Part shown: one piece after another, positions 1-64,000 of the stretch | Numbering within the stretch: the first letter of the stretch is position 1 | Layout: every line of letters begins with the position of its first letter | Assembly (NCBI GenBank): GCA_034437215.1 | Contig: DAOTVC010000076.1 | Location: 27,439 to 91,438 of the forward strand | Source: Anaerolineae bacterium | GTDB lineage: Bacteria; Chloroflexota; Anaerolineae; B4-G1; SLSP01 | Length of the DNA stretch: 64,000 bases | Direction: 5' to 3' | Made by a program: the position numbers and the translations under genes | Notes under the pieces: generated by a model | Told to the model about the DNA's origin: nothing | The model's input: only the letters and a program-made list of their open reading frames with translations | The model's database searches: none

Positions 1-392
1 TGGCGCAGCGGCAGATTCACGAGCTCTCGGGCGGGCAGCAGCAGCGTATGTTCATCGCCCGGGCCCTGGCCCAGGAGGCCACCCTCATTCTGATGGACGA
101 GCCCCTGGCGGGGCTGGACATCCCCGCTCAGGAGCAGATCTTCGAGATCCTGGAGGATCTACGGGAGCGGGAGGTGACGGTAATGGTCGCCACCCACGAC
201 CTCCACCTTGCCGCCGAGTCCTTCGATCGGGTGCTGCTGCTCAACACCCGGTTGGTAGGCAGCGGCGCGCCGGGGGAGGTGCTGACCTCGGAGAACCTGC
301 AGCGGGCCTACAGCGGGCACCTGCGTCTGATCGAGACCGAGGAGGGCAAGATGGTGGTGAGCGATACCTGCTGCGGAAAGGGGCTGGGATGA
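1..392 (+). CDS. Metal (Zn/Mn-type) ABC transporter ATP-binding protein, C-terminal part (5' end is outside the window).
   Basis: The frame is open from base 1 and reads LSGGQQQRMFIARAL...LILMDEPLAGLD (ABC signature/Walker B/H-loop region). The stop overlaps the start of the downstream ABC-3 permease. Confidence 0.8.
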   Translation, partial: AQRQIHELSGGQQQRMFIARALAQEATLILMDEPLAGLDIPAQEQIFEILEDLREREVTVMVATHDLHLAAESFDRVLLLNTRLVGSGAPGEVLTSENLQRAYSGHLRLIETEEGKMVVSDTCCGKGLG

Positions 393-1246
393 GCGGCGTG
401 CTCGGCTGGGTTCTGGAGCCGCTGGGTTATGCCTTCATGGTGCGGGGTCTGATTGCCGCAGTGATGGTGGGCATCGTCTGCGCGACGGTGGGAACCTACA
501 TGGTGCTGCGGGGGATGGCCTTCTTCGGTGATGCCCTCGCCCACGCCATCCTGCCCGGTGTCGCCGTGGGCTATCTGCTCAGCGGGGGAGGGCAGGGACC
601 CATCTTCTGGTGGGGCTTGGGCACGGGTGTGCTGACGGCGCTGGGTATCGGCGCGGTGGGCAAAGGCGCCCAGGTGAAGGAGGACACCGCCATCGGCATC
701 ATCTTCTCGGGGATGTTCGCCCTGGGTATCGCGCTCATCTCGACGTTGCGCAGCTACGCCGTGGACCTGGCCCACTTCCTCTTCGGAAATGTGCTGGGGG
801 TCTCCACGGGTGACCTCTGGTTGACCGCCAGCTTCGGGGCGCTGGTGCTCCTCACCATTGTCGTCTTCTACAAGGAGTTCCTGGTGCTCTCTTTCGACCC
901 CATCCTCGCGGCGACGCTCCGGCTGCCTGCCGGGTTCCTGCGCTATCTGCTGCTGGTGCTCATCGCCGTGACCATCGTCGTCTCCCTGCAGACGGTGGGG
1001 GTGGCCCTGATGGTGGCGATGTTGGTGACACCGGCCGCGACTGCTTACCTCCTCACGCGCCGCATGGCGCCCATGATGGCGTTGGCGGCGGGGATCGGGG
1101 CCGTCTCGGGCGTCGTGGGGCTCTACCTCTCCTACTACGTCAGCGTGGCCTCCGGCGCCGCCATCGTCCTCGTGGCGACGGCGATCTTTCTGCTGGTCTT
1201 CTTCCTGGCCCCCGGGCGGGGTCTTCTCTGGACCTACAGGCGGTAG
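389..1246 (+). CDS. ABC-3 family metal-ion ABC transporter permease (ZnuB/MntB-like).
   Basis: 285 aa polytopic membrane protein with the typical ABC-3 permease pattern (GDALAHAILPGVA...). ATGA overlap with the upstream ATPase. Confidence 0.85.
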   Translation: MSGVLGWVLEPLGYAFMVRGLIAAVMVGIVCATVGTYMVLRGMAFFGDALAHAILPGVAVGYLLSGGGQGPIFWWGLGTGVLTALGIGAVGKGAQVKEDTAIGIIFSGMFALGIALISTLRSYAVDLAHFLFGNVLGVSTGDLWLTASFGALVLLTIVVFYKEFLVLSFDPILAATLRLPAGFLRYLLLVLIAVTIVVSLQTVGVALMVAMLVTPAATAYLLTRRMAPMMALAAGIGAVSGVVGLYLSYYVSVASGAAIVLVATAIFLLVFFLAPGRGLLWTYRR

Positions 1247-1320
1247 GTCACCGTCCCGATCTCGAACGCGAACCCCAGCGGCCCCGGGCGGGGTCTTCTC
1301 TGGACCTACAGGCGGTAAGG
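1208..1320 (+). repeat. 37-nt direct repeat: the last ~12 codons plus stop of the permease gene (1208-1247) are duplicated 73 bp downstream (1281-1320) with one indel.
   Basis: Both copies read gcccc(c)gggcggggtcttctctggacctacaggcggta(a)gg; seen directly in the sequence. Confidence 0.8.
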
Positions 1321-1652
1321 GAGGGAAGAGGGGCTGGGTATCAGGGAGCGGGGATTAGGCTGTTCTTGCTGAGTCTTCTGGATTGCGACCTCTGCGTCCT
1401 CTGATGCAGCCTGGGTCTTTTGGGTTTCGCCGGGTGGTGGGGTGAGAAGCTCGAAAACTAGCCCAAATGGCTGCTGCGGTGGGGCGTACCAGACCTTTCC
1501 TGCGTTGTGGCAGGCAACGGTGGCAAATGACCCTGTTGTACCCTGCGAAATCCTGGAGAGCCTGCAGCCTTGGCTATTCGATTGTTAAGGTCCTGCTACT
1601 TGACAAGATTTAGAACATCTTTGCGGTTAGCCCCCACCTTCTTTCAGGGAAG

Positions 1653-1865
1653 TCAGGAATACTCCTCACGGTAGCGGTCGTAGGTGTCGTTGGAGACGAC
1701 AGGCGCGTTCACCTCCTGGGCCATCTGTAACACGAAGTAGTCGGCGTCGGTCTCCGCCGGAGCCTGACGGACCTTCTGTTTGTCGAAGAGCCCCTCCAAC
1801 TGCTCCGGATCGTCCACCTCGTAGCGCAGGGACGCATCCACGATGATGATCGGCTCGAATTCCAT
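1653..1865 (-). CDS. Small hypothetical protein (70 aa); possibly a truncated PIN/NYN-like remnant.
   Basis: ORF with an AGGGAG RBS 9 nt upstream of the ATG. IIIVD...VVSND pattern is weakly PIN-like; no confident homology. Confidence 0.35.
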   Translation of the reverse strand: MEFEPIIIVDASLRYEVDDPEQLEGLFDKQKVRQAPAETDADYFVLQMAQEVNAPVVSNDTYDRYREEYS

Positions 1866-1899
1866 ATCCTGGAGCTCCCTAGAAAATAGGCTTGGGTTT

Positions 1900-1949
1900 G
1901 TAGTAGGCGATTCATCGCCGTTGCTTTACGGCACTGAAGTGCCTACTAC
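1900..1949. other. Structured intergenic element: a 9-bp outer inverted repeat (gtagtaggc/gcctactac) encloses two small palindromes (gcgattcatcgc and ggcactgaagtgcc) whose bases overlap the outer arms, so the folds are mutually exclusive.
   Basis: Read directly from the sequence. The element lies between the stop of the response-regulator gene and the start of the 70-aa ORF. Confidence 0.5.
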
Positions 1950-2113
1950 GAACCATTTTCGTGCTTGGATGGTGTGCGCAAGCACCGGTGTCTCCTTACG
2001 AACGGCGATGAGATTGGAGACCTGGGCCTTGTCCTCCTCCGTCTGCTCTGCGTAGGCGATGTTGGCTCCATCGACCATAACCTGTTGGTGGGCCGTGAAT
2101 GAATCGAGAGCGA

Positions 2114-2782
2114 TTAGCCCACGCTGACCTGCTGGCGGTTTGCCTCCACGACGGCGACGTAGACGGCGGCTTCCTCCCGGCTGTTGACATCCAGCTTCTG
2201 CAGGATGTTGTGGACGTGGTTCTTGACGGTGCCCGTCTCGATGAAGAGGCGGTCGGCAATCTCCCGATTGCTCAGCCCCTGCTGGATCAGATCGAGAATC
2301 TCCCGCTCCCGGTTGGTGAGCACGTCGGACTTATCGATGACGTCGGTGTGCTGGGCGAAGACGTTCGCCAGCTTGGCGACCCGGGACATGAGCACGGAGG
2401 CGATGCGCGGCGAGATCAGCGCCTCCCCCCGGTGGGCTGCCCGTATCTTCGTCACGAGGGTCTCCACAGAGTCATTCTGCAGGACGTATCCGAAGGCTCC
2501 GGCTTCGATATAGGGCAGAATCGCCGTCACCGATTCGTTGAGCCCCATGACCAGTCCCTTGACGGTGTGTTCGTTTTGTGCCAGGGTGCGCAACAGGTAG
2601 AAGGCCTGGTTGTTGGGTAGATTGGTGCTCACGAGCACGACGTCGCTATACGGAACCTCTTTCAAGGCCGCTGCAGCACTCTCCACCGTCCCGACGATCT
2701 TCAGATCCGATTCGTCCTCGAGTACACTGGCTACCATGTTCGCCATTAACGGAATCGTATTGACAAGAAGCACGCGTATCAT
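2114..2782 (-). CDS. LuxR/NarL-family transcriptional regulator with an atypical (pseudo-)receiver domain.
   Basis: C-terminal LuxR HTH (REREILDLIQQGLSNREIADRLFIETGTVKNHVHNILQKL). The N-terminal receiver-like fold has the acidic pocket DD replaced by NT, the phospho-acceptor Asp by Ser (VVLVSTNLP) and the conserved Lys by Gln (GYVLQND). Confidence 0.85.
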   Translation of the reverse strand: MIRVLLVNTIPLMANMVASVLEDESDLKIVGTVESAAAALKEVPYSDVVLVSTNLPNNQAFYLLRTLAQNEHTVKGLVMGLNESVTAILPYIEAGAFGYVLQNDSVETLVTKIRAAHRGEALISPRIASVLMSRVAKLANVFAQHTDVIDKSDVLTNREREILDLIQQGLSNREIADRLFIETGTVKNHVHNILQKLDVNSREEAAVYVAVVEANRQQVSVG

Positions 2783-2899
2783 CTTACCCCCCTTGCCCCA
2801 ATAGTAATAGTGTGACGGTTGCTCTCACTCTGCTGGTGGATTGGGTTCGACGTGAGTCGAGTGAAAGCGAAACCGCAGTGGAGAGGGGTGTCGTCCGGA

Positions 2900-4282
2900 T
2901 CACACCCCTCCTCCTTGAACCGTTGATGCCCCTCTGTTTCTCATAATTAGAGGCAGCCAGATGCGGGGTTCGACGAAGGGTGCGACTGCATCTACGATAA
3001 TGGAAGCCTCTGCCTCACCGTGGAAGGTCTCGACGCGACCGAGGTTGTCCTCGGCGCGGACCTCGAAGTCGTAAGCGGCGTCCTCTGCGGCATTGAAGGT
3101 GGCGCTGGTCGCCGTCGTGTTCTCCAACCAGAGGAACCAGCCCCCATTCCCCTGGCGGTACCAGACGTCGTAGTGGGCGATGCCCGAGCCGCCGCCGTCG
3201 TTACCCGACCAGCTCACGAGGAAGCTGGTGCTGTTGGTCAGGGTGGGCAGCGGATCGACGGTCGAGGTCGGTGGCAGGGCGTCGACGGTGGTCGCCGCTT
3301 CGGGTCCGCCCCAGTCCTCAACGTTGCCCACGTGATCCACGCCCCGGGCGCGGAACTCGTAGAAGTGTCCGTCCTGGCCTACGAAGGTCGCGGAGGTATT
3401 CTCTACGCCCGCCCGCCAGTCGATCCACGGGCCGACGTTCACCCGGTACTGGACGTCGTAGTAGGCGATGCCCGCGTCCCCCTGGTCCGTGCCGCTCCAG
3501 GAGACGTTGAAGCTGCGCCCGCTGTAGGTGGGCAGGGCATCGACGGTGACGATGGGTGGCTGGTCATCGTCCACGACGGTGTATTCGACGACGAGGCGCG
3601 GGTCGCGGCTCGCGTGGGCGCGGGAGTAGAAGATCCGCTCCCGCTCCTGGATCTGCTCGTCACCGATGATCTCCATCCCGTAGTTGGTCTGTGCTCCCGA
3701 CACCCAGTCGGTGACCAGGCCCGTGACGTCCCATTCGTACCAGCCGACAGCGCTGCCGATGTACTTTGTGGTATAGGTGGGCCCCCAGGCGGGCTCGCGA
3801 TTCCAAGTGACCTCATCCTCAATCCAGCTGCTGTCGAGGCGCCGGATGACCGACGGCAGGGGTGCGTCATCGGCGGGGATGGAGACGTCGAGGTAGAGGC
3901 GCAGGTCGGCGTCGTGGATGACGGCGCCGGCGGGCAGGACGCTGAGGTCGAAGCGGATGAGGATGCGCTGCGCACCGAAGTAGTCGCCGGTGGCGCTGTA
4001 GTTGTAGCCGAGGTAGAGGGCGTCGTTCCCGAAGTTCTCGTCGGGGCGGGCGGAGGCGATGTAGGCGTCGGCTGCCGCCGGCAAGGAGAGGGTGGTGGCG
4101 AGAAGGCCCGCCTCGGGGTCGGCTTCCTGCAGGACGACCGGTTCCTGCTCGATGGGCTCGCGCCGGCTTCCCCGCTCGGGCGGCTCGGGGCGCTGGGCCC
4201 GTGTCGGGTCGCCGGCAAGGAGCGCGATCAACAGCAGGCACAACACCCCTATCCGGCGCCAGGTTAATCTCTTGGTATGCAT
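2900..4282 (-). CDS. Secreted protein: signal peptide, N-terminal TWN-motif (DNRLRE-like) beta-sandwich domain, then two fibronectin-III-like repeats.
   Basis: Start chosen at the internal Met (MHTKRLTWRRIGVLCLLLIALLAG...) preceded by a GGGGGA RBS. Motif EVTWNREPAWG. Two ~95-aa repeats (FNVSWSGTD...YYDVQYR / FLVSWSGND...HYDVWYR). Domain naming is inference. Confidence 0.7.
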   Translation of the reverse strand: MHTKRLTWRRIGVLCLLLIALLAGDPTRAQRPEPPERGSRREPIEQEPVVLQEADPEAGLLATTLSLPAAADAYIASARPDENFGNDALYLGYNYSATGDYFGAQRILIRFDLSVLPAGAVIHDADLRLYLDVSIPADDAPLPSVIRRLDSSWIEDEVTWNREPAWGPTYTTKYIGSAVGWYEWDVTGLVTDWVSGAQTNYGMEIIGDEQIQERERIFYSRAHASRDPRLVVEYTVVDDDQPPIVTVDALPTYSGRSFNVSWSGTDQGDAGIAYYDVQYRVNVGPWIDWRAGVENTSATFVGQDGHFYEFRARGVDHVGNVEDWGGPEAATTVDALPPTSTVDPLPTLTNSTSFLVSWSGNDGGGSGIAHYDVWYRQGNGGWFLWLENTTATSATFNAAEDAAYDFEVRAEDNLGRVETFHGEAEASIIVDAVAPFVEPRIWLPLIMRNRGASTVQGGGV

Positions 4283-4328
4283 CTTGGTTTCCCCCTTAAG
4301 CATGTGTTTTTCTCCCCCTTCAAAGAGC

Positions 4329-5816
4329 TCAGCCTCTTCCAAAGACCTCGTCCAACGGGACACCGTTGACGTAGATGGTGACCCGGTCGACGGTCGAGAA
4401 CTGCAGGGCCGTCTGCCGCAGCTGGGCTACGACGCGCGGCTCGTCGCAGACCCCGCCCACCACGAGGTCTCCGGAGAGTTGGATGACGGCGTGTCCCTGC
4501 TCGATGTCGATCCCCCCTACCTCCAGATCCGTCTGGTGGAAGACGTTGTAGAGCTCCGGTGCCCCGGCATAGTCGCTCTCGCCGGCGAGCAGCGCTTCGA
4601 GAGAGGCGCGCAGGGGGGCGCTGGTCGGTTCGATCTGCACCTCCACGGGCACAAGGCTGTCGCCGCACCCCACCTCCATCCCCCTCTCTCCGGCGTCCCC
4701 CACGGCGATGAGGTAGATGTTGGTGCGCGTGAACTTGCCGCCGGAGTCCGGCCCGGTCGGCGTGGTCGTCGGGGCTGCTCCCGCATCCCCTGTCACCTGG
4801 AAGGTGTTGGAGATGCCGCGAATCCGGTTGTCCTGAGTCACCACCACGATCACCCAGGGTTCACCCTCCTCGGCATAGTCGGGCAGGGTCGCGGTGGTCA
4901 GCACCTCGCCCTCGCCGTCGGTCTCCGCCGTCCCGATGATCTCATATTCCGACGCCTCGCGCCCCGCACCGATGTCGACGGTGCTGTTCGGCGGGAAGCC
5001 GAAGGCCGTGACCTGCACCTCGGTGCCCGGCGGACCACTCGTGGGGCTGATGTTGACCACCGCCTCCTCCGGGGCCCCGCGGATCACCTGGAAAGGCTGC
5101 GATACCCGTGCGCCCCCCTCGGCGACGACGTGGGCGACGATGAGCCACGTCGTCCCCGGTTCGGCGTCCTCGGGGATGGTCAACGTGGTATCCGCCGCCC
5201 CGCCCGTGTTGGTGTTCACGATCTGAGTGTCCTCAAACTCGGTGCCCTCCAGCCCGGCGCCCACCTGCACCTCCTGGGTGGCAGGGAAGCCGAAGAGGGT
5301 GACCTGGACGGTCGTCCCCGGCGGCCCGCTGATGGGTGAGATCTCCATCCCCGGCTCGGTGGGCTCGCCACCGCCCATGGTCACGACGTTGAAGACCTCG
5401 GAGACGGCACTGACGCCCGTCCCCTGCACGTCGACGATGAAGACCCAGGGTTCGTCGGGTTCGGCCTCCAGGGGGAGGGTGACGGTCGTCTGCAGGGCAC
5501 CCCCGGTGTCCGTCGTCAGCGTCTCGAGGACGTCGTACTCCGAGTTCTGCAGCCCCGCTCCCACGACGACCTCCGTCTCCGGCGGGAAGCCGGCTGCCGT
5601 GATCTGCACCTCGGTCCCCGGCGGTCCGCTCATGGGATTGACGGCGATGACGGGATCGTACTCTGCCCCCTCCAGATCGGGCGTCGTGATCGTCATCACC
5701 GGTGTTGGCGTCTCCTCCTCTCCTCCGAAGAGGCCGCAGCCTGACAGCAGCAACAGAATCAGGACGGCCGATAGAGTCAGTGATAAGGTAGTGCTTTTCT
5801 GTGACTGGGTTCGCAT
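4329..5816 (-). CDS. Lipoprotein with three tandem ~95-aa Ig-like repeats and a C-terminal GerMN-like domain.
   Basis: Lipobox LLLSGCG. Three repeats carry the SGPPGT(E/T)VQ(I/V)T..GFP motif. C-terminal region resembles GerM-type domains. AAGGAGGG RBS. Confidence 0.75.
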   Translation of the reverse strand: MRTQSQKSTTLSLTLSAVLILLLLSGCGLFGGEEETPTPVMTITTPDLEGAEYDPVIAVNPMSGPPGTEVQITAAGFPPETEVVVGAGLQNSEYDVLETLTTDTGGALQTTVTLPLEAEPDEPWVFIVDVQGTGVSAVSEVFNVVTMGGGEPTEPGMEISPISGPPGTTVQVTLFGFPATQEVQVGAGLEGTEFEDTQIVNTNTGGAADTTLTIPEDAEPGTTWLIVAHVVAEGGARVSQPFQVIRGAPEEAVVNISPTSGPPGTEVQVTAFGFPPNSTVDIGAGREASEYEIIGTAETDGEGEVLTTATLPDYAEEGEPWVIVVVTQDNRIRGISNTFQVTGDAGAAPTTTPTGPDSGGKFTRTNIYLIAVGDAGERGMEVGCGDSLVPVEVQIEPTSAPLRASLEALLAGESDYAGAPELYNVFHQTDLEVGGIDIEQGHAVIQLSGDLVVGGVCDEPRVVAQLRQTALQFSTVDRVTIYVNGVPLDEVFGRG

Positions 5817-5850
5817 GTCTGTTTCCCTCCTTGTAAGGTCAAGTATGGAT

Positions 5851-7560
5851 TCAACGCCGGAGAAGCTCTTTCAGGGCCTCCCAGCGGTAGGTGTTCAGTA
5901 CGTCTTCGGCTTCCAACCAGGCCCGGCGGGCCTGGTCGACGCCGTAGCGCATCAGCTCCAGGGCGTCGGGGCGGTGGGCGTCGGTGGAGATGGCGAGCTT
6001 CACCCCCCGCTCCTTCGCCATCCGCGCCGCCACGTCGTCAAGGTCCAGCCGCTCCGGCTGGGCGTTGATCTCCAGGAAGCAGCCCCGCTCGCGCGCGGCA
6101 TCCAGGACCTGCTTCATGTCGAGGGCGTAGGGCGCCCGCTTGCCGATGCGCCGTCCGGTGGGGTGGGCCAGGATGTTGAAGTAGGGGTTGTCCATGGCTC
6201 GGATGATCCTCTCCGTCTGCTCCTCCCGCGAGAGGTTGAACTTCGAGTGGATGGCGCAGACCCGCAGGTCGAGGCGCGCCAGGATCTCGTCGGGCAGGTC
6301 GAGGTCGCCGTTTTCCATGATGTCCACCTCGATGGCCTTGAGGAGCCGGAAGCCCTCCAGCGCGTCGTTGAGGCGGTCCATCTCGTCGATCTGTGCCGCC
6401 ACCCCCGCCTCGTCCAGCCCCTGCACGATGCCGATGTAGGCCGAGTGGTCGGTGATGGCGAGGTAGTCGTAGCCGCGCGCCTGGGCCGCCTCCGCCATCT
6501 CCCGGAGCGTGGCCTCGCCGTCGCTGGCCTGCGTGTGGCACTGGAGGTCCCCCCGGATCTCCTCCAGGGTGACCAGGGCGGGCAGCGTGCCCTGCTGTGC
6601 AGCGCGCACCTCCCCCCGATCCTCCCGCAGCTCCGGCTCGACGTAGGCCAGGCCCAGGAGGGCGTAGATGCCCGCCTCGCTCTCCCCGGCGACCCGCTCC
6701 TCCTCGCGGAAGACCCCATACTCGTTGACCTTGAGACCCTGATCGAGGGCCAGGTTGCGGATAGCGATGTTGTGCTCCTTGGAGCCGGTGAAGTAGAAGA
6801 GGGCGGCGCCGTAGCTCTCCTCGGACACGACGCGGAGATCCACCTGCATCCCCGAGCGGAACTCGACGGTGGAACGGGTTTCTCCCTGAGAGAGCACGTT
6901 GACCACGTCCTCGTAGTTGACGAAGCGGTCGATGATCTCCTTCCCCCGGTCGCTGGTGATGAGGAGGTCGAGGTCCCCCACGGTCTCCTTGCGCCGCCGG
7001 TAGCTGCCCGCCACCTCCACCCGCTCCGCCCCCTCCAGCGACTTCAGGTAGCGCACGAGGGGCTGGATGATCTCCTCGGCGACGTCGATGCGCACCCGCT
7101 CGTCCTGCCGGTCCTCCCGCTGCAGGTCCTTGAGGATCTGCTGCTCGATCTTCTCCCCGAAGCCGTGGAGCTCGTGGATGCGGCCCTCCGCTGCTGCCTG
7201 CTCCAGCTCCGTCAGCGTGCTGATCTTCAGCTCGTCGTAGAGGGCCTTGACCCGCTTGGGGCCCAGCCCCGCCACGTTGAGCATGCGGGTGAGGTCGGCG
7301 GGCGTGCGCGACTTCACCTCCTTCAACTTGGTCAGACTGCCCGTCTCCACGATCTCCTTGATCTTCCCGGCAAGGTCCTCCCCGATGCCCGAGAGCTCCG
7401 TCAGGTCCTCCTCCTCGCGGACGAGCTCCGCCATGCTGTGGGTGTAGCCGCTGACGGTGCGCGCGGCGCGACGGTAGGCGCGCACCCGGAAGGGGTTGGC
7501 CCCCTCGATCTCGAGCAGGTCGGCCATCTCGGTGAAAATATTGGCAATCTCGGTGTTCAT
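5851..7560 (-). CDS. polX: DNA polymerase/3'-5' exonuclease PolX (PolX polymerase domain plus C-terminal PHP phosphoesterase domain).
   Basis: MNTEIANIF...GSYRRRKETVGDLDLL (Pol beta-like) then PHP motifs (LQCHTQASDG, HSKFN, ISTDAH). Start placed at the Met with a GAGAGGAGAGAG RBS; the long Arg-rich N-terminal extension in the six-frame track was rejected. Confidence 0.9.
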   Translation of the reverse strand: MNTEIANIFTEMADLLEIEGANPFRVRAYRRAARTVSGYTHSMAELVREEEDLTELSGIGEDLAGKIKEIVETGSLTKLKEVKSRTPADLTRMLNVAGLGPKRVKALYDELKISTLTELEQAAAEGRIHELHGFGEKIEQQILKDLQREDRQDERVRIDVAEEIIQPLVRYLKSLEGAERVEVAGSYRRRKETVGDLDLLITSDRGKEIIDRFVNYEDVVNVLSQGETRSTVEFRSGMQVDLRVVSEESYGAALFYFTGSKEHNIAIRNLALDQGLKVNEYGVFREEERVAGESEAGIYALLGLAYVEPELREDRGEVRAAQQGTLPALVTLEEIRGDLQCHTQASDGEATLREMAEAAQARGYDYLAITDHSAYIGIVQGLDEAGVAAQIDEMDRLNDALEGFRLLKAIEVDIMENGDLDLPDEILARLDLRVCAIHSKFNLSREEQTERIIRAMDNPYFNILAHPTGRRIGKRAPYALDMKQVLDAARERGCFLEINAQPERLDLDDVAARMAKERGVKLAISTDAHRPDALELMRYGVDQARRAWLEAEDVLNTYRWEALKELLRR

Positions 7561-7583
7561 GACGGGCAAGGCTCTCTCCTCTC

Positions 7584-9254
7584 TCAGACCTCGAAGGGTA
7601 CCGTGTGCACGCCGGTGGCCCCGTCGGGGCGACGTCCCGTCTCCTCGATGGGCTGCAACTCGCCGCTGCCGTCGTAGGCCCGCACCCGGGCGACGTGTGC
7701 GCCCGACTCCACGGGCCAGTCGTAGCGCCACTGGACCCAGGTGAGGGGGCTGAGCGCCGGCGTGCGCAGTTGCGCCTCCTCCCAGGGCCGATCGTCGATC
7801 TGGACCTCGACCTTGCTGACGCCCCGCGCGCCCGCCCAGGCGATCCCGCCGATGGGGAGGCGGTCGTCGCTGATGGCGTCCACGGCGACGTTGTCGATGA
7901 CCGAGGTGGTACGGGCGATGGCCTCGGGGCTCCAACCCCGGTCCACCCAATAGCCGGGCCCCTCCTCACCGATGACCTCCATGCTGGTGATCCACTTGGG
8001 CTGCTTCATCCCGAAGCGGTTGGGGATGTAGATGCGCAGCGGGTAGCCGTGCTTGTAGGGCAGGGGCTCCTCGTTCATGGCGTAGACGAGCAGCGTGCGC
8101 GGGTTCAGCATGTCCTCCATGCTCACGCTCTCGTAGAAGCCGTCGGCGCCCTCGATGTAGAGCTCCTGAGCGCCGGAACGCAGCCCCACATCCTCCAGCA
8201 GATCCTTCAGCCGGATCCCCGTCCACTTGCTCGTGCTGATGAGCGTGCCGCCCACGGTGTTGGAGATGCAGGAGAGGGTGATGAACTGGGCATAGGTGGG
8301 GTAGGCTTGGATGTCGCTGAGGGTGAGCATCGCCGGTCGCCTGACCAGCCCCTTGAGATCCACCCGCCAACTGGCGGGGTCCAGCCGCGGGGGATCGGTG
8401 ACGATGTCGATGTTGTAGAAGTCGGCGTTGGCCGTGATCTCGGGCCGGGTCCCCGGCGCCGGCTCGATTCGCCCTTGCAGCGCGTCCACGGACGGCGACT
8501 CCGCCGCCTCCGAGATCTCCTCGTCGACCAGCTCCCGCAGCGGCGGCACCTCGGTGTCCGGATCTCCCAGATCCTCCCCATCCGCCGCGGTCTCCCCTCC
8601 CGTCGCCTGCCCGGTGGTTCGTCCCTCGGTGAAAAAGTAGCCGAGGCCCAGTCCCCCCAGGATGAGGGCCACCAGACCTGTTCCGCCGACGTAGAGCCAG
8701 CGGCGACGGGCGAGATCCACCTCCTCCACCTCGACGGGGAAGAGGGTGCGCTGCACCAGCCAACCCAGGGCCGCGCCCCAGGCGAGGCAGAGGACGCCCA
8801 GCCAGAGGATGCTGGAGAGGGCGCCGGCCGGGGGGAAGCTCAGGTAGTTGTTGATAAGGACCAGGATGATCCAGATGAGGGCTCCGCCCGCCAGGCCGAA
8901 GAGGGGCAGGCGCCGGGGCTTCTCCGTGCGCCGTCCGCGGGTCACCAGGATGAGGCCGAAGAGAGCGCCGAAGAGGACCACGAAGAGGATCGCCAGGAGG
9001 GGTTGGAGGTTCCCGGAGAGGGCGCCGACGTTGGGTGTGGGGGTCGGGGATTGTTGGTCCTGCCCCCCGGACAGAAGTTGATCGATGCCGAAGATGACCA
9101 TCAGGCGGGGTACGATGCGGGTGACGAAGTCGAGGACGTTGAAGGGGATGAAGGGGAGGTTCGCCAGCCGGCTGCCCAGGTAGCTCAGCGCGATCACCGG
9201 AATGCTGGTCAGTGCGCCGAGCGCAAGGCCCAGGGTGCGTTGTCTCCCTGTCAT
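7584..9254 (-). CDS. Membrane-anchored sulfite-oxidase-family molybdopterin oxidoreductase: ~6 TM helices N-terminal, SO-family Moco domain plus dimerisation domain C-terminal.
   Basis: Hydrophobic N-terminal third, then the oxidoreductase molybdopterin-binding pattern (ITLSCISNTVGG...KHGYPLRIYIPNRFGMKQPKWI). Start placed at MTGRQRTLG. Confidence 0.8.
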   Translation of the reverse strand: MTGRQRTLGLALGALTSIPVIALSYLGSRLANLPFIPFNVLDFVTRIVPRLMVIFGIDQLLSGGQDQQSPTPTPNVGALSGNLQPLLAILFVVLFGALFGLILVTRGRRTEKPRRLPLFGLAGGALIWIILVLINNYLSFPPAGALSSILWLGVLCLAWGAALGWLVQRTLFPVEVEEVDLARRRWLYVGGTGLVALILGGLGLGYFFTEGRTTGQATGGETAADGEDLGDPDTEVPPLRELVDEEISEAAESPSVDALQGRIEPAPGTRPEITANADFYNIDIVTDPPRLDPASWRVDLKGLVRRPAMLTLSDIQAYPTYAQFITLSCISNTVGGTLISTSKWTGIRLKDLLEDVGLRSGAQELYIEGADGFYESVSMEDMLNPRTLLVYAMNEEPLPYKHGYPLRIYIPNRFGMKQPKWITSMEVIGEEGPGYWVDRGWSPEAIARTTSVIDNVAVDAISDDRLPIGGIAWAGARGVSKVEVQIDDRPWEEAQLRTPALSPLTWVQWRYDWPVESGAHVARVRAYDGSGELQPIEETGRRPDGATGVHTVPFEV

Positions 9255-9319
9255 TGTTGGATCCTTTGTTGGGGTATGGGACGTGCTTCTCGAACTAACA
9301 ATCCGACTCTTCCGGCACT

Positions 9320-10428
9320 TCACTGCAACGCCTCCTCGAGCTCCTCGAAGAGCTCGCTCACGGCGCGGTGGTAGTGGATGCGGTTGATGGCACGGGCGAG
9401 GACGTCCGCCAACGAGCGTACCTCCAGGAAGGGGAGGTCGAGGAAGCTCTCCGTCTGGGGGATGCTGTTGGTGACGACCAGGGAGTGGAGGTGGTAGCCG
9501 GCGTGCAAGGTCTCCAGCCTCTCCCGTGCCTGGGGCATGCAGAGGTTGTGGGAGACGCCCACGTGCAGCTCCCCGATGCCCTGCTCCTCGACGAGCTTCT
9601 TTACCGCCGCCTCCAGCGTCCCCCCGCTGCTGATCATGTCGTCGAGGATGATGGCGACGCGCTTGCCCCTGAAGTCGCCCATGATCTCCGCGACGACGGC
9701 CTCCTCGGGACGCGGGCGGTACTTGGAGGCGATGGCGGTGTCGAGCCCCATCGCCCGGCCGAAGTAGGTGATGAGCTTCGAGGCCCCGGCGTCGGGCGCC
9801 ACGGCGATCACCTCCTCCCGCCCCCGGAAGCGCCGGAACTCCGCGATGAAGAGGAGCAGGGCGGGCAGCGTGTCGACGGGCTGCTTGCCGTAGAAGCCGG
9901 GGGTCTGCCGGGAGTGGGGGTGCCAGGTGACGAGGCGGTCGATCCCCGCCTCCAGCCCCAGATCCGCCATAAGCTGGGCCGTCGTCGGCTCCCGCTCGAA
10001 GCGGGTGGGCTTGTCCTGCCGGGCGTAGGCCAGGTAGGGCAGGACGGCGGTGACGTGGTTGGCCCCATACTCGCGGAAGGCCCGGGCGGCGATGAGGAAG
10101 GCCATGTAGTTCTGATCGACGGTGCGCCGGGAGAGGGGGTCGTAGAGAGCCTGGAAGAGGAAGACGTCGTAGCCGCTCACGCCGGCCTCCAACCGCACCC
10201 GGGTCTCCGTGTCGGAGAAGTGGTCGTCGAGGTCGGGCAGGTAGAGCACCTCGCTCGTGTCGCCCGCCTTCTCCAGGAGCACCTGGTAGCGGTGGGCGAC
10301 CTCTCCGGCGAGGTAGGTGCCCGAACGGCAGCCCGCGATGAGCAGGCGCCCCCGCGGCGACTCCACGCCCACGGCGATCTGCTCCCGGGCGAACTGGTCC
10401 GGGGTCAAGAAGGTGCTCCGCTTCATCC
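9320..10428 (-). CDS. Ribose-phosphate pyrophosphokinase (PRPP synthetase) family protein; divergent paralog with an N-terminal extension.
   Basis: YARQDK and ILDDMISSGGTL (PRPP-binding loop) motifs. 369 aa. Confidence 0.8.
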
Positions 10429-10443
10429 GCAGCGCCTGCTCCT

Positions 10444-13400
10444 TCACGCCTCCTCCTCGCCCATGACCACCTGCACCTCGTGCTGCCCACCGTCGTCCTG
10501 CAGGGGAATGCGCTTGTCGTCCCGGCGCTCGCCGTCTACCCTGACCTCGCGCACCCCCTGCTCGACGCCGGCTTCGTTGTCCACCTCGATGTGGTAGCGG
10601 CTCGTCCCGTAGCGGTAGGTGAGGCTGAAGCCGGGCCACGACCCCGGAATGCGTGGATCCATCCGCAGGCTCTGCCCCTCGCGGTGCAGGCCCAGGATGG
10701 CCTCGATGCCCAGGCGGTACATCCAGCCCGAGGAGCCCGTGTACCAGGTCCAGCCGCCGTGGCCCACGTAGGGCGGGACGCTGTAGACGTCGGCAGCGAC
10801 GACGTAGGGCTCGACCTTGTACGCCTCCGCCCTCTCCTGCGTCAGGCTGTGGTTGATGGGATTGAGCAGGTGGAAGAGCTGCGCGGCCCGCTCTCCCCGG
10901 CCCCGTTTGGCGAAGGCCCAGACCACCCAGAGGGCGGCGTGGGTGTATTGACCGCCGTTCTCCCGGATGCCCGGAGGATAGCCCTTGATGTAGCCCGGGT
11001 CCTTGGGCGTCTCGTCGAAGGGCGGGGTGAAGAGCTCGATGATCTCGGCGTCCTCGCGGATGAGCCGCTCGTCCACCGAGCGCAGCGCCTCCGCGACGCG
11101 CTCCTCGCTGCCGGCGCCCGAGAGCACCGCCCACGACTGGCCCAGGGAGTCGATCTGACACTCCTCGCTCTGTGAGGAGCCGAGGGGGGTGCCGTCGTCG
11201 TAGTAGCCGCGCCGGTACCAGGCGCCGTCCCACGCCGTCGCTTCCAGAGTCTCTCGCAGTACCTCCGCTTGCTCCCGGAAGTCCCGGGCCAGATCGGCGT
11301 CTCCCCGCGCCTCACAGAGGGGCGCGAAGCGTTGGAGGATGTCGTAGAGGAACCAGCCCAGCCAGACGCTCTCCCCCTCTCCCTCGATGCCCACCCGATT
11401 CATGCCGTCGTTCCAGTCGCCGGCCTTCATCAGCGGCAGTCCATGGGGCCCCGAGGTCGTACCCTGCGCGATGGCGCGCAGGCAGTGCTCGTAGAGGGAG
11501 TAGCTCTTCTCGGTGATCTCGTAGTGACCGTAGCGCTCCTCCTCCTCGGGCTTGAGGGGCTCTCCTTCCCGGAAGGGTACCTCCTCCTCGAGGACGGCGG
11601 TGTCACCCGTCGTCTCGACGTACTCCGCGGTGACGTACGGGAGCCAGAGGAGGTCGTCGGAGATGCGCGTACGCACCCCCCTGCCCGAGGGCGGGTGCCA
11701 CCAGTGCAGGACGTCGCCCTCCTCGAATTGGTGGGCCGCCGTGCGGAGGATGTGCTCCCGGGCCACCTCGGGCCGGGCGTGCACCACCGACATCACGTCC
11801 TGGAGCTGGTCCCGGAAGCCGAAGGCCCCGCTCGACTGGTAGAGGGCCGAGCGCCCCCAGATGCGGCAGGAGAGGGCCTGGTAGAGGAGCCAGGGCAGGA
11901 GGAGGTCCATGGAGCGCTCCGGCGTGCTCACGGTGATGCTGGAGCGCACCCCCTCCCAGAAGTCCGTCACCGCCTGCCAGGTCTCCCCGGCGGCGCCCTC
12001 CTGGCGGAAGCGATCCACCAGGGCCAGCGTCTCCTCGCGGTCGGCCCCTTGGCCCAGGAAGAAGGTCACCTCCTGGGTCTCGCCGGGCTGCAGGTCGATG
12101 TGGATCTGCAAAGCCGCACAGGGATCGAAACCCGCCCGCACGGTGCCCGAGAGGCCCACCCGGCTCAGAGCCGCCGGATCCTCCAGGCTGCGTTCCCGCC
12201 CCAGGAACTCCGTGCGATTGGTGGTGAGGCCGTGGAGGGGACGGTCGGCGGCGAGGAAGGCCACCCGCCCGGCGAACTCGGCGTTATAGGGGTTGCGCGC
12301 CAGGAGGACGTCATGCTCGCCCGCGTAGTCGGGCACGATGTACTGCTGGGCCAGGTCCCGGAAGGTCGCCAGCACCCACTCGGCGTAGTAGGTGGCGGTG
12401 AGGCGGCGGGGGCGTTCCCAGGCGTTGTGCAGCCTGAGTTGGACGATCTTGACCGGCGCATCCGGAGCGGCGAAGAGGCGCAGCCGCTGCTCGAGCCCGT
12501 GGCTGTGGTGTTCGAAGATGGAGTAGCCGGCCCCGTGGCGGATGAGGTAGGGAGCGTCCTCGCCCCGAGGTAGGGGTGTGGGCGTCCAGACCTCCGCCGT
12601 CTCCTCGTCGCGCAGGTAGAGGGCCTCCGCCGGCGGCGCCGAGACGGGGTCGTTGCGCCACGGGGTGAGGCGATTCTCTCCGCTGTTGAGGGCCCAGCTG
12701 AAGCCGGGACCGGATTCGGCGACGAGGAAGCCGAAGTCCGGGTTGGCGATGACGTTAATCCAGGGCGCCGGCGTCCACCCCTCCGGGCGCTCGCTGCCGC
12801 TCTCCAGGTAGATGGCGTACTCTTTCCCCCCGGCGGTGAAGCCGCCGAAGCCGTTGTCGAACTCCAGGTCGGTGGGACGCTCCACCGGCGGCAGGGGCTC
12901 CTCGGCGTATCCCCCGGGCTGAGGCGGCGAGAAGCTGGGGAGGTAGGTGGGGCGCTGCTGGAGGGGGCGCAGCTGCTCCTCGAGGGCGCCGGCGCCTGCG
13001 TCGAGGACGACCCGCGCGGCCGTCTGCAGGAGAATCTGGGTCTCGCGATCCATCTGCCCCTTGCGCAGGATGAAGATCCCGCCTCTGCGGTTGATCCAGG
13101 CGTCGCTGTCGCTCTGGCGGATGAGGCTGTTGATCTGGTCGCTGAGTTCCTGGGCGTACCCCGTGTCCTTCGTGTTGAGGATGACGAGGTCGATCTTGAG
13201 ATTGCGGTTGCGCCAGTAGGTGTGGGCCTTCAACAGTTGGCGGATGAGCGGGATCTCCTCCTGCTCGCCGATGCGCACCAGCAGGAGGGGGTAGTCGCCC
13301 GAGATGGCGTAGGGCCACAGCCCCGACTGCCCGCGCTCGTTGGCTGCCAGGATCTCCGGCGCTGCGCGCAGGGCTGCGTAGGGGTAGATGAGCGCCGAGA

Positions 13401-16400
13401 GGAGGTGGTTGAAGTGCTTGACGTCCTGCGCGTCGGCGTTGAGGTTGCGCAATTCGACCTCTGCCTGAGCGCTGGCCTGATCGAAGACCCGGGTGACGGT
13501 GGGCCAGCTGGCGAAGCGGCGCGCCATCTCCAGGATCTGCTGCCGGTCGTCGGCGGCGAGGGTGACGAAAGCGACCTCGCCGCTGGTGTGGGGCGCGATC
13601 TCCAGCTCCTGTCCCAGCGCCATGATGGGGTCGAGGGTGGCGCCGGTGGTCCCGGTCAGCCAGCCCTCGCTCTCCAGCGCACGGGGGTTCTTCTGGGCGC
13701 GCCCGCGCCCCAGGAAGCGCTCCCGGTCGCTCTCGTGGGCGCCCGTCAGCTCGATGCCCTCCTCGGCGACGAGCAGGTGGGCGACGTAGAAGGGCGGCTC
13801 CTCGGCGGAGCGGGGACGTCGCCAGAAGAGGAGGGCGTTGAGCTCGGGCAGGTAGTCGCTCTCGATGAACATCTTGTTGAAGGTGGGATGGCGCCGGTCG
13901 GTGTTCTGGTCCGCCAGCACCAGCTCCGCGTAACTCGTCAGCCGCAGGCGTCGGGAGTCGCCACTGTGGTTGGTCAGGCTGACCCTGCGGACTTCGGCGT
14001 TGTCCTCCTTGGCGATGGTGATGAGGGTGCGGAGGACGATGTCGTGATCCTGGCGACGCAGCTCCGCCTGATGGGGATAGAAGCGCACCTCCGGCGAGCC
14101 AGCGGTGCGGATAGGCTGGGCACCTGCGGACCAGAGGTGCCCGCGATCCACGTCCTGGACGTAAACCCAGGTGCCCCAGGAGTCGAGGGTGGTATCGGCC
14201 CGCCAGCGGGTCAGCGCCCGGGGCTCTTCGGTCTGCGCCCGCTCGCTCTGGAAGTTGCTGTACCCGCCTCCCGAGCCGGTGACGAGGGTGCCGTAGCGCC
14301 CGTTGGAGAGGTAGTGAACGAGGGGCAGGGGGGTCTGTTCGGAGATGGACCAGGGTTCCAGCTGCACCTCGGGCTCCACCTGACGCACCACTCCGACGTC
14401 CTCCTCGGGGGTCTCCTCCACAGGCGCCTGCTGCGGGATCTGCTCCTGGAGCAGCAGCTCGACGCTCTGCATCCGGGGGTCAGCGTGGAAGGCGTCGACG
14501 ATGACCTGCTCACAGAGGTAGTTGGTGAGCGCGACCATGATCATCCCCTGGTGGTGGGCCATGTAGGTGCGCACGATGGCGCGCTCCTGCCCCAACGGCA
14601 GACGGGCCTCAGTGTAGTCCACGGCGTCGTAGAAGCCGAAGTGACCCAGAACCTGTCCTGCCCTGAGGCGCTCGATGTTCTCCATGACCTCCTGGGGGTA
14701 GACGGAGAGGGCCAGGAGGGAGGCGTAAGGGGCGATGACGAGATCGTCCCCCAGACCGCGCTTGCGGCCCAACCCCGGGATACCGAAGCCCCGGTACTGG
14801 TAGTTCAGGGCGGCGTCGAAGCGGTAGTAAGCGGATTCGGAGACGCCCCAGGGGACGTCGTTTTCCGCTGCATAGGCCATCTGTCCTTCCACCACCGCCT
14901 CGTCGGTCTGATCCAGAAGGGTATTCTCGTAGTTCCGCAGCCAGAGATCGGGCATGAGGTACTCGAACATGCTGCCGTTCCAGGAGAGGAGGGCCTCTTT
15001 ACCGTCTACCTGCGTGAGGGGGCGGCCCAGGTGGAGCCAGTGGCTCTGCGACACCTCCCCCTTGGCGATGGCGATGAGGCTGGTCGTGCGGGCCTCCGAG
15101 GCCAAAAGGTCGTAGTGGTTCCCGTCGAGATCCTCGACGTCCACCCGGTAGCCGAGGTAGAAGACCTTCCGCTGGTCGTCGTAGAGGAAGCCGAACTCCA
15201 TCGCCTGGGCCAGCTCCTCGGCCCGGTTGCTCAGGTCCTGTAACCCGATGAGGAGGGAACCGGCGGCGATGCGGGCCGACTCGAGGGCACGCCGAAGATC
15301 CTCGCACCACCGCAGACCCGCCTCGTCTCCTTGCTCCTGCAACAGCTCACAAAGAGCCTCCGACTGCGCTTCGGCCCTGCGGCAGCGGTCCGAGATCATC
15401 TCGAGCGTGGGGGCCGGGGCCAGGGCCTCCTTGAGCCCCTGCCAGCGCTCGCCGACGGCGGAGTCCGCAGGGGCCTCCACCAGGCTCTCGGGCGGCTCCT
15501 GCAGCATGACCAGCCAGGGTAGCAGGAGGTCCATCTCCTGCTGCATGTGGCGCAGGTGATCATGGATACGCTCCGCCCAGAGACGGAAGTCCCGGATGAG
15601 CACGGTGTCGAGGGTGCCGGCTCCCTTTTGACTCAACGTTCTGATCCGCTGATCGAGGGTCACGCCGCTCTCTGTAAGCAACCGTCGCAGCAGGAGACCC
15701 CGGCGCTCGGGCTTCTCCTGAGTTTCCCTCAGGGTCTCTTGGATCTCCTGAATCTGTGTGGTGATATCCTCCACCGCCGGCTGCAGCTCCTCCGCCTCTA
15801 CCTCCTCCACGAGCTCCAGAAGGACGCCGAGGGTATCGCTCAACCCCCGCCAGCGCTCGTCGTGCAGCACGGATTGTCCTCCCAGGGCACGGAAGCGCTC
15901 CTTGAGAACGATGAGACAGGCCGCCATGTTGCCGCTGTCCACGGTGGAGACGTAGCGCGGTGTGAGCGTGCTCAGGTCCCGGGTGTCATACCAGTTCAGC
16001 AGATGGCCCCTGTACTTCTCCATCCGGTCGATGGTCTCCAGGGTGGAGCGGATGCGTACCGTCAGCTCCAGGAAGCCGATGTAGCCTATCTCGTAGGCCC
16101 CCAGGGTGGAGAGGAGGAGGAGTCCGATGTTGGTGGGGGAGGTGCGATGGGCGACCAGCCCCCGAGGCTGCTCCTGAAAGTGATCGGGGGGGAGCCAGTG
16201 ATCCTCGGGCCCTACGAAGCGCTCGAAGTAGAGCCACGTGCGGCGGGCCAGGCGGCGCAGCTCGGCGCGCTCCTCCGCGGTCAAGGGCTTGCGCTCCCTC
16301 TCGATGGGCTGGCTGACCAGGTAGGCCACGTAGGGGGAAGCCGTCCATAGCATGACCAGCGGTAGGGCGACGAAGAGGGCCGGCGGGTGGACGACGGCGG

Positions 16401-19035
16401 TCACGATGCCCAGCACGACGGCGAGCAGCGCTCCCCCTCCCATCCACTGCCAGAGCACCGCGATCTTGGACTCCCGCCCGAAGAGGCGCACGGTGTGGGC
16501 TGCCGTCGTCCACTGCAGGAGGCGTTTGTGGCTGATGAAGAGGCGCACCAGGGTCGTGCCGATGGCGTCCGCCATCAGAAGGGTCTCGTAGGGCAGGAAG
16601 GCGAGAAAGAGCAACCAACGCCCCGTCTCCCTGCGTACTGCTTCGAGCGGGGTGTTGGTGCCGCCGTCCTGCAGACGACGCAGGATCTCCGCGACGGCGG
16701 CCACGACCAGGGGGACCGCCGACATCAGCAGGGTAAAGAGGGTCCAGAGGAAGGCGGAGCCGGGCAGCCAGACCCAGCCGGCAAAGAGCAGGGCCAGAAG
16801 CGCCGGCGTGCGCAGACTCCGGCGCAAATTGTCGACGATCTTCCAGCGGTCGATGAGGGAGAAGGGGTTGGGCAGACGCTCCCCTGCGGCTTCCGGCACC
16901 CGTGGGGCGAGCCAGGGCAGCAGCTGCCAGTCGCCCCGTACCCAGCGGTGTTTGCGTTGGGTGTAGGCAATATAGCTGGGGGGATAGCTCTCGTAGAGGA
17001 TGATGTCGGTCACCAGCCCTGCCCGCCCGTGGATTCCCTCGAAGAGGTCGTGGCTCAGCAGCGCGTTCTCCGGCACCCAACCCTCGAGACTGCGATAGAA
17101 GGCCTCCAGGTCGTAGATGCCCTTGCCCACGTAGATCCCCTCGCCGAAGAAGTCCTGGTAGACGTCGGAGACGGCGCGGGTGTAGAGATCGAGGCCCGTA
17201 TCGCCGGTGAAGATGCGGGTGAAGAGGGTCTGGTGAGCGTCGGTGGGCTTGACCTCCGTCCGCGGCTGGAGGATGGTGTAGCCGGCGATGACCTGCCCCG
17301 TCTCCGGATCGAAGAGGGGGCGATTGAGCGGGTGGGCCAGCGTGCCCACGAGGCGCTGAGCAGCCTCACGGGGTAGGATGGTATCGGCGTCGAGGGTGAT
17401 GACGTAGCGGATGTCGGGGAGCGCCGCGAAGTTACCGACCTGCGTGCTGTACGAGGTCTCACCGCGGTCGAGCAGCAGGCGGTTGAACTCCTCAATCTTG
17501 CCCCGCTTGCGCTCCCAGCCCATCCAGACCCCTTCCTGGGGGTTCCACTGCCGCTTGCGGTGCAACAGGTAGAAGAGGCCGCGGTTCTGGGGATCGTACT
17601 GGCGGTTGAGGGCGCGAATGCCCTCGATGGCCTGCTCGAGGAGGGTCTCGTCCTCGGGCATCTCCTCCTCGGGCGCGTCGCTGAAATCGGTGAGCAGGGC
17701 GAAGCGCAGCCGGGGATCGCTGTTGTTCAGGTAGTGGAGCTCGATCTGCTGCAGCAGGAAGTCCACCTCGTCGCTCGTCAGCAGTGCGGGGATCACCACG
17801 AAGGCAGGATGGGCTTCCGGTATCCCTTCGCTGAAGTCCATCTTGGGCAGGTCGCTGGGGGAGGTGAGGTGAGTGATGGTGAAGTTGATCAGGTTGACCG
17901 CGACCATGGAGGCGGGGATGAGGGTGAGGAGCACCGTGGCGACGAGCTCGAAGGGGGTAGCGCCTGCATTCCAGGCGAAGAGGGCCAGCCCCAGGACGAC
18001 GAGAAGGGTCAGCAGGACGATGCTCGTCAGGTAGACGAAGGTGGGATGGTCGAGGGCCCAGGCGCCCCACCGCTTCCCGAGCGGGGGATGGTAGTCGAGT
18101 GCGGCTTCCAGGGCCGGTCGGCCCCCGCCGATGAGGTAGTATCCGACGTGCCGGACGCGTTCGCCCTTGGGATCCGTCTCCTCCGCTTCCTCTGCCAGCC
18201 GCACGACCTCCTGTGCGGCGCTCTCCTCACTATATTCGGAGAAGCGGGCGAGGGTCTCCACCTCCTTGCGGTAGTGGTCACGGGTGTCGAAGTCCATGCG
18301 GGCGTAGATGCCGGTCGGGTCCTGGCGCAGGGTCACCTCGACGCGGCTCACCTTTTCGAAGAAGCTCTTCCAGTCGTAGGCCTCGAGGGCGCGTAGGCTG
18401 CGGATCGCGTTCCCGACCACGACCTCGGGAGGTGCCGTCGGCTCCTCCTCCCCGAAAGCACACCCAAGGCTGGGGATGGGTGCGGCGACCTCGTCGAGCG
18501 CCACGCCTGCTTCGTCGACGACGGTGTACGTTAGCAGTTCAATGATGCTCAGGCGGAGCATGATGGGGATGGCCCAGACCTCCCCCATGGTGAGAGGGCG
18601 CACCTCCTGGTAGGCGTTGGTGAAGCGCTGCACCCGATCGACGTCGACGGCCCCAGTGGCGCAGCTGACGAGGGCCCGGGCGATGGCGTAGACACGGGGA
18701 TAGTCCTGTAGCTCGCCGTCGTCCAGCTTGGGCAGCCGGCGGTAGTAGCCTTCCGGGAGATTCTCCCGGATGCCCCGCATGGTCTGTTGAATGACGTAGA
18801 AGTTGTCGAGCAGCCACTCACCTACACCGGAAAGGGTGCCCTCCTCCTCGGAGAGCTGCACGAAGTAGTTGTAGGCCTCGCGCAGTGCCTCCCGGTAAGC
18901 AGGCAGGGCCTCCAGGGGTGAAGTCCGGGTGCCGGGACGCCGCGTCGCGCTCTGCTTCTCGGCGAGTCGCCGACCGCGGGTTGCGATTCGCTCTTCGGTA
19001 TGGGTGGGGGCTGTGTGATCCGCAGTGTCTGCCAT
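10444..19035 (-). CDS. Cyclic beta-1,2-glucan synthase (NdvB/ChvB/Cgs family): 2863 aa, with an N-terminal GT84-like glycosyltransferase plus TM region and a C-terminal GH94 phosphorylase-like domain.
   Basis: Size and collinear motifs typical of Cgs proteins (LLHRKRQWNPQEGVWMGWERKRGKIEEFNRLL; GH94-like C-terminal half). GGAGAAGGG RBS. Confidence 0.85.
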   Translation of the reverse strand: MADTADHTAPTHTEERIATRGRRLAEKQSATRRPGTRTSPLEALPAYREALREAYNYFVQLSEEEGTLSGVGEWLLDNFYVIQQTMRGIRENLPEGYYRRLPKLDDGELQDYPRVYAIARALVSCATGAVDVDRVQRFTNAYQEVRPLTMGEVWAIPIMLRLSIIELLTYTVVDEAGVALDEVAAPIPSLGCAFGEEEPTAPPEVVVGNAIRSLRALEAYDWKSFFEKVSRVEVTLRQDPTGIYARMDFDTRDHYRKEVETLARFSEYSEESAAQEVVRLAEEAEETDPKGERVRHVGYYLIGGGRPALEAALDYHPPLGKRWGAWALDHPTFVYLTSIVLLTLLVVLGLALFAWNAGATPFELVATVLLTLIPASMVAVNLINFTITHLTSPSDLPKMDFSEGIPEAHPAFVVIPALLTSDEVDFLLQQIELHYLNNSDPRLRFALLTDFSDAPEEEMPEDETLLEQAIEGIRALNRQYDPQNRGLFYLLHRKRQWNPQEGVWMGWERKRGKIEEFNRLLLDRGETSYSTQVGNFAALPDIRYVITLDADTILPREAAQRLVGTLAHPLNRPLFDPETGQVIAGYTILQPRTEVKPTDAHQTLFTRIFTGDTGLDLYTRAVSDVYQDFFGEGIYVGKGIYDLEAFYRSLEGWVPENALLSHDLFEGIHGRAGLVTDIILYESYPPSYIAYTQRKHRWVRGDWQLLPWLAPRVPEAAGERLPNPFSLIDRWKIVDNLRRSLRTPALLALLFAGWVWLPGSAFLWTLFTLLMSAVPLVVAAVAEILRRLQDGGTNTPLEAVRRETGRWLLFLAFLPYETLLMADAIGTTLVRLFISHKRLLQWTTAAHTVRLFGRESKIAVLWQWMGGGALLAVVLGIVTAVVHPPALFVALPLVMLWTASPYVAYLVSQPIERERKPLTAEERAELRRLARRTWLYFERFVGPEDHWLPPDHFQEQPRGLVAHRTSPTNIGLLLLSTLGAYEIGYIGFLELTVRIRSTLETIDRMEKYRGHLLNWYDTRDLSTLTPRYVSTVDSGNMAACLIVLKERFRALGGQSVLHDERWRGLSDTLGVLLELVEEVEAEELQPAVEDITTQIQEIQETLRETQEKPERRGLLLRRLLTESGVTLDQRIRTLSQKGAGTLDTVLIRDFRLWAERIHDHLRHMQQEMDLLLPWLVMLQEPPESLVEAPADSAVGERWQGLKEALAPAPTLEMISDRCRRAEAQSEALCELLQEQGDEAGLRWCEDLRRALESARIAAGSLLIGLQDLSNRAEELAQAMEFGFLYDDQRKVFYLGYRVDVEDLDGNHYDLLASEARTTSLIAIAKGEVSQSHWLHLGRPLTQVDGKEALLSWNGSMFEYLMPDLWLRNYENTLLDQTDEAVVEGQMAYAAENDVPWGVSESAYYRFDAALNYQYRGFGIPGLGRKRGLGDDLVIAPYASLLALSVYPQEVMENIERLRAGQVLGHFGFYDAVDYTEARLPLGQERAIVRTYMAHHQGMIMVALTNYLCEQVIVDAFHADPRMQSVELLLQEQIPQQAPVEETPEEDVGVVRQVEPEVQLEPWSISEQTPLPLVHYLSNGRYGTLVTGSGGGYSNFQSERAQTEEPRALTRWRADTTLDSWGTWVYVQDVDRGHLWSAGAQPIRTAGSPEVRFYPHQAELRRQDHDIVLRTLITIAKEDNAEVRRVSLTNHSGDSRRLRLTSYAELVLADQNTDRRHPTFNKMFIESDYLPELNALLFWRRPRSAEEPPFYVAHLLVAEEGIELTGAHESDRERFLGRGRAQKNPRALESEGWLTGTTGATLDPIMALGQELEIAPHTSGEVAFVTLAADDRQQILEMARRFASWPTVTRVFDQASAQAEVELRNLNADAQDVKHFNHLLSALIYPYAALRAAPEILAANERGQSGLWPYAISGDYPLLLVRIGEQEEIPLIRQLLKAHTYWRNRNLKIDLVILNTKDTGYAQELSDQINSLIRQSDSDAWINRRGGIFILRKGQMDRETQILLQTAARVVLDAGAGALEEQLRPLQQRPTYLPSFSPPQPGGYAEEPLPPVERPTDLEFDNGFGGFTAGGKEYAIYLESGSERPEGWTPAPWINVIANPDFGFLVAESGPGFSWALNSGENRLTPWRNDPVSAPPAEALYLRDEETAEVWTPTPLPRGEDAPYLIRHGAGYSIFEHHSHGLEQRLRLFAAPDAPVKIVQLRLHNAWERPRRLTATYYAEWVLATFRDLAQQYIVPDYAGEHDVLLARNPYNAEFAGRVAFLAADRPLHGLTTNRTEFLGRERSLEDPAALSRVGLSGTVRAGFDPCAALQIHIDLQPGETQEVTFFLGQGADREETLALVDRFRQEGAAGETWQAVTDFWEGVRSSITVSTPERSMDLLLPWLLYQALSCRIWGRSALYQSSGAFGFRDQLQDVMSVVHARPEVAREHILRTAAHQFEEGDVLHWWHPPSGRGVRTRISDDLLWLPYVTAEYVETTGDTAVLEEEVPFREGEPLKPEEEERYGHYEITEKSYSLYEHCLRAIAQGTTSGPHGLPLMKAGDWNDGMNRVGIEGEGESVWLGWFLYDILQRFAPLCEARGDADLARDFREQAEVLRETLEATAWDGAWYRRGYYDDGTPLGSSQSEECQIDSLGQSWAVLSGAGSEERVAEALRSVDERLIREDAEIIELFTPPFDETPKDPGYIKGYPPGIRENGGQYTHAALWVVWAFAKRGRGERAAQLFHLLNPINHSLTQERAEAYKVEPYVVAADVYSVPPYVGHGGWTWYTGSSGWMYRLGIEAILGLHREGQSLRMDPRIPGSWPGFSLTYRYGTSRYHIEVDNEAGVEQGVREVRVDGERRDDKRIPLQDDGGQHEVQVVMGEEEA

Positions 19036-19038
19036 ACT

Positions 19039-19995
19039 CTAGTGACCCTTCTCCTGACTGACCGCCTTCTCGGCGGCACTCTCTGCAATCTCCTCTCGCG
19101 ACAGATCCTGCACAATGAGCAGGGGCTTGGTCCCGTAGGCGATAAAGTTCAGAGCGATACTGCCGTAGGGCCAGCGCGCCTCACCGGAGTAGCCGTGAGC
19201 ACTCAGCAGGACCATGTCGATATCCTCCTTCTCCACCAGGTCGTGCAGGGCAGCGGCAGGATTCTCGCTGACCAGAAGACGGGTTTCCGCCTCCGAGGCG
19301 AGCCGAGTTTGCAGATCCTTGAGGTACTCCTTACCGTGCTCGTGGTTCAGCTCGGTGAGCCGGTCGACGAGTTCCTGCTCCTGCTCCTTGAGCGGTGCGC
19401 GACGCGGTACCTCGGGCCGGGCGACGACGTGGGCCAGGACGATGCGGCAGTCGTGGTAGTTGGCGATGGAGCGCGCAAAGGGCAGCAGATTCTCGGCCCG
19501 GCGTGAGCCGTCCAGCGGGACGAGGACGCGATGGTACTCCAACGCTGTTAGGTCTTGGGGCACGGATTGGTAGGACCGGACGATCAGGGTGGGCATGTAG
19601 ACGCGCAGGATGACCTTCTGCACCACGCTGTTGATGTTCCACTCGCTCAGACCACTCTGCCCGTGACTGCTCATGACCAGCAGGTCGACGTTCTTTTCGC
19701 GCGTATAAGCGACGATGCGTTTCGCTGCGCGCCCCTCCAAGAGGACCTTCTTCACGTTCAGGTCCAGGTCCTTCAGGCGGGCACTGACCTCGTCGAGGTA
19801 GGATTCGGCCTCCGCCTTGCGCATCTGCCACCCCAGCGGATCGACCGCCTGGGAGCGATCCTCCCCCTGAGGCTGCTCCACGACTCGCATGACGATGATC
19901 TGTGAGCCGAAAGGCCGGGCCAGCGCGACGACGTGGGGCAACACACTCTCGGCGAGAGACGAACCGTCAAGTGGAACGAGTATCTGTTCGAACAT
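19039..19995 (-). CDS. Universal stress protein with tandem UspA domains.
   Basis: Two Usp-like halves, each ending in a (L/M)SAHG(Y/Q)SG-type motif. AAAGGAAG RBS. 4 nt upstream of the cgs start. Confidence 0.85.
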   Translation of the reverse strand: MFEQILVPLDGSSLAESVLPHVVALARPFGSQIIVMRVVEQPQGEDRSQAVDPLGWQMRKAEAESYLDEVSARLKDLDLNVKKVLLEGRAAKRIVAYTREKNVDLLVMSSHGQSGLSEWNINSVVQKVILRVYMPTLIVRSYQSVPQDLTALEYHRVLVPLDGSRRAENLLPFARSIANYHDCRIVLAHVVARPEVPRRAPLKEQEQELVDRLTELNHEHGKEYLKDLQTRLASEAETRLLVSENPAAALHDLVEKEDIDMVLLSAHGYSGEARWPYGSIALNFIAYGTKPLLIVQDLSREEIAESAAEKAVSQEKGH

Positions 19996-20105
19996 AGTTT
20001 TTGCTTCCTTTCAACCGCGACCGTCCGACAAAGCGCTCTTAAAAGTATAATTTTCCGAGTGATGGTGGGTGATCTACTTAAAGGGTGCTTGCGTCACTGT
20101 AATTT

Positions 20106-20202
20106 GCGAGCCTCAAACGCCCAGGAGGTACTCCGCCCCCACGCTCTCGGTTACGCCAGCACGAAGTTATACTTCTGCGAGCCCTGAGGGCGTCGGAGGC
20201 TC
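20106..20202 (+). repeat. Two tandem copies of a ~28-nt imperfect-hairpin motif (GCGAGCC-N11-12-GGAGG(C)T(A)C); a third copy is at 31643-31670.
   Basis: Exact 14-mer gcgagcctcaaacg is shared between 20106-20119 and 31643-31656; flanks are also similar. All copies are intergenic. Confidence 0.6.
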
Positions 20203-20242
20203 TTGAACCCGATCTCTGGTGCCCCCCCATCCCTCTGGTCGG

Positions 20243-20581
20243 CTACTCTTCCTCGACGAGACGGACGACGGTGGCGTCCTCGTTGGTGCGGAAGACGTAC
20301 TCCTCGCCCTGCACCTCGACCGTCACCTGGTAACCGGGGGTGATGACCTGGGCGCAGACTTCACCCTCCTCGGCGAGTCCCAGGCAGGCGTCGGGCCAGT
20401 CCTCCTGCTCGTAGGAGACGATCTCCACAGCATCCTCGGGTATCTCCAGCTCCTCGCTTAACTGACCACGAAGCTGCTGAATAGGAGCAGGTAAGGGGGC
20501 CTCCTGCCGATTCTGACAGCCGACCAGGAGCAGGGACAACATCAGAGCAATCAACATCCAGATCCCTTTACGTACTAACAT
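20243..20581 (-). CDS. Small lipoprotein (112 aa), hypothetical.
   Basis: Lipobox LLVGCQ. Strong AAGGAGGAT RBS. The 15-bp iteron array abuts its RBS. Confidence 0.6.
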   Translation of the reverse strand: MLVRKGIWMLIALMLSLLLVGCQNRQEAPLPAPIQQLRGQLSEELEIPEDAVEIVSYEQEDWPDACLGLAEEGEVCAQVITPGYQVTVEVQGEEYVFRTNEDATVVRLVEEE

Positions 20582-20597
20582 GGTGGTTATCCTCCTT

Positions 20598-20672
20598 GAA
20601 CTGACGGACAGGGAACTAACGGACAGGGAACTAACAGACAGGGAACTAACAGACAGGGAACTAACAGACAGG
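20598..20672. repeat. 15-bp tandem repeat array, 5 units (GAACTAAC(A/G)GACAGG), immediately upstream of the RBS of the lipoprotein gene.
   Basis: Read directly; units at 20598, 20613, 20628, 20643, 20658. The first unit is degenerate. Confidence 0.95.
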
Positions 20673-20692
20673 TGCCCACTCTCTTACAGGGG

Positions 20693-21910
20693 TCAAGCCC
20701 CGTACTTCCCCAGCCGTCGCGCGTGGGCGAGGGCCAGGGGCATGATCTCGAAGGCCGGGAAGCGCGGTCCCAGACTGCCGGTGACGCACGCTCGCTCGCC
20801 GAACTGCTCCACTCTATCAGGCCGGCAGAACTCCGACCAGAGAAGCACCGGCACGGGGTGCCAGCTGTGATACTTCATCTTGGCGGGCGTCGAGTGATCC
20901 CCTGTCACCACAATCACGTCGGGATGGAGGTCGACGAGGCGGGGTACGAGCGCGTCCGTCTCCTCGATGAGGCTGACTCGGCGGTCGAAGTCGCCGTCCT
21001 CCCCGGCGCTGTCGATCCGCTTCACGTGGACGAAGAAGAAATCGTAGTCGTTCCACTTCTCCTCTAAAAGGTCGAACTCCTCCTCCACGGTGTGGCTGAC
21101 GGGCAGGGCGTCCATTCCGATGAGCTTGGAGACGCCCCGGTACATGGGGTACATGGCGATGGCGGCCGCTTGCAGCCCGAAGACCTCCTGCATGGAGGGC
21201 CATTCGGGCTGCTGGGAGAAGCCGCGCAGCAGTACCATGTTGGCGGGCTTCTCATCGCGCAGGATCTCCCGGACCTGGTCGACGAAGTCGCGCACGATCC
21301 GAGCCGTCTTCTTCGCCTCCGGTGTGGGCAGGGTGGCCTCCGGGCGCACCGGCTCCTCTCCCACCTCCAGGGGATCGGTCTCCGTCACGGCGCTCGAGAG
21401 CTCCGCGCCCCGCAGCACCAGCAGGAAGCGGTACTCCTTGACGGGCTCCATGAAGACCTCCACCTCGGAGATGTCGAGATTACTGCAGACGAGCTCCTCC
21501 AGCTCCTTGTTCTTCTCGGTGGAGATGCGGCCCGCGCGCCGATCGACGACGACGCCCTGCTCGTTAACCGTGCAGAAGTTCCCGCGAGCCGCCACGTCCT
21601 GGGGCTGGAGATCGAAGTCGATGCCCAGCGCCGAGAGGACGCCCCGGCCCACCTGGTAGGTGACGGGGTCGTAGCCGAAGATGCCCAGGTGACCGGGCCC
21701 GCTGCCGGGGGTGACCCCCGTACGCACCGGCTGGTGGAGGCCGCAGATGCCTTCCGCCGCCAGCCGGTCCAGGTTGGGGGTGTGGGCCGCCTCGAGGGCC
21801 GTCTTGCCACCCCTTTCCATGGGTAATCCCCCCAGCCCGTCCATGACCAGCATCACGATCTTGGTGTCTCTGTTTCTCTCGACGAGAGATTTGATGAAGT
21901 TAAGGTCCAT
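20693..21910 (-). CDS. apgM: 2,3-bisphosphoglycerate-independent phosphoglycerate mutase, archaeal type (ApgM).
   Basis: 405 aa collinear with ApgM family proteins (MDLNFIKSL...VTGDHSTP...). AGGAAAGGAGAT RBS. Confidence 0.9.
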   Translation of the reverse strand: MDLNFIKSLVERNRDTKIVMLVMDGLGGLPMERGGKTALEAAHTPNLDRLAAEGICGLHQPVRTGVTPGSGPGHLGIFGYDPVTYQVGRGVLSALGIDFDLQPQDVAARGNFCTVNEQGVVVDRRAGRISTEKNKELEELVCSNLDISEVEVFMEPVKEYRFLLVLRGAELSSAVTETDPLEVGEEPVRPEATLPTPEAKKTARIVRDFVDQVREILRDEKPANMVLLRGFSQQPEWPSMQEVFGLQAAAIAMYPMYRGVSKLIGMDALPVSHTVEEEFDLLEEKWNDYDFFFVHVKRIDSAGEDGDFDRRVSLIEETDALVPRLVDLHPDVIVVTGDHSTPAKMKYHSWHPVPVLLWSEFCRPDRVEQFGERACVTGSLGPRFPAFEIMPLALAHARRLGKYGA

Positions 21911-21947
21911 GCTTGATCTCCTTTCCTGACATGTAGCTTTGTTAACT

Positions 21948-22811
21948 CTACCCACCCTTGATGGAGCCCGCGAGAATACCACGGACGAAGAAGCGCTGCA
22001 GGGAGAAGAAGACGACGAGGGGCAGGGCCATGGAGACGACGGCGGCGGCGGGCAGGAGGTAGGCTTGGGCCCCGAGCGAGTTCACGAGGTTGGCGACGCG
22101 GACGGTGAGCGGGGCGACGCGGGGTGTGCCCCCCAGGTAGATGAGGGCGACGAGCAGGTCGTTCCAGACCCAGAGGAACTGAAAGATGGCCAGGGCCGCC
22201 AGGGAGGGGACGGAGAGGGGGAGGGCCAAGCGTGTGAAGGCGGTGAAGAAGGAGGCGCCGTCGAGATAGGCGGACTCGAAGAGCTCGCTGGGGAGGGAGC
22301 CGAAGAAGTTGCGCAGCAGGTAGACGGCGAAGGGAAGGCCGTAGCCCGTGTGGGCCAGCCAGATCCCCAGGAAGGTCCCGTTGAGGCCCAAGGAGGTGTA
22401 GATGGAGTAGACGGGGACGAAGGTCATCTGCAAGGGGACCACGAGGAGGCCCACGACGAGGGAGAAGAGCAGCCGGCGTCCCGGAAAATCCATCCAGGCG
22501 AAAGCGTAGGCCGCGAAGGCCGCGACGAGGATGGGGATGACGGTGGCCGGGACGGAGATGAAGAGACTGTTGCGGAAGGCGTGGGCCAAACCCTGGGCCT
22601 CCAGCACCGTCTCGTAGTTCTCCAGCGTCCACGTGGTGATGTTGAAGGGATGGGCGAAGATGTTCCACCAGCCGCTCGACCGGATGGCCTGCGGGGGGCG
22701 GAAGGAGTTGAGCAAGACGCCCATGGAGGGCAACATCCAGATAAGGGCAATGGTGATGACTACGACGTGGAGGGGAATTCTACCCAGGAGCTTGCGCATT
22801 TTGTCACTCAT
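21948..22811 (-). CDS. Carbohydrate ABC transporter permease (MalG/UgpE-like).
   Basis: 6-TM permease with an EAA-like loop. Overlaps the upstream permease by 4 nt. Confidence 0.85.
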   Translation of the reverse strand: MSDKMRKLLGRIPLHVVVITIALIWMLPSMGVLLNSFRPPQAIRSSGWWNIFAHPFNITTWTLENYETVLEAQGLAHAFRNSLFISVPATVIPILVAAFAAYAFAWMDFPGRRLLFSLVVGLLVVPLQMTFVPVYSIYTSLGLNGTFLGIWLAHTGYGLPFAVYLLRNFFGSLPSELFESAYLDGASFFTAFTRLALPLSVPSLAALAIFQFLWVWNDLLVALIYLGGTPRVAPLTVRVANLVNSLGAQAYLLPAAAVVSMALPLVVFFSLQRFFVRGILAGSIKGG

Positions 22812-23668
22812 CGTATAGCCTCCTGTTCCTGGAACCGCCGGATGTTGACAATCATGACGGGGACGATAGCCAGCAGCAAGACGACGGCCACCGCGGCAGC
22901 GCGTCCGTCGTTGCGGTTGATGTAGAGCTGGCGGTACATCTCGTAGGCGATGACGTTGGTGTCGTAGCGCGCACCCGTCATGACGTAGATGAGATCGAAG
23001 ATTTTCAGCACCATGATGATCAGCGTGGTGGTGACGACGGCGATGGTGGAGGCGATCATGGGCACCGTCACCCTCCAGAAGATCTGGAAGCCGCTGGCGC
23101 CGTCCACCTTGGCCGCGTCGATGATCTCGTCAGGGATGCCCTTGATGGCAGCCGAGAGGATGACCATGGCGAAGCCCGTCCACATCCAGATACCCGTGGT
23201 GATGAGGGCGTAGGTGGCGATATTGCTGTTGACCAACCAGCCTACGGGTTCGAAGTTCGGGAAGAGGGAGGTGAGAACGGCGTTGAGCAGGCCGACATTG
23301 GGACGATAGTCGTAGACGTACTGCCAGATCACCCCGGCTCCTACGAAGGAGATGGCCTGCGGGAGGAAGATGATGGACTTCGCTACCGACTCGTAAGGCA
23401 CCTTGTCCACCAGCACGGCGATGATAAGGCCGGCGACGACGGTCAAAGAGGTGAAGAAGATGAGCCAGAGAAGATTGTTCTTGAAGGCGCTCAACATGGG
23501 GGCGCTGGTAAAGGCGAAGACGTAGTTCTCAAACCCCACGAAGGTCTCGGAGTTGGGGCCGTAGAAGCTCAACCGGATGGTGGCGATGGTGGGGTAGATC
23601 AGGTAAAAGGCGAGAATCAGTAAGGTCGGTCCGATGTAGAACCAGGAACGCAGCCCAGCCTTCCGCAT
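22808..23668 (-). CDS. Carbohydrate ABC transporter permease (MalF/UgpA-like).
   Basis: Permease topology and motifs. Confidence 0.85.
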   Translation of the reverse strand: MRKAGLRSWFYIGPTLLILAFYLIYPTIATIRLSFYGPNSETFVGFENYVFAFTSAPMLSAFKNNLLWLIFFTSLTVVAGLIIAVLVDKVPYESVAKSIIFLPQAISFVGAGVIWQYVYDYRPNVGLLNAVLTSLFPNFEPVGWLVNSNIATYALITTGIWMWTGFAMVILSAAIKGIPDEIIDAAKVDGASGFQIFWRVTVPMIASTIAVVTTTLIIMVLKIFDLIYVMTGARYDTNVIAYEMYRQLYINRNDGRAAAVAVVLLLAIVPVMIVNIRRFQEQEAIR

Positions 23669-23711
23669 TGAAGTGCTCCTTTCTCTGTGTGAATATCAGG
23701 TCTGCTTGCGA

Positions 23712-23756
23712 CGGGATGCGTGTTGCGCCTTTGAGGAGACCGCAACACGCATCCCG
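23712..23756. other. Perfect 16-bp inverted repeat (cgggatgcgtgttgcg ... cgcaacacgcatcccg, 13-nt loop) between the SBP and permease genes; likely intra-operon stem-loop or attenuating terminator.
   Basis: Read directly from the sequence. Confidence 0.7.
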
Positions 23757-23821
23757 GACTTAGGTATGGAGCCGCCGCTGCGGCAGAGAACGCCGTAACG
23801 GCCGGCTCGATTGATCAACGT

Positions 23822-25273
23822 TTAGTAGTTTTCCTCGGCGACGCTCTCGATATTCTGTAGAATGCTGTCCAACTGATCGGGGTTCTCCACGTACTCGAGG
23901 ATGCCGGACCAGAAGGCGTCGTTGACGGCGGACGGCATGAGATCCGAGGCGTCGAAGCGTACGACATCGGCCTCGACGAGAACCTCTGCGGCCTGCTGCG
24001 TCAGTTGATCGGGATAGATCTCCGGAGCGACGTTCCGGTTGGTGGCGATGAAGCCGCCGCGCTCGGCCCAGATGCTCTGGGCGTCATCGGTCGCCAGCCA
24101 GCGCATCAGACAGCGGGCTGCCGGCTCGTCGTTGAAGAGCCCGAAGAGGTCGCCCGCCACGAGGGCCGGTGTGCCGTACTGCTCGTCGATGGGCGGGAAG
24201 GCGAAGTAGTCGAAGTCTTCGATGGGCTGGGCGTCAGGGAACTGGTCCTGGATGAAGCTCTGGATGAAGATGGCCTGGCGGTGCATGTAGCAGCCCGGCG
24301 GTTCCTGTAACATGGGATAGACAGACTCACCGAAGCCGGTAGCCAGCACAGCGGTCGTGCCCCCTTGGACCATATCGCCGTCGGTGGCGACCTGTCCGAA
24401 GATCTCCCAGGCATTGCGTACGGCTTCGTCGGTCCAGGGGATCTCGTGTTGCCACCACTGGTCGTAGACCTCAGGTCCCGCAGTGCGCAACATGATGTCC
24501 TCGATCCAGTCGGTGCCGGGCCAGCCGCTCGCGGCGCCGCTCTCCAGCCCCAGGCACCAGGGCGCGTTGCCGTCGTCGATGATGGTCTGTGAGAGCTCCA
24601 TCATCTCGTCCCAGCTCTCCTCGGGGATCTCGTACCCGGCCTCCTCAAAATTAGGAGGGCTGTACCAGACGAGGCTTTTGATCGCGGCCTTCGTGAAGAT
24701 ACCGTAGAGGCCGCCGTCGAAGGTCGCCAGGTCGATCCAGGTGTCGGCGTAGTCCTCCTGCAGCATCTCCATGTCCATGAAGGTGCTCAGATCCACCAGA
24801 TAGCCCTCATCGGCGTACTGGCGCAGCTGACCGGGGCCGGGCAGACCGGCGATGTCGGGCGGGTTGCCGCCCTCGACGCGCGTGGTCAGCACGGCGTTCA
24901 GGTCACGGGTGCCCTCGTAATCCATCATGGCGCCCGTGGCTTCCTCCCAGGGCGCGACCATGGCCTCGAAACTTTCCAGCTCGTCGCCGCCCCAGACGGC
25001 GAGAACGTTGACCGTCTCGCCGGAGATGTCCTCCTCACAACTGAAGGCCATCTCCTCTTCCATCTCCTCCGTCGGCATGGCCTCTTCCGTCTCCTCGGCC
25101 ATCTCCTCCGTCGGTGTAGGCTCTTCGGTCATCTCTTCTGTGGGCTCTTCTGTCATCTCTTCTGTGGGCTCTTCGGTCATCTGCTCGGTGGGCTCCTCGC
25201 CGTTACAGGCGCTCAGGAGCATGCTCGCCACCAGCAGGACGCTGACGAGAACCCAAAGTGTGCGTTTGAACAT
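23822..25273 (-). CDS. ABC transporter extracellular solute-binding protein (family 1, sugar) with lipoprotein signal and acidic EEPTEEMT repeat linker.
   Basis: Lipobox LLSACNG followed by (EEPTEEMT)n low-complexity linker; SBP_bac_1-like body. Confidence 0.85.
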   Translation of the reverse strand: MFKRTLWVLVSVLLVASMLLSACNGEEPTEQMTEEPTEEMTEEPTEEMTEEPTPTEEMAEETEEAMPTEEMEEEMAFSCEEDISGETVNVLAVWGGDELESFEAMVAPWEEATGAMMDYEGTRDLNAVLTTRVEGGNPPDIAGLPGPGQLRQYADEGYLVDLSTFMDMEMLQEDYADTWIDLATFDGGLYGIFTKAAIKSLVWYSPPNFEEAGYEIPEESWDEMMELSQTIIDDGNAPWCLGLESGAASGWPGTDWIEDIMLRTAGPEVYDQWWQHEIPWTDEAVRNAWEIFGQVATDGDMVQGGTTAVLATGFGESVYPMLQEPPGCYMHRQAIFIQSFIQDQFPDAQPIEDFDYFAFPPIDEQYGTPALVAGDLFGLFNDEPAARCLMRWLATDDAQSIWAERGGFIATNRNVAPEIYPDQLTQQAAEVLVEADVVRFDASDLMPSAVNDAFWSGILEYVENPDQLDSILQNIESVAEENY

Positions 25274-25460
25274 CTTGACGTACCCTCCTTCTGACTACGA
25301 AAACAGTATCTGTGTTGTTCTCCGGGCCTGGTTTAGACGGCGCCGGCGATTATGTCTCGGGGTGTCTGCGCTGACCGGATGCGATGGTACCCCTCGTGCG
25401 GCAGATTCCAGTCTCCCCTCACCTCCTCTCGTAGCGTTGGTGACCCTCCATCTTTGGACC

Positions 25461-25733
25461 TTAAGGCCCGTAGTTCTCCGCCAGGTAGTCCACGAGGACC
25501 TCTTTCTCCTCCACGTTCAGTTCCGCGCCCAGCTCGATCATCCGTTCCACCGTCTCCTCCCACTCGGCCTCGGTCTTCTCCTCATCTGTGACGCGCTGCA
25601 GGTCGTGGCACTCGATGCAACGGGTCTGGAGCAGTGTCTCCCCATCGGGGACGTCGGTACCGGCACCGTCGGTGCCGCAGGCACTCAGGATCAGCAGCGC
25701 AATGATAATTACGAGTATAAGCGTTCTTCGCAT
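25461..25733 (-). CDS. Small lipoprotein with CxxCH motif (putative mono-heme c-type cytochrome-like protein).
   Basis: Lipobox ILSACGT; CIECH heme-binding motif; AAAGGAGAGA RBS. 90 aa. Confidence 0.55.
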   Translation of the reverse strand: MRRTLILVIIIALLILSACGTDGAGTDVPDGETLLQTRCIECHDLQRVTDEEKTEAEWEETVERMIELGAELNVEEKEVLVDYLAENYGP

Positions 25734-25824
25734 TCGTAGATCTCTCCTTTGTGTGAAGCCTTTGAATGAATGGCTGTGGCTACAGTGACTGAATTACAAA
25801 AGGGCTCACCTTGCATGACGCCTG

Positions 25825-26535
25825 TCACACGTCCCCATACACGGCAATGCTGGCCCCACTGATGGCCTCGCCGGCCTCCGAGCAGAGAAAGCGCATCGTC
25901 GCAGCGATGTCCTGAGGTGAGACCCAACGGCTGGGATCGGGCTTGGAGATGTAGTGGCGGTTGGCAGGGGTATCGATGATGCTGGGTAGAATAGCGTTAG
26001 CCGTCACGCCCGTGCCCTTGGTCTCCAGGGCGATGACCTCCGTGAGCGTAATCAGAGCGCGCTTGGAGACGTCGTAGGAGGCTTCGTGGGGCTTGGGTTG
26101 CACGGCACCCCTGGAGCTGATGTGGACGATGCGGCCCCACCCGGTCTCCAGCATGTGAGGGAGCACGGCGCGCGAGAGTAGGAACGCCGACTGCAGGTTG
26201 ACCCGCAGCAGCCGGTTCCACGCCTCGATGGAGGTCTCGTGGACGGGATCGCCCCCCTGCCACGTCCCCACGTTGTTGAGGAGGACGTGTAGCCCTCCCC
26301 ACCTCTCCACGATCTCCTCGACGAGCTCCTGAACGCCCTCCGGGTGTGTGACATCGGCGGCCTGGTGATAGAGCCGGGACTCGGGCAGCCCCGTCTCCTC
26401 CGCGAGCATCGCCAGAGCCTCCGGTGACGTGCTGGTCAGGGCCAGCGCTGCGTCCGTCCGCGCGAACTCGCGGGCAACGGCGGTTCCCAGCCCCCCGGTG
26501 GCTCCTGTGATAAGAACTACGCGATCTTCTAGCAT
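25825..26535 (-). CDS. SDR family NAD(P)-dependent oxidoreductase.
   Basis: TGATGGLG Rossmann motif; YxxxK catalytic region. Confidence 0.85.
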   Translation of the reverse strand: MLEDRVVLITGATGGLGTAVAREFARTDAALALTSTSPEALAMLAEETGLPESRLYHQAADVTHPEGVQELVEEIVERWGGLHVLLNNVGTWQGGDPVHETSIEAWNRLLRVNLQSAFLLSRAVLPHMLETGWGRIVHISSRGAVQPKPHEASYDVSKRALITLTEVIALETKGTGVTANAILPSIIDTPANRHYISKPDPSRWVSPQDIAATMRFLCSEAGEAISGASIAVYGDV

Positions 26536-26701
26536 AAGAATTGGCGGGAGCTGTAGCCGGGGCGACGCAGGCTACAGCTCACCAACCCTCCTTTCGTGTG
26601 AGGGCCCCCGAAGACGACAGCCGCCCCGGATGAAGAGGTGTGGGGGCCCTCAACCTGCACGACACGTGCCCTCCCCCGAGTTCTCTACCCCCTGAGGCTC
26701 C

Positions 26702-26941
26702 TCAAGCCTCGGTGACGTGGATGATCTCGACGGGGCAGCCGTCAGCGGCTTCCGTCACGCACTCCTCCAGGTCAGCCGGAGCCAGCCCCTCGTCGACGGC
26801 GTCGTCGACCCGGTACTCCTCCACTACCTGGCTCAATTCGTCCTCCGGGCTCGATTCGAAAAACTCAGGGCACGTGCTCCAGCACACACCACAGATGATG
26901 CATTCATCGCGATCGATGGTGACCTTGTACTTCTCTGCCAT
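26702..26941 (-). CDS. Small ferredoxin (single-cluster, Fe-S).
   Basis: 79 aa, CIICGVCWSTCP plus a distal C...C pattern; AAGGAGGT RBS. Confidence 0.8.
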   Translation of the reverse strand: MAEKYKVTIDRDECIICGVCWSTCPEFFESSPEDELSQVVEEYRVDDAVDEGLAPADLEECVTEAADGCPVEIIHVTEA

Positions 26942-26963
26942 TGAAACCTCCTTGACTGAATAG

Positions 26964-27386
26964 TTACTCTGATGGGGAAGGGAGATCGAGCAAACGCTTC
27001 TCCCCCTCGAGATCCTGAATCTCGGTGACGTTCTGGGTCACTTCTACGCACCCCAGGTATTCACCCTCGGGGTCACGCAGAGCGTAGTACTCGATAAGGA
27101 TCTTCTGGGGCTTCTCCTGGGAATCCGGCTTCATATCGATCCAGAAGCGAGCCTTCTCCCTCTCTCCCGCTTTCATCTCCTCGAGGAGTCTTTCCACCTT
27201 GTCGAGGCTCTGTTGGGGATGACAGTTGCGGACATCCCGTCCCACGACCCCCTTGGGACGTTTGAAGACGCGCGTCTCGTGCTTGTTCCACGCCAGCACC
27301 TGATCCTCGGCATCGATGACGGAAAACTCAATGGGTACGCTCTCTAAAAGTGCTTTTAACACCGGTTGGGGCAGTTCTCCGATCAT
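26964..27386 (-). CDS. PAS-like domain protein.
   Basis: 140 aa with a PAS-fold pattern (FSVIDAEDQVLAWNK...); AAGGAGAA RBS. Confidence 0.55.
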   Translation of the reverse strand: MIGELPQPVLKALLESVPIEFSVIDAEDQVLAWNKHETRVFKRPKGVVGRDVRNCHPQQSLDKVERLLEEMKAGEREKARFWIDMKPDSQEKPQKILIEYYALRDPEGEYLGCVEVTQNVTEIQDLEGEKRLLDLPSPSE

Positions 27387-27401
27387 AGTTCTCCTTGGAG
27401 T

Positions 27402-27641
27402 CTACACTTCCACCATGAACTGGCGCACGTGATAGTCCCACTCACGCGTCTCCAGATCAATCACCGTCTGGTCGTCCTGCTGGACGACCGTGGCTTGAAC
27501 GTGCCCGCCGCCGCCTTCCAGTCGCATGCAACAGGCGCTCTCTTGCTGTAGGGTGAGCCCCAACCCCTGTTCTCCGAAGTAGGTCTCGAGCCTCTCCAAC
27601 GCTTCGCTGGGGCTCAGGTCGGTCTCGATGCTGTAGCGCAT
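27402..27641 (-). CDS. Hypothetical small protein (79 aa).
   Basis: ORF with an AAGGAGAG RBS, tightly packed in the operon. Confidence 0.5.
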   Translation of the reverse strand: MRYSIETDLSPSEALERLETYFGEQGLGLTLQQESACCMRLEGGGGHVQATVVQQDDQTVIDLETREWDYHVRQFMVEV

Positions 27642-27698
27642 TCCGCTCTCCTTGAGAAGTAGTTCAACAGGCTCGGCAGACGCTTCCGGAGGTGCTGT

Positions 27699-28151
27699 CT
27701 ACACCTCCAACACCGTCGCCCTATATTTGGCCGAGAAGAGGTAGTCGCTGGTTTTCTCCGGCTCCACATCGTCGTGAGGAGCGTGGCTGAAGAGCAGGAC
27801 CTGGTCCACTCGGACGCGCAGCGATTTCGCGCTCTGCCCAAAGGTCGGAGGGTCCCTGTGTGGGTGGAGGATGCCCTCCAAAACCGTCACGGTTTCGACC
27901 TCTCCGAGCATCTGGTAACCCCTATCGGTAGCGATGTCCCAGACCACGATCGTGACCTTGGGATTCTGTTGGAGGTTGGCCTCAACCAGGGGGCAGAACC
28001 AGTCTGAGAGATCGATGTGCCGGTCGGAGGCGAGGGCAAACTCACCTACCGAGGTAAGGTGCGGCCAGCCCCGAGCATCGGCGGTCGTGATAAAGACGTG
28101 CTGCCTCTCCTGAGCCATTGCTACCGCTTGGCTAAACAGTTCGGTATTCAT
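27699..28151 (-). CDS. Pyridoxamine 5'-phosphate oxidase-like FMN-binding split-barrel protein.
   Basis: PNPOx-like fold pattern (HVFITTADARGWPHLTSVG). Confidence 0.65.
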   Translation of the reverse strand: MNTELFSQAVAMAQERQHVFITTADARGWPHLTSVGEFALASDRHIDLSDWFCPLVEANLQQNPKVTIVVWDIATDRGYQMLGEVETVTVLEGILHPHRDPPTFGQSAKSLRVRVDQVLLFSHAPHDDVEPEKTSDYLFSAKYRATVLEV

Positions 28152-28333
28152 GGTTTCCCCCTATTCTATTTGGGTCGCGGCTACCCATTCAATGAAGTGA
28201 GCGACTATCTCTCCCCGCGGGGGCGAATAGACACTCTGTTTTCTCTTCGCTGAACACACCCCCCTGCTCGGCAGGGGTAGTAGCGCAAGGAAGAGACGAC
28301 ACTTGGGCAAGTAAGGGCCGACGTAGTCGTGGA

Positions 28334-28807
28334 TCAATGGATAGGCGCGGACGCCGGTAGGTTGGAGAGTTTCTGTCCGTGCACGGAGCGGATAGCAGCG
28401 GCGAGCTCGTCAATGGTGACGTCCTTTAAGAGATAGTGGGATGCGCCTGCTTGGAGTGCCTTGTGCAGGATCGTCTCATCGTAGAAGCTGGTCAGCACAA
28501 TTACTTGCGTGTATGGGTGAATGCGGCGAATTTCCCGTGTGGCGGCGACGCCGTCCATCTGCGGCATCAACAGGTCCAGCAAAACGATATCGGGCTCCAG
28601 CTCCTTGCAGAGCTTCAAAGCCTCTTGACCGTTATGGGCGGCCCCCACGAGCTCCAGGTCATCGAAGACCTCGAGAAAGATGGAGAGACTGCTGCGGATC
28701 TGATCATGATCATCCGCTATTAGCACCCGAATTGGATCTGTTTTAGCCAGGGAGATTGCGCTCATAGTCTTATGGTACAACAAGGAGGCTTGAAATGCTT
28801 CCGGCAT
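28334..28807 (-). CDS. Stand-alone response-regulator receiver domain (canonical DD/D/T/K residues, no output domain).
   Basis: VLIADDHDQIRSSL...IVLLDLLMPQMDG...VIVLTS...LLKD. The start is uncertain (28807 or 28765); neither has a clear RBS. Confidence 0.8.
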   Translation of the reverse strand: MPEAFQASLLYHKTMSAISLAKTDPIRVLIADDHDQIRSSLSIFLEVFDDLELVGAAHNGQEALKLCKELEPDIVLLDLLMPQMDGVAATREIRRIHPYTQVIVLTSFYDETILHKALQAGASHYLLKDVTIDELAAAIRSVHGQKLSNLPASAPIH

Positions 28808-29043
28808 TCAGGGGAATTACCCCGTGACGGGTGGATGATTTACCCATCGTCCAGATGGGGGATTTCTCTATCGGTCAGGTGACCGGTCGGCTTGCAACGG
28901 GTGTGGCTCCCTGAGCCGCTTTCAGCGCTGGCCCGCATAACCGCAACCACAATCCTCTTCTCGCCTGGTTGAAGTCGCGTTTCACGGCAGGTTCTGTGCG
29001 GGGATTGCGAAACTGTGACGGGCGCCCCGAGGAGGGAACGCGG

Positions 29044-29071
29044 TTGACAAAATAAGCGAGCCGGTTATAAT
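29044..29071 (+). promoter_or_regulatory. Consensus sigma-A-type promoter (TTGACA-16 nt-TATAAT) upstream of rplU-rpmA-rpmE.
   Basis: ttgacaaaataagcgagccggttataat, read directly from the sequence. Confidence 0.7.
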
Positions 29072-29133
29072 ACTCGGGCAGCCGAACCCCCCTTGGGCTC
29101 GGCTCCTATTGTGTATGTCGGGAGGAAGCATCG

Positions 29134-29450
29134 TGTACGCAGTTATTAGATCAGGTTCACATCAATACAAGGCTACGGTAGGGAGTGAGATCGTTATCGA
29201 GAAGCTCCCTGATGACGTGGGTGAGCAGATTGAGCTCCACGAGGTCTATCTGGTCTCCGACGGGGACGAAGTTCACGTCGGGCACCCCACGGTACCGGGC
29301 GCTGTCGTTCGCGCGACCATCCTGGAGCAGTTCCGCGGTCCTAAGGTGCGCATCTTCAAGCACCATCCGCGGAAGCGCTATCGCTTGCGGAAGGGTCATC
29401 GCCAGGACTACATGCGCCTGCGGATTGACGAGATTGTGAAGGGAGCGTAG
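29134..29450 (+). CDS. rplU: 50S ribosomal protein L21.
   Basis: [25 protein letters not shown]...; GTG start 5 nt after a GGGAGGAAG RBS. Confidence 0.9.
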
Positions 29451-29455
29451 GAGCT

Positions 29456-29719
29456 ATGGCGCGTAAGAAGGCCACAGGCACGAACGGGCGCGACAGCATC
29501 GCCAAGCGCCGGGGCGTCAAAAAGTACGGTGGTCAACGTGTGCGGACGGGGCACATCCTCGTGCGCCAGGTTGGCGAACATATCAAGGCCGGCGAGAACG
29601 TCGGGGTGGGTAGGGACTACACCCTCTACGCGTTGGCCGACGGTATTGTGCGCTACGACGTCCGACACGGGCGCAAGCGGGTCAACGTGGATATGTATGA
29701 GGGAGGGGCTGAGGCATGA
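29456..29719 (+). CDS. rpmA: 50S ribosomal protein L27.
   Basis: [14 protein letters not shown]...GHILVRQVG...[14 protein letters not shown]. Confidence 0.9.
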
Positions 29720-30219
29720 GGTCCGATCTTCATCCCAAATGGTATCCCGAGGCCAAGGTAGTCTGCTCCTGCGGCAACAACTGGACAGTGGGAGCCACCG
29801 AGCCGGAGATCCGCACCGACGTCTGCTCTCAATGTCATCCCTTCTTCACCGGCGAGCAGCGCATTGTGGACACCGAGGGTCAGGTCGATCGCTTCATGCG
29901 CCGCCTGGAGGCGCGCGAGGAAGTGCGGCGCGAGGCCGAACGACGGCGGGAGGCTCGCACCTCCCCTGAGGTGCCGCTGGTAGATCTGGAACTTAAGTCC
30001 CGGGTGCTGAATCTCCTGGAGGAGGCCGGCTTCGAGAAGGTCGGAGACGTTCTCGATCGTCTGGAGGAGAGCGGCGACGAGAGCCTCACGGAGATCCGCG
30101 GCTTTGGGCTCAAGGCGCTGGCCGACCTCAAGAAGACGTTGCGAGCGCGTGGCTATGTGCTACCCGGTGACGAGGTAGAGGAAGAAGAGGCTCCACAGGA
30201 AGAAGTGGAGACCGCCTAA
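29716..30219 (+). CDS. rpmE: 50S ribosomal protein L31 (zinc-ribbon type) with a ~95-aa C-terminal extension containing an RNA polymerase alpha-CTD-like helix-hairpin-helix domain and an acidic tail.
   Basis: N-terminal 75 aa is L31 ([18 protein letters not shown]...[10 protein letters not shown]). The extension [26 protein letters not shown]...[26 protein letters not shown] matches the alpha-CTD/HhH_5 pattern. Confidence 0.8.
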
Positions 30220-30318
30220 GAGAGCGTTCAAGGGCAGGACCCCGGGGTCCTGCCCTACTTTTTTGCCGGTTCTGTTCCCCCCCCCTTCCCCACGCTGTCA
30301 GAAAGGTAGGGCTTTTGC

Positions 30319-30906
30319 GTGTACGGAAAACCCAGCGGTGGTTGGATTGAGGTGATCTGTGGGAGCATGTTCAGCGGCAAGACGGAGGAGCTCCTCCGTC
30401 GTCTCCGCCGCGCCCAGATCGCCCGGCTGAAGGTGCAGGTCTTCAAGCCTGCGATGGATAAGCGCTACAGTGAAGAGGCCATCGCCTCCCACAACGGCCT
30501 CCAGCAGAGGGCCAGCCCCGTCAAGGACCCCGCCGAGCTGCGTGCCCGGCTGCTCTCCGATACCGAGGTGGTGGCTATCGATGAGATTCAGTTCTTCCCG
30601 CAAGAGATTGTGTCGCTCTGCGACGAGTTGGCCCACGAGGGCAAACGTGTGATTATCGCCGGATTGGATATGGACTTTCGGGGGGAGCCCTTCGGTCCGA
30701 TGCCCGGACTGCTGGCAATCGCCGAGCGGGTGGACAAGCTGCAAGCCATCTGTGTCGTCTGCGGCGGGCCTGCCAGCCACTCCCAACGTCTTATCGACGG
30801 TCAACCCGCCTGCTACGAGGATCCGGTGGTCCTGGTGGGGGCCAGTGAGGTCTACGAGGCGCGCTGCCGGGGCTGCCACGAGATTCCCCGCCGTGATAGA
30901 GATTGA
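30319..30906 (+). CDS. tdk: Thymidine kinase.
   Basis: [15 protein letters not shown]-loop; C-terminal CxxC...CxxC zinc ribbon; GTG start. Confidence 0.9.
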
Positions 30907-30915
30907 GGAGGTACC

Positions 30916-31476
30916 ATGACGCTCGCGCTGCCTGATTCCATTCAGAGGGTGCTGTTGGATGAGGAGACCATTCAGGGACGTGTTCAGGAGCTCGCCGACG
31001 AGATCAGCGCCGACTATGCCGGTATCCACAACGAGGACTTCATCCTCGTCGGCGTCTTGAAGGGCAGCTTCATCTTCCTCTCCGATCTGGCCCGCCGGCT
31101 CACGGTGCCCCACAGGGTCGACTTCATCGCCCTCTCCAGCTACCAGGAGAAGGCGGAGGCCACGGGTGAGGTGCGCCTCATCATGGATACCCGCGCCGAT
31201 ATCGCCCGACGCCACGTCCTGGTCGTCGAGGACATCCTCGACACCGGTTACACCCTCAACTATCTGGAGCGCCTCTTCGGCGCCCGCCAACCCGCCTCCC
31301 TGCGCTCCTGCGTGCTGCTGAGCAAGCCCGAACGCCGGAAGGTCGACGTTCAGGTGGACTACCTGGGCTTCGAGATTCCCGACGTCTGGGTGGTGGGCTA
31401 CGGCCTGGACTTCGCCGATCGTTTCCGCACCCTGCCCTATATCGCAGCCCTCAAACAACGCGTTTACGAAAAGTAA
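30916..31476 (+). CDS. hpt: Hypoxanthine(-guanine) phosphoribosyltransferase.
   Basis: HPRT fold motifs (VLVVEDILDTGYTL PRPP loop). Confidence 0.9.
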   Translation: MTLALPDSIQRVLLDEETIQGRVQELADEISADYAGIHNEDFILVGVLKGSFIFLSDLARRLTVPHRVDFIALSSYQEKAEATGEVRLIMDTRADIARRHVLVVEDILDTGYTLNYLERLFGARQPASLRSCVLLSKPERRKVDVQVDYLGFEIPDVWVVGYGLDFADRFRTLPYIAALKQRVYEK

Positions 31477-31834
31477 GCGCGCGTATAAAGAATAGCTTCC
31501 CGCGCGATGGCGAGGTGGCTTATTCAGGGACGCTTAGGAACGCGAATTAAACAACTCGAGCAAAAGCAAACTGAAAGCGCTCCCGAAAGTCACCTATAAT
31601 GCCCAAGTTATTTCGCTTTCAGTCCTTACCTCATTGAAACTGGCGAGCCTCAAACGGGTGTGGGAGGCTTCTGCCTTACGACTGCGATTGGGCCATCGGG
31701 AAAGCGCTTCTTTACAGACCCTAACTCCACCCAGCGTGATCCTGCTTCGTTGCCCCTAGGCTGTCCTCGGATAGAATAGGGGAACAACGTTGTATTCACA
31801 GTAGACTCACTATGATCCTCTTAGGAGCGCTTAT

Positions 31835-32407
31835 ATGTCCATGTACGATGACATCGAAAAGGTTTTGATCTCCAAGGAGGAGATCGACGAACGGATCGCT
31901 TCCCTGGCGCAGGAGATGAATGATCTCTACACGGATGAGGATGTGCCTCTGCTGGTCTGCATCCTCAAGGGCGCCTTCATGTTCCTCGCCGATCTGGTCC
32001 GTCACCTCGACTTCCGCCACGAGGTCGACTTCATGGAGATCTCCAGCTACGGGATGTCGACGAAGAGCAGCGGTATCGTGCGCATCCTGCTCGACCTGGC
32101 TTCGAGCATTGAGGGACGCCACGTCGTCATCGTCGAGGACATCGTCGATACGGGCCACACGCTCAACTACATCCTGCGCAACCTCAGCACCCGCAACCCT
32201 GCCACCCTTCGCGTCTGCACCCTGCTCAACAAACCCAGCCGCCGGGAGATCGAGGTACCCGTGGACTTCGAGGGCTTCGAGGTCCCCAACGAGTTCGTTA
32301 TGGGCTACGGGCTTGACTACGCGGAGCAGTACCGCAACATCCCCTTCATCGGCGTCCTCAAACCCCACGTCTACGCCGAGGTCACGGGGGGACAGGGGGA
32401 GGAGTAA
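31835..32407 (+). CDS. Second hypoxanthine phosphoribosyltransferase paralog (6-oxopurine PRTase).
   Basis: VVIVEDIVDTGHTL; collinear with the upstream hpt (~55% identical by eye). Confidence 0.9.
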   Translation: MSMYDDIEKVLISKEEIDERIASLAQEMNDLYTDEDVPLLVCILKGAFMFLADLVRHLDFRHEVDFMEISSYGMSTKSSGIVRILLDLASSIEGRHVVIVEDIVDTGHTLNYILRNLSTRNPATLRVCTLLNKPSRREIEVPVDFEGFEVPNEFVMGYGLDYAEQYRNIPFIGVLKPHVYAEVTGGQGEE

Positions 32408-32411
32408 CGCA

Positions 32412-32448
32412 TGCCCGGGTGATTCGTGATCTCACGTTTCACCCGGGC
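32412..32448 (+). terminator. Possible terminator hairpin after hpt paralog 2 (10-bp perfect inverted repeat gcccgggtga/tcacccgggc, 17-nt loop).
   Basis: Read directly from the sequence; the following T-tract is weak. Confidence 0.4.
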
Positions 32449-32691
32449 ACTATTCTTGACTTCCCTGAAAGAAGGGGGATAAACCACAAAGGACGCAGAG
32501 GTCGCAAAGAAAACTTAATATTTCTGAAGAGGGCACGGAGATTTTTTTAAATTGGACTTCATAAAATCAGGCAAAAGAGCGCTTTTTATAAAGATATTTC
32601 ACTATCTCCTTGGTTTTCTCAGTGTTCTCCGTGTTGGAAGGAGTTTTTTCAGGGCAGTCATTCTTGAGTCGGGATCGAAAGGAGGCAGATC

Positions 32692-33960
32692 ATGACGGTC
32701 ACAGCTGTTGTCGGCGCTCAGTGGGGGGACGAGGGCAAGGGGCGGATCATCGACTACCTGGCCCAGGACGCGGAGATGGTCATGCGCTTCCAGGGAGGCG
32801 ATAACGCCGGGCACACCGTCATCAACGCCTTCGGGAAGTTCGCCCTGCACCTCGTACCCTCGGGTATCTTCAACCCCGAGACCCTCTGTCTGGTGGGGCC
32901 GGGGACCGTGGTCAACGTGGAGACCCTGCTCTCCGAGCTCGATGCGTTGGAGGCGGCGGGGGTGATCACCCGGAATCTCCTCGTGGACGAGCGCGCCCAC
33001 CTCATCTTCCCCTTCCACCGCCTGCTCGACGGCGCCGAGGAGCGCGCGCGCCAGGAGGGGTGGGCGGTCGGCACGACGAAGCGGGGGATCGGCCCCACCT
33101 ACGCCGACAAGGCGGCCCGGGAGGGCATCCGCGTGGGTGAGCTCCTCGATCCCGTCTGGCTGCGGGAGCGGCTGGAGATGTTGGTGCCGCGCAAGAACCG
33201 CACGTTGGGCTTCTTCGATCTGCCCACCGTCTCCGTCGAGGAGATGCTGAGCCTCTGCGAGGCCTGGAGGGAGCAGCTGGGCGAGCGCATCGTCGATACC
33301 CTTCCCCTGGTGCGGGGGGCCGTGCGCGAGGGACGCCGGGTGCTCCTCGAGGGGCAGCTGGGTGTCATGCGCGGTCTCGATTGGGGCATCTACCCCTTCG
33401 TCACCTCCTCCTCACCCACGGCCGGCGGCGCCTGCGTGGGGGCCGGCATTCCGCCCCGCGCCATTGATGAGGTGCTGGGCATCACCAAGGTCTACGCCAC
33501 CTCCGTGGGCGGCGGTCCCTTCCCCACCGAGCTGGAGGGCGAGACCGCCGAGCGGCTGCGGGAGATCGGCGGCGAGTACGGCGCGACGACGGGCCGGCCC
33601 CGCCGCTGCGGCTGGCTCGACGGCGTGGCGCTGGGGTACGCCGGCTGGCTGAACGGCTTCACGGGCATCGCCGTGACCAAGCTGGACGTTCTCGATACCT
33701 TCGAGGAGCTCCAGATCTGTACCGGCTACCGGCTGGGCGACGACATGCTCGATTATGTGCCCACGACACGGGTGCAGGAACAGGTGGAGCCCGTCTACGA
33801 GAGCTGGCCCGGCTGGCAGGTGGATACCACGGGCGTCCGCCGCTGGAGCGATCTGCCTGCCGCCGCCCAGCACTACCTCCGTCGGGTGGAGGAGCTGGCG
33901 CAGGCGCCCATCCGCTACGTCTCCGTCGGTCCCGAGCGGGATCAGATCATCGTCCTCTGA
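32692..33960 (+). CDS. purA: Adenylosuccinate synthetase.
   Basis: [14 protein letters not shown]...GGDNAGHTV, full-length collinear; AAAGGAGG RBS. Confidence 0.95.
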
Positions 33961-33979
33961 CGCCCGGAGAACCTGAAGG

Positions 33980-35395
33980 ATGGAGACCGAGTTCACTTAC
34001 GAGACCTACCTCTCGCCCTTCACCTGGCGCTACGGCAGCGAGGCCATGCGCCGGCTCTGGTCGGAGGCCCACCGCCGGCGGCTCTGGCGCCGGGTCTGGG
34101 TGGCCCTGGCGGCGGTACAGCAGGAGGTGGGCCTGGTCACCGAGGAGCAGCTGGAGGATCTCCGCGCTCACGCCGACGAGGTTGACCTGGCCCGCGCCGC
34201 CGCGCTCGAAGCCGAGATCCACCACGATCTGATGGCCGAGGTGCGCGCCTACGCCGAGCAGTGCCCTGTGGGTGGGGGGATCATCCACCTGGGGGCCACC
34301 AGCATGGACGTCAAGGACAACGTGGAGGTCCTGCGCATCCGCCAGGGGCTCGCTCTCCTCCTCGAGGGGCTGGCCCCCCTGCTGACCCTGCTGGCGACGC
34401 TCATCGAAGCCCGCGCCGACCAGGCCACCATGGCCTTCACCCACCTCCAGCCCGCCGAGCCCACCACGGTGGGCTACCGGTTGGCCCAGTACGGGCAGGA
34501 TCTGTTGGCGGATCACGAGACGCTGCGCCGGGTGCGGGGTGCCCTGCGGGGCAAGGGGATCAAGGGGGCGGTGGGGACCTCGGCTTCCTACGCCGTGCTC
34601 CTGGCGGGGACGGAGCTCTCCCCCCGGGAGCTGGAGGCGCGGGTGATGGCCCGCCTGGACCTGGAGCCCTTTCCCGTCGCCACCCAGACCTACCCCCGCA
34701 AGCAGGACTGGGAGGTACTCAACGCTTTGGCAGGCTTGGCGGGCTCCCTCTACAAGTTCGCCTTCGACCTGCGCCTGCTTCAGTCGCCGCCCATCGGAGA
34801 GTGGAGCGAGCCCTTCGGGAGCCGGCAGGTGGGCTCGTCGGCGATGCCCTTCAAGCGCAATCCCGTGCTCTCGGAGACGCTCGACTCCCTCGCCCGCTAC
34901 GTGGCGGCGCTTCCCCGTGTGGCCTGGGATAACGCCGCCCACTCCCTCCTCGAGCGCACCCTCGATGACTCCGCCAACCGTCGCGTCGTCCTCCCCTCCG
35001 CCTTCCTGGCGGTGGACGAGCTGCTGCACCGCGCCCGGCGCATCCTCTCCGGCCTGCGCATCGACGACCGGGCCGTCGCCCGCAACCTCGAGGCCTACGG
35101 GGTCTTTGCGGCGCTGGAGCGGCTGCTCATGGAGCTGGTGCGCGCGGGCGCCGACCGCCAGGCGATGCACGAGGCGCTCCGCGAGCACGCGCTGAGGGCG
35201 TGGGCGGCGGTGCAGGCGGGGCGGGAGAACCCGCTGCCGCGTCTGCTCAGCGGGGACGAGTGCCTGCGCCGTTACCTGGAACCCGAGAGGATTCGGGCGT
35301 TGCTGCACGCGGGGGACTACGTGGGGGATGCGCCGGGGCGTGCCCGCGAGCTGGCGGAGGCGCTCCGCTCGGCTGTGGACTCGTCCGCCCGGTAG
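33980..35395 (+). CDS. purB: Adenylosuccinate lyase.
   Basis: Fumarate-lyase family signature (GTSAMPFKRNP), full length. Confidence 0.95.
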   Translation: METEFTYETYLSPFTWRYGSEAMRRLWSEAHRRRLWRRVWVALAAVQQEVGLVTEEQLEDLRAHADEVDLARAAALEAEIHHDLMAEVRAYAEQCPVGGGIIHLGATSMDVKDNVEVLRIRQGLALLLEGLAPLLTLLATLIEARADQATMAFTHLQPAEPTTVGYRLAQYGQDLLADHETLRRVRGALRGKGIKGAVGTSASYAVLLAGTELSPRELEARVMARLDLEPFPVATQTYPRKQDWEVLNALAGLAGSLYKFAFDLRLLQSPPIGEWSEPFGSRQVGSSAMPFKRNPVLSETLDSLARYVAALPRVAWDNAAHSLLERTLDDSANRRVVLPSAFLAVDELLHRARRILSGLRIDDRAVARNLEAYGVFAALERLLMELVRAGADRQAMHEALREHALRAWAAVQAGRENPLPRLLSGDECLRRYLEPERIRALLHAGDYVGDAPGRARELAEALRSAVDSSAR

Positions 35396-36942
35396 TGAGC
35401 GCCTCGCGACTTGGGGTTTGCCAGCGCGGCCCGGGCGACGAGCTGGGCCGCCTCCACCATGTTCCGCAGGGCGATGAGATCGTCGTCGAGGCGGGCGCCG
35501 GCGTAGAACTCGCCGACGCTCGCCCCCAGCTGCTCCAGCTCCCGCACCGCCCGGCGCAGACCCTTCTCGGTGCGTGCGAGGCCCACGTAGAGCCACATGA
35601 TCTCCTGGAGGCTCCGGATGTCCCGCTGCACCCGTTCCGGATCGGCTCGCCGGTCCTGCGCGGTCCAGGGCAGGAGGGCGGCGGCGGGGGGCGGCTCCGT
35701 CAGGGGCCGGGTTGCGATATCCTCGGCAGCCCGGTAGCCCCAGAGCAGCCCCTCCAGCAGCGAGGTGCTCGCCAGACGGTTGGCTCCATGGACGCCCGTG
35801 CAGCTCACCTCTCCCACGGCGTAGAGCCCCTCGAGCCCCGTGCGTCCCCGGTCGTCCACCCGCACCCCACCACAGAAGTAGTGGGCCGCGGGCACTACGG
35901 GGATGGGCTCCTGGGTAGGATCGATCCCCACCCGCCGGCACATCCCCACGATGTTGGGGAAGCGTCTGCGAATGCGCTCGGCGGGCATCGCCGAGGCCAG
36001 ATCGAGGAGCACGTGGGGGTAGCCGTGCTCTGCCATCTCCTGGTGAATGGCGCGCGCCACCACGTCCCTGGGGGCCAGATCCTGCCACTCGGGGGCGTGG
36101 CTCTCCATGAAGTGGCGTCCGTCGGGGGTGTAGAGGCGGGCGCCCTCCCCCCGCACCGCTTCGGAGATGAGGAAGTTGTAGCCTCCTTCGGGTGCCAGGG
36201 TCGTGGGGTGGAACTGGACGTACTCGGCGTTGACGATGCGGGCCCCCGCCCGGTGGGCCAGCGCCACGCCGTCGCCGCGCGCCCCCTTGGGGTTGCTGCT
36301 GTGGAGGTAGACGTTGCTCAAGCCACCTGCTGCGAGCACCGTCACCGGGGCGCGGAGGGGGACGACCTCCCCGCGCTCCCGGTCGAGGACGTAGGCCCCG
36401 TAGGCGGTGACGGGGCGGTAGACGCTCAGGGGATCGACGAGGTGGCGGTCCGAGGTGATGATCTCGACCGCCGTCGCGCTGGTGTGGAGGGTGACGTTGG
36501 GCAGCGCCTCCAGGCGTTCGATGAGGGCCTTCTCGATGGCCCTGCCCGTCGCGTCCTGAACGTGGAGCACCCGGGAGACGCTGTGCCCCCCTTCCAGCGT
36601 GTAGATCAGATCGCCCGCCGTGTCGCGGCTGAAGGGGACGCCCAGTTCGTCGACGAGCAGCCGGCGCACGAGGGGCGGCCCTTCCTCGGCCAGCAGGTGC
36701 GCCGCCGCGGGCAGGCTCAGCCCCGCTCCGGCGCGCAGGATGTCCGCCGCGAGGAGCGCGGCGGAGTCGCCGGGCCCGCGTCCCGCGATGCCCCCTTGCG
36801 CGTAAAGGGTGTTGGACTCGACGGCGCGCCGCGCCCGGGTGATGACGGCGATCTGCCGCTGAGGGTCGCGGGCCAGCTGCAGGGCTGTGGTCGCGCCGGC
36901 GATGCCCGCACCGATGACGAGGACGTCGCTCTCTCTGAACAT
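35317..36942 (-). CDS. nadB: L-aspartate oxidase.
   Basis: VLVIGAGIAGAT FAD motif; collinear with NadB. The 3' end overlaps purB convergently by ~79 nt. AAAGGGGAGAAAG RBS. Confidence 0.9.
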   Translation of the reverse strand: MFRESDVLVIGAGIAGATTALQLARDPQRQIAVITRARRAVESNTLYAQGGIAGRGPGDSAALLAADILRAGAGLSLPAAAHLLAEEGPPLVRRLLVDELGVPFSRDTAGDLIYTLEGGHSVSRVLHVQDATGRAIEKALIERLEALPNVTLHTSATAVEIITSDRHLVDPLSVYRPVTAYGAYVLDRERGEVVPLRAPVTVLAAGGLSNVYLHSSNPKGARGDGVALAHRAGARIVNAEYVQFHPTTLAPEGGYNFLISEAVRGEGARLYTPDGRHFMESHAPEWQDLAPRDVVARAIHQEMAEHGYPHVLLDLASAMPAERIRRRFPNIVGMCRRVGIDPTQEPIPVVPAAHYFCGGVRVDDRGRTGLEGLYAVGEVSCTGVHGANRLASTSLLEGLLWGYRAAEDIATRPLTEPPPAAALLPWTAQDRRADPERVQRDIRSLQEIMWLYVGLARTEKGLRRAVRELEQLGASVGEFYAGARLDDDLIALRNMVEAAQLVARAALANPKSRGAHYRADESTAERSASASSRARPGASPT

Positions 36943-37104
36943 CTTTCTCCCCTTTGATGAACAGGCCATCTGAATTATAGGCGAAAAGGGGAGCGCTTCC
37001 AACCTGGCACACTTGAAAGCCCCTGCCCAATCGCAGGCAAGCAGCCAATTTCGGATTTGAACCTACCTCTAACGTCGAGTATAATGGGTTGGATTGGAGC
37101 CTAT

Positions 37105-37926
37105 ATGACAACACGACAATTGAAATTCGCTAATATCTTCATCTGGGGCGGGGTGCTGCTGCTGGTGGTCGGCATGGGCCTCAGTTACCGCACCTTCTAT
37201 CCCTACTTCGCCACCCTGCTGGAGACGGATCGGATCCCCACCGCGCCTCCTCTCGAGGAGGCGGTGATCGCGGAGAGCGAGGAGACGGCGGAACTGCTGC
37301 CCTTCGAGGGGGAAGCAGAGGAGTACCGGCGGCTGGATGCGGCGCTACAACCCGAGCCCGATACGCCCACCGACCTGGTTCTCCCGTCCACGCCCGTCGC
37401 GACACCGACGGTGGTCACAACACCGGAGGTGACGCCGGAATCCTCGCCCGCTCCTGGGCCCCAGGGTGCCCTGCCGGTGCTCATCCAGATCCCCACCATC
37501 GACCTGGAAGCCCCCGTAATCTCTATCGGTTGGGCCCGGGAGGGGTCCGCCTCCGTCTGGCAGGTGCCCGACTGGCGGGCCGCGGGCTGGCACCGGACCT
37601 CCGCCCCCCTGGGGCTTGTGGGCAATACCGTTCTCAACGGCCACAACACCACCCGGGGCGAGGTCTTCCGTGACCTCTACAAGATGGAAGAGGGGGATCA
37701 GATCTTCGTCCGCGGCGAGGATGGCGAAACCTATGCCTACTCCGTAGATGCCATCTACATTCTCCAGGAGGCGGGACAGCCCTTGGAGGTGCGCCTGGAA
37801 AACGCGCGCTACATTCAGAAGACGGTCGACGAGCGGTTGACGCTGGTGACCTGCCACCCCTACGGCAGCACCCGTCACCGCCTCATCGTCATCGCGCGCC
37901 CTGTGGTAGCGCAACTTCCCGAATAA
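37105..37926 (+). CDS. Sortase family transpeptidase (membrane-anchored).
   Basis: TLVTCHPY catalytic TLxTC motif; N-terminal TM; Pro/Thr-rich linker. Start chosen at MTTRQ with a GGAG RBS. Confidence 0.75.
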   Translation: MTTRQLKFANIFIWGGVLLLVVGMGLSYRTFYPYFATLLETDRIPTAPPLEEAVIAESEETAELLPFEGEAEEYRRLDAALQPEPDTPTDLVLPSTPVATPTVVTTPEVTPESSPAPGPQGALPVLIQIPTIDLEAPVISIGWAREGSASVWQVPDWRAAGWHRTSAPLGLVGNTVLNGHNTTRGEVFRDLYKMEEGDQIFVRGEDGETYAYSVDAIYILQEAGQPLEVRLENARYIQKTVDERLTLVTCHPYGSTRHRLIVIARPVVAQLPE

Positions 37927-37936
37927 GAGGTGGATC

Positions 37937-38437
37937 ATGATAGGTAAGTTTCTACGCCGCATCCGTCGCAATCACGCTCTGGAACACGCGACCATCGCCC
38001 TGCTCGGTCGGCGTCATCCCGGCGCTCAGGTGATCGGGCTCTCCGGCCCCCGGGGCTTCCTGCTCTACACCAATCTCTCCTTGCAGGAGGTCTTCCCCGC
38101 GGTGAGGGACGCCCTGAAGTTCCTCAAGGCGGGCCACGACTCCCTCGCCATCCACGAGAACTGCGGCACGAATCTCGTCGCTGCTGCGGCGATGACCACC
38201 GCGGTGACCGCCCTGGGCATGCGGCGTCGCAAGCAGGACTTCGGCGAGCGGCTGGAGAGCGTCCTCAAGCTCACCACGCTGAATGCCTTCGCCCTTCTCA
38301 TGGCCCGTCCCGTGGGCTCCTGGTTGCAGTCCAAACTGACGGTGGATACCCACGTCGAGGATCTCGACATCTCTTACATCCGTAGCGAGGGGCAGGGGGA
38401 AGCGCGGCGGATTCGCGTCTACACCCGCCAACCCTGA
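37937..38437 (+). CDS. Conserved hypothetical protein (166 aa), translationally coupled to holA.
   Basis: ORF ends in ATGA overlap with holA; no confident family assignment. Confidence 0.5.
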   Translation: MIGKFLRRIRRNHALEHATIALLGRRHPGAQVIGLSGPRGFLLYTNLSLQEVFPAVRDALKFLKAGHDSLAIHENCGTNLVAAAAMTTAVTALGMRRRKQDFGERLESVLKLTTLNAFALLMARPVGSWLQSKLTVDTHVEDLDISYIRSEGQGEARRIRVYTRQP

Positions 38438-39393
38438 TGCTGCACCTCATCCATGGGGACAACGCCCTGGAGCAGGACGAGGCTCTCGCCCGGCTCCTGG
38501 CGAAAGAGGCCGACCAGGCGATGCTGGGGCTGAACCGGGAGACGCTGGAGCCTCCCCTCACCTTGGGGGACCTCCGTCGCGCTTGCGATACGCTGCCCTT
38601 TCTGGGGGGCAGTCGGGTGGTCGTCGTGAAGGATGCCCTGAAGAAGGGGCGGGACTCCTGGCTGCAGGAGCTCGTCGATTACCTCCCCGCCCTGCCCGAG
38701 ACGACGCTGCTCATCTTCCTGGAGCGCCAGACGCTGCCCAAGCGCCATCCCGTCCTGAAGTTGGCCCAGAGCCAGGGACGGGTGCAGCACTTCGCGGTGC
38801 CCTCCTCCCGCGATCTGCCCGGCTGGATTCGGGCGCGGTGCAAGACGCGAGGCTGTGTGATCGAGCCGCGGGCGATGATGCTGCTGGCCCAGAACATCGG
38901 CAGCAACCTCTACCAACTGGATCAGGAGATTCGCAAGCTGCAGCTCTACAAGGGCGATCAGGGCCCCATCAAGGAGGAGGACGTGCGGCTGCTGGTGCCC
39001 TACGTGCAGAGCGCCGACGTCATCTTCGATATGGTCGACGCTCTGGGTCAGCGCAAGCCCCACATCGCCGCCCAGCACCTGCATCGCCTGCTCGACGTGG
39101 GCGACCAGCATCCGTTGAGCATCTTCGGGATGGTGGTCCGCCAGTACCGGCTGCTCATCCAGGTGCGCTGGCTGATGGAGCGGGACAACCAGACGGAGCG
39201 GGAGATCGCCCAGCGTCTGAAGATTCACCCCTATGTCGCCAAGAAGATGCGCGGTCAGGCGACCTTCTTCACCGAGGAGCAGCTGCGAGGGGCCTACCGA
39301 CTGCTTGTGGAGAGCGATCTGGCGATCAAAACGGGGAAGCTGACGCCCGAGGCGGCGCTGGATCTTCTGGTGGCCCAGCTGACCCGCCTCTGA
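38437..39393 (+). CDS. holA: DNA polymerase III delta subunit.
   Basis: 318 aa with HolA-like N-terminal pattern (MLHLIHGDNALEQDEALARLL...GGSRVVVVKDA). Confidence 0.8.
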   Translation: MLHLIHGDNALEQDEALARLLAKEADQAMLGLNRETLEPPLTLGDLRRACDTLPFLGGSRVVVVKDALKKGRDSWLQELVDYLPALPETTLLIFLERQTLPKRHPVLKLAQSQGRVQHFAVPSSRDLPGWIRARCKTRGCVIEPRAMMLLAQNIGSNLYQLDQEIRKLQLYKGDQGPIKEEDVRLLVPYVQSADVIFDMVDALGQRKPHIAAQHLHRLLDVGDQHPLSIFGMVVRQYRLLIQVRWLMERDNQTEREIAQRLKIHPYVAKKMRGQATFFTEEQLRGAYRLLVESDLAIKTGKLTPEAALDLLVAQLTRL

Positions 39394-39468
39394 ACGTCGC
39401 ACACAAGAACAAGGAGCCGGTCGAACTCCCAGTTCGACCGGCTCTTGACCCCCTGTTGGGAGTGCCCC

Positions 39469-39702
39469 CTACCTCTTCTGGCGCTCCTCACCCACCCAGA
39501 AGTGATGTTTGAGCACCTGCCGGGAGGGGCGGACGACGATCCCGTCGACCCGCTCTTCGTCTCCCGCCGGAAGGGTGGTGGGGTGGACGTAGCAGACGTT
39601 GGGGTCGGCCCCGAAGCGCTTCCGGTACCCCTGCGCCGCCTTGTGCACCTTGACCTGCAGGTCGCGGGTGCTGTTATCGTACCAGAGCAATCCGATCTCC
39701 AT
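39469..39702 (-). CDS. Small hypothetical protein B (77 aa), last gene of the FtsK-like operon.
   Basis: Perfect GGGAGGTG RBS embedded in the last codons of the upstream gene (translational coupling). Confidence 0.55.
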   Translation of the reverse strand: MEIGLLWYDNSTRDLQVKVHKAAQGYRKRFGADPNVCYVHPTTLPAGDEERVDGIVVRPSRQVLKHHFWVGEERQKR

Positions 39703-39704
39703 CA

Positions 39705-39959
39705 CTACACCTCCCTTGCCAGATACCAGGCGTTCAGCTGCACGTCCTGAAAGAGGTCGAACTTGCCCTCGGCGCAGCGAACGCGGAAGAAGTGACGGGC
39801 ATCCCGCCCTCCCCTGTGCGTCTCCGTCCAGGCCTCCTCGACCGCGTGGACGTCGTATCGCTGCCCCCGCCACATAAAGCGACGGGGGAAGTAGTTGTGG
39901 CGGCGCGCCAGCAGTTCGATGGGCTCGGGACGCGCGCGTTTCAAGAATGCCAGGCTCAT
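39705..39959 (-). CDS. Small hypothetical protein A (84 aa), third gene of the FtsK-like operon.
   Basis: GGGAGGTGAATC-ATG RBS; start overlaps the stop of the upstream membrane protein (ATGA). Confidence 0.55.
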   Translation of the reverse strand: MSLAFLKRARPEPIELLARRHNYFPRRFMWRGQRYDVHAVEEAWTETHRGGRDARHFFRVRCAEGKFDLFQDVQLNAWYLAREV

Positions 39960-40363
39960 GATTCACCTCCCACGATGGTGAACTTGCGCTCGGACGAGGC
40001 GGGGGCCCAGCCGGGCGCGCTCTCTTTCTCCAAAGCCGGATAAGGGGCGGGCCCGTAGCCCCCCGAGTAGCCGGGCATCGCCGGCGGCGCCACGACCACC
40101 ACCTGGGGCATCGTGTGGGCCGGCTCCGCGCTCAGGCGACGCTCGTCCCGGCGCAGCTCCTGACGGCGCCAGACCATGAAGAGGATGAGGACGGAGGGGG
40201 TCATGACCGCTACCCCGGCTCCCAGACCTACCAGAATGGCCAGTGCGTCATTGCTGAGCCGCTGGGTGACGATGACCGTCGTCGTGATCACACAGACGAT
40301 TCCCATAAGGGTGACGAAGTATCCGATACGTTTGCCAAGGGGTGGGCGCTCTGCTCTTTCCAT
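39956..40363 (-). CDS. Small membrane protein (135 aa, 2 predicted TM helices, Pro/Gly-rich C-terminal tail).
   Basis: Two hydrophobic segments. GGGAGA RBS in the 12-nt gap after the FtsK-like gene. Confidence 0.55.
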   Translation of the reverse strand: MERAERPPLGKRIGYFVTLMGIVCVITTTVIVTQRLSNDALAILVGLGAGVAVMTPSVLILFMVWRRQELRRDERRLSAEPAHTMPQVVVVAPPAMPGYSGGYGPAPYPALEKESAPGWAPASSERKFTIVGGES

Positions 40364-40375
40364 CGCTATCTCCCG

Positions 40376-41497
40376 TTATCTGCCTCCGACCGCCGCTCGT
40401 GCATCGACGAGGGCGGGGTAGTGAGGACGCGGAAGGGCTCGGGGAGGCGGGGGTTGAAGATCTGCGACCTCACGGCGTATCTCTTTTTCATCGACAAAGG
40501 CGGCCTGGAAGCGGATGGGCGATCCACCCCCGACGGCCAGGAAGTCACCACGGCCGTCGAGTAGGTGGGCATCGGTCCCGCCCCGCCCGGCAGCCACCAG
40601 GGCATCGTTGGAGGAGGTCACCTTCCCCACCAGACGCAGGGGGAAGTTGGCCCGCATCAGCCCGCCGAGGAGGGCGGAGGAGGGACGCTGGGTTGCGGCA
40701 ACGATATGGATGCCCGCCTCCCTCCCCCGCTGTGTCAGGCGCGTCAACGACTGGGTGATCTCCTTGCCGGCGGTTCCGTTGCCGCTGGCGTGGCTCTCCC
40801 CCTGGAGGATGAGGTCGGCGAGTTCGTCGATGAGCAGGACGATGTGGGGGCGGCTCTCCGCCCGGCGATCCCGAATCTCCATGGCGTGCAGGAGCGAGTG
40901 CAGGGCCTCGAGGGTCTCGCCCACCTCGGTGATGGGCGGGCGTAGGAGGTGCGGCGCCCCTTTGAAGGCCTTGAAGACGCGCCCCTTGGGGTCGAGGCAC
41001 ATGATGCGCAGCGTCTCGGGCGGGTGGGTCAGGATGAGCGAGAGGGCGATGGTCTTCAGGAGCACCGACTTGCCCGAGCCCGTCGTTCCGGCGATAAGGA
41101 TGTGCGCCACCTCGGGCGAGGAGAGGCGGGCCAGCAGCGGCACCCCCTCGTCGGTGAGCCCCAGAAGGGCCGTCGCCTCCGGCAGCGAACCCACGTCGGG
41201 CAGCAGGTTGAACAGGGTCACGGGCCGGGGTTCGGGGTTGGGGAACTCCAGGACCACCCCCTCACTGCCGCGTCCCACCCGGATGGCGGGTACACGGAGG
41301 GCCAGGGCCAGGTCGTCGGCCAGGCTGCGGATGGAGGAGAAGCGGATGTGGGGTGCGGGGTCGAGAAAGAAGCGAATCAGGCGCGGTCCGACCGTCCCTC
41401 CGGTGACTCGCCCCGGTGCCTTGTGGGCGGCGAGCACGGATTCTATACGGTCTGACTGAGCCTCTAGATAGATGCGCAGGGGTTGACGACGCGACAT
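40376..41497 (-). CDS. FtsK/SpoIIIE-family ATPase, motor alpha+beta domains only (no membrane anchor, no gamma/KOPS-binding domain); SftA-like soluble translocase candidate.
   Basis: Alpha-domain pattern (RSLADDLALALRVPAIRVG...) then Walker A IAGTTGSGKS, Walker B IVLLIDELADL, and ATQRPS/VGKVTS motifs. Start chosen at Met3 (MSRRQ...), 7 nt after a GGAGG RBS. Confidence 0.8.
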   Translation of the reverse strand: MSRRQPLRIYLEAQSDRIESVLAAHKAPGRVTGGTVGPRLIRFFLDPAPHIRFSSIRSLADDLALALRVPAIRVGRGSEGVVLEFPNPEPRPVTLFNLLPDVGSLPEATALLGLTDEGVPLLARLSSPEVAHILIAGTTGSGKSVLLKTIALSLILTHPPETLRIMCLDPKGRVFKAFKGAPHLLRPPITEVGETLEALHSLLHAMEIRDRRAESRPHIVLLIDELADLILQGESHASGNGTAGKEITQSLTRLTQRGREAGIHIVAATQRPSSALLGGLMRANFPLRLVGKVTSSNDALVAAGRGGTDAHLLDGRGDFLAVGGGSPIRFQAAFVDEKEIRREVADLQPPPPRALPRPHYPALVDARAAVGGR

Positions 41498-41520
41498 GGA
41501 CATACCTCCGGTGCGGGTCT

Positions 41521-41532
41521 TGAACGTATGTT
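41521..41532. promoter_or_regulatory. Putative LexA (Cheo-type) box GAACGTATGTTC overlapping the predicted transcription start of the FtsK-like operon.
   Basis: GAAC-N4-GTTC palindrome, 8 nt downstream of the -10 element and 24-35 nt upstream of the ATG. Confidence 0.6.
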
Positions 41533-41540
41533 CTAATTGT

Positions 41541-41569
41541 AATTATAGAACAAGCGTGCTACTGTGTCA
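41541..41569 (-). promoter_or_regulatory. Consensus sigma-A promoter for the FtsK-like operon (TTGACA-17 nt-TATAAT on the minus strand).
   Basis: Minus-strand reading: cTTGACAcagtagcacgcttgttcTATAATtacaattaGAACATACGTTC...GGAGGtatgtccATG. Confidence 0.65.
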
Positions 41570-41685
41570 AGAGGGAAGCCGCACTTTGAAACGCTTTCGT
41601 TACGCAAGCAGGGAGACTTGTGTGGGAGGGGCCTGCTGCTACAATATCTCTGTCACCACATGATTTCACCACAGAGGGAGGTAGC

Positions 41686-42423
41686 ATGTCAGACCGTTAC
41701 ACACGTCACGTCATCATACCGGAGATTGGTGTGTCTGGGCAGGCGCGCCTGCGCCAGGCGCGCGTGCTGGTTGTGGGGGCCGGGGGATTGGGTTCTCCGG
41801 TGCTCTTCTATCTCGCGGCCGCCGGTGTGGGAACCTTGGGCGTCGCCGACGATGACAAAATAGCCCCTTCCAACCTCAACCGCCAGATCCTCTACGAGGT
41901 CGACGATGTGGGGCGCAGCAAGGCTCTGACCGCCGTCCAACGGCTCCGGGCTTTCAACCCCGAGATCCGCGCCGTCCCCCACGAGATCCGGGTGCTGGAG
42001 GACAACGGGCTGCCTCTGGTCCAGCAGTACGAGGTCATCGTCGAGGCCAGCGACAATCTGGCGACCAAGGATCTGATGAACGAGCTCTGCGTGGAAGCGG
42101 GCCTCCCCCTCGTCTGGGCGGGGGTGCAGCGCTTCGAGGGGCAGATGGGCGTCTACCTGCCGGGACACGGCTGCCGCCGTTGTCTGATGGAGGAGACCCC
42201 CGAGCCGGGGGTTTATCCCACGGCGAAGGAGTTGGGGACGTTGGGGGCGACGGCGGGGGTCATCGGCTCCCTGCAGGCCGTGGAGGTGATCAAGATCCTG
42301 CTCGGTATCGGAGAGCCTCTGACCGACCGGATGTTATATTGGGAGGGGCTCGGCGCGACCTTTGTCGTCGGTAAGTTCGCGAAGCGGCCTGACTGTCCCG
42401 TCTGCGGTGTGCGAGAGGCCTAG
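41686..42423 (+). CDS. moeB: Molybdopterin-synthase adenylyltransferase MoeB/ThiF-family E1-like enzyme.
   Basis: VLVVGAGGLGSP nucleotide motif; C-terminal CxxC...CxxC; GAGGGAGG RBS. Confidence 0.85.
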   Translation: MSDRYTRHVIIPEIGVSGQARLRQARVLVVGAGGLGSPVLFYLAAAGVGTLGVADDDKIAPSNLNRQILYEVDDVGRSKALTAVQRLRAFNPEIRAVPHEIRVLEDNGLPLVQQYEVIVEASDNLATKDLMNELCVEAGLPLVWAGVQRFEGQMGVYLPGHGCRRCLMEETPEPGVYPTAKELGTLGATAGVIGSLQAVEVIKILLGIGEPLTDRMLYWEGLGATFVVGKFAKRPDCPVCGVREA

Positions 42424-42492
42424 AAAGAGTGTTCTGGCCTCAAAGCACCGGGCCCCGCAACCTGCGGGGCCCGTCTCTTTACGTGGTGAAAA

Positions 42493-43674
42493 TCAGAAGT
42501 TATGCTCCGGGGAGAAGACGTAGCCCCCCTCAACCTCTTCGGTGGGAGTATCCAGAGGCACCATCTGGAACCAGCTGTTTCCCGGCTTGAGCGGGATGGG
42601 GTTGCCGTGGGCGTCCCAGAAGGTGAGCATCTGATCGCGCGCCTCCCGCCGCCACCAGCCCTGGATCATCTTGCCGTCGCGGAAGACCAGCACGGGCCCC
42701 GAACCCCAGATCTGGACCTCGATGGACATGTGCCCACCGCCCCAGATGTCCTCCAGGATGTCCGTCTCCAGGTGGTTGGCGAAGACGACGACGACGTTGG
42801 CCGCCGAGACCTGCTCGCCGGTGAGGGCGTCGCGGTGGGCGGCGCCCGCCGTCTCCCGCATCCAGCGCCCCGTTTCAGCATCGTAGGTCCATTCTGCCGT
42901 GCAGACGTTGGCCAGGTAGATGATATCGAAGAAGTCTACGTCTGCAGCACCTGCCGGTGGAGCCTCGCTGAAGTGCATGTTGGCAGGGTAGTCCGGGCGC
43001 TTGTCGATGCCGTGGTCCGTCGCGTACTCCCGCAGTGCCTCTAGATCGACGTAGAGGGTGTGCTCGAAGGCCTTGCCCTCCTCGGGAACACGGTAGAAGT
43101 AGGGCTGCCCCTGCCCGAAGTCGGGAGAGGCGACCTGATTGGGGAAGAGGTCGGAGGCGCGGAAACGCTGCTTCACGCCGCCGCTCATCCCCGAGAAGGC
43201 GAAGAGGGCGTCGTACATCGCCGGGATCTCCAGGTCGATGAGGCGCCCGCTGCGCACCGAGCCGGCGCGCTCGGGGTAGGTGTCGTAGAAGACGGCGGTA
43301 AAGCGGGTGATGCCCCCCTCGGCGAAGTGTTCGAAGAGCAGATCGGCGGAGTTGAGGCCCGCCTGGGGCCGTACCTCTGGCGAGTTGGAGATCTTGACCG
43401 CCAGGGGCGCGTGCTCCAACATCTCCGGATCATCCACCTGCTCGCCGGTGAGCGGATTGACGTCGGGCGGGAAGGGCGTCGCCTCCGCCGTCTCCGGTAC
43501 GGGTTCAGGGGTGGCGGTGAAGGTCGGGGTCGGGGTCGGGAAGGGGGTCGCGGTGGCCACCACCGTCGGGGTGCGGGTGGCCGTGGGCGTGGCCATGGGG
43601 GTGGGAGAGCCACACCCGCTCAACGCCAGGGTGAGAACAACCAGCAGTCCGAGCAGCGTTCGTTGGGTCCACAT
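42493..43674 (-). CDS. DUF3048-family lipoprotein (YerB-like) with Thr/Pro-rich linker.
   Basis: Start at MWTQRTLLGLLVVLTLALSGCGS (lipobox) with a GGAGGAGAAAAC RBS; the family assignment is by pattern and is inference. A TTGACG-16 nt-TATAAT promoter lies upstream at about 43723-43751. Confidence 0.7.
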   Translation of the reverse strand: MWTQRTLLGLLVVLTLALSGCGSPTPMATPTATRTPTVVATATPFPTPTPTFTATPEPVPETAEATPFPPDVNPLTGEQVDDPEMLEHAPLAVKISNSPEVRPQAGLNSADLLFEHFAEGGITRFTAVFYDTYPERAGSVRSGRLIDLEIPAMYDALFAFSGMSGGVKQRFRASDLFPNQVASPDFGQGQPYFYRVPEEGKAFEHTLYVDLEALREYATDHGIDKRPDYPANMHFSEAPPAGAADVDFFDIIYLANVCTAEWTYDAETGRWMRETAGAAHRDALTGEQVSAANVVVVFANHLETDILEDIWGGGHMSIEVQIWGSGPVLVFRDGKMIQGWWRREARDQMLTFWDAHGNPIPLKPGNSWFQMVPLDTPTEEVEGGYVFSPEHNF

Positions 43675-43794
43675 GAGTTTTCTCCTCCAAGAGACAGGGT
43701 ATAAGGATGGGGTTATTATAGAAAGGGGCGCCCTTTCGTCAATCCCCACGCGCCTGCCGCAGCTCCTTGGGGGGCGAGCGGCGGCAGGCCACGC

Positions 43795-44175
43795 TTACAG
43801 GGTCGGATGGTACTGGATGGTGGTTCGCAGGCGACTGGGCATGGGACGTCGCTTGGGCAGATCAAGGGGGCCGAAGGGGGTCCGGAGCGGCAGCTCGATG
43901 TCCAGATCGTGCATGAAAAAGAGCAGGCGGGTCTTCTCGTGCTCCTCCAGGGGGCGCTGGAAGGTGTCCCCGATCATCAGCGTGCCCTCCGGGTTGAGGT
44001 AGCGCACGTCCTCGGCGACAGGCCACGCCTCCGGGGGTTCGCCGGGCTGCGGCTGGTGAAAGGCGCCTACGTCGATCTCCCGGTAGGGTGCGTCCACAAT
44101 CAGCTCCACCATCGACACCCCCTTGTGCTCCAAGACGGGATAGATGCCCACAACTTCGATCTCTGCCTCCGGCAT
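43795..44175 (-). CDS. Hypothetical protein (126 aa).
   Basis: Start at MPEAEIEVVG with a perfect GGGAGGTAACC RBS; adjacent (3 nt) to the upstream gene. Confidence 0.5.
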   Translation of the reverse strand: MPEAEIEVVGIYPVLEHKGVSMVELIVDAPYREIDVGAFHQPQPGEPPEAWPVAEDVRYLNPEGTLMIGDTFQRPLEEHEKTRLLFFMHDLDIELPLRTPFGPLDLPKRRPMPSRLRTTIQYHPTL

Positions 44176-44177
44176 GG

Positions 44178-45704
44178 TTACCTCCCTAGAATGTACTGTA
44201 GAATGAGCGTGTCGGTCAGCAGCTCCACCGGTGCCTTGTCGTCGGTGAAGACCCTCTCGGCGGCGGAGACCTCGATGAGCGCGCTCCGGGTCCACTCCAG
44301 CACCGTGCGCAGGTGGGGCTCCTCGACGAGCGCGAGATTGGCGGTCAGGTTCTCCACCGTCGAGGGCTGCACCGTCGCCACGACGATGGCGTTGAAGGAC
44401 TCGGGCACGGTGATGACGTGGACGGAGGGGAAGACCTCCTGCATCGTCGCCACGAGCACCTCCACCAGGCGCCAGTCGTCGGGGGTGTGGCCCACGTTGA
44501 TGGCGACTACGCCCTCCTCCGTCAGGCGCTCCCGAATCTCGGCGAAGAACTCCACCGTCGTCAGGTGCCAGGGGATGTAGGGCAGCCGGTAGGCGTCCAC
44601 CGCGACGACGTCGTAGCGGGCCGTCGTCTGCCGGAGAAAGGCGCGTCCGTCGACGGCGTGCGTCTCCAGGTTGGGCTGGACCATCCCGAAGTACTCCCGG
44701 CCCACCTCGATGATCGCCGGATCGATCTCCACGCCGTCGATGGGGATGGGGCCGAAGATCTCCGTGTACTGATCGGGGATGGTCCCCGCTGCCAGCCCCA
44801 CGACGAGCAGATTGTCCACCGCCTCCGGTGGATGGGGCGGTGGATTGAAGAAGGGGGCGGCGAGGAAGAAGTCCCAGGTCCCTCCCGTAAGGATATACGT
44901 GGGCAGGTAGATGGAGTGGATGCCCTCACCCTCGTTGAGGAGCAGCAGGCGCGCCCCGTGCTGGTTCTCCACCACCTGGATGAAGTTGTAGGTCGATTCC
45001 TCTTCGTAGATCAGGCCCTGCCGCGGGCGAATGGTACCCGGGGGAAGCAGCATCAGGGCCAGGATGAGCAGCGCCGACCATGCCAGAAGGTAGAAGCGGC
45101 GGCGATCGTAGCGCCAGAGCCCCCAGAGCCCCGTGAGGGTCGTGACGAGGGCCAGGAGGAGGAAGGTGCGCCGGGTCCCCAGCAGGGGGATGAGAACGAG
45201 GTTCGGCAGGAAGGTGCCCAGGAAGCTGCCGAGGGTGGAGATGGCATAGATACGCCCGCTGGTGACGCCGGAGAGCTGCAGGTCGGTGAGGGCCAGGCGG
45301 ATGACGAAGGGGGAGACGAAGGCGAGCAGCGTCACGGGCACGGCGAAGAGCAGGAGCACCGCCAGCAGGGGGCCGGCGACCAGGCCGGCGTTCAGCGAGG
45401 CCATGCCCTCGGCGGCCACCTGCAGAACGGGACGGGCCAGGAAGGGGACGGTGGCGATGGCGGCGCCCGCTCCCACGAGGATGGTGTAGAGGGCGGCGGG
45501 ATAGGGGAAGCGATCGGCGATGCTGCCCCCCCAGGCATAGCCCACGGAGAGGTAAAGCAGGATCAGGCCGATGATGGCCGTCCAGACCAGCTCCGAGGTT
45601 CCGAAGGTGGGGGCCAACAGCCGGGCCGCAGCCAGCTCCAGAGCCAGGGAGACGAGCCCGCCGACGAAGGCGGTGACGTAGAGGCGCAGGGCAGTACTCT
45701 TCAT
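44178..45704 (-). CDS. Membrane-bound spermidine-synthase-like protein (N-terminal ~7-TM domain fused to a SpeE-type aminopropyltransferase/methyltransferase-fold domain).
   Basis: Hydrophobic N-terminal half; C-terminal VLVVGLAAGT...VVAVDAY spermidine-synthase-like pattern. Confidence 0.75.
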   Translation of the reverse strand: MKSTALRLYVTAFVGGLVSLALELAAARLLAPTFGTSELVWTAIIGLILLYLSVGYAWGGSIADRFPYPAALYTILVGAGAAIATVPFLARPVLQVAAEGMASLNAGLVAGPLLAVLLLFAVPVTLLAFVSPFVIRLALTDLQLSGVTSGRIYAISTLGSFLGTFLPNLVLIPLLGTRRTFLLLALVTTLTGLWGLWRYDRRRFYLLAWSALLILALMLLPPGTIRPRQGLIYEEESTYNFIQVVENQHGARLLLLNEGEGIHSIYLPTYILTGGTWDFFLAAPFFNPPPHPPEAVDNLLVVGLAAGTIPDQYTEIFGPIPIDGVEIDPAIIEVGREYFGMVQPNLETHAVDGRAFLRQTTARYDVVAVDAYRLPYIPWHLTTVEFFAEIRERLTEEGVVAINVGHTPDDWRLVEVLVATMQEVFPSVHVITVPESFNAIVVATVQPSTVENLTANLALVEEPHLRTVLEWTRSALIEVSAAERVFTDDKAPVELLTDTLILQYILGR

Positions 45705-45842
45705 GGGCAAACAACTCTCCGATCCCGACCCTCGTCCAATCCGGTGGCGCGAGGGCGTCACTAGAAGCAACGATACAGCTTCAGGGATCGATAGTAACCG
45801 AAGTTGCGGGATAAGGCAAGTGCTCTTCTGAGCTGCTCCCGG

Positions 45843-46499
45843 CTATTCGAGCTCCCGAATGACCAGCACGACCTTGCCCTGCACGTGGACGTGCTTGGCG
45901 GGCACCGGGATGGGCTCCATCGTGGGATTGGCGGGGATCAGAGTGACCTGATCGCCGTCGCGGCGGTAGTACTTGAGGGTCATCTCGTCGCGGTCGTCCA
46001 GCCAGACCGCTGCCATCTCTCCGTTGTTCACCTCTTCCTGCTTGCAGAGGACGACGAGGTCGCCGTCACGGACGAGGGCGTCGATCATGGAGTTCCCCTT
46101 GACCTTGAGGGCGAAGAGGTCGGAGACGTCGCGATTGAGGAGCGCACGGCTCACCTCCACCGTCTCCGTGCCGGGCAGGCTCTCGGAGCTCAGCGGGAGA
46201 CCCGCCACGATCTGTCCCAGAAAGGGGATGGAGACCAGCGCGCGCTCTTCCTCCGGCTCCATCTCCGGCTCGGGCTCCTCTTCCTCCACGAGAAGGCGGA
46301 TGCCCCGGGAGACGGAGCGCTCGCGCACGATATACTCGTGGGCCTCTAACTGGTCAAGGTAGTAGGTGACGTGGGACGTGGAGGAGATGCCGACGGCCTT
46401 GCCGATCTCACGGACGGTGGGGGGATAGCCGTTTGTGCCCAGATAGCGTTCGATGAACTCCAACATCTGTCGGGGGCGCTCTTTCAACTCTGCTGTCAT
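45843..46499 (-). CDS. lexA: LexA repressor (S24 peptidase).
   Basis: N-terminal wHTH; AG cleavage site region; GNSM and KQEE catalytic Ser/Lys motifs. Confidence 0.9.
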   Translation of the reverse strand: MTAELKERPRQMLEFIERYLGTNGYPPTVREIGKAVGISSTSHVTYYLDQLEAHEYIVRERSVSRGIRLLVEEEEPEPEMEPEEERALVSIPFLGQIVAGLPLSSESLPGTETVEVSRALLNRDVSDLFALKVKGNSMIDALVRDGDLVVLCKQEEVNNGEMAAVWLDDRDEMTLKYYRRDGDQVTLIPANPTMEPIPVPAKHVHVQGKVVLVIRELE

Positions 46500-46544
46500 C
46501 GCCTAGACCTCCCTGGTTAACCCAAGTAACCCAAAACTATCCCA

Positions 46545-46573
46545 ATTATATTCGAACATTTGTTCGGTGTCAA
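46545..46573 (-). promoter_or_regulatory. lexA promoter: TTGACA-17 nt-TATAAT, with a Cheo-type LexA box (CGAACAAATGTTCG, 46553-46566) occupying the spacer.
   Basis: Minus-strand reading: cTTGACAccgaacaaatgttcgaaTATAATtggg...GGGAGGtctaggcgATG. Confidence 0.8.
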
Positions 46574-46600
46574 GTGTTCTATATTTGGTTTTCGTGGGGT

Positions 46601-46682
46601 GCTCTGGCTGTACGCTGCAAGGGCACAGCCAGAGCTAGAGCTAGGGGGAGTGGGCAGCGGCAACGCCGCTGCCCACTCCCCC
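46601..46682. other. Two consecutive strong hairpins in the lexA-pepA divergent region (11-bp stem at 46601-46635; 18-bp perfect stem with 3-nt loop at 46644-46682).
   Basis: gctctggctgt...acagccagagc and gggggagtgggcagcggc-aac-gccgctgcccactccccc, read directly; no adjacent U-tract. Confidence 0.7.
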
Positions 46683-46885
46683 TAAAATAGCCCCCTGCCC
46701 GGGTATAGAACAGGAAATAGGAAAAAGGGAGAGCGGCCCTCAGAGGATCGTCGTGTAAGGGGTACACCACCTGCACGGTGGATCCGTCGAAGGTGATAAA
46801 GATAACTTGCTCTTTCTCCGAAAAGCCTTACCATAGATAGTGTTATCCTACTCTGCCTAATTCGTAGTCTCAAGGGAGGCCTTGC

Positions 46886-48397
46886 ATGCAGGTCGAAGTC
46901 ATCAGCGGTGAGATTCAGGCCCAGGAGTCCCCCGCCCTGGTCGTCAACCTCTTCGAGGGGGTGAAGGAGCCCGGCGGCGCCACAGGCGCCGTGGACCGGG
47001 CCCTCGGGGGCGCCATCAGCGATCTCATAGCGGGGGGCGATTTCCGCGGCAGACGCCAGGAGATTGCCGTACTCTATCCTGCAGGGGTCATCCCTGCCCG
47101 GCGGATCATCCTCGTTGGTCTGGGCAAGGAGGAGAAGTTCGACGGCGAGGCCATCCGCCAGGCCGCCGCGGCGGCGGCGCAGCGCGCCCTCACCCTGGGA
47201 GCCACCACCATCCACACCGTCGTCCACGGGGCGGGTGCGGGAGGACGCTCCCCGGCGGAGGCTGCCCAGGCGGTGGTGGAGGGCACGCTGCTGGGCCTCT
47301 ACCGCTTCGACGAGTTGAAGACCCAGCAGGAGGAGGAGCGCCCCGAGCTGGAGAGGCTCGTCCTCGTCGAGTTCGAGGCCTCGAAGCAGGAGGCGCTCGA
47401 GCAGGGCGCGCAGGCGGGTCAGATCGTCGCCGAGTCGGTCGCCCTCGCCCGGGATCTCGTGAACCGCCCCGCCAACGTCGCCTCCCCAGCCCACATCGCC
47501 GACGTGGCGGAGAAGATGGCGAAGGAGACCGGGCTGGGCGCGCAGATCCTCGAGAGGGATGAGATGGAGGAGCGGGGCATGCGCCTCCTGCTCAGCGTCA
47601 ACCAGGGGGGTGGCGAGGCCGCCAAACTGGTGATCCTCGAACATAACGCCGACCGCCGGGATCTGCCCACCGTGGCGCTCGTGGGGAAGGGCATCACCTT
47701 CGACACCGGGGGCATCTCCCTCAAGCCCAGCGCCAGCATGGAGAAGATGAAGGGGGACATGGGCGGCGCAGCAGCCGTCATCGGCGCCATGCGGGCCATC
47801 GCCCTCCTCGACCTGCCCCTGCGGGTCGTCGCGCTGACACCCCTCACCGAGAACATGCCCGATGCCCTGGCGACCAAGCCCGGGGACGTCATCAAGTCCC
47901 TCAAGGGGCTCACCGTGGAGATCATCAACACCGACGCCGAGGGGCGCCTCATCCTCGCCGACGCCCTCACCTATGCCGGGGAGTTCGAGCCCGAGGCGAT
48001 CTTCGACATCGCCACCCTGACAGGCGGGCGGATCATCGCTCTGGGCGCGCACGCCGCCGCCGTCATGGGTGACGAGGCGCTGGTCCGGCGCTTGGAGGCA
48101 GCGGGCGAGGCCACCTTCGAGCGGGTCTGGGAGCTACCGCTCTTCGAGGAGTACGGTGACTATCTCAAGAGCGACGTCGCGGACATCAGAAACGTCGGCA
48201 CGCGGGAGGCCAGCAGCATCACCGCCGGCTACTTCCTCGGTGAGTTCCTGCCCGACGAGATCCCCTGGGCGCACATCGACATCGCAGGCCTGGGCTTGGT
48301 GGACAAGGAGCAGCCCTACACGCCCAAGGGGGCCACGGGCTACGGCGTGCGACTCCTGGTCGAGACCTTGCGGCGGTGGGACGCCCCTTCCGGGTAG
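46886..48397 (+). CDS. pepA: Leucyl aminopeptidase (M17 family).
   Basis: NTDAEGRL and VGKGITFDTGG M17 signatures; full length. AAGGGAGG RBS. Confidence 0.9.
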   Translation: MQVEVISGEIQAQESPALVVNLFEGVKEPGGATGAVDRALGGAISDLIAGGDFRGRRQEIAVLYPAGVIPARRIILVGLGKEEKFDGEAIRQAAAAAAQRALTLGATTIHTVVHGAGAGGRSPAEAAQAVVEGTLLGLYRFDELKTQQEEERPELERLVLVEFEASKQEALEQGAQAGQIVAESVALARDLVNRPANVASPAHIADVAEKMAKETGLGAQILERDEMEERGMRLLLSVNQGGGEAAKLVILEHNADRRDLPTVALVGKGITFDTGGISLKPSASMEKMKGDMGGAAAVIGAMRAIALLDLPLRVVALTPLTENMPDALATKPGDVIKSLKGLTVEIINTDAEGRLILADALTYAGEFEPEAIFDIATLTGGRIIALGAHAAAVMGDEALVRRLEAAGEATFERVWELPLFEEYGDYLKSDVADIRNVGTREASSITAGYFLGEFLPDEIPWAHIDIAGLGLVDKEQPYTPKGATGYGVRLLVETLRRWDAPSG

Positions 48398-48416
48398 ATC
48401 TCTACACAACAGCGAC

Positions 48417-48453
48417 GAGAGCGCTTCCCTGAAGGGAGGCGCTCTTCCATTTT
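48417..48453 (+). terminator. Rho-independent terminator after pepA (13-bp stem with wobble pairs, tgaa loop, followed by ccatttt).
   Basis: gagagcgcttccc-tgaa-gggaggcgctctt-ccatttt. Confidence 0.55.
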
Positions 48454-48581
48454 GGGGCAAGATAGCTCTCTACCGCTCCGCCACCGCTTCTCACCTGCAG
48501 AGCGCGCAGTTTCTAAGGCGTCGCTTTAATTTTTTCCACTTCCGGGTATACTGCAGGCAGAGCCCCTTTCGGGGCGTCTTT

Positions 48582-48671
48582 TGTTAGGCAGGCAGGTGTT
48601 AGACAGGCAGGGGTTAGGCAGGCAGGTGTTAGACAGGCAGGTGTTAGACAGGCAGGTGTTAGATAAGCAGG
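48582..48671. repeat. 15-bp tandem repeat array, 6 units ((T/G)GTTAG(A/G)CAGGCAGG), ending 5 nt before the start codon of the MazG-like gene.
   Basis: Units at 48582, 48597, 48612, 48627, 48642, 48657; the last unit (tgttagataagcagg) supplies the AGGA RBS. Confidence 0.95.
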
Positions 48672-48676
48672 ATAGG

Positions 48677-48991
48677 ATGACGCTTGACGAGTTGACCGAC
48701 GCGATGAACCGCTTCGTCGAGGCCATGGGCTGGTACCGGCCCGATTCCCCCTTCGTGCAGAGCCCGCGCAACATCGCCATCTCCCTGACGTTGGAGGCCG
48801 GCGAGGTGCTCGAGCACTTCCAGTGGGGGGAGGAGGCCGTTCCGGAGGATCTGGCAGAGGAGCTGGCCGACGTGGCCCTCTACCTGCTTCAGCTGGCCTA
48901 CCTAACCGGCGTGGATCTGGAGGAGGCCATCGTCGACAAGCTGGCGGTGAACTACGAACGCTTTGGGCCGCAGGAAGACACGGCGGCGTGA
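48677..48991 (+). CDS. MazG-like all-alpha nucleoside triphosphate pyrophosphohydrolase (small, single domain).
   Basis: EAGEVLEHF and EELADVALYLLQLA EExxE-type motifs; 104 aa. The alternative TTG start at 48581 would translate the repeats as (QVLDR)n. Confidence 0.7.
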   Translation: MTLDELTDAMNRFVEAMGWYRPDSPFVQSPRNIAISLTLEAGEVLEHFQWGEEAVPEDLAEELADVALYLLQLAYLTGVDLEEAIVDKLAVNYERFGPQEDTAA

Positions 48992-49683
48992 AGACACGGG
49001 AGGCTGCAAGGAAATCCAACGCGACCTGCATCCTGGTAGTCAGCGACGATGTGGCCCCCTCGCTCTTCAGCGACAATCTCAAGAAGTACGTGGGGACCAT
49101 CGACGTGCTGCTCTCCTGTGGGGATCTGTCCTACTCCTACCTGGAGTATCTCGTCACCCAACTGCAGACTCGCTACGCCTACTACGTGCGCGGTAACCAC
49201 GACGGGCCCGAGTACCGGGCCAACAACACGACGCTGGAGGCGCCGGGCGGTTGGGTCGACGTCGACGGCCGGGTGAGGGAGGCCGAGAAGCACAGGCTGC
49301 TCGTCGCCGGACTCGAGGGCTCCATCCGCTACCGTCCCAAGGCGCCCTACCAGTACACGCAGACCGAGATGTGGTGGCGGGTGCAGAAGCTCGCGCTCAA
49401 GTTGCTCTTCAACTACGCCCTCTACGGGCGTTTCCTGGACATCTTCATCGCCCACTCCCCGCCTGCCGGGATCCACGACGGTCCCGACTGGCCCCACCGG
49501 GGCTTTGAGGCTTTTCGGGGTCTGATGAAGCGCTTCCGACCGCGCCTCTTCTTGCACGGTCACAAGCACCGCTACGGGCCCATGCCCTGGCGTACGGAGT
49601 TCGAGGAGACGGAGGTGGTGAACGTGCACCCCTTTCGCGTGATTCATTGGTACGAGGATGAGATCAAGTATGGACGCCTCTAG
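48988..49683 (+). CDS. Calcineurin-like metallophosphoesterase.
   Basis: GDLSY...GNHD...GHKH phosphoesterase motifs. GTG start overlapping the MazG-like stop (GTGA) is inferred; the ATG-less alternative is uncertain. Confidence 0.65.
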   Translation: MKTREAARKSNATCILVVSDDVAPSLFSDNLKKYVGTIDVLLSCGDLSYSYLEYLVTQLQTRYAYYVRGNHDGPEYRANNTTLEAPGGWVDVDGRVREAEKHRLLVAGLEGSIRYRPKAPYQYTQTEMWWRVQKLALKLLFNYALYGRFLDIFIAHSPPAGIHDGPDWPHRGFEAFRGLMKRFRPRLFLHGHKHRYGPMPWRTEFEETEVVNVHPFRVIHWYEDEIKYGRL

Positions 49684-51484
49684 TGCCAGCGCCGCCAAAC
49701 AGAGTTTCGACCGTGCCCGGTTGAAGGCCTTCTGGAACGCACTGGTCTCGACCCTGACGGGCCGTTCCAACCAGCTTCTGGCCTGGCAGGACGTGCGGGA
49801 TCAGCTCCATATCGGCGGGCAGTTCTACCGGGGCATCCAGTCGGTGCCCCTCGAGAGGATCGTCGGCAGCGTGAATCGCTACCGGGACTTCGACCGGGCC
49901 TTTCTGCCCCGCCAGACCCACACGGAGGCCCGGTGGCGGAACATCAGCAGCGCCTACTACCAGGAGAAGCACCTGCCTCCCGTCCAGCTCTACAAGGTGG
50001 GGGAGGCCTACTTCGTCCTCGACGGCAACCATCGCGTCTCCGTGGCTCGCGAGCAGGGACGGGCGTACATCGACGCCGAGGTCACGGAGGTGGAGGCGCC
50101 CGTCTCTGTGAGCGCCGACCTCGACGCCCGCGACCTGCAGATCAAGGGGGAGTACGCCGAGTTTCTGCGGCGTACGCGCCTCGACGAGCTGCGCCCCGGG
50201 CAGGGGATCGAGTTCACCATCGCCGGCGGGTACCAGCAGCTGTTGGAGCACATCGCCGTCCACCGCTACTTCATGGGGGGGGATCTGGGGCGCTTCGTGC
50301 CGGAGGAGGAGGCGATCACCCACTGGTACGATCACGTCTACCGACCTCTTGTGCAGACCGTCCGCCGGCAGGAGATTCTGAAGGAGTTTCCCAACCGCAC
50401 GGAGGCCGACCTCTACCTCTGGGTGATGGAGCATCTGCACTTTTTGAGAGAGAGCGGGGGACAGATCACACGGGCGCGCGCCGCCAAGCACTTTGCCGCT
50501 CACTACAATGCCAACCTGCTGAAGCGCGCTCTGAGCATCGTCGGTGGGCTCTGGAGCTCCATCGAGGACGTGGGGGAGGCGGAGGCCGCCGTCGACTTCC
50601 TCGTGGAGACCCGGCTCGACGAGCTGCGCCCCGATCACGGCATCCGGGTGAGCCGACCCGGCGGGTACCAGCGGTTGTTGGAGCACATCGCCGTCCACCG
50701 CCACTTCATGGGGCTGGAGCAGCAGCGCTTCATCGCCAAGCAGGAGGCCATCCTCGACTGGTACGACCACATCTACCACCCCATCGTACGTCTGGTACGC
50801 GAACAGGGCCTGACCCGAGAGCTCTCCCACCTCACCGACACGGAGATCTACCTCTGGATCATGGAGCACCTGCAGTTCTTGCAGGAGCAGGGCGCCCACC
50901 TGAGCCACGAGGAGGCGGTGGAGGATTTCATCCGCCACTACACCCTGCGGCCGCTGAAAGAGGTTCTGGACATGGTCCAGGATCTCCTGGAGGTGGGGAC
51001 GGGGCCCGCCGGTGCCACCACCTATCAGAACTTCCTCAAGTACACGCAGCTGGACCGTCTGCGCCCGCAGCACCGGATCTCCACGACCATCATCAGCGGT
51101 TACCGGCGGCTCCTGGAGCATATCGCGGCTCACCGGTACTTTATGGGTATCGATGAGCAGCGCTCCATCTCCGAGGAGGAGGCGGTGATGGACTGGTACG
51201 ATCAGGTCTACCTGTCCGTCGTCCAGGTGATTCGCGACCACCGTCTGCTGCAGACCTTCCCCAAGCGCACGGAGGCCGATCTCTACCTCTGGTTCATGGA
51301 GCACCGGCACACCCTGGAGGAGCGGGGGGAGATGCTGGGGCGGTTGAACCGGGTGCAGGAGCTGACCGACGAGGAGGTCGACGAGCCGCTGGAGCGCGCC
51401 GTGGATGCCGTTCAACAGCTCCTCGAAAAGACGAGCTCCAAGGATGGGCAGCCGGGAGAGGCTGAGGCGAGCGCCAGCGCCTGA
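49670..51484 (+). CDS. ParB/Srx-like N-terminal domain protein with three tandem ~150-aa DUF4032-like repeats.
   Basis: N-terminal YKVGEAYFVLDGNHRVSVAREQG (ParB-like). Three repeats each carry RLDELRP...GYQ(Q/R)LLEHIA(V/A)HR(Y/H)FMG...WYD(H/Q)(V/I)Y...TE(A/T)(D/E)(L/I)YLW(V/I/F)MEH. The DUF4032 naming is from memory of the motif and is inference. Confidence 0.7.
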   Translation: MDASSASAAKQSFDRARLKAFWNALVSTLTGRSNQLLAWQDVRDQLHIGGQFYRGIQSVPLERIVGSVNRYRDFDRAFLPRQTHTEARWRNISSAYYQEKHLPPVQLYKVGEAYFVLDGNHRVSVAREQGRAYIDAEVTEVEAPVSVSADLDARDLQIKGEYAEFLRRTRLDELRPGQGIEFTIAGGYQQLLEHIAVHRYFMGGDLGRFVPEEEAITHWYDHVYRPLVQTVRRQEILKEFPNRTEADLYLWVMEHLHFLRESGGQITRARAAKHFAAHYNANLLKRALSIVGGLWSSIEDVGEAEAAVDFLVETRLDELRPDHGIRVSRPGGYQRLLEHIAVHRHFMGLEQQRFIAKQEAILDWYDHIYHPIVRLVREQGLTRELSHLTDTEIYLWIMEHLQFLQEQGAHLSHEEAVEDFIRHYTLRPLKEVLDMVQDLLEVGTGPAGATTYQNFLKYTQLDRLRPQHRISTTIISGYRRLLEHIAAHRYFMGIDEQRSISEEEAVMDWYDQVYLSVVQVIRDHRLLQTFPKRTEADLYLWFMEHRHTLEERGEMLGRLNRVQELTDEEVDEPLERAVDAVQQLLEKTSSKDGQPGEAEASASA

Positions 51485-51535
51485 CCCGACTTGTGGTCAC
51501 GCGGCTTTGACTTATTATGACAGAAGTGAAATTAA

Positions 51536-52990
<1,455 letters not shown>

Positions 52991-53108
52991 TCGGTTAAGA
53001 GTGTGAGCTACGAGGCCCAACGCTCTGCGTTGGGCCTCGCGCGTTGAAAGCTCCTCCGTTCGGGAGTATCATTACCTCCAGAGACCTACGGGAAGGAGGT
53101 ACCATACC

Positions 53109-54344
53109 ATGAAACCCTTACTCAACCTGACGCCACGTGCCGAGGCCGTGGCGCGCTTTCAGCAGGCCCTGCCCCCGTACACCCTCCGCTCAGAGACCCT
53201 GGCGACGGTCGACGCGCTGAACCGGGTGTTGGTGCAGGACGTGACCGCGCCCCATCCCCTCCCCCACTTCGCCCGCTCGACGGTGGATGGCTACGCTGTA
53301 CGGGCCGCCGACACCGTCGGGGCGAGTGAGTCCCTCCCCGCCTACCTGCGGGTGGGCGGGGAGCTGCGCATGGGGCGCCCCCCCGACCTGACCGTCGGTG
53401 GTGGCGAGGCGGCGCTCATCCACACCGGCGGCGCCCTGCCCGCGGGGGCGGACGCCGTCGTGATGGTCGAGCGCACGCAGCCGGTCGGTCCCGATGAGAT
53501 TGAGGTGCTGCGCGCCGTCGCCTCCGGGGAAAACGTCATCCCCGTGGGGGAGGACGTGCAGACGGGGGCGGTGGTCATCGAGGCCGGAACCCGGCTGCGC
53601 CCCCAGGAGCTGGGGGGGCTGATGGCCCTGGGCTTCACCGAGGTCGCCGTGGCCCTACGTCCCCGGGTCGCCATCCTCTCCACGGGCGACGAGCTGGTCG
53701 CCCCCGACGAGATGCCCGACCTCAACCAGGTGCGGGACGTCAACAGCACCGTCGTCGGCGCTCTGGTGGCGGTCAACGGTGGGATTCCTTTGCGGTACGG
53801 TATCGTTCGCGACCGGGCCAATGCGCTCTACGAGACGGCGACTGCGGCGCTGGCGGAGGCCGACGTGCTCATCATCACGGCAGGGAGTTCCGTGAGCGAG
53901 CGTGACGTGACCGCCGACGTGATCAACCGGCTGGGGGAGCCGGGGGTTCTGGTCCACGGGGTGCCCGTCAAACCGGGGAAGCCCATCATTCTGGCGGTCT
54001 GCGACGGCAAGCCCGTCTTCGGCCTGCCCGGCAACCCCGTTTCGGCCCTCAACACCACCCGGCTCTTCGTAGGGCCCCTGCTCTGGCGCATGCAGGGCGC
54101 CTCACCGCCCCACCCCGGCTTCGTCCACGCCCGCCTGGCAGCCAACCTGCCCGCCGCTTCGGGGCGGGAGACCTTCGCCACGGTGCGTCTGGAGGGCCGG
54201 GACGATGGGATGTGGGCCGTGCCCATCTTCGGGGAGTCCAATCTCATCTTTACACTGGTACGGGGGGAGGGCATCGTGCACATTCCCCTCGGTGAGACGG
54301 GACTGGCGCAAGGAACGGAGGTGCGGGTGGAGCTGCTGCCGTGA
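53109..54344 (+). CDS. moeA: Molybdopterin molybdotransferase MoeA.
   Basis: MoeA N/C domain pattern (ILSTGDELV; GLPGNPVSA). GGAAGGAGG RBS. Confidence 0.9.
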   Translation: MKPLLNLTPRAEAVARFQQALPPYTLRSETLATVDALNRVLVQDVTAPHPLPHFARSTVDGYAVRAADTVGASESLPAYLRVGGELRMGRPPDLTVGGGEAALIHTGGALPAGADAVVMVERTQPVGPDEIEVLRAVASGENVIPVGEDVQTGAVVIEAGTRLRPQELGGLMALGFTEVAVALRPRVAILSTGDELVAPDEMPDLNQVRDVNSTVVGALVAVNGGIPLRYGIVRDRANALYETATAALAEADVLIITAGSSVSERDVTADVINRLGEPGVLVHGVPVKPGKPIILAVCDGKPVFGLPGNPVSALNTTRLFVGPLLWRMQGASPPHPGFVHARLAANLPAASGRETFATVRLEGRDDGMWAVPIFGESNLIFTLVRGEGIVHIPLGETGLAQGTEVRVELLP

Positions 54345-54367
54345 GGGGTTCCGCAAGCGTAGCCACG

Positions 54368-54395
54368 TTGACGCAGCGGCCTTTTACGGTATAAT
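54368..54395 (+). promoter_or_regulatory. Consensus promoter (TTGACG-16 nt-TATAAT) for tRNA-Thr.
   Basis: ttgacgcagcggccttttacggtataat ends 14 nt before the tRNA 5' end. Confidence 0.65.
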
Positions 54396-54408
54396 GCAGG
54401 GCGTAGGT

Positions 54409-54481
54409 GCCACCCTAGCTCAATCGGCAGAGCAGACGCTTCGTAAGCGCCAGGTTTTGGGTTCGATTCCCAAGGGTGGCT
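54409..54481 (+). tRNA. tRNA-Thr (anticodon CGU); CCA not encoded.
   Basis: Cloverleaf folded by hand. Acceptor stem GCCACCC/GGGTGGC; D-arm GCTC...GAGC; anticodon loop TTCGTAA; T-arm TTGGG-TTCGATT-CCCAA. One A-C mismatch in the anticodon stem. Confidence 0.8.
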
Positions 54482-54484
54482 CTG

Positions 54485-54511
54485 AGGCCCCGGCGCATTC
54501 GGGGCCTTTTT
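54485..54511 (+). terminator. Rho-independent terminator after tRNA-Thr (aggccccg-gcgcatt-cggggcct + ttttt).
   Basis: 8-bp GC-rich stem followed by T5. Confidence 0.8.
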
Positions 54512-54527
54512 ACTAGGAAGGACGGTG

Positions 54528-55535
54528 ATGCGCATACGGCAGTTGCTGGAAGGAGCGTGGAGGTGGCTGAGCAGCCCACCTCTTTTGCTGAGTACCCTGG
54601 CGCTGTTGGCATCAGTGTCGATAGTAGCGCTCCTTCTGCCCCAGTCACCCGTCTCCCCGGCCAACGAAGCCGCTTTTCTGCGTTGGCTCGCCGGGGTACG
54701 CCCGTCGCTGGGATCTTGGACGCGCCCCCTTGCCGACCTGGGTCTCCTGTCACTGCGCACCTCCTGGTGGTTTCGTCTGCCCCTGGCCCTGCTCGTTCTG
54801 ATCGTGGCGGCGCGCCTCGCTCGCCTTCGGGAGAGTGAGAGGCCCGGTGCGGTGCAAGAGCGGTTACGCAGGGTAGGCGTGCTCGTGGGAGCCCTCTTGC
54901 TGTTGCTCGGATGGCTCCTGCAGCTGCGGTGGGGTTGGTCGGAGACGGCGGTGATCCTGTGGGAGGACGAGCCTCTCACCCTCAGCGAGCGGACGCTCTC
55001 CCTGACCCCCAGGGATAGGCAGGCACTCTTCGGGCGTCACGGCTACGGCCTCTACACGGTACGAGGGAGTCTAGCCCTGGGCTTGGAGATCGCAGCGCGG
55101 GACGCATCCGACGAGCCGCTGACGCTGCAGACCTCCCTGCGGAGCGAACCCCAAGAGCGACTGCAGCTGGTGCTCACCGAGCAGCGACCTGATGGCTACT
55201 TCACCCTCTCCGACGCCGGGTTGGTCTTTCGGGCTACCTTGCAGGAGCTCCCGCCCGCTCCCGAGATTCGGGTGCAAGTCTACCAGAGCAGCAGCGGCAC
55301 CCTGCTTACCGAGACCCTGCTGCACGGGAGCGGCGCTCTCTTTGCAGAGGATTCACGCCTATCTTTTGAGAGCATCTTTCTGCCCCAGCTGCGCGTCGTC
55401 TACAATCCCGGTCTGCCCTTCACGCTGGTTGGGTGGCTTCTCCTCGCAGCTGCAGGCGTGTTGTCGCTGTTCGGCAGGCGTCCAGGGGGGGAAGAGCAGA
55501 CGGAGGACGGGAAGCAAGAAGTCGAGGAGGTGTGA
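54528..55535 (+). CDS. ResB/Ccs1-like membrane protein (putative; shorter than canonical ResB).
   Basis: N-terminal pattern resembles the start of ResB/Ccs1 (LSS..LLLSTLALLASVSIVALLLPQ); 2-3 TM segments. No ccsA/resC neighbour. Low-confidence call. Confidence 0.4.
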   Translation: MRIRQLLEGAWRWLSSPPLLLSTLALLASVSIVALLLPQSPVSPANEAAFLRWLAGVRPSLGSWTRPLADLGLLSLRTSWWFRLPLALLVLIVAARLARLRESERPGAVQERLRRVGVLVGALLLLLGWLLQLRWGWSETAVILWEDEPLTLSERTLSLTPRDRQALFGRHGYGLYTVRGSLALGLEIAARDASDEPLTLQTSLRSEPQERLQLVLTEQRPDGYFTLSDAGLVFRATLQELPPAPEIRVQVYQSSSGTLLTETLLHGSGALFAEDSRLSFESIFLPQLRVVYNPGLPFTLVGWLLLAAAGVLSLFGRRPGGEEQTEDGKQEVEEV

Positions 55536-56160
55536 TGTGCGACCGGTAATCATTGGAGTAGCAGGCGGAACGGGCTCGGGCAAGACAACCGTGGCCCACA
55601 AGATCTTGGAGCGGGTGGGGACAGAGAACATCTCCTATATCCCCCATGACGCTTACTATAAGGATTTGAGCCATCTGCCTCCGGAGGAGCGCCGTAAGGT
55701 CAACTTCGACCACCCCGACTCCCTGGAGAGCGAGCTGATGATCGAGCATCTGAAGCAGCTGCGAAGCGGGGAGGCGGTGGAGATCCCCGTCTACGACTTC
55801 ACCCGGCATACCCGCACCGACGAGACGGAGGAGGTCGTTCCCGCGCCCGTCGTCCTCGTCGAGGGGATCCTCATCTTCGCCGAGCCGGCGCTGCGCCACC
55901 TCTTCGACGTCAAGCTCTTCGTCGACACCGACGCCGACATCCGCTTCATCCGTCGGCTGCGGCGGGACGTCCAGGAGCGGGGGCGAACCTTCGAGACGGT
56001 GATCGACCAGTACCTGAGCACCGTGCGCCCGATGCACATGGAGTTCGTCGAACCCAGCAAGCGCTACGCCGACGTCATCATCCCCGAGGGCGGCTTCAAC
56101 GAGGTGGCCATAGAGATGGTAGCGGCCCGGGTCCGGGGCTTGTTGGAGGGGGAGGGATAG
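55535..56160 (+). CDS. udk: Uridine kinase.
   Basis: GVAGGTGSGKTT P-loop; collinear with Udk. ATG overlaps the upstream stop; GAGGAGG RBS. Confidence 0.9.
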
Positions 56161-56213
56161 TGTGATACAATGTTTTTCCGTATAATCTCACTCCAAAGTA
56201 AGGACGGCTCACT

Positions 56214-56825
56214 ATGCACAAGGATGTAAGAATCCACCCCACCGCTGATGTCTCGGATAAGGCGCAAATCGGAGAAGGAACTTCAATCTGGCACCAATCC
56301 CAGATCCGCGAGGATACCCACATCGGACGCAACTGTATCTTCGGTAAGGGCGTCTACGTGGATTTTGGCGTCAAGATTGGGGACAACGTCAAAGTCCAGA
56401 ACTACGTCTCCATCTACCACGGTGTGGAAATCGAGGATGGCGTCTTTATCGGTCCTCATGTCTGTTTTACCAATGACAATCTTCCCCGGGCCATTAATCC
56501 CGATGGTCAGCTCAAGGCGGCAGACGATTGGGAACTAGGCCACATTCTGGTGAAGCGGGGGGCAGCCTTAGGTGCAAACTCCACCCTGCTGCCCAAGGTC
56601 ACGGTGGGAGAGTGGGCATTGGTCGGCTCCGGAGCCGTGGTGACAAAGGATGTGCCAGATTATGGACTTGTCGTGGGTAATCCTGCCCACCTTAGCGGGT
56701 TCGTCTGTCCGTGTGGCGGGCGGTTGCAGGGTCGTGAGATAGAGGGTGAGGTTGTCCATGCTCAGTGCCCTCGTTGTGAAGGTGTTATCAACATTCCATC
56801 GAATATCTGGAGGCAAGCAGAATGA
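56214..56825 (+). CDS. WbpD-like left-handed beta-helix N-acetyltransferase (UDP-2-acetamido-3-amino-2,3-dideoxy-glucuronate N-acetyltransferase-like) with a C-terminal Cys4 zinc-ribbon tail.
   Basis: Hexapeptide-repeat body closely resembling WbpD ([15 protein letters not shown]...VGNPA); tail CPCGG...CPRC. Lower GC than surroundings. Confidence 0.8.
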
Positions 56826-57901
56826 TCCCCATCGCCAAGCCCCTTATGGGGGAGGAAGAGAAAGAAGCAGTTCTGAAGGTTCTCGATTCGGGCATGATTG
56901 CCCAGGGACCCCAGGTGAAGGCCTTCGAGGAGGCCTTTGCACAGATGTGTGGTACGGAATATGCCATCGCTACCACGAGCGGGACGACGGCCCTCCATGT
57001 GGCGTTGTTGGCTCATGGAATTGGCCCGGGTGACGAGGTGGTCACTACGCCCTTCACCTTTATCGCCTCGGCAAATAGTATCCTCTTTACCGGTGCACGT
57101 CCCGTTTTTGTGGATATTGACCCTGAGACCTTCAACCTTGATCCTGAGATGATCGAGGCTGCTATCACCCCTCAGACGAAGGCGATCCTGCCGGTACATC
57201 TCTTCGGCCTCTCTGCGGATATGGAGTCGATCATGGAATTGGCTGAACAGTATGACTTGGCGGTCATTGAGGACGCCTGTCAGGCTCATGGTGCGGAGTA
57301 CAGAGGTGCGCGTGTGGGATCTTTCGGCACGGGTACCTTCTCCCTCTACCCTACCAAAAACATGACCTCGGCAGAGGGAGGGATGATCACCACGAACGAT
57401 GAGGAGATCGCCCAGAGCTGTCGTGTCATTCGCCAACATGGCATGCGCCGTCGATACTATCACGATGAGTTGGGTTTCAACTTTCGCATGACAGATATTC
57501 ACGCAGCCATAGGCATGGCGCAACTGGGCAAACTGGAGCGCTTCAATGATGCGCGCATCGCAAATGCCCGGTACCTTAGTGAACACCTCGAGGGGGTCGT
57601 CACCCCCACTATTCCCGAGGATTGCCGCCATGTCTTTCACCAGTACACGGTTCGCGTGCCTGGTGGAACACGGGATGCTTTCGTAGATTATCTACACGAG
57701 AAGGGTGTGGGCTGCGGTATCTACTACCCTGTGCCCATCCACCAGCAGACCTTTTACGTCCAGGATTTGGGGTACGAGGATCAAATGCCGGAGGCCGAAA
57801 AAGCCGCAGCAGAAGTAGTATCTCTACCTGTACATCCCGCTCTCAGCGATGAAGATCTGGAGTACATCGTTACCGTGATCAACGAGTTTGTAGGAGATTG
57901 A
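56822..57901 (+). CDS. DegT/DnrJ/EryC1/StrS-family PLP aminotransferase (WbpE-like).
   Basis: Family-typical GTTALHVAL and [21 protein letters not shown] (Lys-PLP region). Confidence 0.9.
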
Positions 57902-57905
57902 ATCT

Positions 57906-58913
57906 GTGAATACGTTAAAAGCCGCCGTGATCGGCGTGGGCTCGATGGGCCAGCACCACGCCCGCGTCTACACGGAACTCCAAGAGACGACCCTCGTGGG
58001 TGTCGCCGACGCCGTCCCCGAGACGGGGCAGCGGATCGGGAGCAAGTACGGCGTCCCGACCTACACCGACCATCGGGAGCTGCTGGAGCGGGAGCAGCCG
58101 GAGATCGTCACCATCGCGGTGCCCACCCAGGAGCACCGCACCGTGGCGGAGGCGGCCCTCGAAGCGGGCTGCCACGTCCTCGTGGAAAAACCCATCGCGG
58201 CGACCATTGCAGAGGGCGAGGCCCTCATCGAACGCGCGGCAGAATTGAACCGCAAGCTGATGGTAGGGCACATCGTACGCTTCAGTCCCGTGATGCAGGC
58301 GCTCAAGCAGCACCTCGACGCGGGTGAACTGGGCCGCATCTTCCAGATTGTCTGCCGGCGGGTGGGCCCTTTCCCCGCGCGTATCCGCGACGTGGGGGTG
58401 GTGATCGATCTGGCGCCCCACGACCTGGATATCATGCGCTTCGTCACCGGGGATGAGATCGTCCACGTCTTCGCCGAGACGGAGCAGCAGATTCACACGG
58501 CGCACGAGGATCTGGTACTGGGGATGGTACGCTTCCGCAGCGGCATCTCCGGCGTGCTGGAGATCAACTGGCTGACGCCGACGAAGGTGCGGGAGGTGGT
58601 GGTGCTGGGCGAGCGGGGCATGTTCCGCGCCGACGACCTCACCCAGGACCTCTACTTCCACGAGAACGCGCAGGCCAACGGGCTGGAATGGGGGCACCTG
58701 AGCCTGCTCAAAGGCGTGAGCGAGGGGCGGATGGTACGTTATCCCATCCAGCGCCACGAGCCGCTCAAGGCGGAGCTGGCGACCTTCGCCGGCGCAGTCT
58801 TGAACGACACCCCCGTTCCCGTCAGTGGAGAGGATGGTCTCGCTGCGCTGCGGCTGGCCCTGGCCCTGGTGGAATCGGGGACGACCCAGCAGTTGGTGCG
58901 AGTGAGCGCATGA
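57906..58913 (+). CDS. Gfo/Idh/MocA-family oxidoreductase (WbpB-like UDP-GlcNAcA 3-dehydrogenase candidate).
   Basis: AAVIGVGSMGQHHA Rossmann motif; EKP motif. GTG start. Confidence 0.85.
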   Translation: MNTLKAAVIGVGSMGQHHARVYTELQETTLVGVADAVPETGQRIGSKYGVPTYTDHRELLEREQPEIVTIAVPTQEHRTVAEAALEAGCHVLVEKPIAATIAEGEALIERAAELNRKLMVGHIVRFSPVMQALKQHLDAGELGRIFQIVCRRVGPFPARIRDVGVVIDLAPHDLDIMRFVTGDEIVHVFAETEQQIHTAHEDLVLGMVRFRSGISGVLEINWLTPTKVREVVVLGERGMFRADDLTQDLYFHENAQANGLEWGHLSLLKGVSEGRMVRYPIQRHEPLKAELATFAGAVLNDTPVPVSGEDGLAALRLALALVESGTTQQLVRVSA

Positions 58914-60262
58914 GCGACTCGGCCAGGCGGCGAGGTAGTGAGGCAAACGCAGCGCTCGACGGGCTGCGGAGCAAGCTAGCGGACCAGGGCGCGAAGCTGG
59001 CCGTCATCGGGCTGGGCTACGTGGGGCTGCCGGTGGCCTGCCTCTTTGCCGAGGCGGGCTTCGACGTGCTCGGCGTGGACGTGCAGGCGGAGCGGGTGGA
59101 ACGGATCAATGCCGGCGTCTCGCCCATCGAGGGCGATGAGCCGGGGCTGGCGGACCTGTTGGTAGCAGTGATCGGCAGCCGTCGACTGCGCGCCACCACC
59201 GACTACGCCGCCCTCGCCGACCGGGAGGTCATCCTCATCTGCGTGGAGACGCCGGTGGACGAACAGCACGTGCCCCGCTACGTGGCCTTAAAGAGCGTTC
59301 TGCGTTCGCTGGGGCCGGTGCTCAAAGAGGACGCGCTGGTGGTCGTCGAATCCACCATCGCGCCGGGCACCATGGCAAATGTCGTCAAGCCCCTCCTGGA
59401 GGAGAGCTCGGGTAAGCAGGTGAACGTAAGTTTCTTCCTGGGCCACTGCCCGGAGCGGGTGATGCCGGGCAAGCTGCTGGCGAATCTGCGCGGCGTGAGC
59501 CGGGTCTGCGGCGGGGAGACGCCGGAGACGGCGGCCGTGATGCAGGACCTCTACCGGCAGGTGGTGCGGGCCGATCTGGACGCGGCGGATTGCGTCACGG
59601 CGGAGCTGGTCAAGACGGCGGAGAACGCCTACCGCGACGTGAACATCGCCTTCGCCAACGAGGTGGCCCTCATCTGCGAGGCGGTGGGCGGGGACGTCTG
59701 GCGGGTGCGGGAGCTGGTCAACAAATCGCCGGGTCGCCACATGCTCTATCCTGGCGCCGGGGTGGGCGGGCACTGCATCCCCAAGGACCCGTGGCTGCTG
59801 AGCTACCAGGCGCGGGAGCAGGGTGTACCCGTGCGGCTCATCCCGGCGGCGCGGGCGGTGAACGAGTCCATGCCGCTGCACATGGTCGAGCTGCTGGAGG
59901 AGGCCTTGGCAGAGGCGGGCGTGGCTCTGGCGGACGCACGCGTGCTGGTCATGGGGTACGCCTACCTGGAGAACTCCGATGACACGCGCCACTCGCCCAG
60001 CGCCGTGCTGGTGGCGCGATTGCGGGAGCTCGGTGCGGAGGTGGTGATCCACGATCCGTACGTGGCGGAGTATCAGGGGGATCTGGTGGCGACGGCACAG
60101 GGCTGCGACGCGGTGGCAGTGATGGTGGCGCATGATGAGTACCGGGAGCTGGATTGGGAGGCGTTGGACGTGGCGGTGCTGGTGGATGGACGGCGGGTGG
60201 TCGATCTGACGGCATTACGTGCGGCGGGATTCATCTGTTATGGGGTAGGAACTGCTCCCTGA
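58910..60262 (+). CDS. UDP-N-acetyl-D-glucosamine (or mannosamine) 6-dehydrogenase (WbpA/WecC-like nucleotide-sugar dehydrogenase).
   Basis: VIGLGYVGLP Rossmann motif; GGHCIPKDP catalytic Cys motif. ATGA overlap with the upstream gene. Confidence 0.85.
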   Translation: MSDSARRRGSEANAALDGLRSKLADQGAKLAVIGLGYVGLPVACLFAEAGFDVLGVDVQAERVERINAGVSPIEGDEPGLADLLVAVIGSRRLRATTDYAALADREVILICVETPVDEQHVPRYVALKSVLRSLGPVLKEDALVVVESTIAPGTMANVVKPLLEESSGKQVNVSFFLGHCPERVMPGKLLANLRGVSRVCGGETPETAAVMQDLYRQVVRADLDAADCVTAELVKTAENAYRDVNIAFANEVALICEAVGGDVWRVRELVNKSPGRHMLYPGAGVGGHCIPKDPWLLSYQAREQGVPVRLIPAARAVNESMPLHMVELLEEALAEAGVALADARVLVMGYAYLENSDDTRHSPSAVLVARLRELGAEVVIHDPYVAEYQGDLVATAQGCDAVAVMVAHDEYRELDWEALDVAVLVDGRRVVDLTALRAAGFICYGVGTAP

Positions 60263-60284
60263 CGGACACGCACCCCTACAAGCG

Positions 60285-60320
60285 AAAAAACCGGTGCAAC
60301 TCCAACAGCACCGGTTTCTT
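60285..60320 (+). terminator. Terminator-like hairpin after the dehydrogenase gene (aaccggtgc ... gcaccggtt, A-tract before and T-rich after).
   Basis: gaaaaaaccggtgcaactccaacagcaccggtttcttcg. Confidence 0.6.
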
Positions 60321-60341
60321 CGCGTATTGGAGAAGTATAGC

Positions 60342-61259
60342 ATGCCACGGTTGAAAGAATTTAAAACCCTGTGCCAGGTGATCGAACAGAAGAGCTTCTC
60401 ACGTGCAGCAGAGCTCCTGGGTCTGACCCAACCAGCGGTCAGCCTACAGATCAAGTCACTTGAAGCAGAATACGGTGCGGAGCTCTTACATCGAGAGGGT
60501 TTTGAGATATTGCCTACGGAAAACGGCGAGGTCGTCTACAATTTTGCCTGCCAAATCATCGATCTCTATCTCCGCTCTCAGGAAGCAGTCCAGGCTTCAC
60601 TTGTAGAGACGCGGGGGCATCTGAGCATCGGGGCCAGCACCGGACCCGGTGAGTATCTGCTCCCACTGCTTTTAGGACGCTTCAAGGGCGCGAATCCAGA
60701 TGTGACTGTCTCACTACGTGTGGGGGATTCCAATGAGATTATCGAGCACGTCCTACAACAACGACTGGAAGTAGGGTTTGTGGGGGCGACACGCCGCGAT
60801 CGCCATCTGACGTTCGAGCCCTTCTTGCACGACGAACTGATTCTGGTGGTATATCCAGAGCATCCCTGGGCGCAACGAAAGCACATCACCTACGAGGAAT
60901 TGCTTCAGGCGCCCCTGGTGCTTCAACAACAAGGCTCGGGTGCACGGGCAACCTTACAGGAGGCCCTGCATCGCTATGGCATCACACTACAGCAACTGCA
61001 TCCTGTGATGGAGGTCGGTTTGCAGGAGTCAACAAAGGCCGCTGTACGCTCAGGCTTCGGGGTGACCATTATTTCACGCCTGGGCGCGACAGATGAGTTG
61101 CATCGGGGAATCCTGATTGAGGTACCTATCGAGGATGTTAATATGGCGCATGATTTCCACGTCGTATATCTGCGCACTTTACCGCTACCTAACCTGGCCA
61201 GAACTTTTTTGGACTTTGCCCGCATCACCGCTCAAGAGATCTCCGCGGGACGTAAGTAG
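60342..61259 (+). CDS. LysR-family transcriptional regulator.
   Basis: N-terminal HTH (FSRAAELLGLTQPAVSLQIKSLE) plus LysR substrate-binding domain. GGAGAAG RBS. Lower-GC region. Confidence 0.85.
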   Translation: MPRLKEFKTLCQVIEQKSFSRAAELLGLTQPAVSLQIKSLEAEYGAELLHREGFEILPTENGEVVYNFACQIIDLYLRSQEAVQASLVETRGHLSIGASTGPGEYLLPLLLGRFKGANPDVTVSLRVGDSNEIIEHVLQQRLEVGFVGATRRDRHLTFEPFLHDELILVVYPEHPWAQRKHITYEELLQAPLVLQQQGSGARATLQEALHRYGITLQQLHPVMEVGLQESTKAAVRSGFGVTIISRLGATDELHRGILIEVPIEDVNMAHDFHVVYLRTLPLPNLARTFLDFARITAQEISAGRK

Positions 61260-61340
61260 TCTCTATAAGAATTTCTTATTTGACGATAAGTGTCCAGGGC
61301 ATGTAGAATAAGTGAACGATTTTGCAGAAAGGAGAATCGC

Positions 61341-62333
61341 ATGAAGCGCGCCCCAAAAATAAACTTTCGATATGCAAGAAAATCGTTCATTCTCTCGCTA
61401 GGGATGGTTCTGATGATTCTGACAAGTTGTGGAGGCGATGCCGGCACAACAATTCGCTACGGTGGCCAATACTATCCTGAAGAGTTTCTCTTACAAGGCT
61501 ATCCAGAACTGTGGACAGAGCAAGACCTTGTAGTCGAACATATCTTGTTCAGTTCGGGGACAGAAAACAACCAAGCGCTTATCGCCGGTGAGATCGACAT
61601 CAATGTCGGCGCTGACAGCAAAACGGTGGCTCTTTTTAATGCTATATCTGAAGAAGCGCTGATCATCGCAACCAGCCAACGTGGCGACCGTTACTCCACA
61701 ATTGTGAGAGGGGATTCCGATTTCCAGAGCTGGGACGATCTGCGAGGACACACCGTTGGTGTACGCCTAGGCACTGGCGCGGAACAGGTACTCCTGCGCT
61801 ACTTCGAAGGACAGCCAGACCTCGCCTGGGAGGATTTCGACTGGGTAAATCTCGGTGTGGAAGACATGATCGCCGCGTTACAGAGCGGCAGCATTGACGC
61901 TTTTACCGCCTGGGAGCCGACCCCGGCGATTGCAGAGGCGCAGGGTGTGGGTCGTGTGCTACTTAGTTACGGAGACATCGCCATCGTGCCTGTCTCCATC
62001 CACACGACGCGGGCTTTTGCGGAAAGCCATCGCGGTGCGCTGGTAGGTTTCCTGGCGGCGCACATCGCCAAAGTGGAGATGATCGAGAATGACCCCCAGC
62101 TCGCTGCCGAACTCGCTGTTGAGGCAGCCGCAGCACAGGGAGTGGAGGTTTCCGCTGATGCCTTCTTACGCATCTTCGAGCGCGTGGATTTCTCGTTGGA
62201 GTTTGATGGGCAGGCACTTCGTGCTCTGGAAGATACCGCACAGTTTCTCTATGATCAGGATCGCATCGATGCCATCCCTGACTTTTCCTGGGACAACAGC
62301 TTCCTTGAGGAGGCACAAGCGCTGAATGACTGA
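61341..62333 (+). CDS. NitT/TauT-family (SsuA/NMT1-like) ABC transporter substrate-binding lipoprotein.
   Basis: Lipobox LTSCGG; AAAGGAGAA RBS; NMT1/SsuA-like body. Confidence 0.8.
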   Translation: MKRAPKINFRYARKSFILSLGMVLMILTSCGGDAGTTIRYGGQYYPEEFLLQGYPELWTEQDLVVEHILFSSGTENNQALIAGEIDINVGADSKTVALFNAISEEALIIATSQRGDRYSTIVRGDSDFQSWDDLRGHTVGVRLGTGAEQVLLRYFEGQPDLAWEDFDWVNLGVEDMIAALQSGSIDAFTAWEPTPAIAEAQGVGRVLLSYGDIAIVPVSIHTTRAFAESHRGALVGFLAAHIAKVEMIENDPQLAAELAVEAAAAQGVEVSADAFLRIFERVDFSLEFDGQALRALEDTAQFLYDQDRIDAIPDFSWDNSFLEEAQALND

Positions 62334-63132
62334 ACTGAAACGCTGGAGCGCGAAGTTAAGGAGCGTATGGTTACCGTTCCTAGTGGTGGCGCTCTTCCTG
62401 TGTAGCTGGCAGATATTAACCAGCACGCGCATCATCAATCCGGCACTGTTTCCAGCCCCAACTAAGATTTTAAACGAACTGGTAATCCTTCACACGAAGG
62501 ATTTACCAGTTCGTTCTGTGCTATTCAGCCATGTATGGATCACCTTGCAACGCACCTTTATCGCCGCTGGGATTGGGATCATGGTCGGAGTGTTGCTAGG
62601 TGTGCTGATGGGCGTTAGCCGGCCACTCTATCGCTTCTGCGATCCGCTCATCACACTGCTGATGCCCATCCCGGGGATTGCCATGGCGCCTCTATTCATC
62701 ATCTGGCTAGGGTTCGGTAATCCCTCCATCATCACCCTGGGAATCATCGCCACATTCTTCCCTGTCGTCTATAATACCGCAGCCGGTGTACGCAGCATGG
62801 ACAAGCAGCTCGTGCGCGCAGCGCGGATCATGGGGGCGCATCGCTTTGAGATACTGATCACGATCTACCTGCCTTGGGCAGCGGGGCACACACTCACCGG
62901 AGTGAAATTGGGATTGGCGCGTTGCTGGCGAACGATCATTGCCGTGGAATTCGTCGCCGCAGCAAGCTGGGGATTGGGCTATATGATTTGGAACGCAGCG
63001 GAGTACCTGCGCGCCGGTCTCGTCTATGGCGGCATTGGGCTGCTCATTGTACTCTATTTTTTGCTCGAACAACTCATTCTCGTGCCTTTAGAAAAGCATA
63101 CTATCGAAAAGTGGGGCATGATCAAGAGATGA
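62326..63132 (+). CDS. NitT/TauT-family ABC transporter permease.
   Basis: 6-TM BPD-transport permease with an EAA-like loop. Confidence 0.85.
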   Translation: MTELKRWSAKLRSVWLPFLVVALFLCSWQILTSTRIINPALFPAPTKILNELVILHTKDLPVRSVLFSHVWITLQRTFIAAGIGIMVGVLLGVLMGVSRPLYRFCDPLITLLMPIPGIAMAPLFIIWLGFGNPSIITLGIIATFFPVVYNTAAGVRSMDKQLVRAARIMGAHRFEILITIYLPWAAGHTLTGVKLGLARCWRTIIAVEFVAAASWGLGYMIWNAAEYLRAGLVYGGIGLLIVLYFLLEQLILVPLEKHTIEKWGMIKR

Positions 63133-63932
63133 TAGCAGAAACGAGAGACTGCTGGCAGGCCAGGCTCAAAGCGCTGGGTGAATTTCTGTTACCCTTCTTA
63201 ATCCTGGGAACGCTCTGGGAATTGTTGGCCCGCTTGGGCATCGCCAGGATAGAGCTGCTGCCGCCACCGACACAGCTCCTGCGAAAGTTATGGGAGCTCA
63301 CCCGCAATGGTATTCTGTTGCATCATCTGGCACAAAGTGGATATCGGCTACTTCTAGGTTATCTACTTGCAATCATTTGCGGCGTTACCATGGGCACCCT
63401 GCTGGCCATCCACGAGACGATCTACAAATTATTCGCCCCTATTCTTAGCCTCTTAATCTCGGTGCCAACTATCGCCTGGGTTCCGGTGTTGTTATTGGTG
63501 ATGGGACTGGGGGATCGCACCGTCATCACAGCGGTCTTTCTGGGAGGTTTCTTCGCCATTACCCACAACACGATGCGTGGTATCCAGATGGTAGACCGGA
63601 ATTTAATCCACGCAGCGCGGGGCATGGGCATCCGAGGACTCAAATTGTTTACTACAGTGCTTTTACCAGGCTCGTTGGTCTCGCTCATCGCCGGGCTGCG
63701 GTTGGGAATTGGGTACTCGTGGCGCGCGCTGATTGGAGGTGAGATGCTTTCGGCCATGATTACGTGGGGTATCGGCAAGATGATCTATCAGGCTCGCTTC
63801 TGGAATGACGTCACCATCATGTTTGTGGGCTTGTTGATCATCGGTCTCACAGGGTTATTGATGGATCGAACGTTGTTAAATTCGCTAGAACGCCAAACCA
63901 TAGAAAGATGGGGCTTGGTGACCGAGAGGTAA
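63129..63932 (+). CDS. NitT/TauT-family ABC transporter permease (second copy).
   Basis: Start at MIAETRD (ATGA overlap with the upstream permease); permease topology. Confidence 0.8.
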   Translation: MIAETRDCWQARLKALGEFLLPFLILGTLWELLARLGIARIELLPPPTQLLRKLWELTRNGILLHHLAQSGYRLLLGYLLAIICGVTMGTLLAIHETIYKLFAPILSLLISVPTIAWVPVLLLVMGLGDRTVITAVFLGGFFAITHNTMRGIQMVDRNLIHAARGMGIRGLKLFTTVLLPGSLVSLIAGLRLGIGYSWRALIGGEMLSAMITWGIGKMIYQARFWNDVTIMFVGLLIIGLTGLLMDRTLLNSLERQTIERWGLVTER

Positions 63933-63935
63933 AAC

Positions 63936-64000
63936 GTGCAGGAAAAGCAGGTAATAATCAAAATTGAAAATGTAAGTAAGATCTTCGGGAATGGGAACGG
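63936..64000 (+). CDS. ABC transporter ATP-binding protein, N-terminal fragment (continues beyond the window).
   Basis: GTG start after a GAGAGG RBS; reads VQEKQVIIKIENVSKIFGNGN (typical ABC ATPase N-terminus). Confidence 0.5.
   Translation, partial: MQEKQVIIKIENVSKIFGNGN

Follow-up and report, generated by a model that had tools for sequence, protein, structure and literature searches.

A five-unit, 15-nt tandem array ahead of a small lipoprotein gene in an Anaerolineae genome: probably a recent minisatellite of local origin

Gene context of the array

We analysed a 64-kb stretch of DNA from an Anaerolineae bacterium (hereafter the window, to which all coordinates refer unless a contig is named), where five tandem 15-nt units (array 1) lie between apgM and a small lipoprotein gene. 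The genes flanking array 1 are all encoded on the minus strand, so that the relevant reading is the reverse complement. The features of the locus, in the order of that strand, are the following:

20693..21982, minus strand: apgM, cofactor-independent phosphoglycerate mutase (longest ORF; Pfam and NCBIfam)
20673..20692, minus strand: unique spacer CCCCTGTAAGAGAGTGGGCA (sense), 20 nt, from the apgM stop codon to array 1; diverged from the sister species
20598..20672, minus strand: array 1, five contiguous 15-nt units (Tandem Repeats Finder, pattern search; also in contigs L001 and L002)
20589..20597, minus strand: Shine-Dalgarno AAGGAGGAT, abutting array 1, 7 nt before the ATG (20581)
20243..20581, minus strand: lipoprotein gene, 112 aa, with a signal peptide and an LLVGC lipobox

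The apgM ORF matched the Pfam PhosphMutase/Metalloenzyme domain and the NCBIfam equivalog PRK04135 (589 bits). Its stop codon occupies positions 20695-20693, while the protein is 405 aa long in the genome-bin annotation, which places the start near 21910. The lipoprotein begins with MLVRKGIWMLIALMLSLLLVGC, lipobox included, and no Pfam or NCBIfam family was found for its 112 aa. Homologues were detected only in Chloroflexota/Anaerolineae genome bins and in metagenomes, and the 112-aa sequence itself is on record from a genome bin of an Anaerolineales bacterium (Chloroflexota). The gene context proposed in an earlier, sequence-only reading of this DNA, that is, an array downstream of apgM and upstream of the ribosome-binding site (RBS) of a small lipoprotein gene, was thus confirmed.

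Other repeats were observed in an ABC-transporter substrate-binding lipoprotein gene of the window (23822-25273, minus strand), whose 5' part carries overlapping tandem repeats of 12, 24 and 39 nt at 25048-25199. They were also present in contig L001, and their product is probably a linker of acidic, low-complexity sequence that follows the lipobox.

Array sequence and independent assemblies

Tandem Repeats Finder reported array 1 at 20598-20672 with a period of 15, 5.0 copies, 96% matches and a score of 129. A mismatch-tolerant pattern search with GAACTAACAGACAGG agreed with the five 15-bp units previously described, which carried 2, 1, 0, 0 and 0 mismatches; elsewhere in the 64-kb window this pattern had a single extra match, with 3 mismatches, where 0.81 were expected by chance. 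On the sense (minus) strand the order is CCTGTCTGTTAGTTC three times, followed by CCTGTCCGTTAGTTC and finally by the gene-proximal CCTGTCCGTCAGTTC. Variant units are therefore restricted to the two at the gene-proximal edge: the earlier description of one degenerate unit, the first, was right that degenerate units exist, but there are two of them and both are those nearest the RBS.

Two further details of that description had to be corrected. Array 1 does not fill the 111-nt gap between apgM and the lipoprotein gene (20582-20692), since it occupies 75 of the 111 nt and the 20-nt unique spacer at 20673-20692 remains, and it does not end 1 nt from the Shine-Dalgarno, which it abuts with zero bases between. 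The degenerate 9-mer noted at 9292 was present and, as had been said of it, lies within chance expectation. The units are contiguous, with no CRISPR-type unique spacers between them, and no start codon opens a frame across the array, which is non-coding DNA between the apgM stop and the RBS.

Array 1 was also recovered from this Anaerolineales (Chloroflexota) population in two independent assemblies. Contig L001 (GCA_046541445.1) was 99.96% identical to the window and contained five units, unit 4 differing at one position (T/C), and the Logan contig L002 begins within the array. Short-read assemblers usually break at repeats, as L002 does here. Array 1 is genuine and not an assembly artefact. 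The unit count (5 in the window and 5 in L001, with L002 starting mid-array) comes from two to three assemblies only; no copy-number variation was seen within the species, both full assemblies having five units. Over 20.3 kb, the window and L001 showed about 8 differences, one of them inside the 75 bp of array 1, which would be consistent with faster turnover of the repeat.

A single related segment in a sister species

The closest other lipoprotein (P0002, 79% amino-acid identity) was encoded on five contigs (L003-L007, including GCA_034432195.1) that share 88-89% nucleotide identity with the window in the flanking coding DNA. This sister species keeps the gene order apgM, lipoprotein, Usp and GH94 (on L003, the longest contig), and its apgM-lipoprotein gap, of 48 nt, lacks the array. 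We found there one related segment (...GTTAGCTAGTTC) directly 5' of the same AAGGAGG, in an RBS, AAGGAGGGT, that is the conserved counterpart of AAGGAGGAT. Compared with the unit of array 1, the sister segment (...GGGTAGTTAGCTAGTTC) matches at 9 of 15 positions, with the 3' 7 nt identical. More distant lipoprotein orthologues were found in other contexts with unrelated leaders, and a scan of JGI metagenomes for the conserved RBS flank returned only the known sister contig.

Because the sister species has a single segment and no array, we conclude that array 1 arose in place after the two species split, and that it was generated locally from the 15 nt just upstream of the Shine-Dalgarno. A recent tandem expansion is also what would be expected from the array itself, because its units are near-identical (96%) and vary only at the gene-proximal edge.

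On the other side of the lipoprotein gene, the spacer from its stop to the Usp start (20037-20243, minus strand) measured 247 nt in the window, whereas its counterpart on L003 of the sister species (2105-2178) has 74 nt. The ~170 nt by which it is longer are non-repetitive and partly of low GC (47-48% over 19950-20099), and they include a TATACT that resembles the -10 element upstream of a MazG-like gene elsewhere in the window. The lipoprotein gene thus has lineage-specific insertions on either side.

A second array upstream of a MazG-like gene

The sequence-only reading had pointed to a second array with the same unit length (15), and this was borne out (array 2). Its features are the following:

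48547..48575, plus strand: elements upstream of array 2 that relatives share, a -10-like TATACT (48547-48552) and a hairpin with a T-tract, GCCCCTTTCGGGGC (48562-48575)
48582..48671, plus strand: array 2, in the MazG-like gene's 5' leader, six units of 15 nt, TGTTAGACAGGCAGG (Tandem Repeats Finder)
48677..48991, plus strand: gene of a MazG-like nucleotide pyrophosphohydrolase, 104 aa, downstream of array 2

The last unit of array 2 reaches into the RBS and stops 5 nt short of the ATG. In the sister species (L013 and L014, 89% nucleotide identity; MazG-like protein 93% identical) we found exactly one copy, TGTTAGATAGGCAGG, between the conserved hairpin and the RBS, followed by the same ATAGGATG as in the window. 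Copy number thus differs between close relatives at both loci, with five units versus one related segment for array 1 and six units versus one for array 2. Because each array has a single-copy counterpart at its own sister locus, the two expanded locally and in parallel, and they do not belong to one dispersed family. Array 2 is therefore probably an independent product, at another gene, of the same local process that gave rise to array 1.

Further observations were made on the MazG-like leader. Its succession of TATACT, GC-rich hairpin, U-tract and RBS is kept in three species (window 48547-48581; L013 738-777; L015 2946-2983); the hairpin scores as a terminator and could instead be a 5' stem-loop or an attenuator of the transcript. 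An LDRQV frame runs open through array 2 (48581-48676) and in frame with the MazG-like gene; its codons include a TTG (48581) and, in most units, a GTG. MazG-like isoforms extended at the N terminus by pentapeptide repeats are formally possible, and the start could be misplaced by a gene caller. An exact-protein look-up around array 2 (MazG-like proteins of 104 aa and 136 aa, DUF4032 and ProS) returned no record.

Similarity between the two arrays

The units of both arrays share AGACAGG on the plus strand and TGTTAG/CTAACA in inverted orientation, CTAACA being the reverse complement of TGTTAG, exactly as had been noted earlier. The proposed relatedness of the two units held in part. The combination of the shared 7-mer and 6-mer was found in 0.4% of random window pairs (p ~0.004) and in 0.1% of pairs taken from gene-upstream regions (p ~0.001), both values being post hoc, and in this respect the sub-motifs exceed chance; but the best circular identity of the units, 9 of 15, is ordinary, as it was reached by 22% of random 15-mer pairs of the window, and the arrays have independent origins in place. 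By inspection, we judged part of the similarity to be a low-complexity CAGR sub-repeat. The opposite orientation of the arrays relative to their downstream genes, also proposed earlier, applies to AGACAGG, which is sense at one gene and antisense at the other, but not to TGTTAG, which is on the sense strand at both. Because the two motifs disagree, no consistent orientation can be assigned.

The sense RNAs of the two arrays are moreover complementary in register: CCUGUCUGUU of array 1 pairs with GACAGGCAGG of array 2, giving 10 bp per 15-nt unit, and over five units the cofold has an interaction energy of -55 kcal/mol, a value reached by 3% of unit-shuffled array 1 controls. We record this complementarity as an unexplained oddity and not as evidence of function. 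A reading in which the two leaders, (CCUGUCUGUU..)n and (GACAGGCAGG..)n, pair in trans and regulate each other's mRNAs, or in which the terminator protein Rho loads onto array 1, an untranslated and unstructured RNA with more C than G that separates apgM from the lipoprotein gene, seems very improbable to us. The pairing itself, the identical period and the position of both arrays beside an RBS would fit mutual regulation, but the test was post hoc (p ~0.03), and pyrimidine-rich and purine-rich repeats pair readily if G-U pairing is permitted (the null had a mean of -23 and a best value of -69 kcal/mol). Moreover, there are no compensatory changes at the variant positions, and the single-copy sister sequences are not complementary.

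Search for a wider repeat family

Within the 64-kb window, neither unit had dispersed copies beyond chance, and none was found upstream of the other ~50 genes. Outside the window, the dimer of array 1 had no match among 241 million JGI metagenome records, and a comparison of the array with 72,556 plasmids and with viral contigs returned nothing similar. Three TGTTAG motifs at 15-bp spacing occurred in at least 119 unrelated arrays of all phyla in the contigs of the genome collection; among the matches listed, none fits either unit at more than 11 of 15 positions, 6 of which are fixed by the pattern. Because this pattern is commonplace in unrelated arrays, TGTTAG at a 15-bp period is no family marker.

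A few other repeats were noted. Intergenic arrays are present on other Chloroflexota contigs as well: another Anaerolineae genome bin (L048 7080-7215) has a nine-copy array of 15 bp, ATCCTAACATTCCGT, which ends ~30 nt upstream of the GGAGG RBS of a putative secreted protein, and a more distant relative of the lipoprotein locus (L009 4423-4646) has a ten-copy array of 22 bp. Short intergenic elements of low GC (e.g. CTTCCCTGAAAGAAGG...AAAGGACGCAGAGGTCGCAAAG...AACTTAAT) recur with 83-86% identity at different loci of this genome and of the sister species (window 32459-32529 and 31532-31724; L013 553-625; L003 32-128; L004 1367-1560) and look like small dispersed repeats of MITE or REP type. The L013 element is part of an additional stretch of ~240 nt that separates the pepA terminator from the MazG promoter. 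From its coordinates, the NCBI contig L001 was calculated to end near window positions 32547 and 1990, the former just past the 32459-32529 element.

Replication, transcription and coding

In the sequence-only reading the array had been called an iteron array. Plasmid iterons, such as those of the pPS10, R6K, F and P1 origins, are typically 17-22 bp long and helically phased; a rep gene, an AT-rich unwinding region and DnaA boxes lie next to them, and they are conserved with the replicon. Array 1 resembles them in form only, as a block of short direct repeats. Its neighbours are chromosomal housekeeping genes (ABC transporter, apgM, Usp, GH94 enzyme, ribosomal proteins, ProS); we found no rep or dnaA gene, nor any rep-like ORF in a rough ORF list of the window. 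The nearest TTATCCACA-like DnaA box (at most 1 mismatch) is more than 10 kb away, and the number of such boxes in the window does not exceed chance expectation. An AT-rich unwinding element is absent, as GC never falls below 46% in 100-bp windows, and the cumulative GC skew climbs steadily over the whole window without changing sign. The contiguous 15-bp units span 1.4 helical turns, which leaves them out of phase, with successive sites on different faces of the helix. Finally, there is no plasmid match, and the sister species lacks the array despite having the same gene order. The iteron label was consequently dropped, as every testable feature that defines iterons (initiator gene, unwinding region, DnaA boxes, helical phasing and conservation) is missing here, and we consider true iterons of a plasmid or chromosomal replication origin extremely improbable.

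We found neither sigma-70-type promoter hexamers nor an intrinsic terminator within array 1 or beside it, and an internal promoter was ruled out for lack of hexamer matches. It seems improbable, too, that the repeats act as a DNA operator, binding a transcription factor or a nucleoid protein that controls an internal lipoprotein promoter in an iteron-like manner without replication. Regular direct repeats are common as regulator binding sites, and the AGACAGG 7-mer is on the plus strand of both arrays, but no promoter-like hexamers are present in or near array 1, the sister species has no array, and there is no adjacent regulator gene. In addition, the 15-bp period sets successive sites ~154 degrees apart around the helix, whereas known cooperative direct-repeat operators have spacings of 10-11 or 21-22 bp.

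Coding readings of the array were likewise rejected. On the sense strand, an open LSVSS frame continues in the reading frame of the lipoprotein gene, but after an in-frame TAA none of the start codons ATG, GTG and TTG occurs in it. The plus-strand ORF with five ELTDR repeats (20580-20870) is antisense to apgM. A plus-strand G-quadruplex built on the GGG at the unit junctions is weak by inspection, as its loops would be 12 nt.

RNA structure and a possible role in translation

The sense RNA of array 1 is pyrimidine at 11 of 15 positions and folds worse than all of 200 shuffles (200/200; z = +2.2). The energy predicted to be needed to open the region from the Shine-Dalgarno to the ATG was 6.5-6.8 kcal/mol with 0, 2, 3, 4 or 5 units and 4.9 kcal/mol with 1 unit. 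Since this opening energy is flat, copy number should not gate the RBS through structure. A switch that sequesters the RBS was ruled out by the flat opening energy, together with an array RNA less structured than its shuffles. Rfam covariance models gave no match at an E-value of 1 or below over 20500-20760, and over the whole window at the gathering threshold they matched only a tRNA.

Ribosomal protein S1 prefers pyrimidine-rich, unstructured RNA. The units of the leader may be a cis-acting RNA element that binds S1, a cold-shock protein or a lineage-specific regulator, or that forms a ribosome standby platform, so that copy number would set the translation of the lipoprotein gene, and array 2 likewise that of the MazG-like gene. 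We regard this as unlikely. In its favour, both arrays end at or within the RBS, UGUUAG is present in every unit of both sense transcripts, array 1 RNA is pyrimidine-rich and predicted to be unstructured, as given above, and the shared sub-motifs exceed chance. There is also a precedent, as direct repeats close to start codons have been proposed as sites of a post-transcriptional regulator (PMC4679880). Against such an element, the sister species has one copy at both loci, the units of the two arrays differ at at least 6 of 15 positions, and no more copies lie upstream of the other genes of the window. The predicted accessibility of the RBS is insensitive to copy number, and no candidate binding factor was identified.

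Discussion

We consider array 1 to be probably a recent tandem amplification of 15 nt of an intercistronic leader, with little or no function. According to this scenario, the 15 nt immediately 5' of the lipoprotein Shine-Dalgarno would have been amplified in place, from one to five tandem copies, after the split from the sister species; replication slippage or unequal recombination is the likeliest mechanism. The array probably forms part of the transcribed apgM-lipoprotein intercistronic leader, to which it would add ~60 nt of pyrimidine-rich, unstructured, non-coding RNA without a dedicated trans-acting partner. Its effect on expression may be nil, or it may be a modest shift in lipoprotein translation, for instance if the coupling to apgM were loosened or if ribosomes had a longer single-stranded stretch to land on. 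We infer both the slippage mechanism and the co-transcription with apgM from the arrangement described above, and likewise the near-neutrality of the array, which leans on the modelled RNA.

Locally arising non-coding satellites are documented in prokaryotes, and Chloroflexus aurantiacus (Chloroflexi) heads the bacterial table with 76 satellites, or 14.4 per Mb, in a survey where only 18 bacterial species exceed 4 satellites per Mb (PMC6749651). Array 1 fits this class of locally arising, species-specific non-coding satellites or minisatellites. As in intergenic minisatellites and VNTR, its short units are near-identical and arranged head-to-tail in a compact intergenic spacer, with degenerate units at the edge; it is species-specific and of local origin, and it is absent or single-copy in the nearest relative. 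It differs from them in having five units in both full assemblies, and in that two arrays of the same unit length abut RBSs within 64 kb.

Other families of short repeats were compared with array 1. Direct repeats of the TAACTGA heptamer precede start codons in marine Beggiatoaceae, Cyanobacteria and Bacteroidetes (MacGregor 2015; PMC4679880); the unit is a fixed 7-mer, with ~170 sets per genome, and usually replaces the canonical RBS. Like array 1, these are short and mostly intergenic direct repeats within a few nt of the start, with a predicted unstructured RNA and a proposed role in translation (PMC4679880). In array 1, on the contrary, the units have 15 nt, differ from those of the other array and lie upstream of a strong Shine-Dalgarno, with no further copies in 64 kb. 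The heptamer is not the unit of array 1, and the nearest resemblance to it is a TCAGTTC in the last unit, in reverse orientation.

Mycobacterial interspersed repetitive units (MIRU), reportedly described by Supply et al. in 1997, have units of 46-101 bp with a common sequence, dispersed over ~40 loci, and carry small ORFs which overlap the neighbouring stop and start codons. They share with array 1 the position of tandem repeats in the intercistronic spacers of operons, the orientation relative to the genes and a unit length that keeps the frame open into the downstream gene; array 1, unlike MIRU, has no start codon and no dispersed copies in 64 kb. In sum, array 1 belongs with none of the iterons, CRISPR arrays, TAACTGA repeats, MIRU or cyanobacterial STRR (short tandemly repeated repetitive) heptamers.

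A purely random slippage does not predict some of what we found, that is, two expansions in 64 kb with the same unit length, both abutting an RBS, with sub-motifs shared beyond chance. The coincidence extends to the mutual complementarity of the two partly similar arrays. It is conceivable, although we find it improbable, that the arrays are not independent accidents and that a lineage-specific process or selection amplifies 15 nt upstream of the Shine-Dalgarno. The pyrimidine-rich leader of array 1 and the purine-rich leader of array 2, which share UGUUAG and are complementary, could then be bound by a common factor, or pair as mRNAs, and so couple the translation of unlinked genes. Such a system would be similar to the network proposed for TAACTGA, but with 15-nt units.

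With recent local amplification as the preferred reading, array 1 would represent a clean and datable birth of a minisatellite in a bacterial intercistronic leader, the sister species having one copy and this genome five. It also indicates that "iteron-like" repeat blocks in genome bins should be compared with close relatives before a function is assigned to them. Finally, if this lineage repeatedly expands 15 nt upstream of its RBSs, this may reveal an unrecognised mutational bias or a tunable layer of translation in Chloroflexota, a phylum with, to our knowledge, almost no experimental genetics.

Follow-up and report, generated by a model that had tools for sequence, protein, structure and literature searches.

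When a short sequence is repeated head to tail immediately in front of a ribosome-binding site, is it a set of regulatory sites or merely a local repeat? The question is raised by a 64-kb stretch of DNA (64,000 nucleotides, hereafter the window) in which two unrelated genes, on opposite strands, are each preceded by a tandem array of 15-bp units. The proteins encoded in the window place its source in the Anaerolineae, phylum Chloroflexota. Its G+C content is 64%; the segment 60001-64000 has 0.54 against the window mean of 0.64 and may be foreign or otherwise atypical DNA. An earlier note on this DNA had called the arrays iterons and favoured the idea that they are iterated binding sites for a regulator. 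Here the arrays are compared with orthologous loci, with other assemblies of the same species and with known classes of repeat.

Anatomy of the two arrays

The first array (array 1) lies in front of a MazG-like gene. The features of this locus are given below in window coordinates.

46886-48397, pepA gene (M17 aminopeptidase), upstream of array 1
48418-48445, plus strand, hairpin followed by a T-run past pepA, the likely pepA terminator (read from sequence)
48547-48552, plus strand, TATACT, a promoter-like -10 hexamer (putative function), lying in GGGTATACT downstream of a T/A-rich tract
48559-48579, plus strand, hairpin AGAGCCCC-UUUC-GGGGCGUCU and a U-run behind it, where the transcript is predicted to have its 5' end (terminator-like match, and folds)
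48582-48671, plus strand, array 1, six 15-bp units with consensus TGTTAGACAGGCAGG
48657-48671, plus strand, the unit of array 1 nearest the ribosome-binding site, TGTTAGATAAGCAGG, and the one closest to the single copy of relatives
48669-48676, plus strand, ribosome-binding region AGGATAGG, overlapping the final 3 nt of array 1 (read from sequence)
48677-48991, plus strand, MazG-like nucleotide pyrophosphohydrolase gene, 104 aa (Pfam PF12643, E 1e-08)
48988-49683, plus strand, metallophosphoesterase gene with a GTG start (Pfam PF00149)
49658-51484, plus strand, gene for a DUF4032 protein, third in the operon, with a 26-nt overlap with the previous gene (Pfam PF13224; synteny in the closest relative, L122)

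The six-unit, 15-bp anatomy described in the earlier note was recovered by Tandem Repeats Finder at exactly 48582-48671 (period 15, 6.0 copies, 90% matches, score 145, consensus TGTTAGACAGGCAGG) and also by a mismatch-tolerant search and by alignment. The units run in the order TGTTAGGCAGGCAGG, TGTTAGACAGGCAGG, GGTTAGGCAGGCAGG, TGTTAGACAGGCAGG, TGTTAGACAGGCAGG, TGTTAGATAAGCAGG. Searching the window with the unit and allowing up to three mismatches gave 8 matches where 1.07 were expected, a number reached in none of 100 shuffles; six of the eight form the contiguous array, and the other two are scattered and carry 3 mismatches. As had been claimed, the array ends 5 nt (ATAGG) before the MazG-like ATG at 48677 and its final unit supplies the AGG of the AGGA Shine-Dalgarno sequence. 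The claim that it forms the entire 5' leader was overstated, since the -10-like TATACT and a conserved hairpin lie upstream of it; if transcription begins about 7 nt past the -10 box, array 1 would account for about 90 of about 117 leader nucleotides.

The TATACT box was missed by a consensus promoter scan because its -35 region is weak. The hairpin at 48418-48445, which overlaps weak hairpin-type Rfam matches at 48416-48446, likely separates the MazG-like transcript from pepA. Downstream, the GTG start of the metallophosphoesterase gene overlaps the MazG-like stop codon (GTGA), which places this gene in the MazG-like operon.

The second array (array 2) precedes a gene for a small lipoprotein-like protein, on the other strand.

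20693-21982, minus strand, cofactor-independent phosphoglycerate mutase gene (apgM type; Pfam PF10143, PF01676)
20598-20672, minus strand, array 2, five 15-bp units, CCTGTCTGTTAGTTC in gene orientation
20582-20597, minus strand, AAGGAGGATAACCACC, the Shine-Dalgarno sequence (AAGGAGG) and spacer of the lipoprotein gene, abutting array 2 and kept in six orthologous contigs (L132-L137)
20243-20581, minus strand, small lipoprotein-like gene, 112 aa, with a signal peptide, no Pfam family, and homologs found by search

Tandem Repeats Finder and the sequence context bore out a second, five-copy array abutting the lipoprotein ribosome-binding site (period 15, 5.0 copies, 96% matches, score 129, consensus GAACTAACAGACAGG), as did a search and alignment. 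Its unit had 6 matches in the window against 0.81 expected, a number reached in 1 of 100 shuffles; the one match outside the array is scattered and has 3 mismatches. In array 2 the two gene-proximal units are degenerate, with CCGTTAG and CCGTCAG. In the 112-aa product we take the sequence LVGC to be the lipobox. The mutase gene is the co-directional upstream neighbour of the lipoprotein gene, so that array 2 occupies a 111-nt intercistronic gap.

No other intergenic array in the window comes near arrays 1 and 2 in strength. Comparable repeat scores occur only at 25048-25199, where nested 12-, 24- and 39-bp repeats at the 5' end of a gene for a substrate-binding protein (SBP_bac_1) (as called in L120, a contig of the same species described below) probably encode a repetitive linker past a lipoprotein signal.

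Orthologous loci and same-species assemblies

The closest ortholog of the MazG-like protein (P0001) is 93% identical in amino acid sequence and about 90% in nucleotide sequence. It belongs to an operon of the same three genes and was found on two contigs (L122 and L123), each from a different JGI metagenome sample. Upstream of its start codon, L122 reads CGCTTTAACTTTTCCCACTTCCGGGTATACTGCGTGCAGAGCCCCTTCCGGGGCGTCTTTTT-TGTTAGATAGGCAGG-ATAGG-ATG; the -10-like box and the hairpin of the window recur here, together with exactly one unit. Aligned with L122, the window carries a clean 75-nt insertion corresponding to five units, and the same 75 nt are absent from L130, a contig of the lineage with 83% protein identity. 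In that lineage (L130 and L131) GGTATACT and the hairpin are kept, the stem in L130 showing a compensatory change from C:G to G:C, and a single TTTAGGGAAGCAGAGGATT precedes the ATG. The ribosome-binding region AGGATAGG of the window aligns with GGCAGGATAGG in L122 and GCAGAGGATT in L130. In the 87% lineage (L124-129) TATACT lies 8 nt before the MazG-like ATG and the gene looks leaderless, and in the 79% lineage (L149-153, from five samples, with pepA upstream as in the window) there is an unrelated 43-nt leader. Thus, no array precedes the MazG-like gene in any of the four related lineages (93, 87, 83 and 79% protein identity), all of which keep (G)TATACT upstream of it, and the order of the MazG-like and metallophosphoesterase genes is the same in L122, L130 and L149.

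Two further observations concern this region. In the regions that include (G)TATACT (48547-48579 of the window, ~737-775 of L122, ~3945-3976 of L130, ~3980-4000 of L124 and ~1450-1460 of L149), three types of leader follow this box: a hairpin with a Shine-Dalgarno sequence (window, L122, L130), the leaderless-looking arrangement (L124-129) and the unrelated 43-nt leader (L149-153). Between the pepA terminator and the MazG promoter, L122 has extra AT-rich sequence relative to the window (416-700 of L122), flanked by an 8-nt inverted repeat (TAACCGCA/TGCGGTTA). This may be a small insertion element, but a MITE-like insertion was considered and rejected, as the 8-nt inverted repeat was all that was seen and the repeat finder gave no confirmation.

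At the second locus the nearest ortholog of the lipoprotein (P0122) is 79% identical in amino acid sequence with flanks of 88-89% nucleotide identity, and the order of genes (mutase, lipoprotein, Usp, GH94 gene) is the same as in the window. This locus is identical or nearly so in six independent contigs (L132-137), none of which carries an array. The gap between the mutase and lipoprotein genes is 48 nt, against 111 nt in the window, and reads TGA-TTGTAGTGCTGATTAGGGTAGTTAGCTAGTTC-AAGGAGGGTAACCACC-ATG; in L132 it ends GTTAGCTAGTTC-AAGGAGG, with one GTTAG..TAGTTC copy beside the Shine-Dalgarno sequence. By alignment with L132, array 2 adds 63 nt.

The two arrays share a further property, in that the unit nearest the gene is the most divergent from the array consensus and the more uniform units lie upstream. 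The gene-proximal unit of array 1 is within 1 nt of the single copy of L122, and that of array 2 is the unit that aligns with the L132 copy. Since the orthologs carry a single copy or none, both arrays are best described as species-specific amplifications of about 15 nt adjoining the ribosome-binding site. The ancestral Shine-Dalgarno sequence and start codon are intact at both loci, and remained untouched because the gene-proximal unit stayed ancestral-like. The absence of arrays from orthologous positions at both loci, which the earlier note had itself named among the findings that would count against its proposal, does not agree with conserved iterated binding sites.

A second source of assembled sequence from the same species was available in the MAG GCA_046541445.1 (contig L120) and the Logan assembly of run SRR19844289 (L121). 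Over 20,339 nt L120 is 99.96% identical to the window, with 7 mismatches, one of them within the fourth unit of array 2. Both assemblies give array 2 five units. At array 1, a MAG contig (L146) and a Logan contig (L147) both stop inside the array and agree with each other there: 185 nt upstream are identical to the window, followed by TGTTAGACAGGCAGG-TGTTAGGCAGGCAGG-TGTTAG. Writing TGTTAGACAGGCAGG as A and TGTTAGGCAGGCAGG as G, the unit order is therefore A,G in these contigs against G,A,G',A,A,T in the window, whose third unit (G') has GGTTAGG. A further Logan contig begins within array 1 and agrees with the last two units of the window. The unit order of array 1 and one base of array 2 thus differ between assemblies that are 99.96% identical, differences that could partly be assembly error in a repeat, and no copy-number difference between the assemblies was resolved at either array. 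The interior of array 1 either differs between assemblies or defies short-read assembly, and in both cases its behaviour fits that of an unstable repeat. Exact-protein look-ups with the MazG-like protein (104 and 136 aa) and the DUF4032 protein gave no match; for the MazG-like protein at least, the probable reason is the breaking of contigs inside array 1, as judged from look-ups with pepA and the metallophosphoesterase.

A weaker repeat elsewhere in the window may be mentioned here. On the minus strand at 25746-25770 an imperfect 13-nt direct repeat of 1.9 copies (CTTCAYWCAAAGG) abuts the ribosome-binding site AAAGGAGAG of a 90-aa gene; it is absent in the ortholog on L133, holds one of the seven mismatches between the window and L120, and may be due to chance.

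Likeness of the units and tests for sequence-specific function

The statement that TGTTAG and AGACAGG are common to both units was confirmed; the heptamer is shared on the same DNA strand and the hexamer on opposite strands. In simulations, 2% of random units shared a 7-mer on the same DNA strand (p ~0.02), and 0.04-0.09% shared both a 7-mer and a 6-mer on the opposite strand (p ~0.0004-0.0009), so the two units are more alike than expected by chance (p about 0.001-0.02). The genes are encoded on opposite strands, and their mRNA leaders are accordingly complementary to each other in register. The intermolecular duplex predicted for the arrays has a free energy of -77 kcal/mol with a net gain of -55 kcal/mol, values matched by 2-3% of unit-shuffled arrays.

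Folding of the leaders gave no sign of significant structure: the leader of locus 1 (-41.2 kcal/mol, z -1.17) and that of locus 2 (z +1.32) fold no better than shuffles, and the RNA of array 2 alone (-4.8 kcal/mol over 75 nt) is essentially unstructured. When the window was compared with Rfam, only a tRNA elsewhere reached the gathering score, with chance-level matches near array 1 and none near array 2. The scattered 3-mismatch matches were the only further copies of the units in the 64-kb window. Outside the arrays it holds 3 occurrences of TGTTAG/CTAACA and 3 of AGACAGG/CCTGTCT, against ~14 and ~8 estimated from base composition, and since both counts fall below the estimate there is no dispersed set of single sites in the window. 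A search of metagenome contigs with a 19-mer around the -10 box (CCACTTCCGGGTATACTGC) gave only 5 matches, all unrelated and coding, and a search of viral sequences for both array junctions gave none.

Several specific candidates were considered and rejected. A LexA box was suggested by the lexA gene upstream of pepA, but the GAAC of array 2 is a direct repeat without the GAAC-N4-GTTC palindrome. The repeated units contain neither the GGA nor the (ARN)n pattern of CsrA or Hfq sites. A two-tetrad G-quadruplex is possible on paper in array 1 and inapplicable to array 2, and as an internal promoter within the unit TG-T-TAGACA would make a poor extended -10.

Origin of the arrays and alternative explanations

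We consider that both arrays are young, species-specific minisatellites (VNTRs) rather than conserved regulatory sites, a reading to which we assign a probability of about 70%. In one Anaerolineae species, a segment of about 15 nt immediately preceding the ribosome-binding site would have been amplified head to tail at two unrelated genes, most likely by replication slippage or unequal recombination, so that one ancestral copy became six at the MazG-like gene and five at the lipoprotein gene. As part of the same reading the arrays would probably mutate faster than their flanks. For locus 1 the conserved -10-like box and 5' hairpin, and for locus 2 the 111-nt gap between co-directional genes, lead us to infer that both arrays are transcribed: array 1 would form a weakly structured 90-nt extension between the 5'-terminal hairpin and the ribosome-binding site, and array 2 a 63-nt extension of the apgM-lipoprotein intercistronic spacer. 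The arrays would then have no conserved sequence-specific function, and their likely effect would be a shift in leader length and composition, through which translation or mRNA stability might at most change quantitatively.

The proposal favoured in the earlier note, that the units are sites for a sequence-specific regulator binding DNA or RNA at TGTTAG or AGACAGG, would account for motif sharing beyond chance and for the same period at two loci. We regard this as very improbable, because none of the relatives examined has an array, neither motif is enriched in the remainder of the window and the leaders fold like shuffles. In addition, the AGACAGG of array 1 is derived: GATAGG stands in its place in the single copy of L122, and GATAAG in the last unit of array 1 in the window. 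The orientation of the shared hexamer relative to the heptamer is reversed between the two arrays. With contiguous units of 15 bp, each site lies 1.4 helical turns from the next and faces another side of the DNA, a poor arrangement for cooperative binding along one face. The label "iteron" does not fit, as there is no replication context: no rep gene or origin features were seen, the neighbours are pepA, MazG-like, metallophosphoesterase, apgM, lipoprotein and Usp genes, and chromosomal synteny is kept in relatives. The exclusion of CRISPR holds, since the units are contiguous and without spacers. A pair of complementary leader RNAs, in which AGACAGG of array 1 pairs with CCUGUCU of array 2 every 15 nt and so links the two operons, draws on the predicted duplex described above; the post hoc p of ~0.02 is weak, however, purine-rich and pyrimidine-rich arrays pair readily anyway, the variant units show no co-variation between the arrays, the genes have no functional link and both arrays are missing in relatives, all of which makes such a pair highly unlikely. 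The likeness of the units, taken with their common period and their common position next to a ribosome-binding site, could still mean a shared cause beyond neutral slippage, and there is a small chance that this is a factor, an RNA-RNA interaction or a biased mutational process. That the arrays are two members of a species-specific system, with in-register complementary leaders that could offer sites for a factor and with more such arrays possibly lying elsewhere, seems to us improbable. Should the similarity of the units prove not to be accidental, a directed process or a factor that makes or exploits leader repeats would be indicated.

A different possibility is that the arrays are VNTRs that tune expression adaptively, the gain or loss of units altering leader length, and hence translation or mRNA stability, with the variability itself under selection. 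Their differences between near-identical assemblies, their position exactly at the ribosome-binding site and the precedent of the Haemophilus influenzae hmw1A (ATCTTTC)n 5'-UTR repeat (PMC12721329) speak for this, but no copy-number difference was resolved and array 2 has five units in both assemblies. The contig breaks inside array 1 would agree with heterogeneous copy numbers within a population, though they are no proof of it. Array 1 is placed neither to shift a reading frame nor to alter -35/-10 spacing: its units have a length divisible by 3, and it is situated past the -10-like box, outside the ORF and the promoter spacer, so it is no simple on/off switch. No long hairpin of the hmw kind is predicted, and MazG-like enzymes and a small lipoprotein are atypical contingency genes; on balance we think adaptive tuning unlikely, if by no means far-fetched. 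It is barely credible that array 1 is coding. Translation from the TTG at 48581, or from an in-frame GTG within the unit, would add a (QVLDR)n extension to the N-terminus of the MazG-like protein; the frame is open throughout the array and in phase with the ATG, and a gene caller extended the gene through the array on a truncated contig. Two of the three unit frames are open anyway, however, the TTG has no ribosome-binding site and directly follows the hairpin, the GTGs lie only 0-3 nt past AGG motifs, and the closest relative has one unit only. None of 30 inspected homologs has the repeat, and those of the length of the window protein begin MTLDELT or MTLEELT. The (QVLDR)n frame and the (RELTD)n frame that the earlier note reported through array 2 both exist as mechanical ORFs, the latter running antisense to real genes. 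We likewise give almost no credence to arrays or copy numbers produced by the assembler: short-read contigs do break inside array 1, but at least 3 to 5 units with consistent flanks are present in independent assemblies (the window, and the MAG and Logan contigs of the second source). The number of copies given for array 1 may nevertheless be inexact.

The minisatellite reading agrees with what is known of bacterial intergenic minisatellites and VNTRs, such as those used for MLVA typing in Xanthomonas and Mycobacterium. As in those, the units are non-coding, at least 10 bp long (within the 10-100 bp range) and head to tail, and are most diverged at the edge of the array, and they are lineage-specific, with one unit in L122/L123 and no array in L124-131, L149-153 or L132-137. 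The differences seen here between near-identical assemblies may correspond to the variation of such repeats between near-identical genomes. Unlike typical VNTRs, both arrays lie exactly at a ribosome-binding site and share a period and part of their sequence. Plasmid and phage iterons are also directly repeated short units, but typical iterons are ~17-22 bp and spaced in helical phase, whereas the units here are 15 bp and contiguous, and the arrays are not kept among relatives. Mycobacterial interspersed repetitive units (MIRU) resemble array 2 in forming tandem units in the intercistronic gaps of operons; their units are 40-100 bp and dispersed at many loci, whereas those here are 15 bp with no further copies in the 64-kb window, and the small ORFs of MIRU that overlap the flanking stop and start codons were not seen at the arrays. 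In H. influenzae the expression of hmw1A falls with the number of (ATCTTTC)n repeats in its 5'-UTR by way of a long hairpin and RNase III processing (PMC12721329). The hmw1A/hmw2A repeat is like the present arrays in being a tandem repeat in a 5' leader upstream of the ribosome-binding site (where the arrays are presumed to be transcribed), but it depends on cleavage by RNase III and on a long hairpin, one arm of which is G-rich (PMC12721329); nothing comparable to this structure is predicted here. The hmw unit is 7 nt in 11 or more copies against 15 nt in 5-6 copies here, and the genes here do not encode pathogen surface adhesins. The array loci are not members of the hmw kind and may at most be loosely analogous to it.

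In practice the consequences are modest. Short-read assemblies of this uncultured Anaerolineae break at the arrays, which could serve as strain-typing markers. The arrays also amount to a natural experiment, in which a 75-nt or 63-nt insertion lies between a 5' element and the ribosome-binding site and its effect on expression could be followed. More generally they advise caution in taking species-specific repeats for regulatory sites, and orthologous loci should be compared first.

Arrays of similar form are widespread. A search of genome contigs for (TGTTAG N9)x3 gave at least 119 generic arrays, in all phyla; this genome was not among the matches listed. By a crude count that missed true cases such as L007 and L032, 6 of 59 non-coding 15-bp arrays abutted gene starts, against 8% of random positions. 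A near-identical 15-mer array, CTGTTAGRCTGTAGR, in which an 8-mer alternates with a 7-mer, is present in unrelated phyla (Firmicutes, Lentisphaerae, Ignavibacteria, Desulfobacterales and Bacteroidales). Arrays of this type were located as follows.

L007, 6044-6091, CTGTTAGRCTGTAGR-type array, abutting GGAGG..ATG
L049, 4595-4691, CTGTTAGRCTGTAGR-type array, ending 17 nt before an ATG
L101, 624-756, CTGTTAGRCTGTAGR-type array
L081, 1995-2054, CTGTTAGRCTGTAGR-type array
L086, 4178-4221, CTGTTAGRCTGTAGR-type array
L022, 407-469, CTGTTAGRCTGTAGR-type array

In another Anaerolineae MAG (L032, 7080-7215) a 15-bp array of 9.1 copies, ATCCTAACATTCCGT, stops 28 nt short of the ATG of a gene whose product has a signal-peptide-like N-terminus and whose start codon is preceded by GGAGG; the array has CTAACA on the sense strand, the opposite orientation to array 2. 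Four Bacteroidota contigs (L078, L084, L093 and L095) carry TTGTTAGTTACAAnn arrays that end at TAnnTTTG, a few nucleotides before an ATG; we take this sequence to resemble the Bacteroidetes -7 promoter box, and the TTGTTAGTTACAAnn repeats may sit in promoters. On a more distant Chloroflexota contig (L138, 4423-4646) a 22-bp array of 10 copies, AAAGATAAGGCTTAGTTTTCAC, lies between convergent genes.

Follow-up and report, generated by a model that had tools for sequence, protein, structure and literature searches.

A metallophosphoesterase gene paired with a gene for a predicted ParB/Srx-fold protein in several phyla, and a possible link to storage carbohydrates

The operon and its leader

We analyzed a window of 64,000 nucleotides from an Anaerolineae bacterium (DAOTVC010000076.1:27439-91438). 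ORF analysis identified three overlapping genes on the + strand, which encode a MazG-like protein (g1), a metallophosphoesterase (MPE; g2), and a protein of 604 amino acids (g3). The genes and the features of the leader are:

48547-48552, + strand: TATACT, a -10-like hexamer upstream of the operon, read from the sequence
48562-48585, + strand: short GC hairpin GCCCCTTTCGGGGC followed by a T-run, a terminator-like site between the -10-like box and g1
48582-48671, + strand: six tandem copies of the 15-nt unit TGTTAGACAGGCAGG in the 5' leader (TRF)
48677-48991, + strand: g1, putative MazG-like all-alpha NTP pyrophosphohydrolase, 104 amino acids (ATG at 48677, TGA at 48991)
48988-49683, + strand: g2, calcineurin-like MPE, 231 amino acids (GTG start at 48988)
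49670-51484, + strand: g3, predicted ParB/Srx-fold N-domain and three DUF4032-like helical modules, 604 amino acids (ATG at 49670)

The overlaps proposed in the initial annotation are borne out: the start codon of g2 lies on the stop codon of g1 (GTGA), and g2 and g3 overlap by 14 nt. The source's gene caller chose identical starts and stops for all three genes. (An alternative ATG for g3, at 49658, fits the homologues less well than 49670.) The genes form a translationally coupled operon in a Chloroflexota chromosome. The surrounding genes in the window are lexA, pepA, proS, moeA, and udk, and the order pepA-operon-proS is shared with a related locus, L094.

The initial annotation also described an iteron leader. 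There is a tandem repeat upstream of g1 (TRF: period 15, 6.0 copies, 90% matches, score 145), and the unit has 6 matches against 0.06 expected by chance. But L091 and L092, whose g3 is 89% identical to the window's, have just one unit, so these are not conserved iterons; the repeat is a recent strain-specific expansion. RNA folding of the repeat leader gave nothing unusual (z = -1.33). Around the -10-like box, ccacttccgggTATACT is kept in L091 and L092, and L094 has TATACT as well; a consensus scan called no full sigma-70 promoter upstream of the operon. The hairpin is kept in L091 and L092 as GCCCCTTCCGGGGC followed by TTTTT, and L094 has an analogous hairpin without the T-run. The hairpin may act as an attenuator or as a second pepA terminator, or it may be a stem-loop of the 5' UTR.

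Domains and functional residues of the three proteins

We compared g1 to Pfam, PHROG, and PDB. It matches MazG-like (PF12643; E = 1e-8, 35.7 bits, cut-off 27) and MazG (PF03819; 2e-5, 25 bits, cut-off 22), a PHROG pyrophosphatase (3.8e-14), and, in PDB, the pyrophosphatase 4qgp (3.9e-9), dCTP pyrophosphatase 1/RS21-C6 (DCTPP1; 1.4e-8), and MazZ (2.7e-4). Its translation contains the acidic metal-binding motif ExxE...ExxD as EAGE (41-44) and EELAD (62-66), which align with DCTPP1 and 4qgp, and its name in source annotations is "NTP pyrophosphatase (non-canonical NTP hydrolase)". As an all-alpha protein of 104 amino acids with these motifs, g1 resembles DCTPP1/RS21-C6 and the small PF12643 enzymes, and we predict that it is an NTP pyrophosphohydrolase. 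It differs from DCTPP1/RS21-C6 in its operon with the MPE/ParB-like pair, which is found in one sub-clade only.

The second protein matches Metallophos (PF00149; 1.9e-8, 35.4 bits, cut-off 21.5), and its 1358 homologues are all about 200-235 amino acids long. Motifs II-V are invariant in g2 and 18 homologues (G44-D45, G68-N-H-D71, H155, and H189-G-H-x-H193), and GIHD (160-163) is a further invariant motif. Motif I reads S18-D19-x-[V/I/A]: the aspartate is kept, but the histidine of DxH is missing throughout the family, also in the orthologues from Actinomycetota and Cetobacterium. Because motif I lacks its histidine, the metal site of g2 is atypical. GIHD might compensate for the missing side chain. 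By sequence, the closest solved relative is MPPED2, and the g2 family is named "Icc-related phosphoesterase" in databases. Like MPPED2 and other class III (Icc-type) enzymes, g2 has a calcineurin-like fold with the GD, GNHD, H, and GHxH motifs, and it shares a HxPPxGxxD stretch with MPPED2. However, g2 resembles MPPED2 only in the C-terminal half (profile E = 2.4e-3), the SDxV of motif I has no histidine, and g2, at about 220 amino acids, is obligately paired with g3.

The third protein has four parts, followed by an acidic tail of low confidence (pLDDT below 50 beyond residue 588):

49670-50119, + strand: residues 1-150, N-terminal helix and ParB/Srx-fold domain (Foldseek and motif)
50126-50569, + strand: residues 153-300, helical module 1 (AlphaFold2; DUF4032, 20.1 bits)
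50570-51010, + strand: residues 301-447, helical module 2 (50% identical to module 1; DUF4032, 23.8 bits alone)
51011-51439, + strand: residues 448-590, helical module 3 (51% identical to module 1; DUF4032, 17.7 bits)

Of the domains that the initial annotation had named, MazG, Metallophos, and DUF4032 are above their Pfam cut-offs, but ParB has no HMM match. Residues 1-177 of g3 match nothing in Pfam even at E ≤ 10, and neither PF02195 nor any other Pfam model matches the N-domains of 11 diverse family members at that threshold. A profile search of PDB sequences with the N-domain returned only ParB from M. xanthus (E = 1.2); in a sub-significant HMM alignment, DGNHR of g3 falls on GERR of ParB. 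Some relatives (P0085, P0409, and others) have faint precomputed matches to PF02195, and ParB-like PHROG families match g3 weakly (0.004-0.04).

The ParB/Srx call instead finds its support in structure prediction and in an invariant motif. The AlphaFold2 model of g3 has a mean pLDDT of 85, rising above 90 over this domain. Foldseek matched it, with probabilities of 0.97-1.0, to Noc (PDB:7ol9/7nfu), ParB (7bnk), sulfiredoxin (Srx) from A. thaliana (6ky4; TMt 0.70, rmsd 2.9 over 87 columns), SbnI (5ujd; rmsd 2.3 Å over 87 columns, 23% identity), and PadC. D118-G-N-H-R122-x-S124, which includes the GxxR P motif, is invariant, as is G66-S..R70..F74..F78.P80..W89. No variation in G119-N-H-R122 is seen in 91 homologues or across phyla, and D118, G119, H121, R122, and S124 are likewise constant across phyla. 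ParB-fold proteins are versatile NTP binders, and mutating the arginine of GxxR abolishes NTP binding (Kaljevic et al., PNAS 2025, PMC12704722). The model thus indicates a ParB/Srx fold in which the predicted NTP-binding P motif, G119-x-x-R122, is intact.

The N-domain shares its predicted fold and the GxxR motif with the ParB-CTPase proteins, and, like the ParB-Srx fusion proteins in that study, g3 is an orphan with no ParA partner and is fused to a lineage-specific domain (PMC12704722). It differs from ParB-CTPases in having GNHR instead of GERR in Box II, in being invisible to PF02195, and in lacking both a helix-turn-helix (HTH) and a C-terminal dimerisation domain. The best local structural fits are to the free serine kinases SbnI/SerK and to sulfiredoxins (TMt 0.57-0.70 for Srx), and a helical C-terminal domain is a further feature of SbnI. 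With GCHR of Srx, the g3 motif shares the pattern G-x-H-R. We rejected g3 as a sulfiredoxin, since its motif is GNHR (G-N/H-H-R in the family) and the catalytic cysteine is missing. Sequence and profile searches detected no homology to SerK or SbnI, and g3 does not lie in a context of cysteine or siderophore synthesis.

The initial annotation described a triplicated repeat with the motif GYQxLLEHIAxHRYFMG...WYDxxY...TEADLYLWxMEH, and we reproduced both. The repeat unit is about 147 amino acids, and pairwise local alignments of the repeats score 299-351 at about 50% identity, versus 24-29 for the N-domain control. As a whole, g3 matches DUF4032 (PF13224) at 1.7e-11 and 44.7 bits (cut-off 23.8), with module 2 as the best stretch, but the match covers only model positions 78-161 of 163, once per repeat. 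Taken singly, each repeat matches the model's C-terminal half, with the scores listed above (same cut-off). "DUF4032-like" is a safe label. Modeled alone, residues 148-296 are all-helical (pLDDT 87.8, pTM 0.80), and neither PDB nor BFVD contains a significant match to their fold. Family members have one to three copies of the module, and the His-rich EHIxxHR motif is not conserved outside Chloroflexota.

Could g3 be a ParB-like DNA-binding NTP switch or transcriptional regulator, comparable to KorB, VirB, DndB, or SbnI in its regulatory role? In that case, g3 would bind DNA through its helical modules and control neighboring genes, and g2 would serve as an accompanying nuclease or phosphatase. 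Thousands of actinobacterial members are annotated as "chromosome partitioning protein ParB", LacI or TrmB regulators and sugar operons at several loci could be targets, and the Foldseek alignments to ParB and Noc run into the first helical module (230-250 columns). But those long alignments have an rmsd of 15-20 Å and a TM of about 0.3, and the module alone matches no HTH or ParB DNA-binding domain fold. Pfam found neither an HTH nor a dimerisation domain in g3, neither the operon in the window nor related loci have an adjacent parA, no parS-like repeat is conserved across loci, and the upstream 15-nt tandem is not conserved either. Also, fusion to a GH13 enzyme (see below) would be unusual for a DNA-binding regulator. 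We consider this reading, with its details, to be quite unlikely. Without an HTH, a dimerisation domain, a ParB DNA-binding fold, or an adjacent parA, the actinobacterial "ParB" annotation is probably a misnomer.

Conservation and gene context

We then examined which of the genes stay together. A profile of the helical module matches 1120 clusters (at 50% identity), and at least 586 species in GTDB encode a relative. An MPE gene lies directly upstream of the g3-like gene at 111 of 158 assessable non-redundant loci (176 in total, 18 of which have no upstream DNA), and directly upstream on the same strand at 58 of 76 assessable GTDB species loci. The pair occurs in at least three phyla (Chloroflexota, Actinomycetota, and Fusobacteriota). 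The two genes overlap in Rhodococcus, Gordonia, Tsukamurella, and Actinophytocola, in Cetobacterium, and in low-GC metagenome relatives (L109-L113). The g2 orthologues in these other lineages are 38% and 32% identical to g2 and share the His-less motif I. At one locus (L086), the MPE and the g3-like protein are encoded by a single read-through fusion ORF.

The MazG partner, in contrast, is confined to the sub-clade that includes this window, and it is missing from about 90% of the loci that have the pair. The initial annotation had treated the trio as a possible conserved unit. The full trio does recur in related genomes (L002, L004, L011, L015, L023, L027, L034, L059, L070, L091, and L094), so the genes are co-located elsewhere, but only g2-g3 is a unit across phyla. 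The conserved core is the MPE/ParB-like pair, not the trio, and one sub-lineage acquired g1 as an accessory. This bears on the idea of a nucleotide house-cleaning trio, in which MazG and then the MPE would hydrolyze non-canonical (d)NTPs and g3 would help by binding NTP. The resemblance of g1 to DCTPP1/RS21-C6 and MazZ, and the nucleotide-related folds of all three proteins, are consistent with it. But the absence of MazG from most pair loci, together with the helical repeats, the fusions to GH13 or Usp domains, and the sugar-operon context, which it leaves unexplained, makes it very improbable.

In other lineages, the recurrent context of the family is trehalose, maltodextrin, or glycogen metabolism. 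In P0274, a ParB-like N-domain and a single helical module are joined to a GH13 maltodextrin glycosyltransferase domain (3.7e-85 to T. maritima MTase, 1gju; 1.7e-9 to GlgE); an MPE gene precedes the P0274 gene, and ROK and GH57 genes flank it. In Cetobacterium, the order is TrmB, a hypothetical protein, glycogen phosphorylase, MPE, and g3-like. In Tsukamurella, a sugar ABC transporter is followed by the MPE and g3-like genes, with a divergent GH13 and a LacI gene. One high-GC clade has a gene for a MalK-type ATPase (ABC_tran + OB_MalK + TOBE) 19-112 nt ahead of the start of the g3-like gene, with LacI and permease genes upstream and, in 8 loci, a GH15/trehalase-like gene downstream. GH13 or sugar ABC genes also adjoin L064, L063, L080, and L087. 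Carbohydrate genes lie within 500 nt of the family at about 20 loci, versus 8 loci over the whole of the 0.5-8 kb flanks; these are raw counts of loci that ignore kinship. Because many of the linked loci belong to a few clades, there are only about 6-7 independent associations. Because Actinomycetota have many sugar ABC transporters, adjacency there may partly be inherited synteny. This window and most Chloroflexota loci have no adjacent carbohydrate gene.

These contexts look like carbohydrate-linked phosphate chemistry rather than anti-phage defense. MazG and ParB-like domains do occur in some defense and counter-defense systems, and g2 partly matches PDC-S10, a PADLOC candidate (5.5e-9, covering just positions 131-197 of the 223 in the profile), but g1 and g3 match nothing in PADLOC. 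Among 2.9 million viral contigs, we found just three remote matches to the N-domain, and the six plasmid or chromid records with a relative were all typed as non-mobilizable. The family is inherited across whole phyla, and the operon's neighbors are housekeeping genes, in an order (pepA-operon-proS) shared with L094. The context thus argues against defense, and an anti-phage or NTP-depletion system, as the initial annotation had suggested, is highly improbable. Nor did we find specific support for the other roles it raised (house-cleaning, second-messenger turnover, or stress).

A proposed phosphotransfer/phosphoesterase module

We propose, with a probability of roughly 35%, that g2-g3 is an NTP-dependent phosphotransfer/phosphoesterase module that acts on storage carbohydrates. 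We infer the whole mechanism, as follows. g3 would bind NTP in its ParB/Srx pocket and would then act as a phosphotransferase (compare SerK, SbnI, and Srx, which have the ParB/Srx fold) or as a switch gated by NTP. It would act on an alpha-glucoside or alpha-glucan (trehalose, maltose/maltodextrin, or glycogen), or on the enzymes or transporters that handle one, and the aromatic-rich helical modules may supply binding to the substrate or to a partner. If g2 hydrolyzes the phosphoester that g3 produces, then the pair would be a write/erase cycle on a storage-carbohydrate intermediate. Where g1 is present, it might trim or shape the NTP supply. Against this proposal, EHIxxHR is confined to Chloroflexota, no sequence homology between g3 and SerK or SbnI was detected, and the metal site of the MPE is atypical.

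P0274 suggests an analogy to TreS-Pep2, the trehalose synthase-maltokinase fusions of the GlgE pathway: in each, a GH13 alpha-glucan enzyme is fused to or encoded together with an NTP-dependent phosphotransfer domain, which in P0274 is a putative one. However, the fold of Pep2 kinase is protein-kinase-like, whereas that of g3 is predicted to be ParB/Srx, and a kinase role for g3 is putative.

A large clade of paralogues, in which g3-like proteins are fused to tandem universal stress protein (Usp) domains and have no MPE, is at least as consistent with nucleotide sensing as with carbohydrate chemistry. In a nucleotide-signaling or energy-sensing system, g3 would sense NTP or another nucleotide, g2 would be an MPPED2/Icc-type phosphodiesterase for cyclic or other nucleotides, and g1 would degrade an alarmone or NTP, with a stress response as the output. 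(This is close to the second-messenger turnover of the initial annotation.) The exchange of the MPE for nucleotide-binding Usp domains, MPPED2 as the nearest solved relative of g2 and the Icc-related family name, the putative NTP pyrophosphatase activity of g1, and the versatility of ParB-fold proteins as NTP binders (PMC12704722) all point this way. But no cyclase, GGDEF, HD-GYP, RelA/SpoT, or effector gene is conserved nearby, the similarity to MPPED2 spans generic C-terminal motifs only, and neither the GH13 fusion nor the placement in sugar-transporter and trehalase operons is explained. We consider signaling unlikely.

Returning to the carbohydrate proposal, we tentatively suggest that ParB/Srx + DUF4032-like proteins may form an unrecognised family of carbohydrate phosphotransferases that depend on NTP, or of regulators through which NTP gates MalK-type transporters or alpha-glucan enzymes, with a dedicated metallophosphatase partner. 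Recent work presents the ParB fold as a general NTP-binding switch, many of whose fusions are unexplored (PMC12704722). A Pfam-based survey would be expected to miss the g3 family, since the Pfam ParB model cannot see it. That 2025 survey and the supplements consulted do not mention the g3 family, a DUF4032-like fusion, an MPE partner, or Usp and GH13 fusions. The MPE/ParB-like pair is an unstudied two-gene unit that often lies beside trehalose, maltodextrin, or glycogen genes. This repeated placement, together with the MPE partner, gives a concrete hypothesis, and Rhodococcus and Gordonia are genetically tractable.

If the proposal is correct, then these proteins would be a new class of enzyme or regulator in storage-carbohydrate metabolism, and the helical module would represent a new fold for binding carbohydrates or partners. 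The widespread and probably wrong annotation of the actinobacterial members as ParB would be corrected. The ParB fold would have a function wholly outside DNA biology, and at least three phyla would control the metabolism of trehalose, maltodextrin, or glycogen by a write/erase phosphate switch.

Domains of the three overlapping genes

Three genes on the + strand fill positions 48677-51484 of the window:

48677-48991, + strand: g1, MazG-like NTP pyrophosphohydrolase (ATG start, TGA stop, 104 aa)
48988-49683, + strand: g2, calcineurin-like metallophosphoesterase, or MPE (GTG start, 231 aa); GTGA contains both its start and the stop of g1
49670-51484, + strand: g3, predicted ParB/sulfiredoxin (Srx)-fold domain plus three DUF4032-like helical modules (ATG start, 604 aa; 14-nt overlap with g2)

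The coordinates that we read from the sequence agree with the overlaps in the initial annotation (GTGA and 14 nt), and g2 and g3 have the same boundaries in public gene calls for an identical contig. An alternative start for g3 at 49658 is a poorer fit to the N-termini of homologues and to Shine-Dalgarno spacing. The region is GC-rich, as is the remainder of the window.

The domain calls for g1 and g2 held up. g1 passed both of Pfam's MazG models and keeps the acidic motif (ExxE...ExxD). Its similarities in the PDB are to an archaeal pyrophosphatase, DCTPP1/RS21-C6, and MazZ. g2 passed Pfam's Metallophos model, with no variation in GD, GNHD, H155, GIHD, or HGHxH across 18 homologues. Motif I reads SDx[V/I/A] in these 18 proteins, so the canonical histidine of motif I is missing throughout the family. 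The nearest solved relative of g2 by sequence is MPPED2, over the C-terminal motifs only.

We then examined g3. Pfam's DUF4032 passed (44.7 bits), with each repeat covering only positions 78-161 of the model. (Pfam presumably groups DUF4032 with Kdo/WaaP-type sugar kinases; we did not use this as evidence.) The repeat is indeed triplicated, with ~50% identity and local alignment scores of 299-351, versus 24-29 for a control, and the motif proposed for it was recovered when all repeats were compared. For the ParB/Srx call, the support comes from the predicted fold and a motif, and not from sequence profiles. ParBc was not confirmed by Pfam at E ≤ 10 (for the N-terminal domain from the window and 11 diverse N-terminal domains) or by NCBIfam, nor by searching PDB sequences with a single sequence and two profiles.

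The AlphaFold2 model of g3 (mean pLDDT 85; >90 over residues 40-260) matches Noc, ParB, PadC, sulfiredoxin, and SbnI with Foldseek probabilities of 0.97-1.0. The best local fits are to A. thaliana Srx (TMt 0.70) and SbnI (rmsd 2.3 A, 87 columns). In a sub-threshold HMM alignment, D118-G-N-H-R122 falls on GERR of ParB's Box II. This stretch is the GxxR P motif, which does not vary among 91 homologues or across phyla; in ParB-fold proteins, its arginine is needed for NTP binding (PMC12704722). The N-terminal residues that are invariant across phyla are G66, F74, F78, P80, W89, D118, G119, H121, R122, and S124. In the helical module, only F165, L171, W219, and P226 are, and the EHIxxHR motif of the Chloroflexota proteins is not universal. 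We considered a metal-binding helical bundle (formed by the E-H-x3-H-R, WYD, and DLYLW residues) and rejected it as a universal feature because the histidines are not conserved in members from Actinomycetota or Cetobacterium.

Remote ParB-like segments with DG[NH]HR also occur in two large phage proteins (L095, 4899-6860, and L097, 2832-5312). In L095, the segment is fused to a region in which we saw, by eye, a KxDG ligase-like motif. In L097, it is C-terminal in an 826-aa protein whose neighboring gene looks, by eye, like a tail-fibre gene.

Upstream region and neighbors of the operon

Two features lie upstream of g1:

48547-48585: TATACT box and GC hairpin (also at 740-775 in L091 and 2478-2506 in L094, which are loci of relatives)
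48582-48671: six tandem copies of a 15-nt unit, TGTTAGACAGGCAGG, in the 5' leader of g1

The tandem repeat is statistically real, but the iteron leader of the initial annotation was not borne out as a conserved array. In L091 and L092, where g3 is 89% identical, there is exactly one unit. An Rfam scan of the leader found nothing, and the RNA of the repeat is not unusually structured (fold z-score -1.33). For these reasons, we rejected conserved iterons and a structured leader RNA. The array is a recent tandem expansion of sequence just upstream of the ribosome-binding site and a strain-level variable-number repeat. A short-read contig from the same strain (L001) breaks inside it. Conservation among relatives upstream of the operon is seen in the TATACT box and in the short GC hairpin that follows it at a distance of ~10 nt or less. 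A T-run follows the hairpin in the window and L091, and not in L094. The hairpin could be a 5'UTR stem-loop or an attenuator.

The operon's neighbors are housekeeping genes and are uninformative about its function. Upstream are genes for a DUF3048 protein, a spermidine-synthase-like membrane protein, LexA, and PepA (M17); downstream are ProRS, MoeA, tRNA-Thr, and uridine kinase. The gap between g3 and proS is just 69 nt (51485-51553), and we found no terminator-like site in it. proS also follows the operon in L002 and L094, and in L004 it lies ~1.4 kb downstream, after two intervening genes. Read-through co-transcription into proS is therefore possible. We rejected proS as a member of the unit: only 9 of 80 loci have it downstream, a case of lineage synteny.

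Elsewhere on the - strand of the window are a very long ORF (10444-19035, 2863 aa, GC3 0.89) and a four-gene run (20693-25273) that ends in an SBP_bac_1 solute-binding protein (23822-25273). The run resembles a sugar-type ABC transporter operon. It is ~25 kb from g1-g3, so we did not count it as context.

The initial annotation had raised an NTP-depletion defence system. Anti-phage defence now seems highly improbable. The synteny is with housekeeping genes (the order pepA-operon-proS is common to the window and L094), the family was inherited phylum-wide, it has no PADLOC membership, and it is nearly absent from viral contigs. Plasmid records, along with PADLOC, the viral contigs, and the housekeeping neighbors, also led us to reject a defence island or mobile element.

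Conservation of the gene pair

The g3 family is large, with at least 2906 matches in a word-index search. The repeat profile alone gave 1120 clusters at 50% identity, and a relative is present in at least 586 GTDB species representatives. We surveyed gene order in 80 species-level loci from Chloroflexota, 76 of which had enough upstream DNA. In 58 of these 76, the next gene upstream, in the same orientation, is an ortholog of g2; just 8 of the 80 have MazG. In a neighbor-joining tree, the loci with MazG group in one part, with the window and its nearest relatives. So the trio is co-located in other genomes, but in just one sub-clade. (Loci with the trio are L002, L004, L011, L015, L023, L027, L034, L059, L070, L091, and L094.) Overall, these data establish a conserved, translationally coupled MPE/ParB-Srx-fold module, with MazG as an add-on in the window's lineage. 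Nucleotide house-cleaning, another of the original suggestions, seems quite unlikely.

In L002, a PF04439 (aminoglycoside-type) nucleotidyltransferase gene (4187-5041) overlaps the MazG gene by 4 nt, giving a four-gene operon. We also found one read-through fusion of g2 and g3, in a Longilinea MAG (L086, 5278-6909; a single 543-aa ORF). The stop codon of the MPE is absent, and an internal AAGGAGG and ATG are kept. A caveat is that this single instance could be an assembly error.

Proteins with a single helical module (281-343 aa) make up most of the family; those with two (416-486 aa) are less common, and those with three are rare. In three loci (L014, L017, and L021), a second, convergent family gene (~580 aa) lies immediately downstream of the MPE-linked copy. 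In a separate clade, one to three modules are fused to tandem universal-stress-protein (Usp) domains and there is no MPE partner. (Examples are L008, 5001-7166; L010, 136-4821, with two such genes in tandem; and L074, L075, L079, L081, and L085.) The Usp fusions, together with the MPPED2-like partner, would fit a module for nucleotide or energy-state signalling, which we view as possible, if somewhat unlikely.

The pair is not confined to Chloroflexota. Using tblastn against plasmids and chromids, we found it in Tsukamurella and Cetobacterium, whose MPEs are 38% and 32% identical to g2. A search from the Tsukamurella protein found the family throughout Tsukamurella, Gordonia, Rhodococcus (including R. 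opacus PD630), Williamsia, and Actinophytocola. These proteins are ~285 aa (for example, L098 4968-5834, L103 7001-7867, and L105 7001-7858) and are labelled as "chromosome partitioning protein ParB" or "ParB N-terminal domain-containing protein." The MPE and ParB-like genes overlap in all of the genomes that we examined, and no member has an HTH domain or a ParA neighbor. The ParB annotation is thus probably wrong, a systematic misannotation. That g3 is a ParB-like DNA-binding regulator seems unlikely to us. A SUFU-domain gene and corA are syntenic neighbors of the actinobacterial members.

Carbohydrate genes near the pair and a proposed mechanism

In other lineages, the contexts of the family converge on alpha-glucoside or alpha-glucan metabolism. 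First, in one relative (P0274), the ParB-like domain and a single helical module are joined to a GH13 domain of 620 aa, which is homologous to the maltodextrin glycosyltransferase of T. maritima (3.7e-85) and, more weakly, to GlgE. An MPE gene lies upstream with a 4-nt overlap, and ROK and GH57 genes flank the locus.

Second, sugar transport genes occur in the vicinity of the pair. The order in Cetobacterium is sugar ABC permease, TrmB, a hypothetical gene, glycogen phosphorylase, MPE, and the g3-like gene. In Tsukamurella, it is solute-binding protein, two permeases, a MalK/UgpC-type ATPase, MPE, and the g3-like gene; this locus also has a divergent GH13 gene and a LacI gene. In Gordonia, Rhodococcus, and Actinophytocola, a MalK-type sugar ABC transporter is 0.4-4.9 kb from the pair.

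Third, in a high-GC metagenomic clade that lacks the MPE, a MalK-type ATPase gene (ABC_tran, OB_MalK, and TOBE) ends 19-112 nt before the g3-like gene. LacI and permease genes are upstream, and in 8 loci a GH15/trehalase-like gene is downstream. Finally, some loci from Chloroflexota have adjoining GH13 genes (directly upstream in L064; also L063, L031, and L044) or sugar ABC genes (L080 and L087).

About 20 of 176 non-redundant loci have carbohydrate genes at a distance of 500 nt or less, versus 8 loci for the whole 0.5-8 kb flanks, which suggests function rather than chance, with the caveat that these counts ignore kinship and represent only ~6-7 independent lineages.

The most likely mechanism, to which as a whole we give a probability of roughly 35%, is that g3 would bind an NTP via the P motif and then move a phosphate onto an alpha-glucoside or alpha-glucan substrate, or gate proteins that handle one. 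The helical modules may bind the substrate or a partner, with copy number tuning valency; g2 would cleave the phosphoester, and g1 would modulate the NTP pool. We also considered an RNA/DNA end-healing pair (a kinase and an MPE phosphatase, as in Pnkp) and set it aside, as no ligase or Hen1 context was seen.

In the literature that could be searched, we found no paper on DUF4032, PF13224, or the MPE/ParB-like gene pair. Neither the family nor the pair is listed in a 2025 survey that used PF02195 as its seed for ParB-CTPase-fold fusions (PMC12704722). From the structural model, g3 is a predicted NTP-binding protein of the ParB/Srx fold, with a novel fusion partner and what appears to be an obligate phosphoesterase. 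Because the family is widespread, probably misannotated, and testable in culturable actinomycetes, we consider its interest to be moderate to good.
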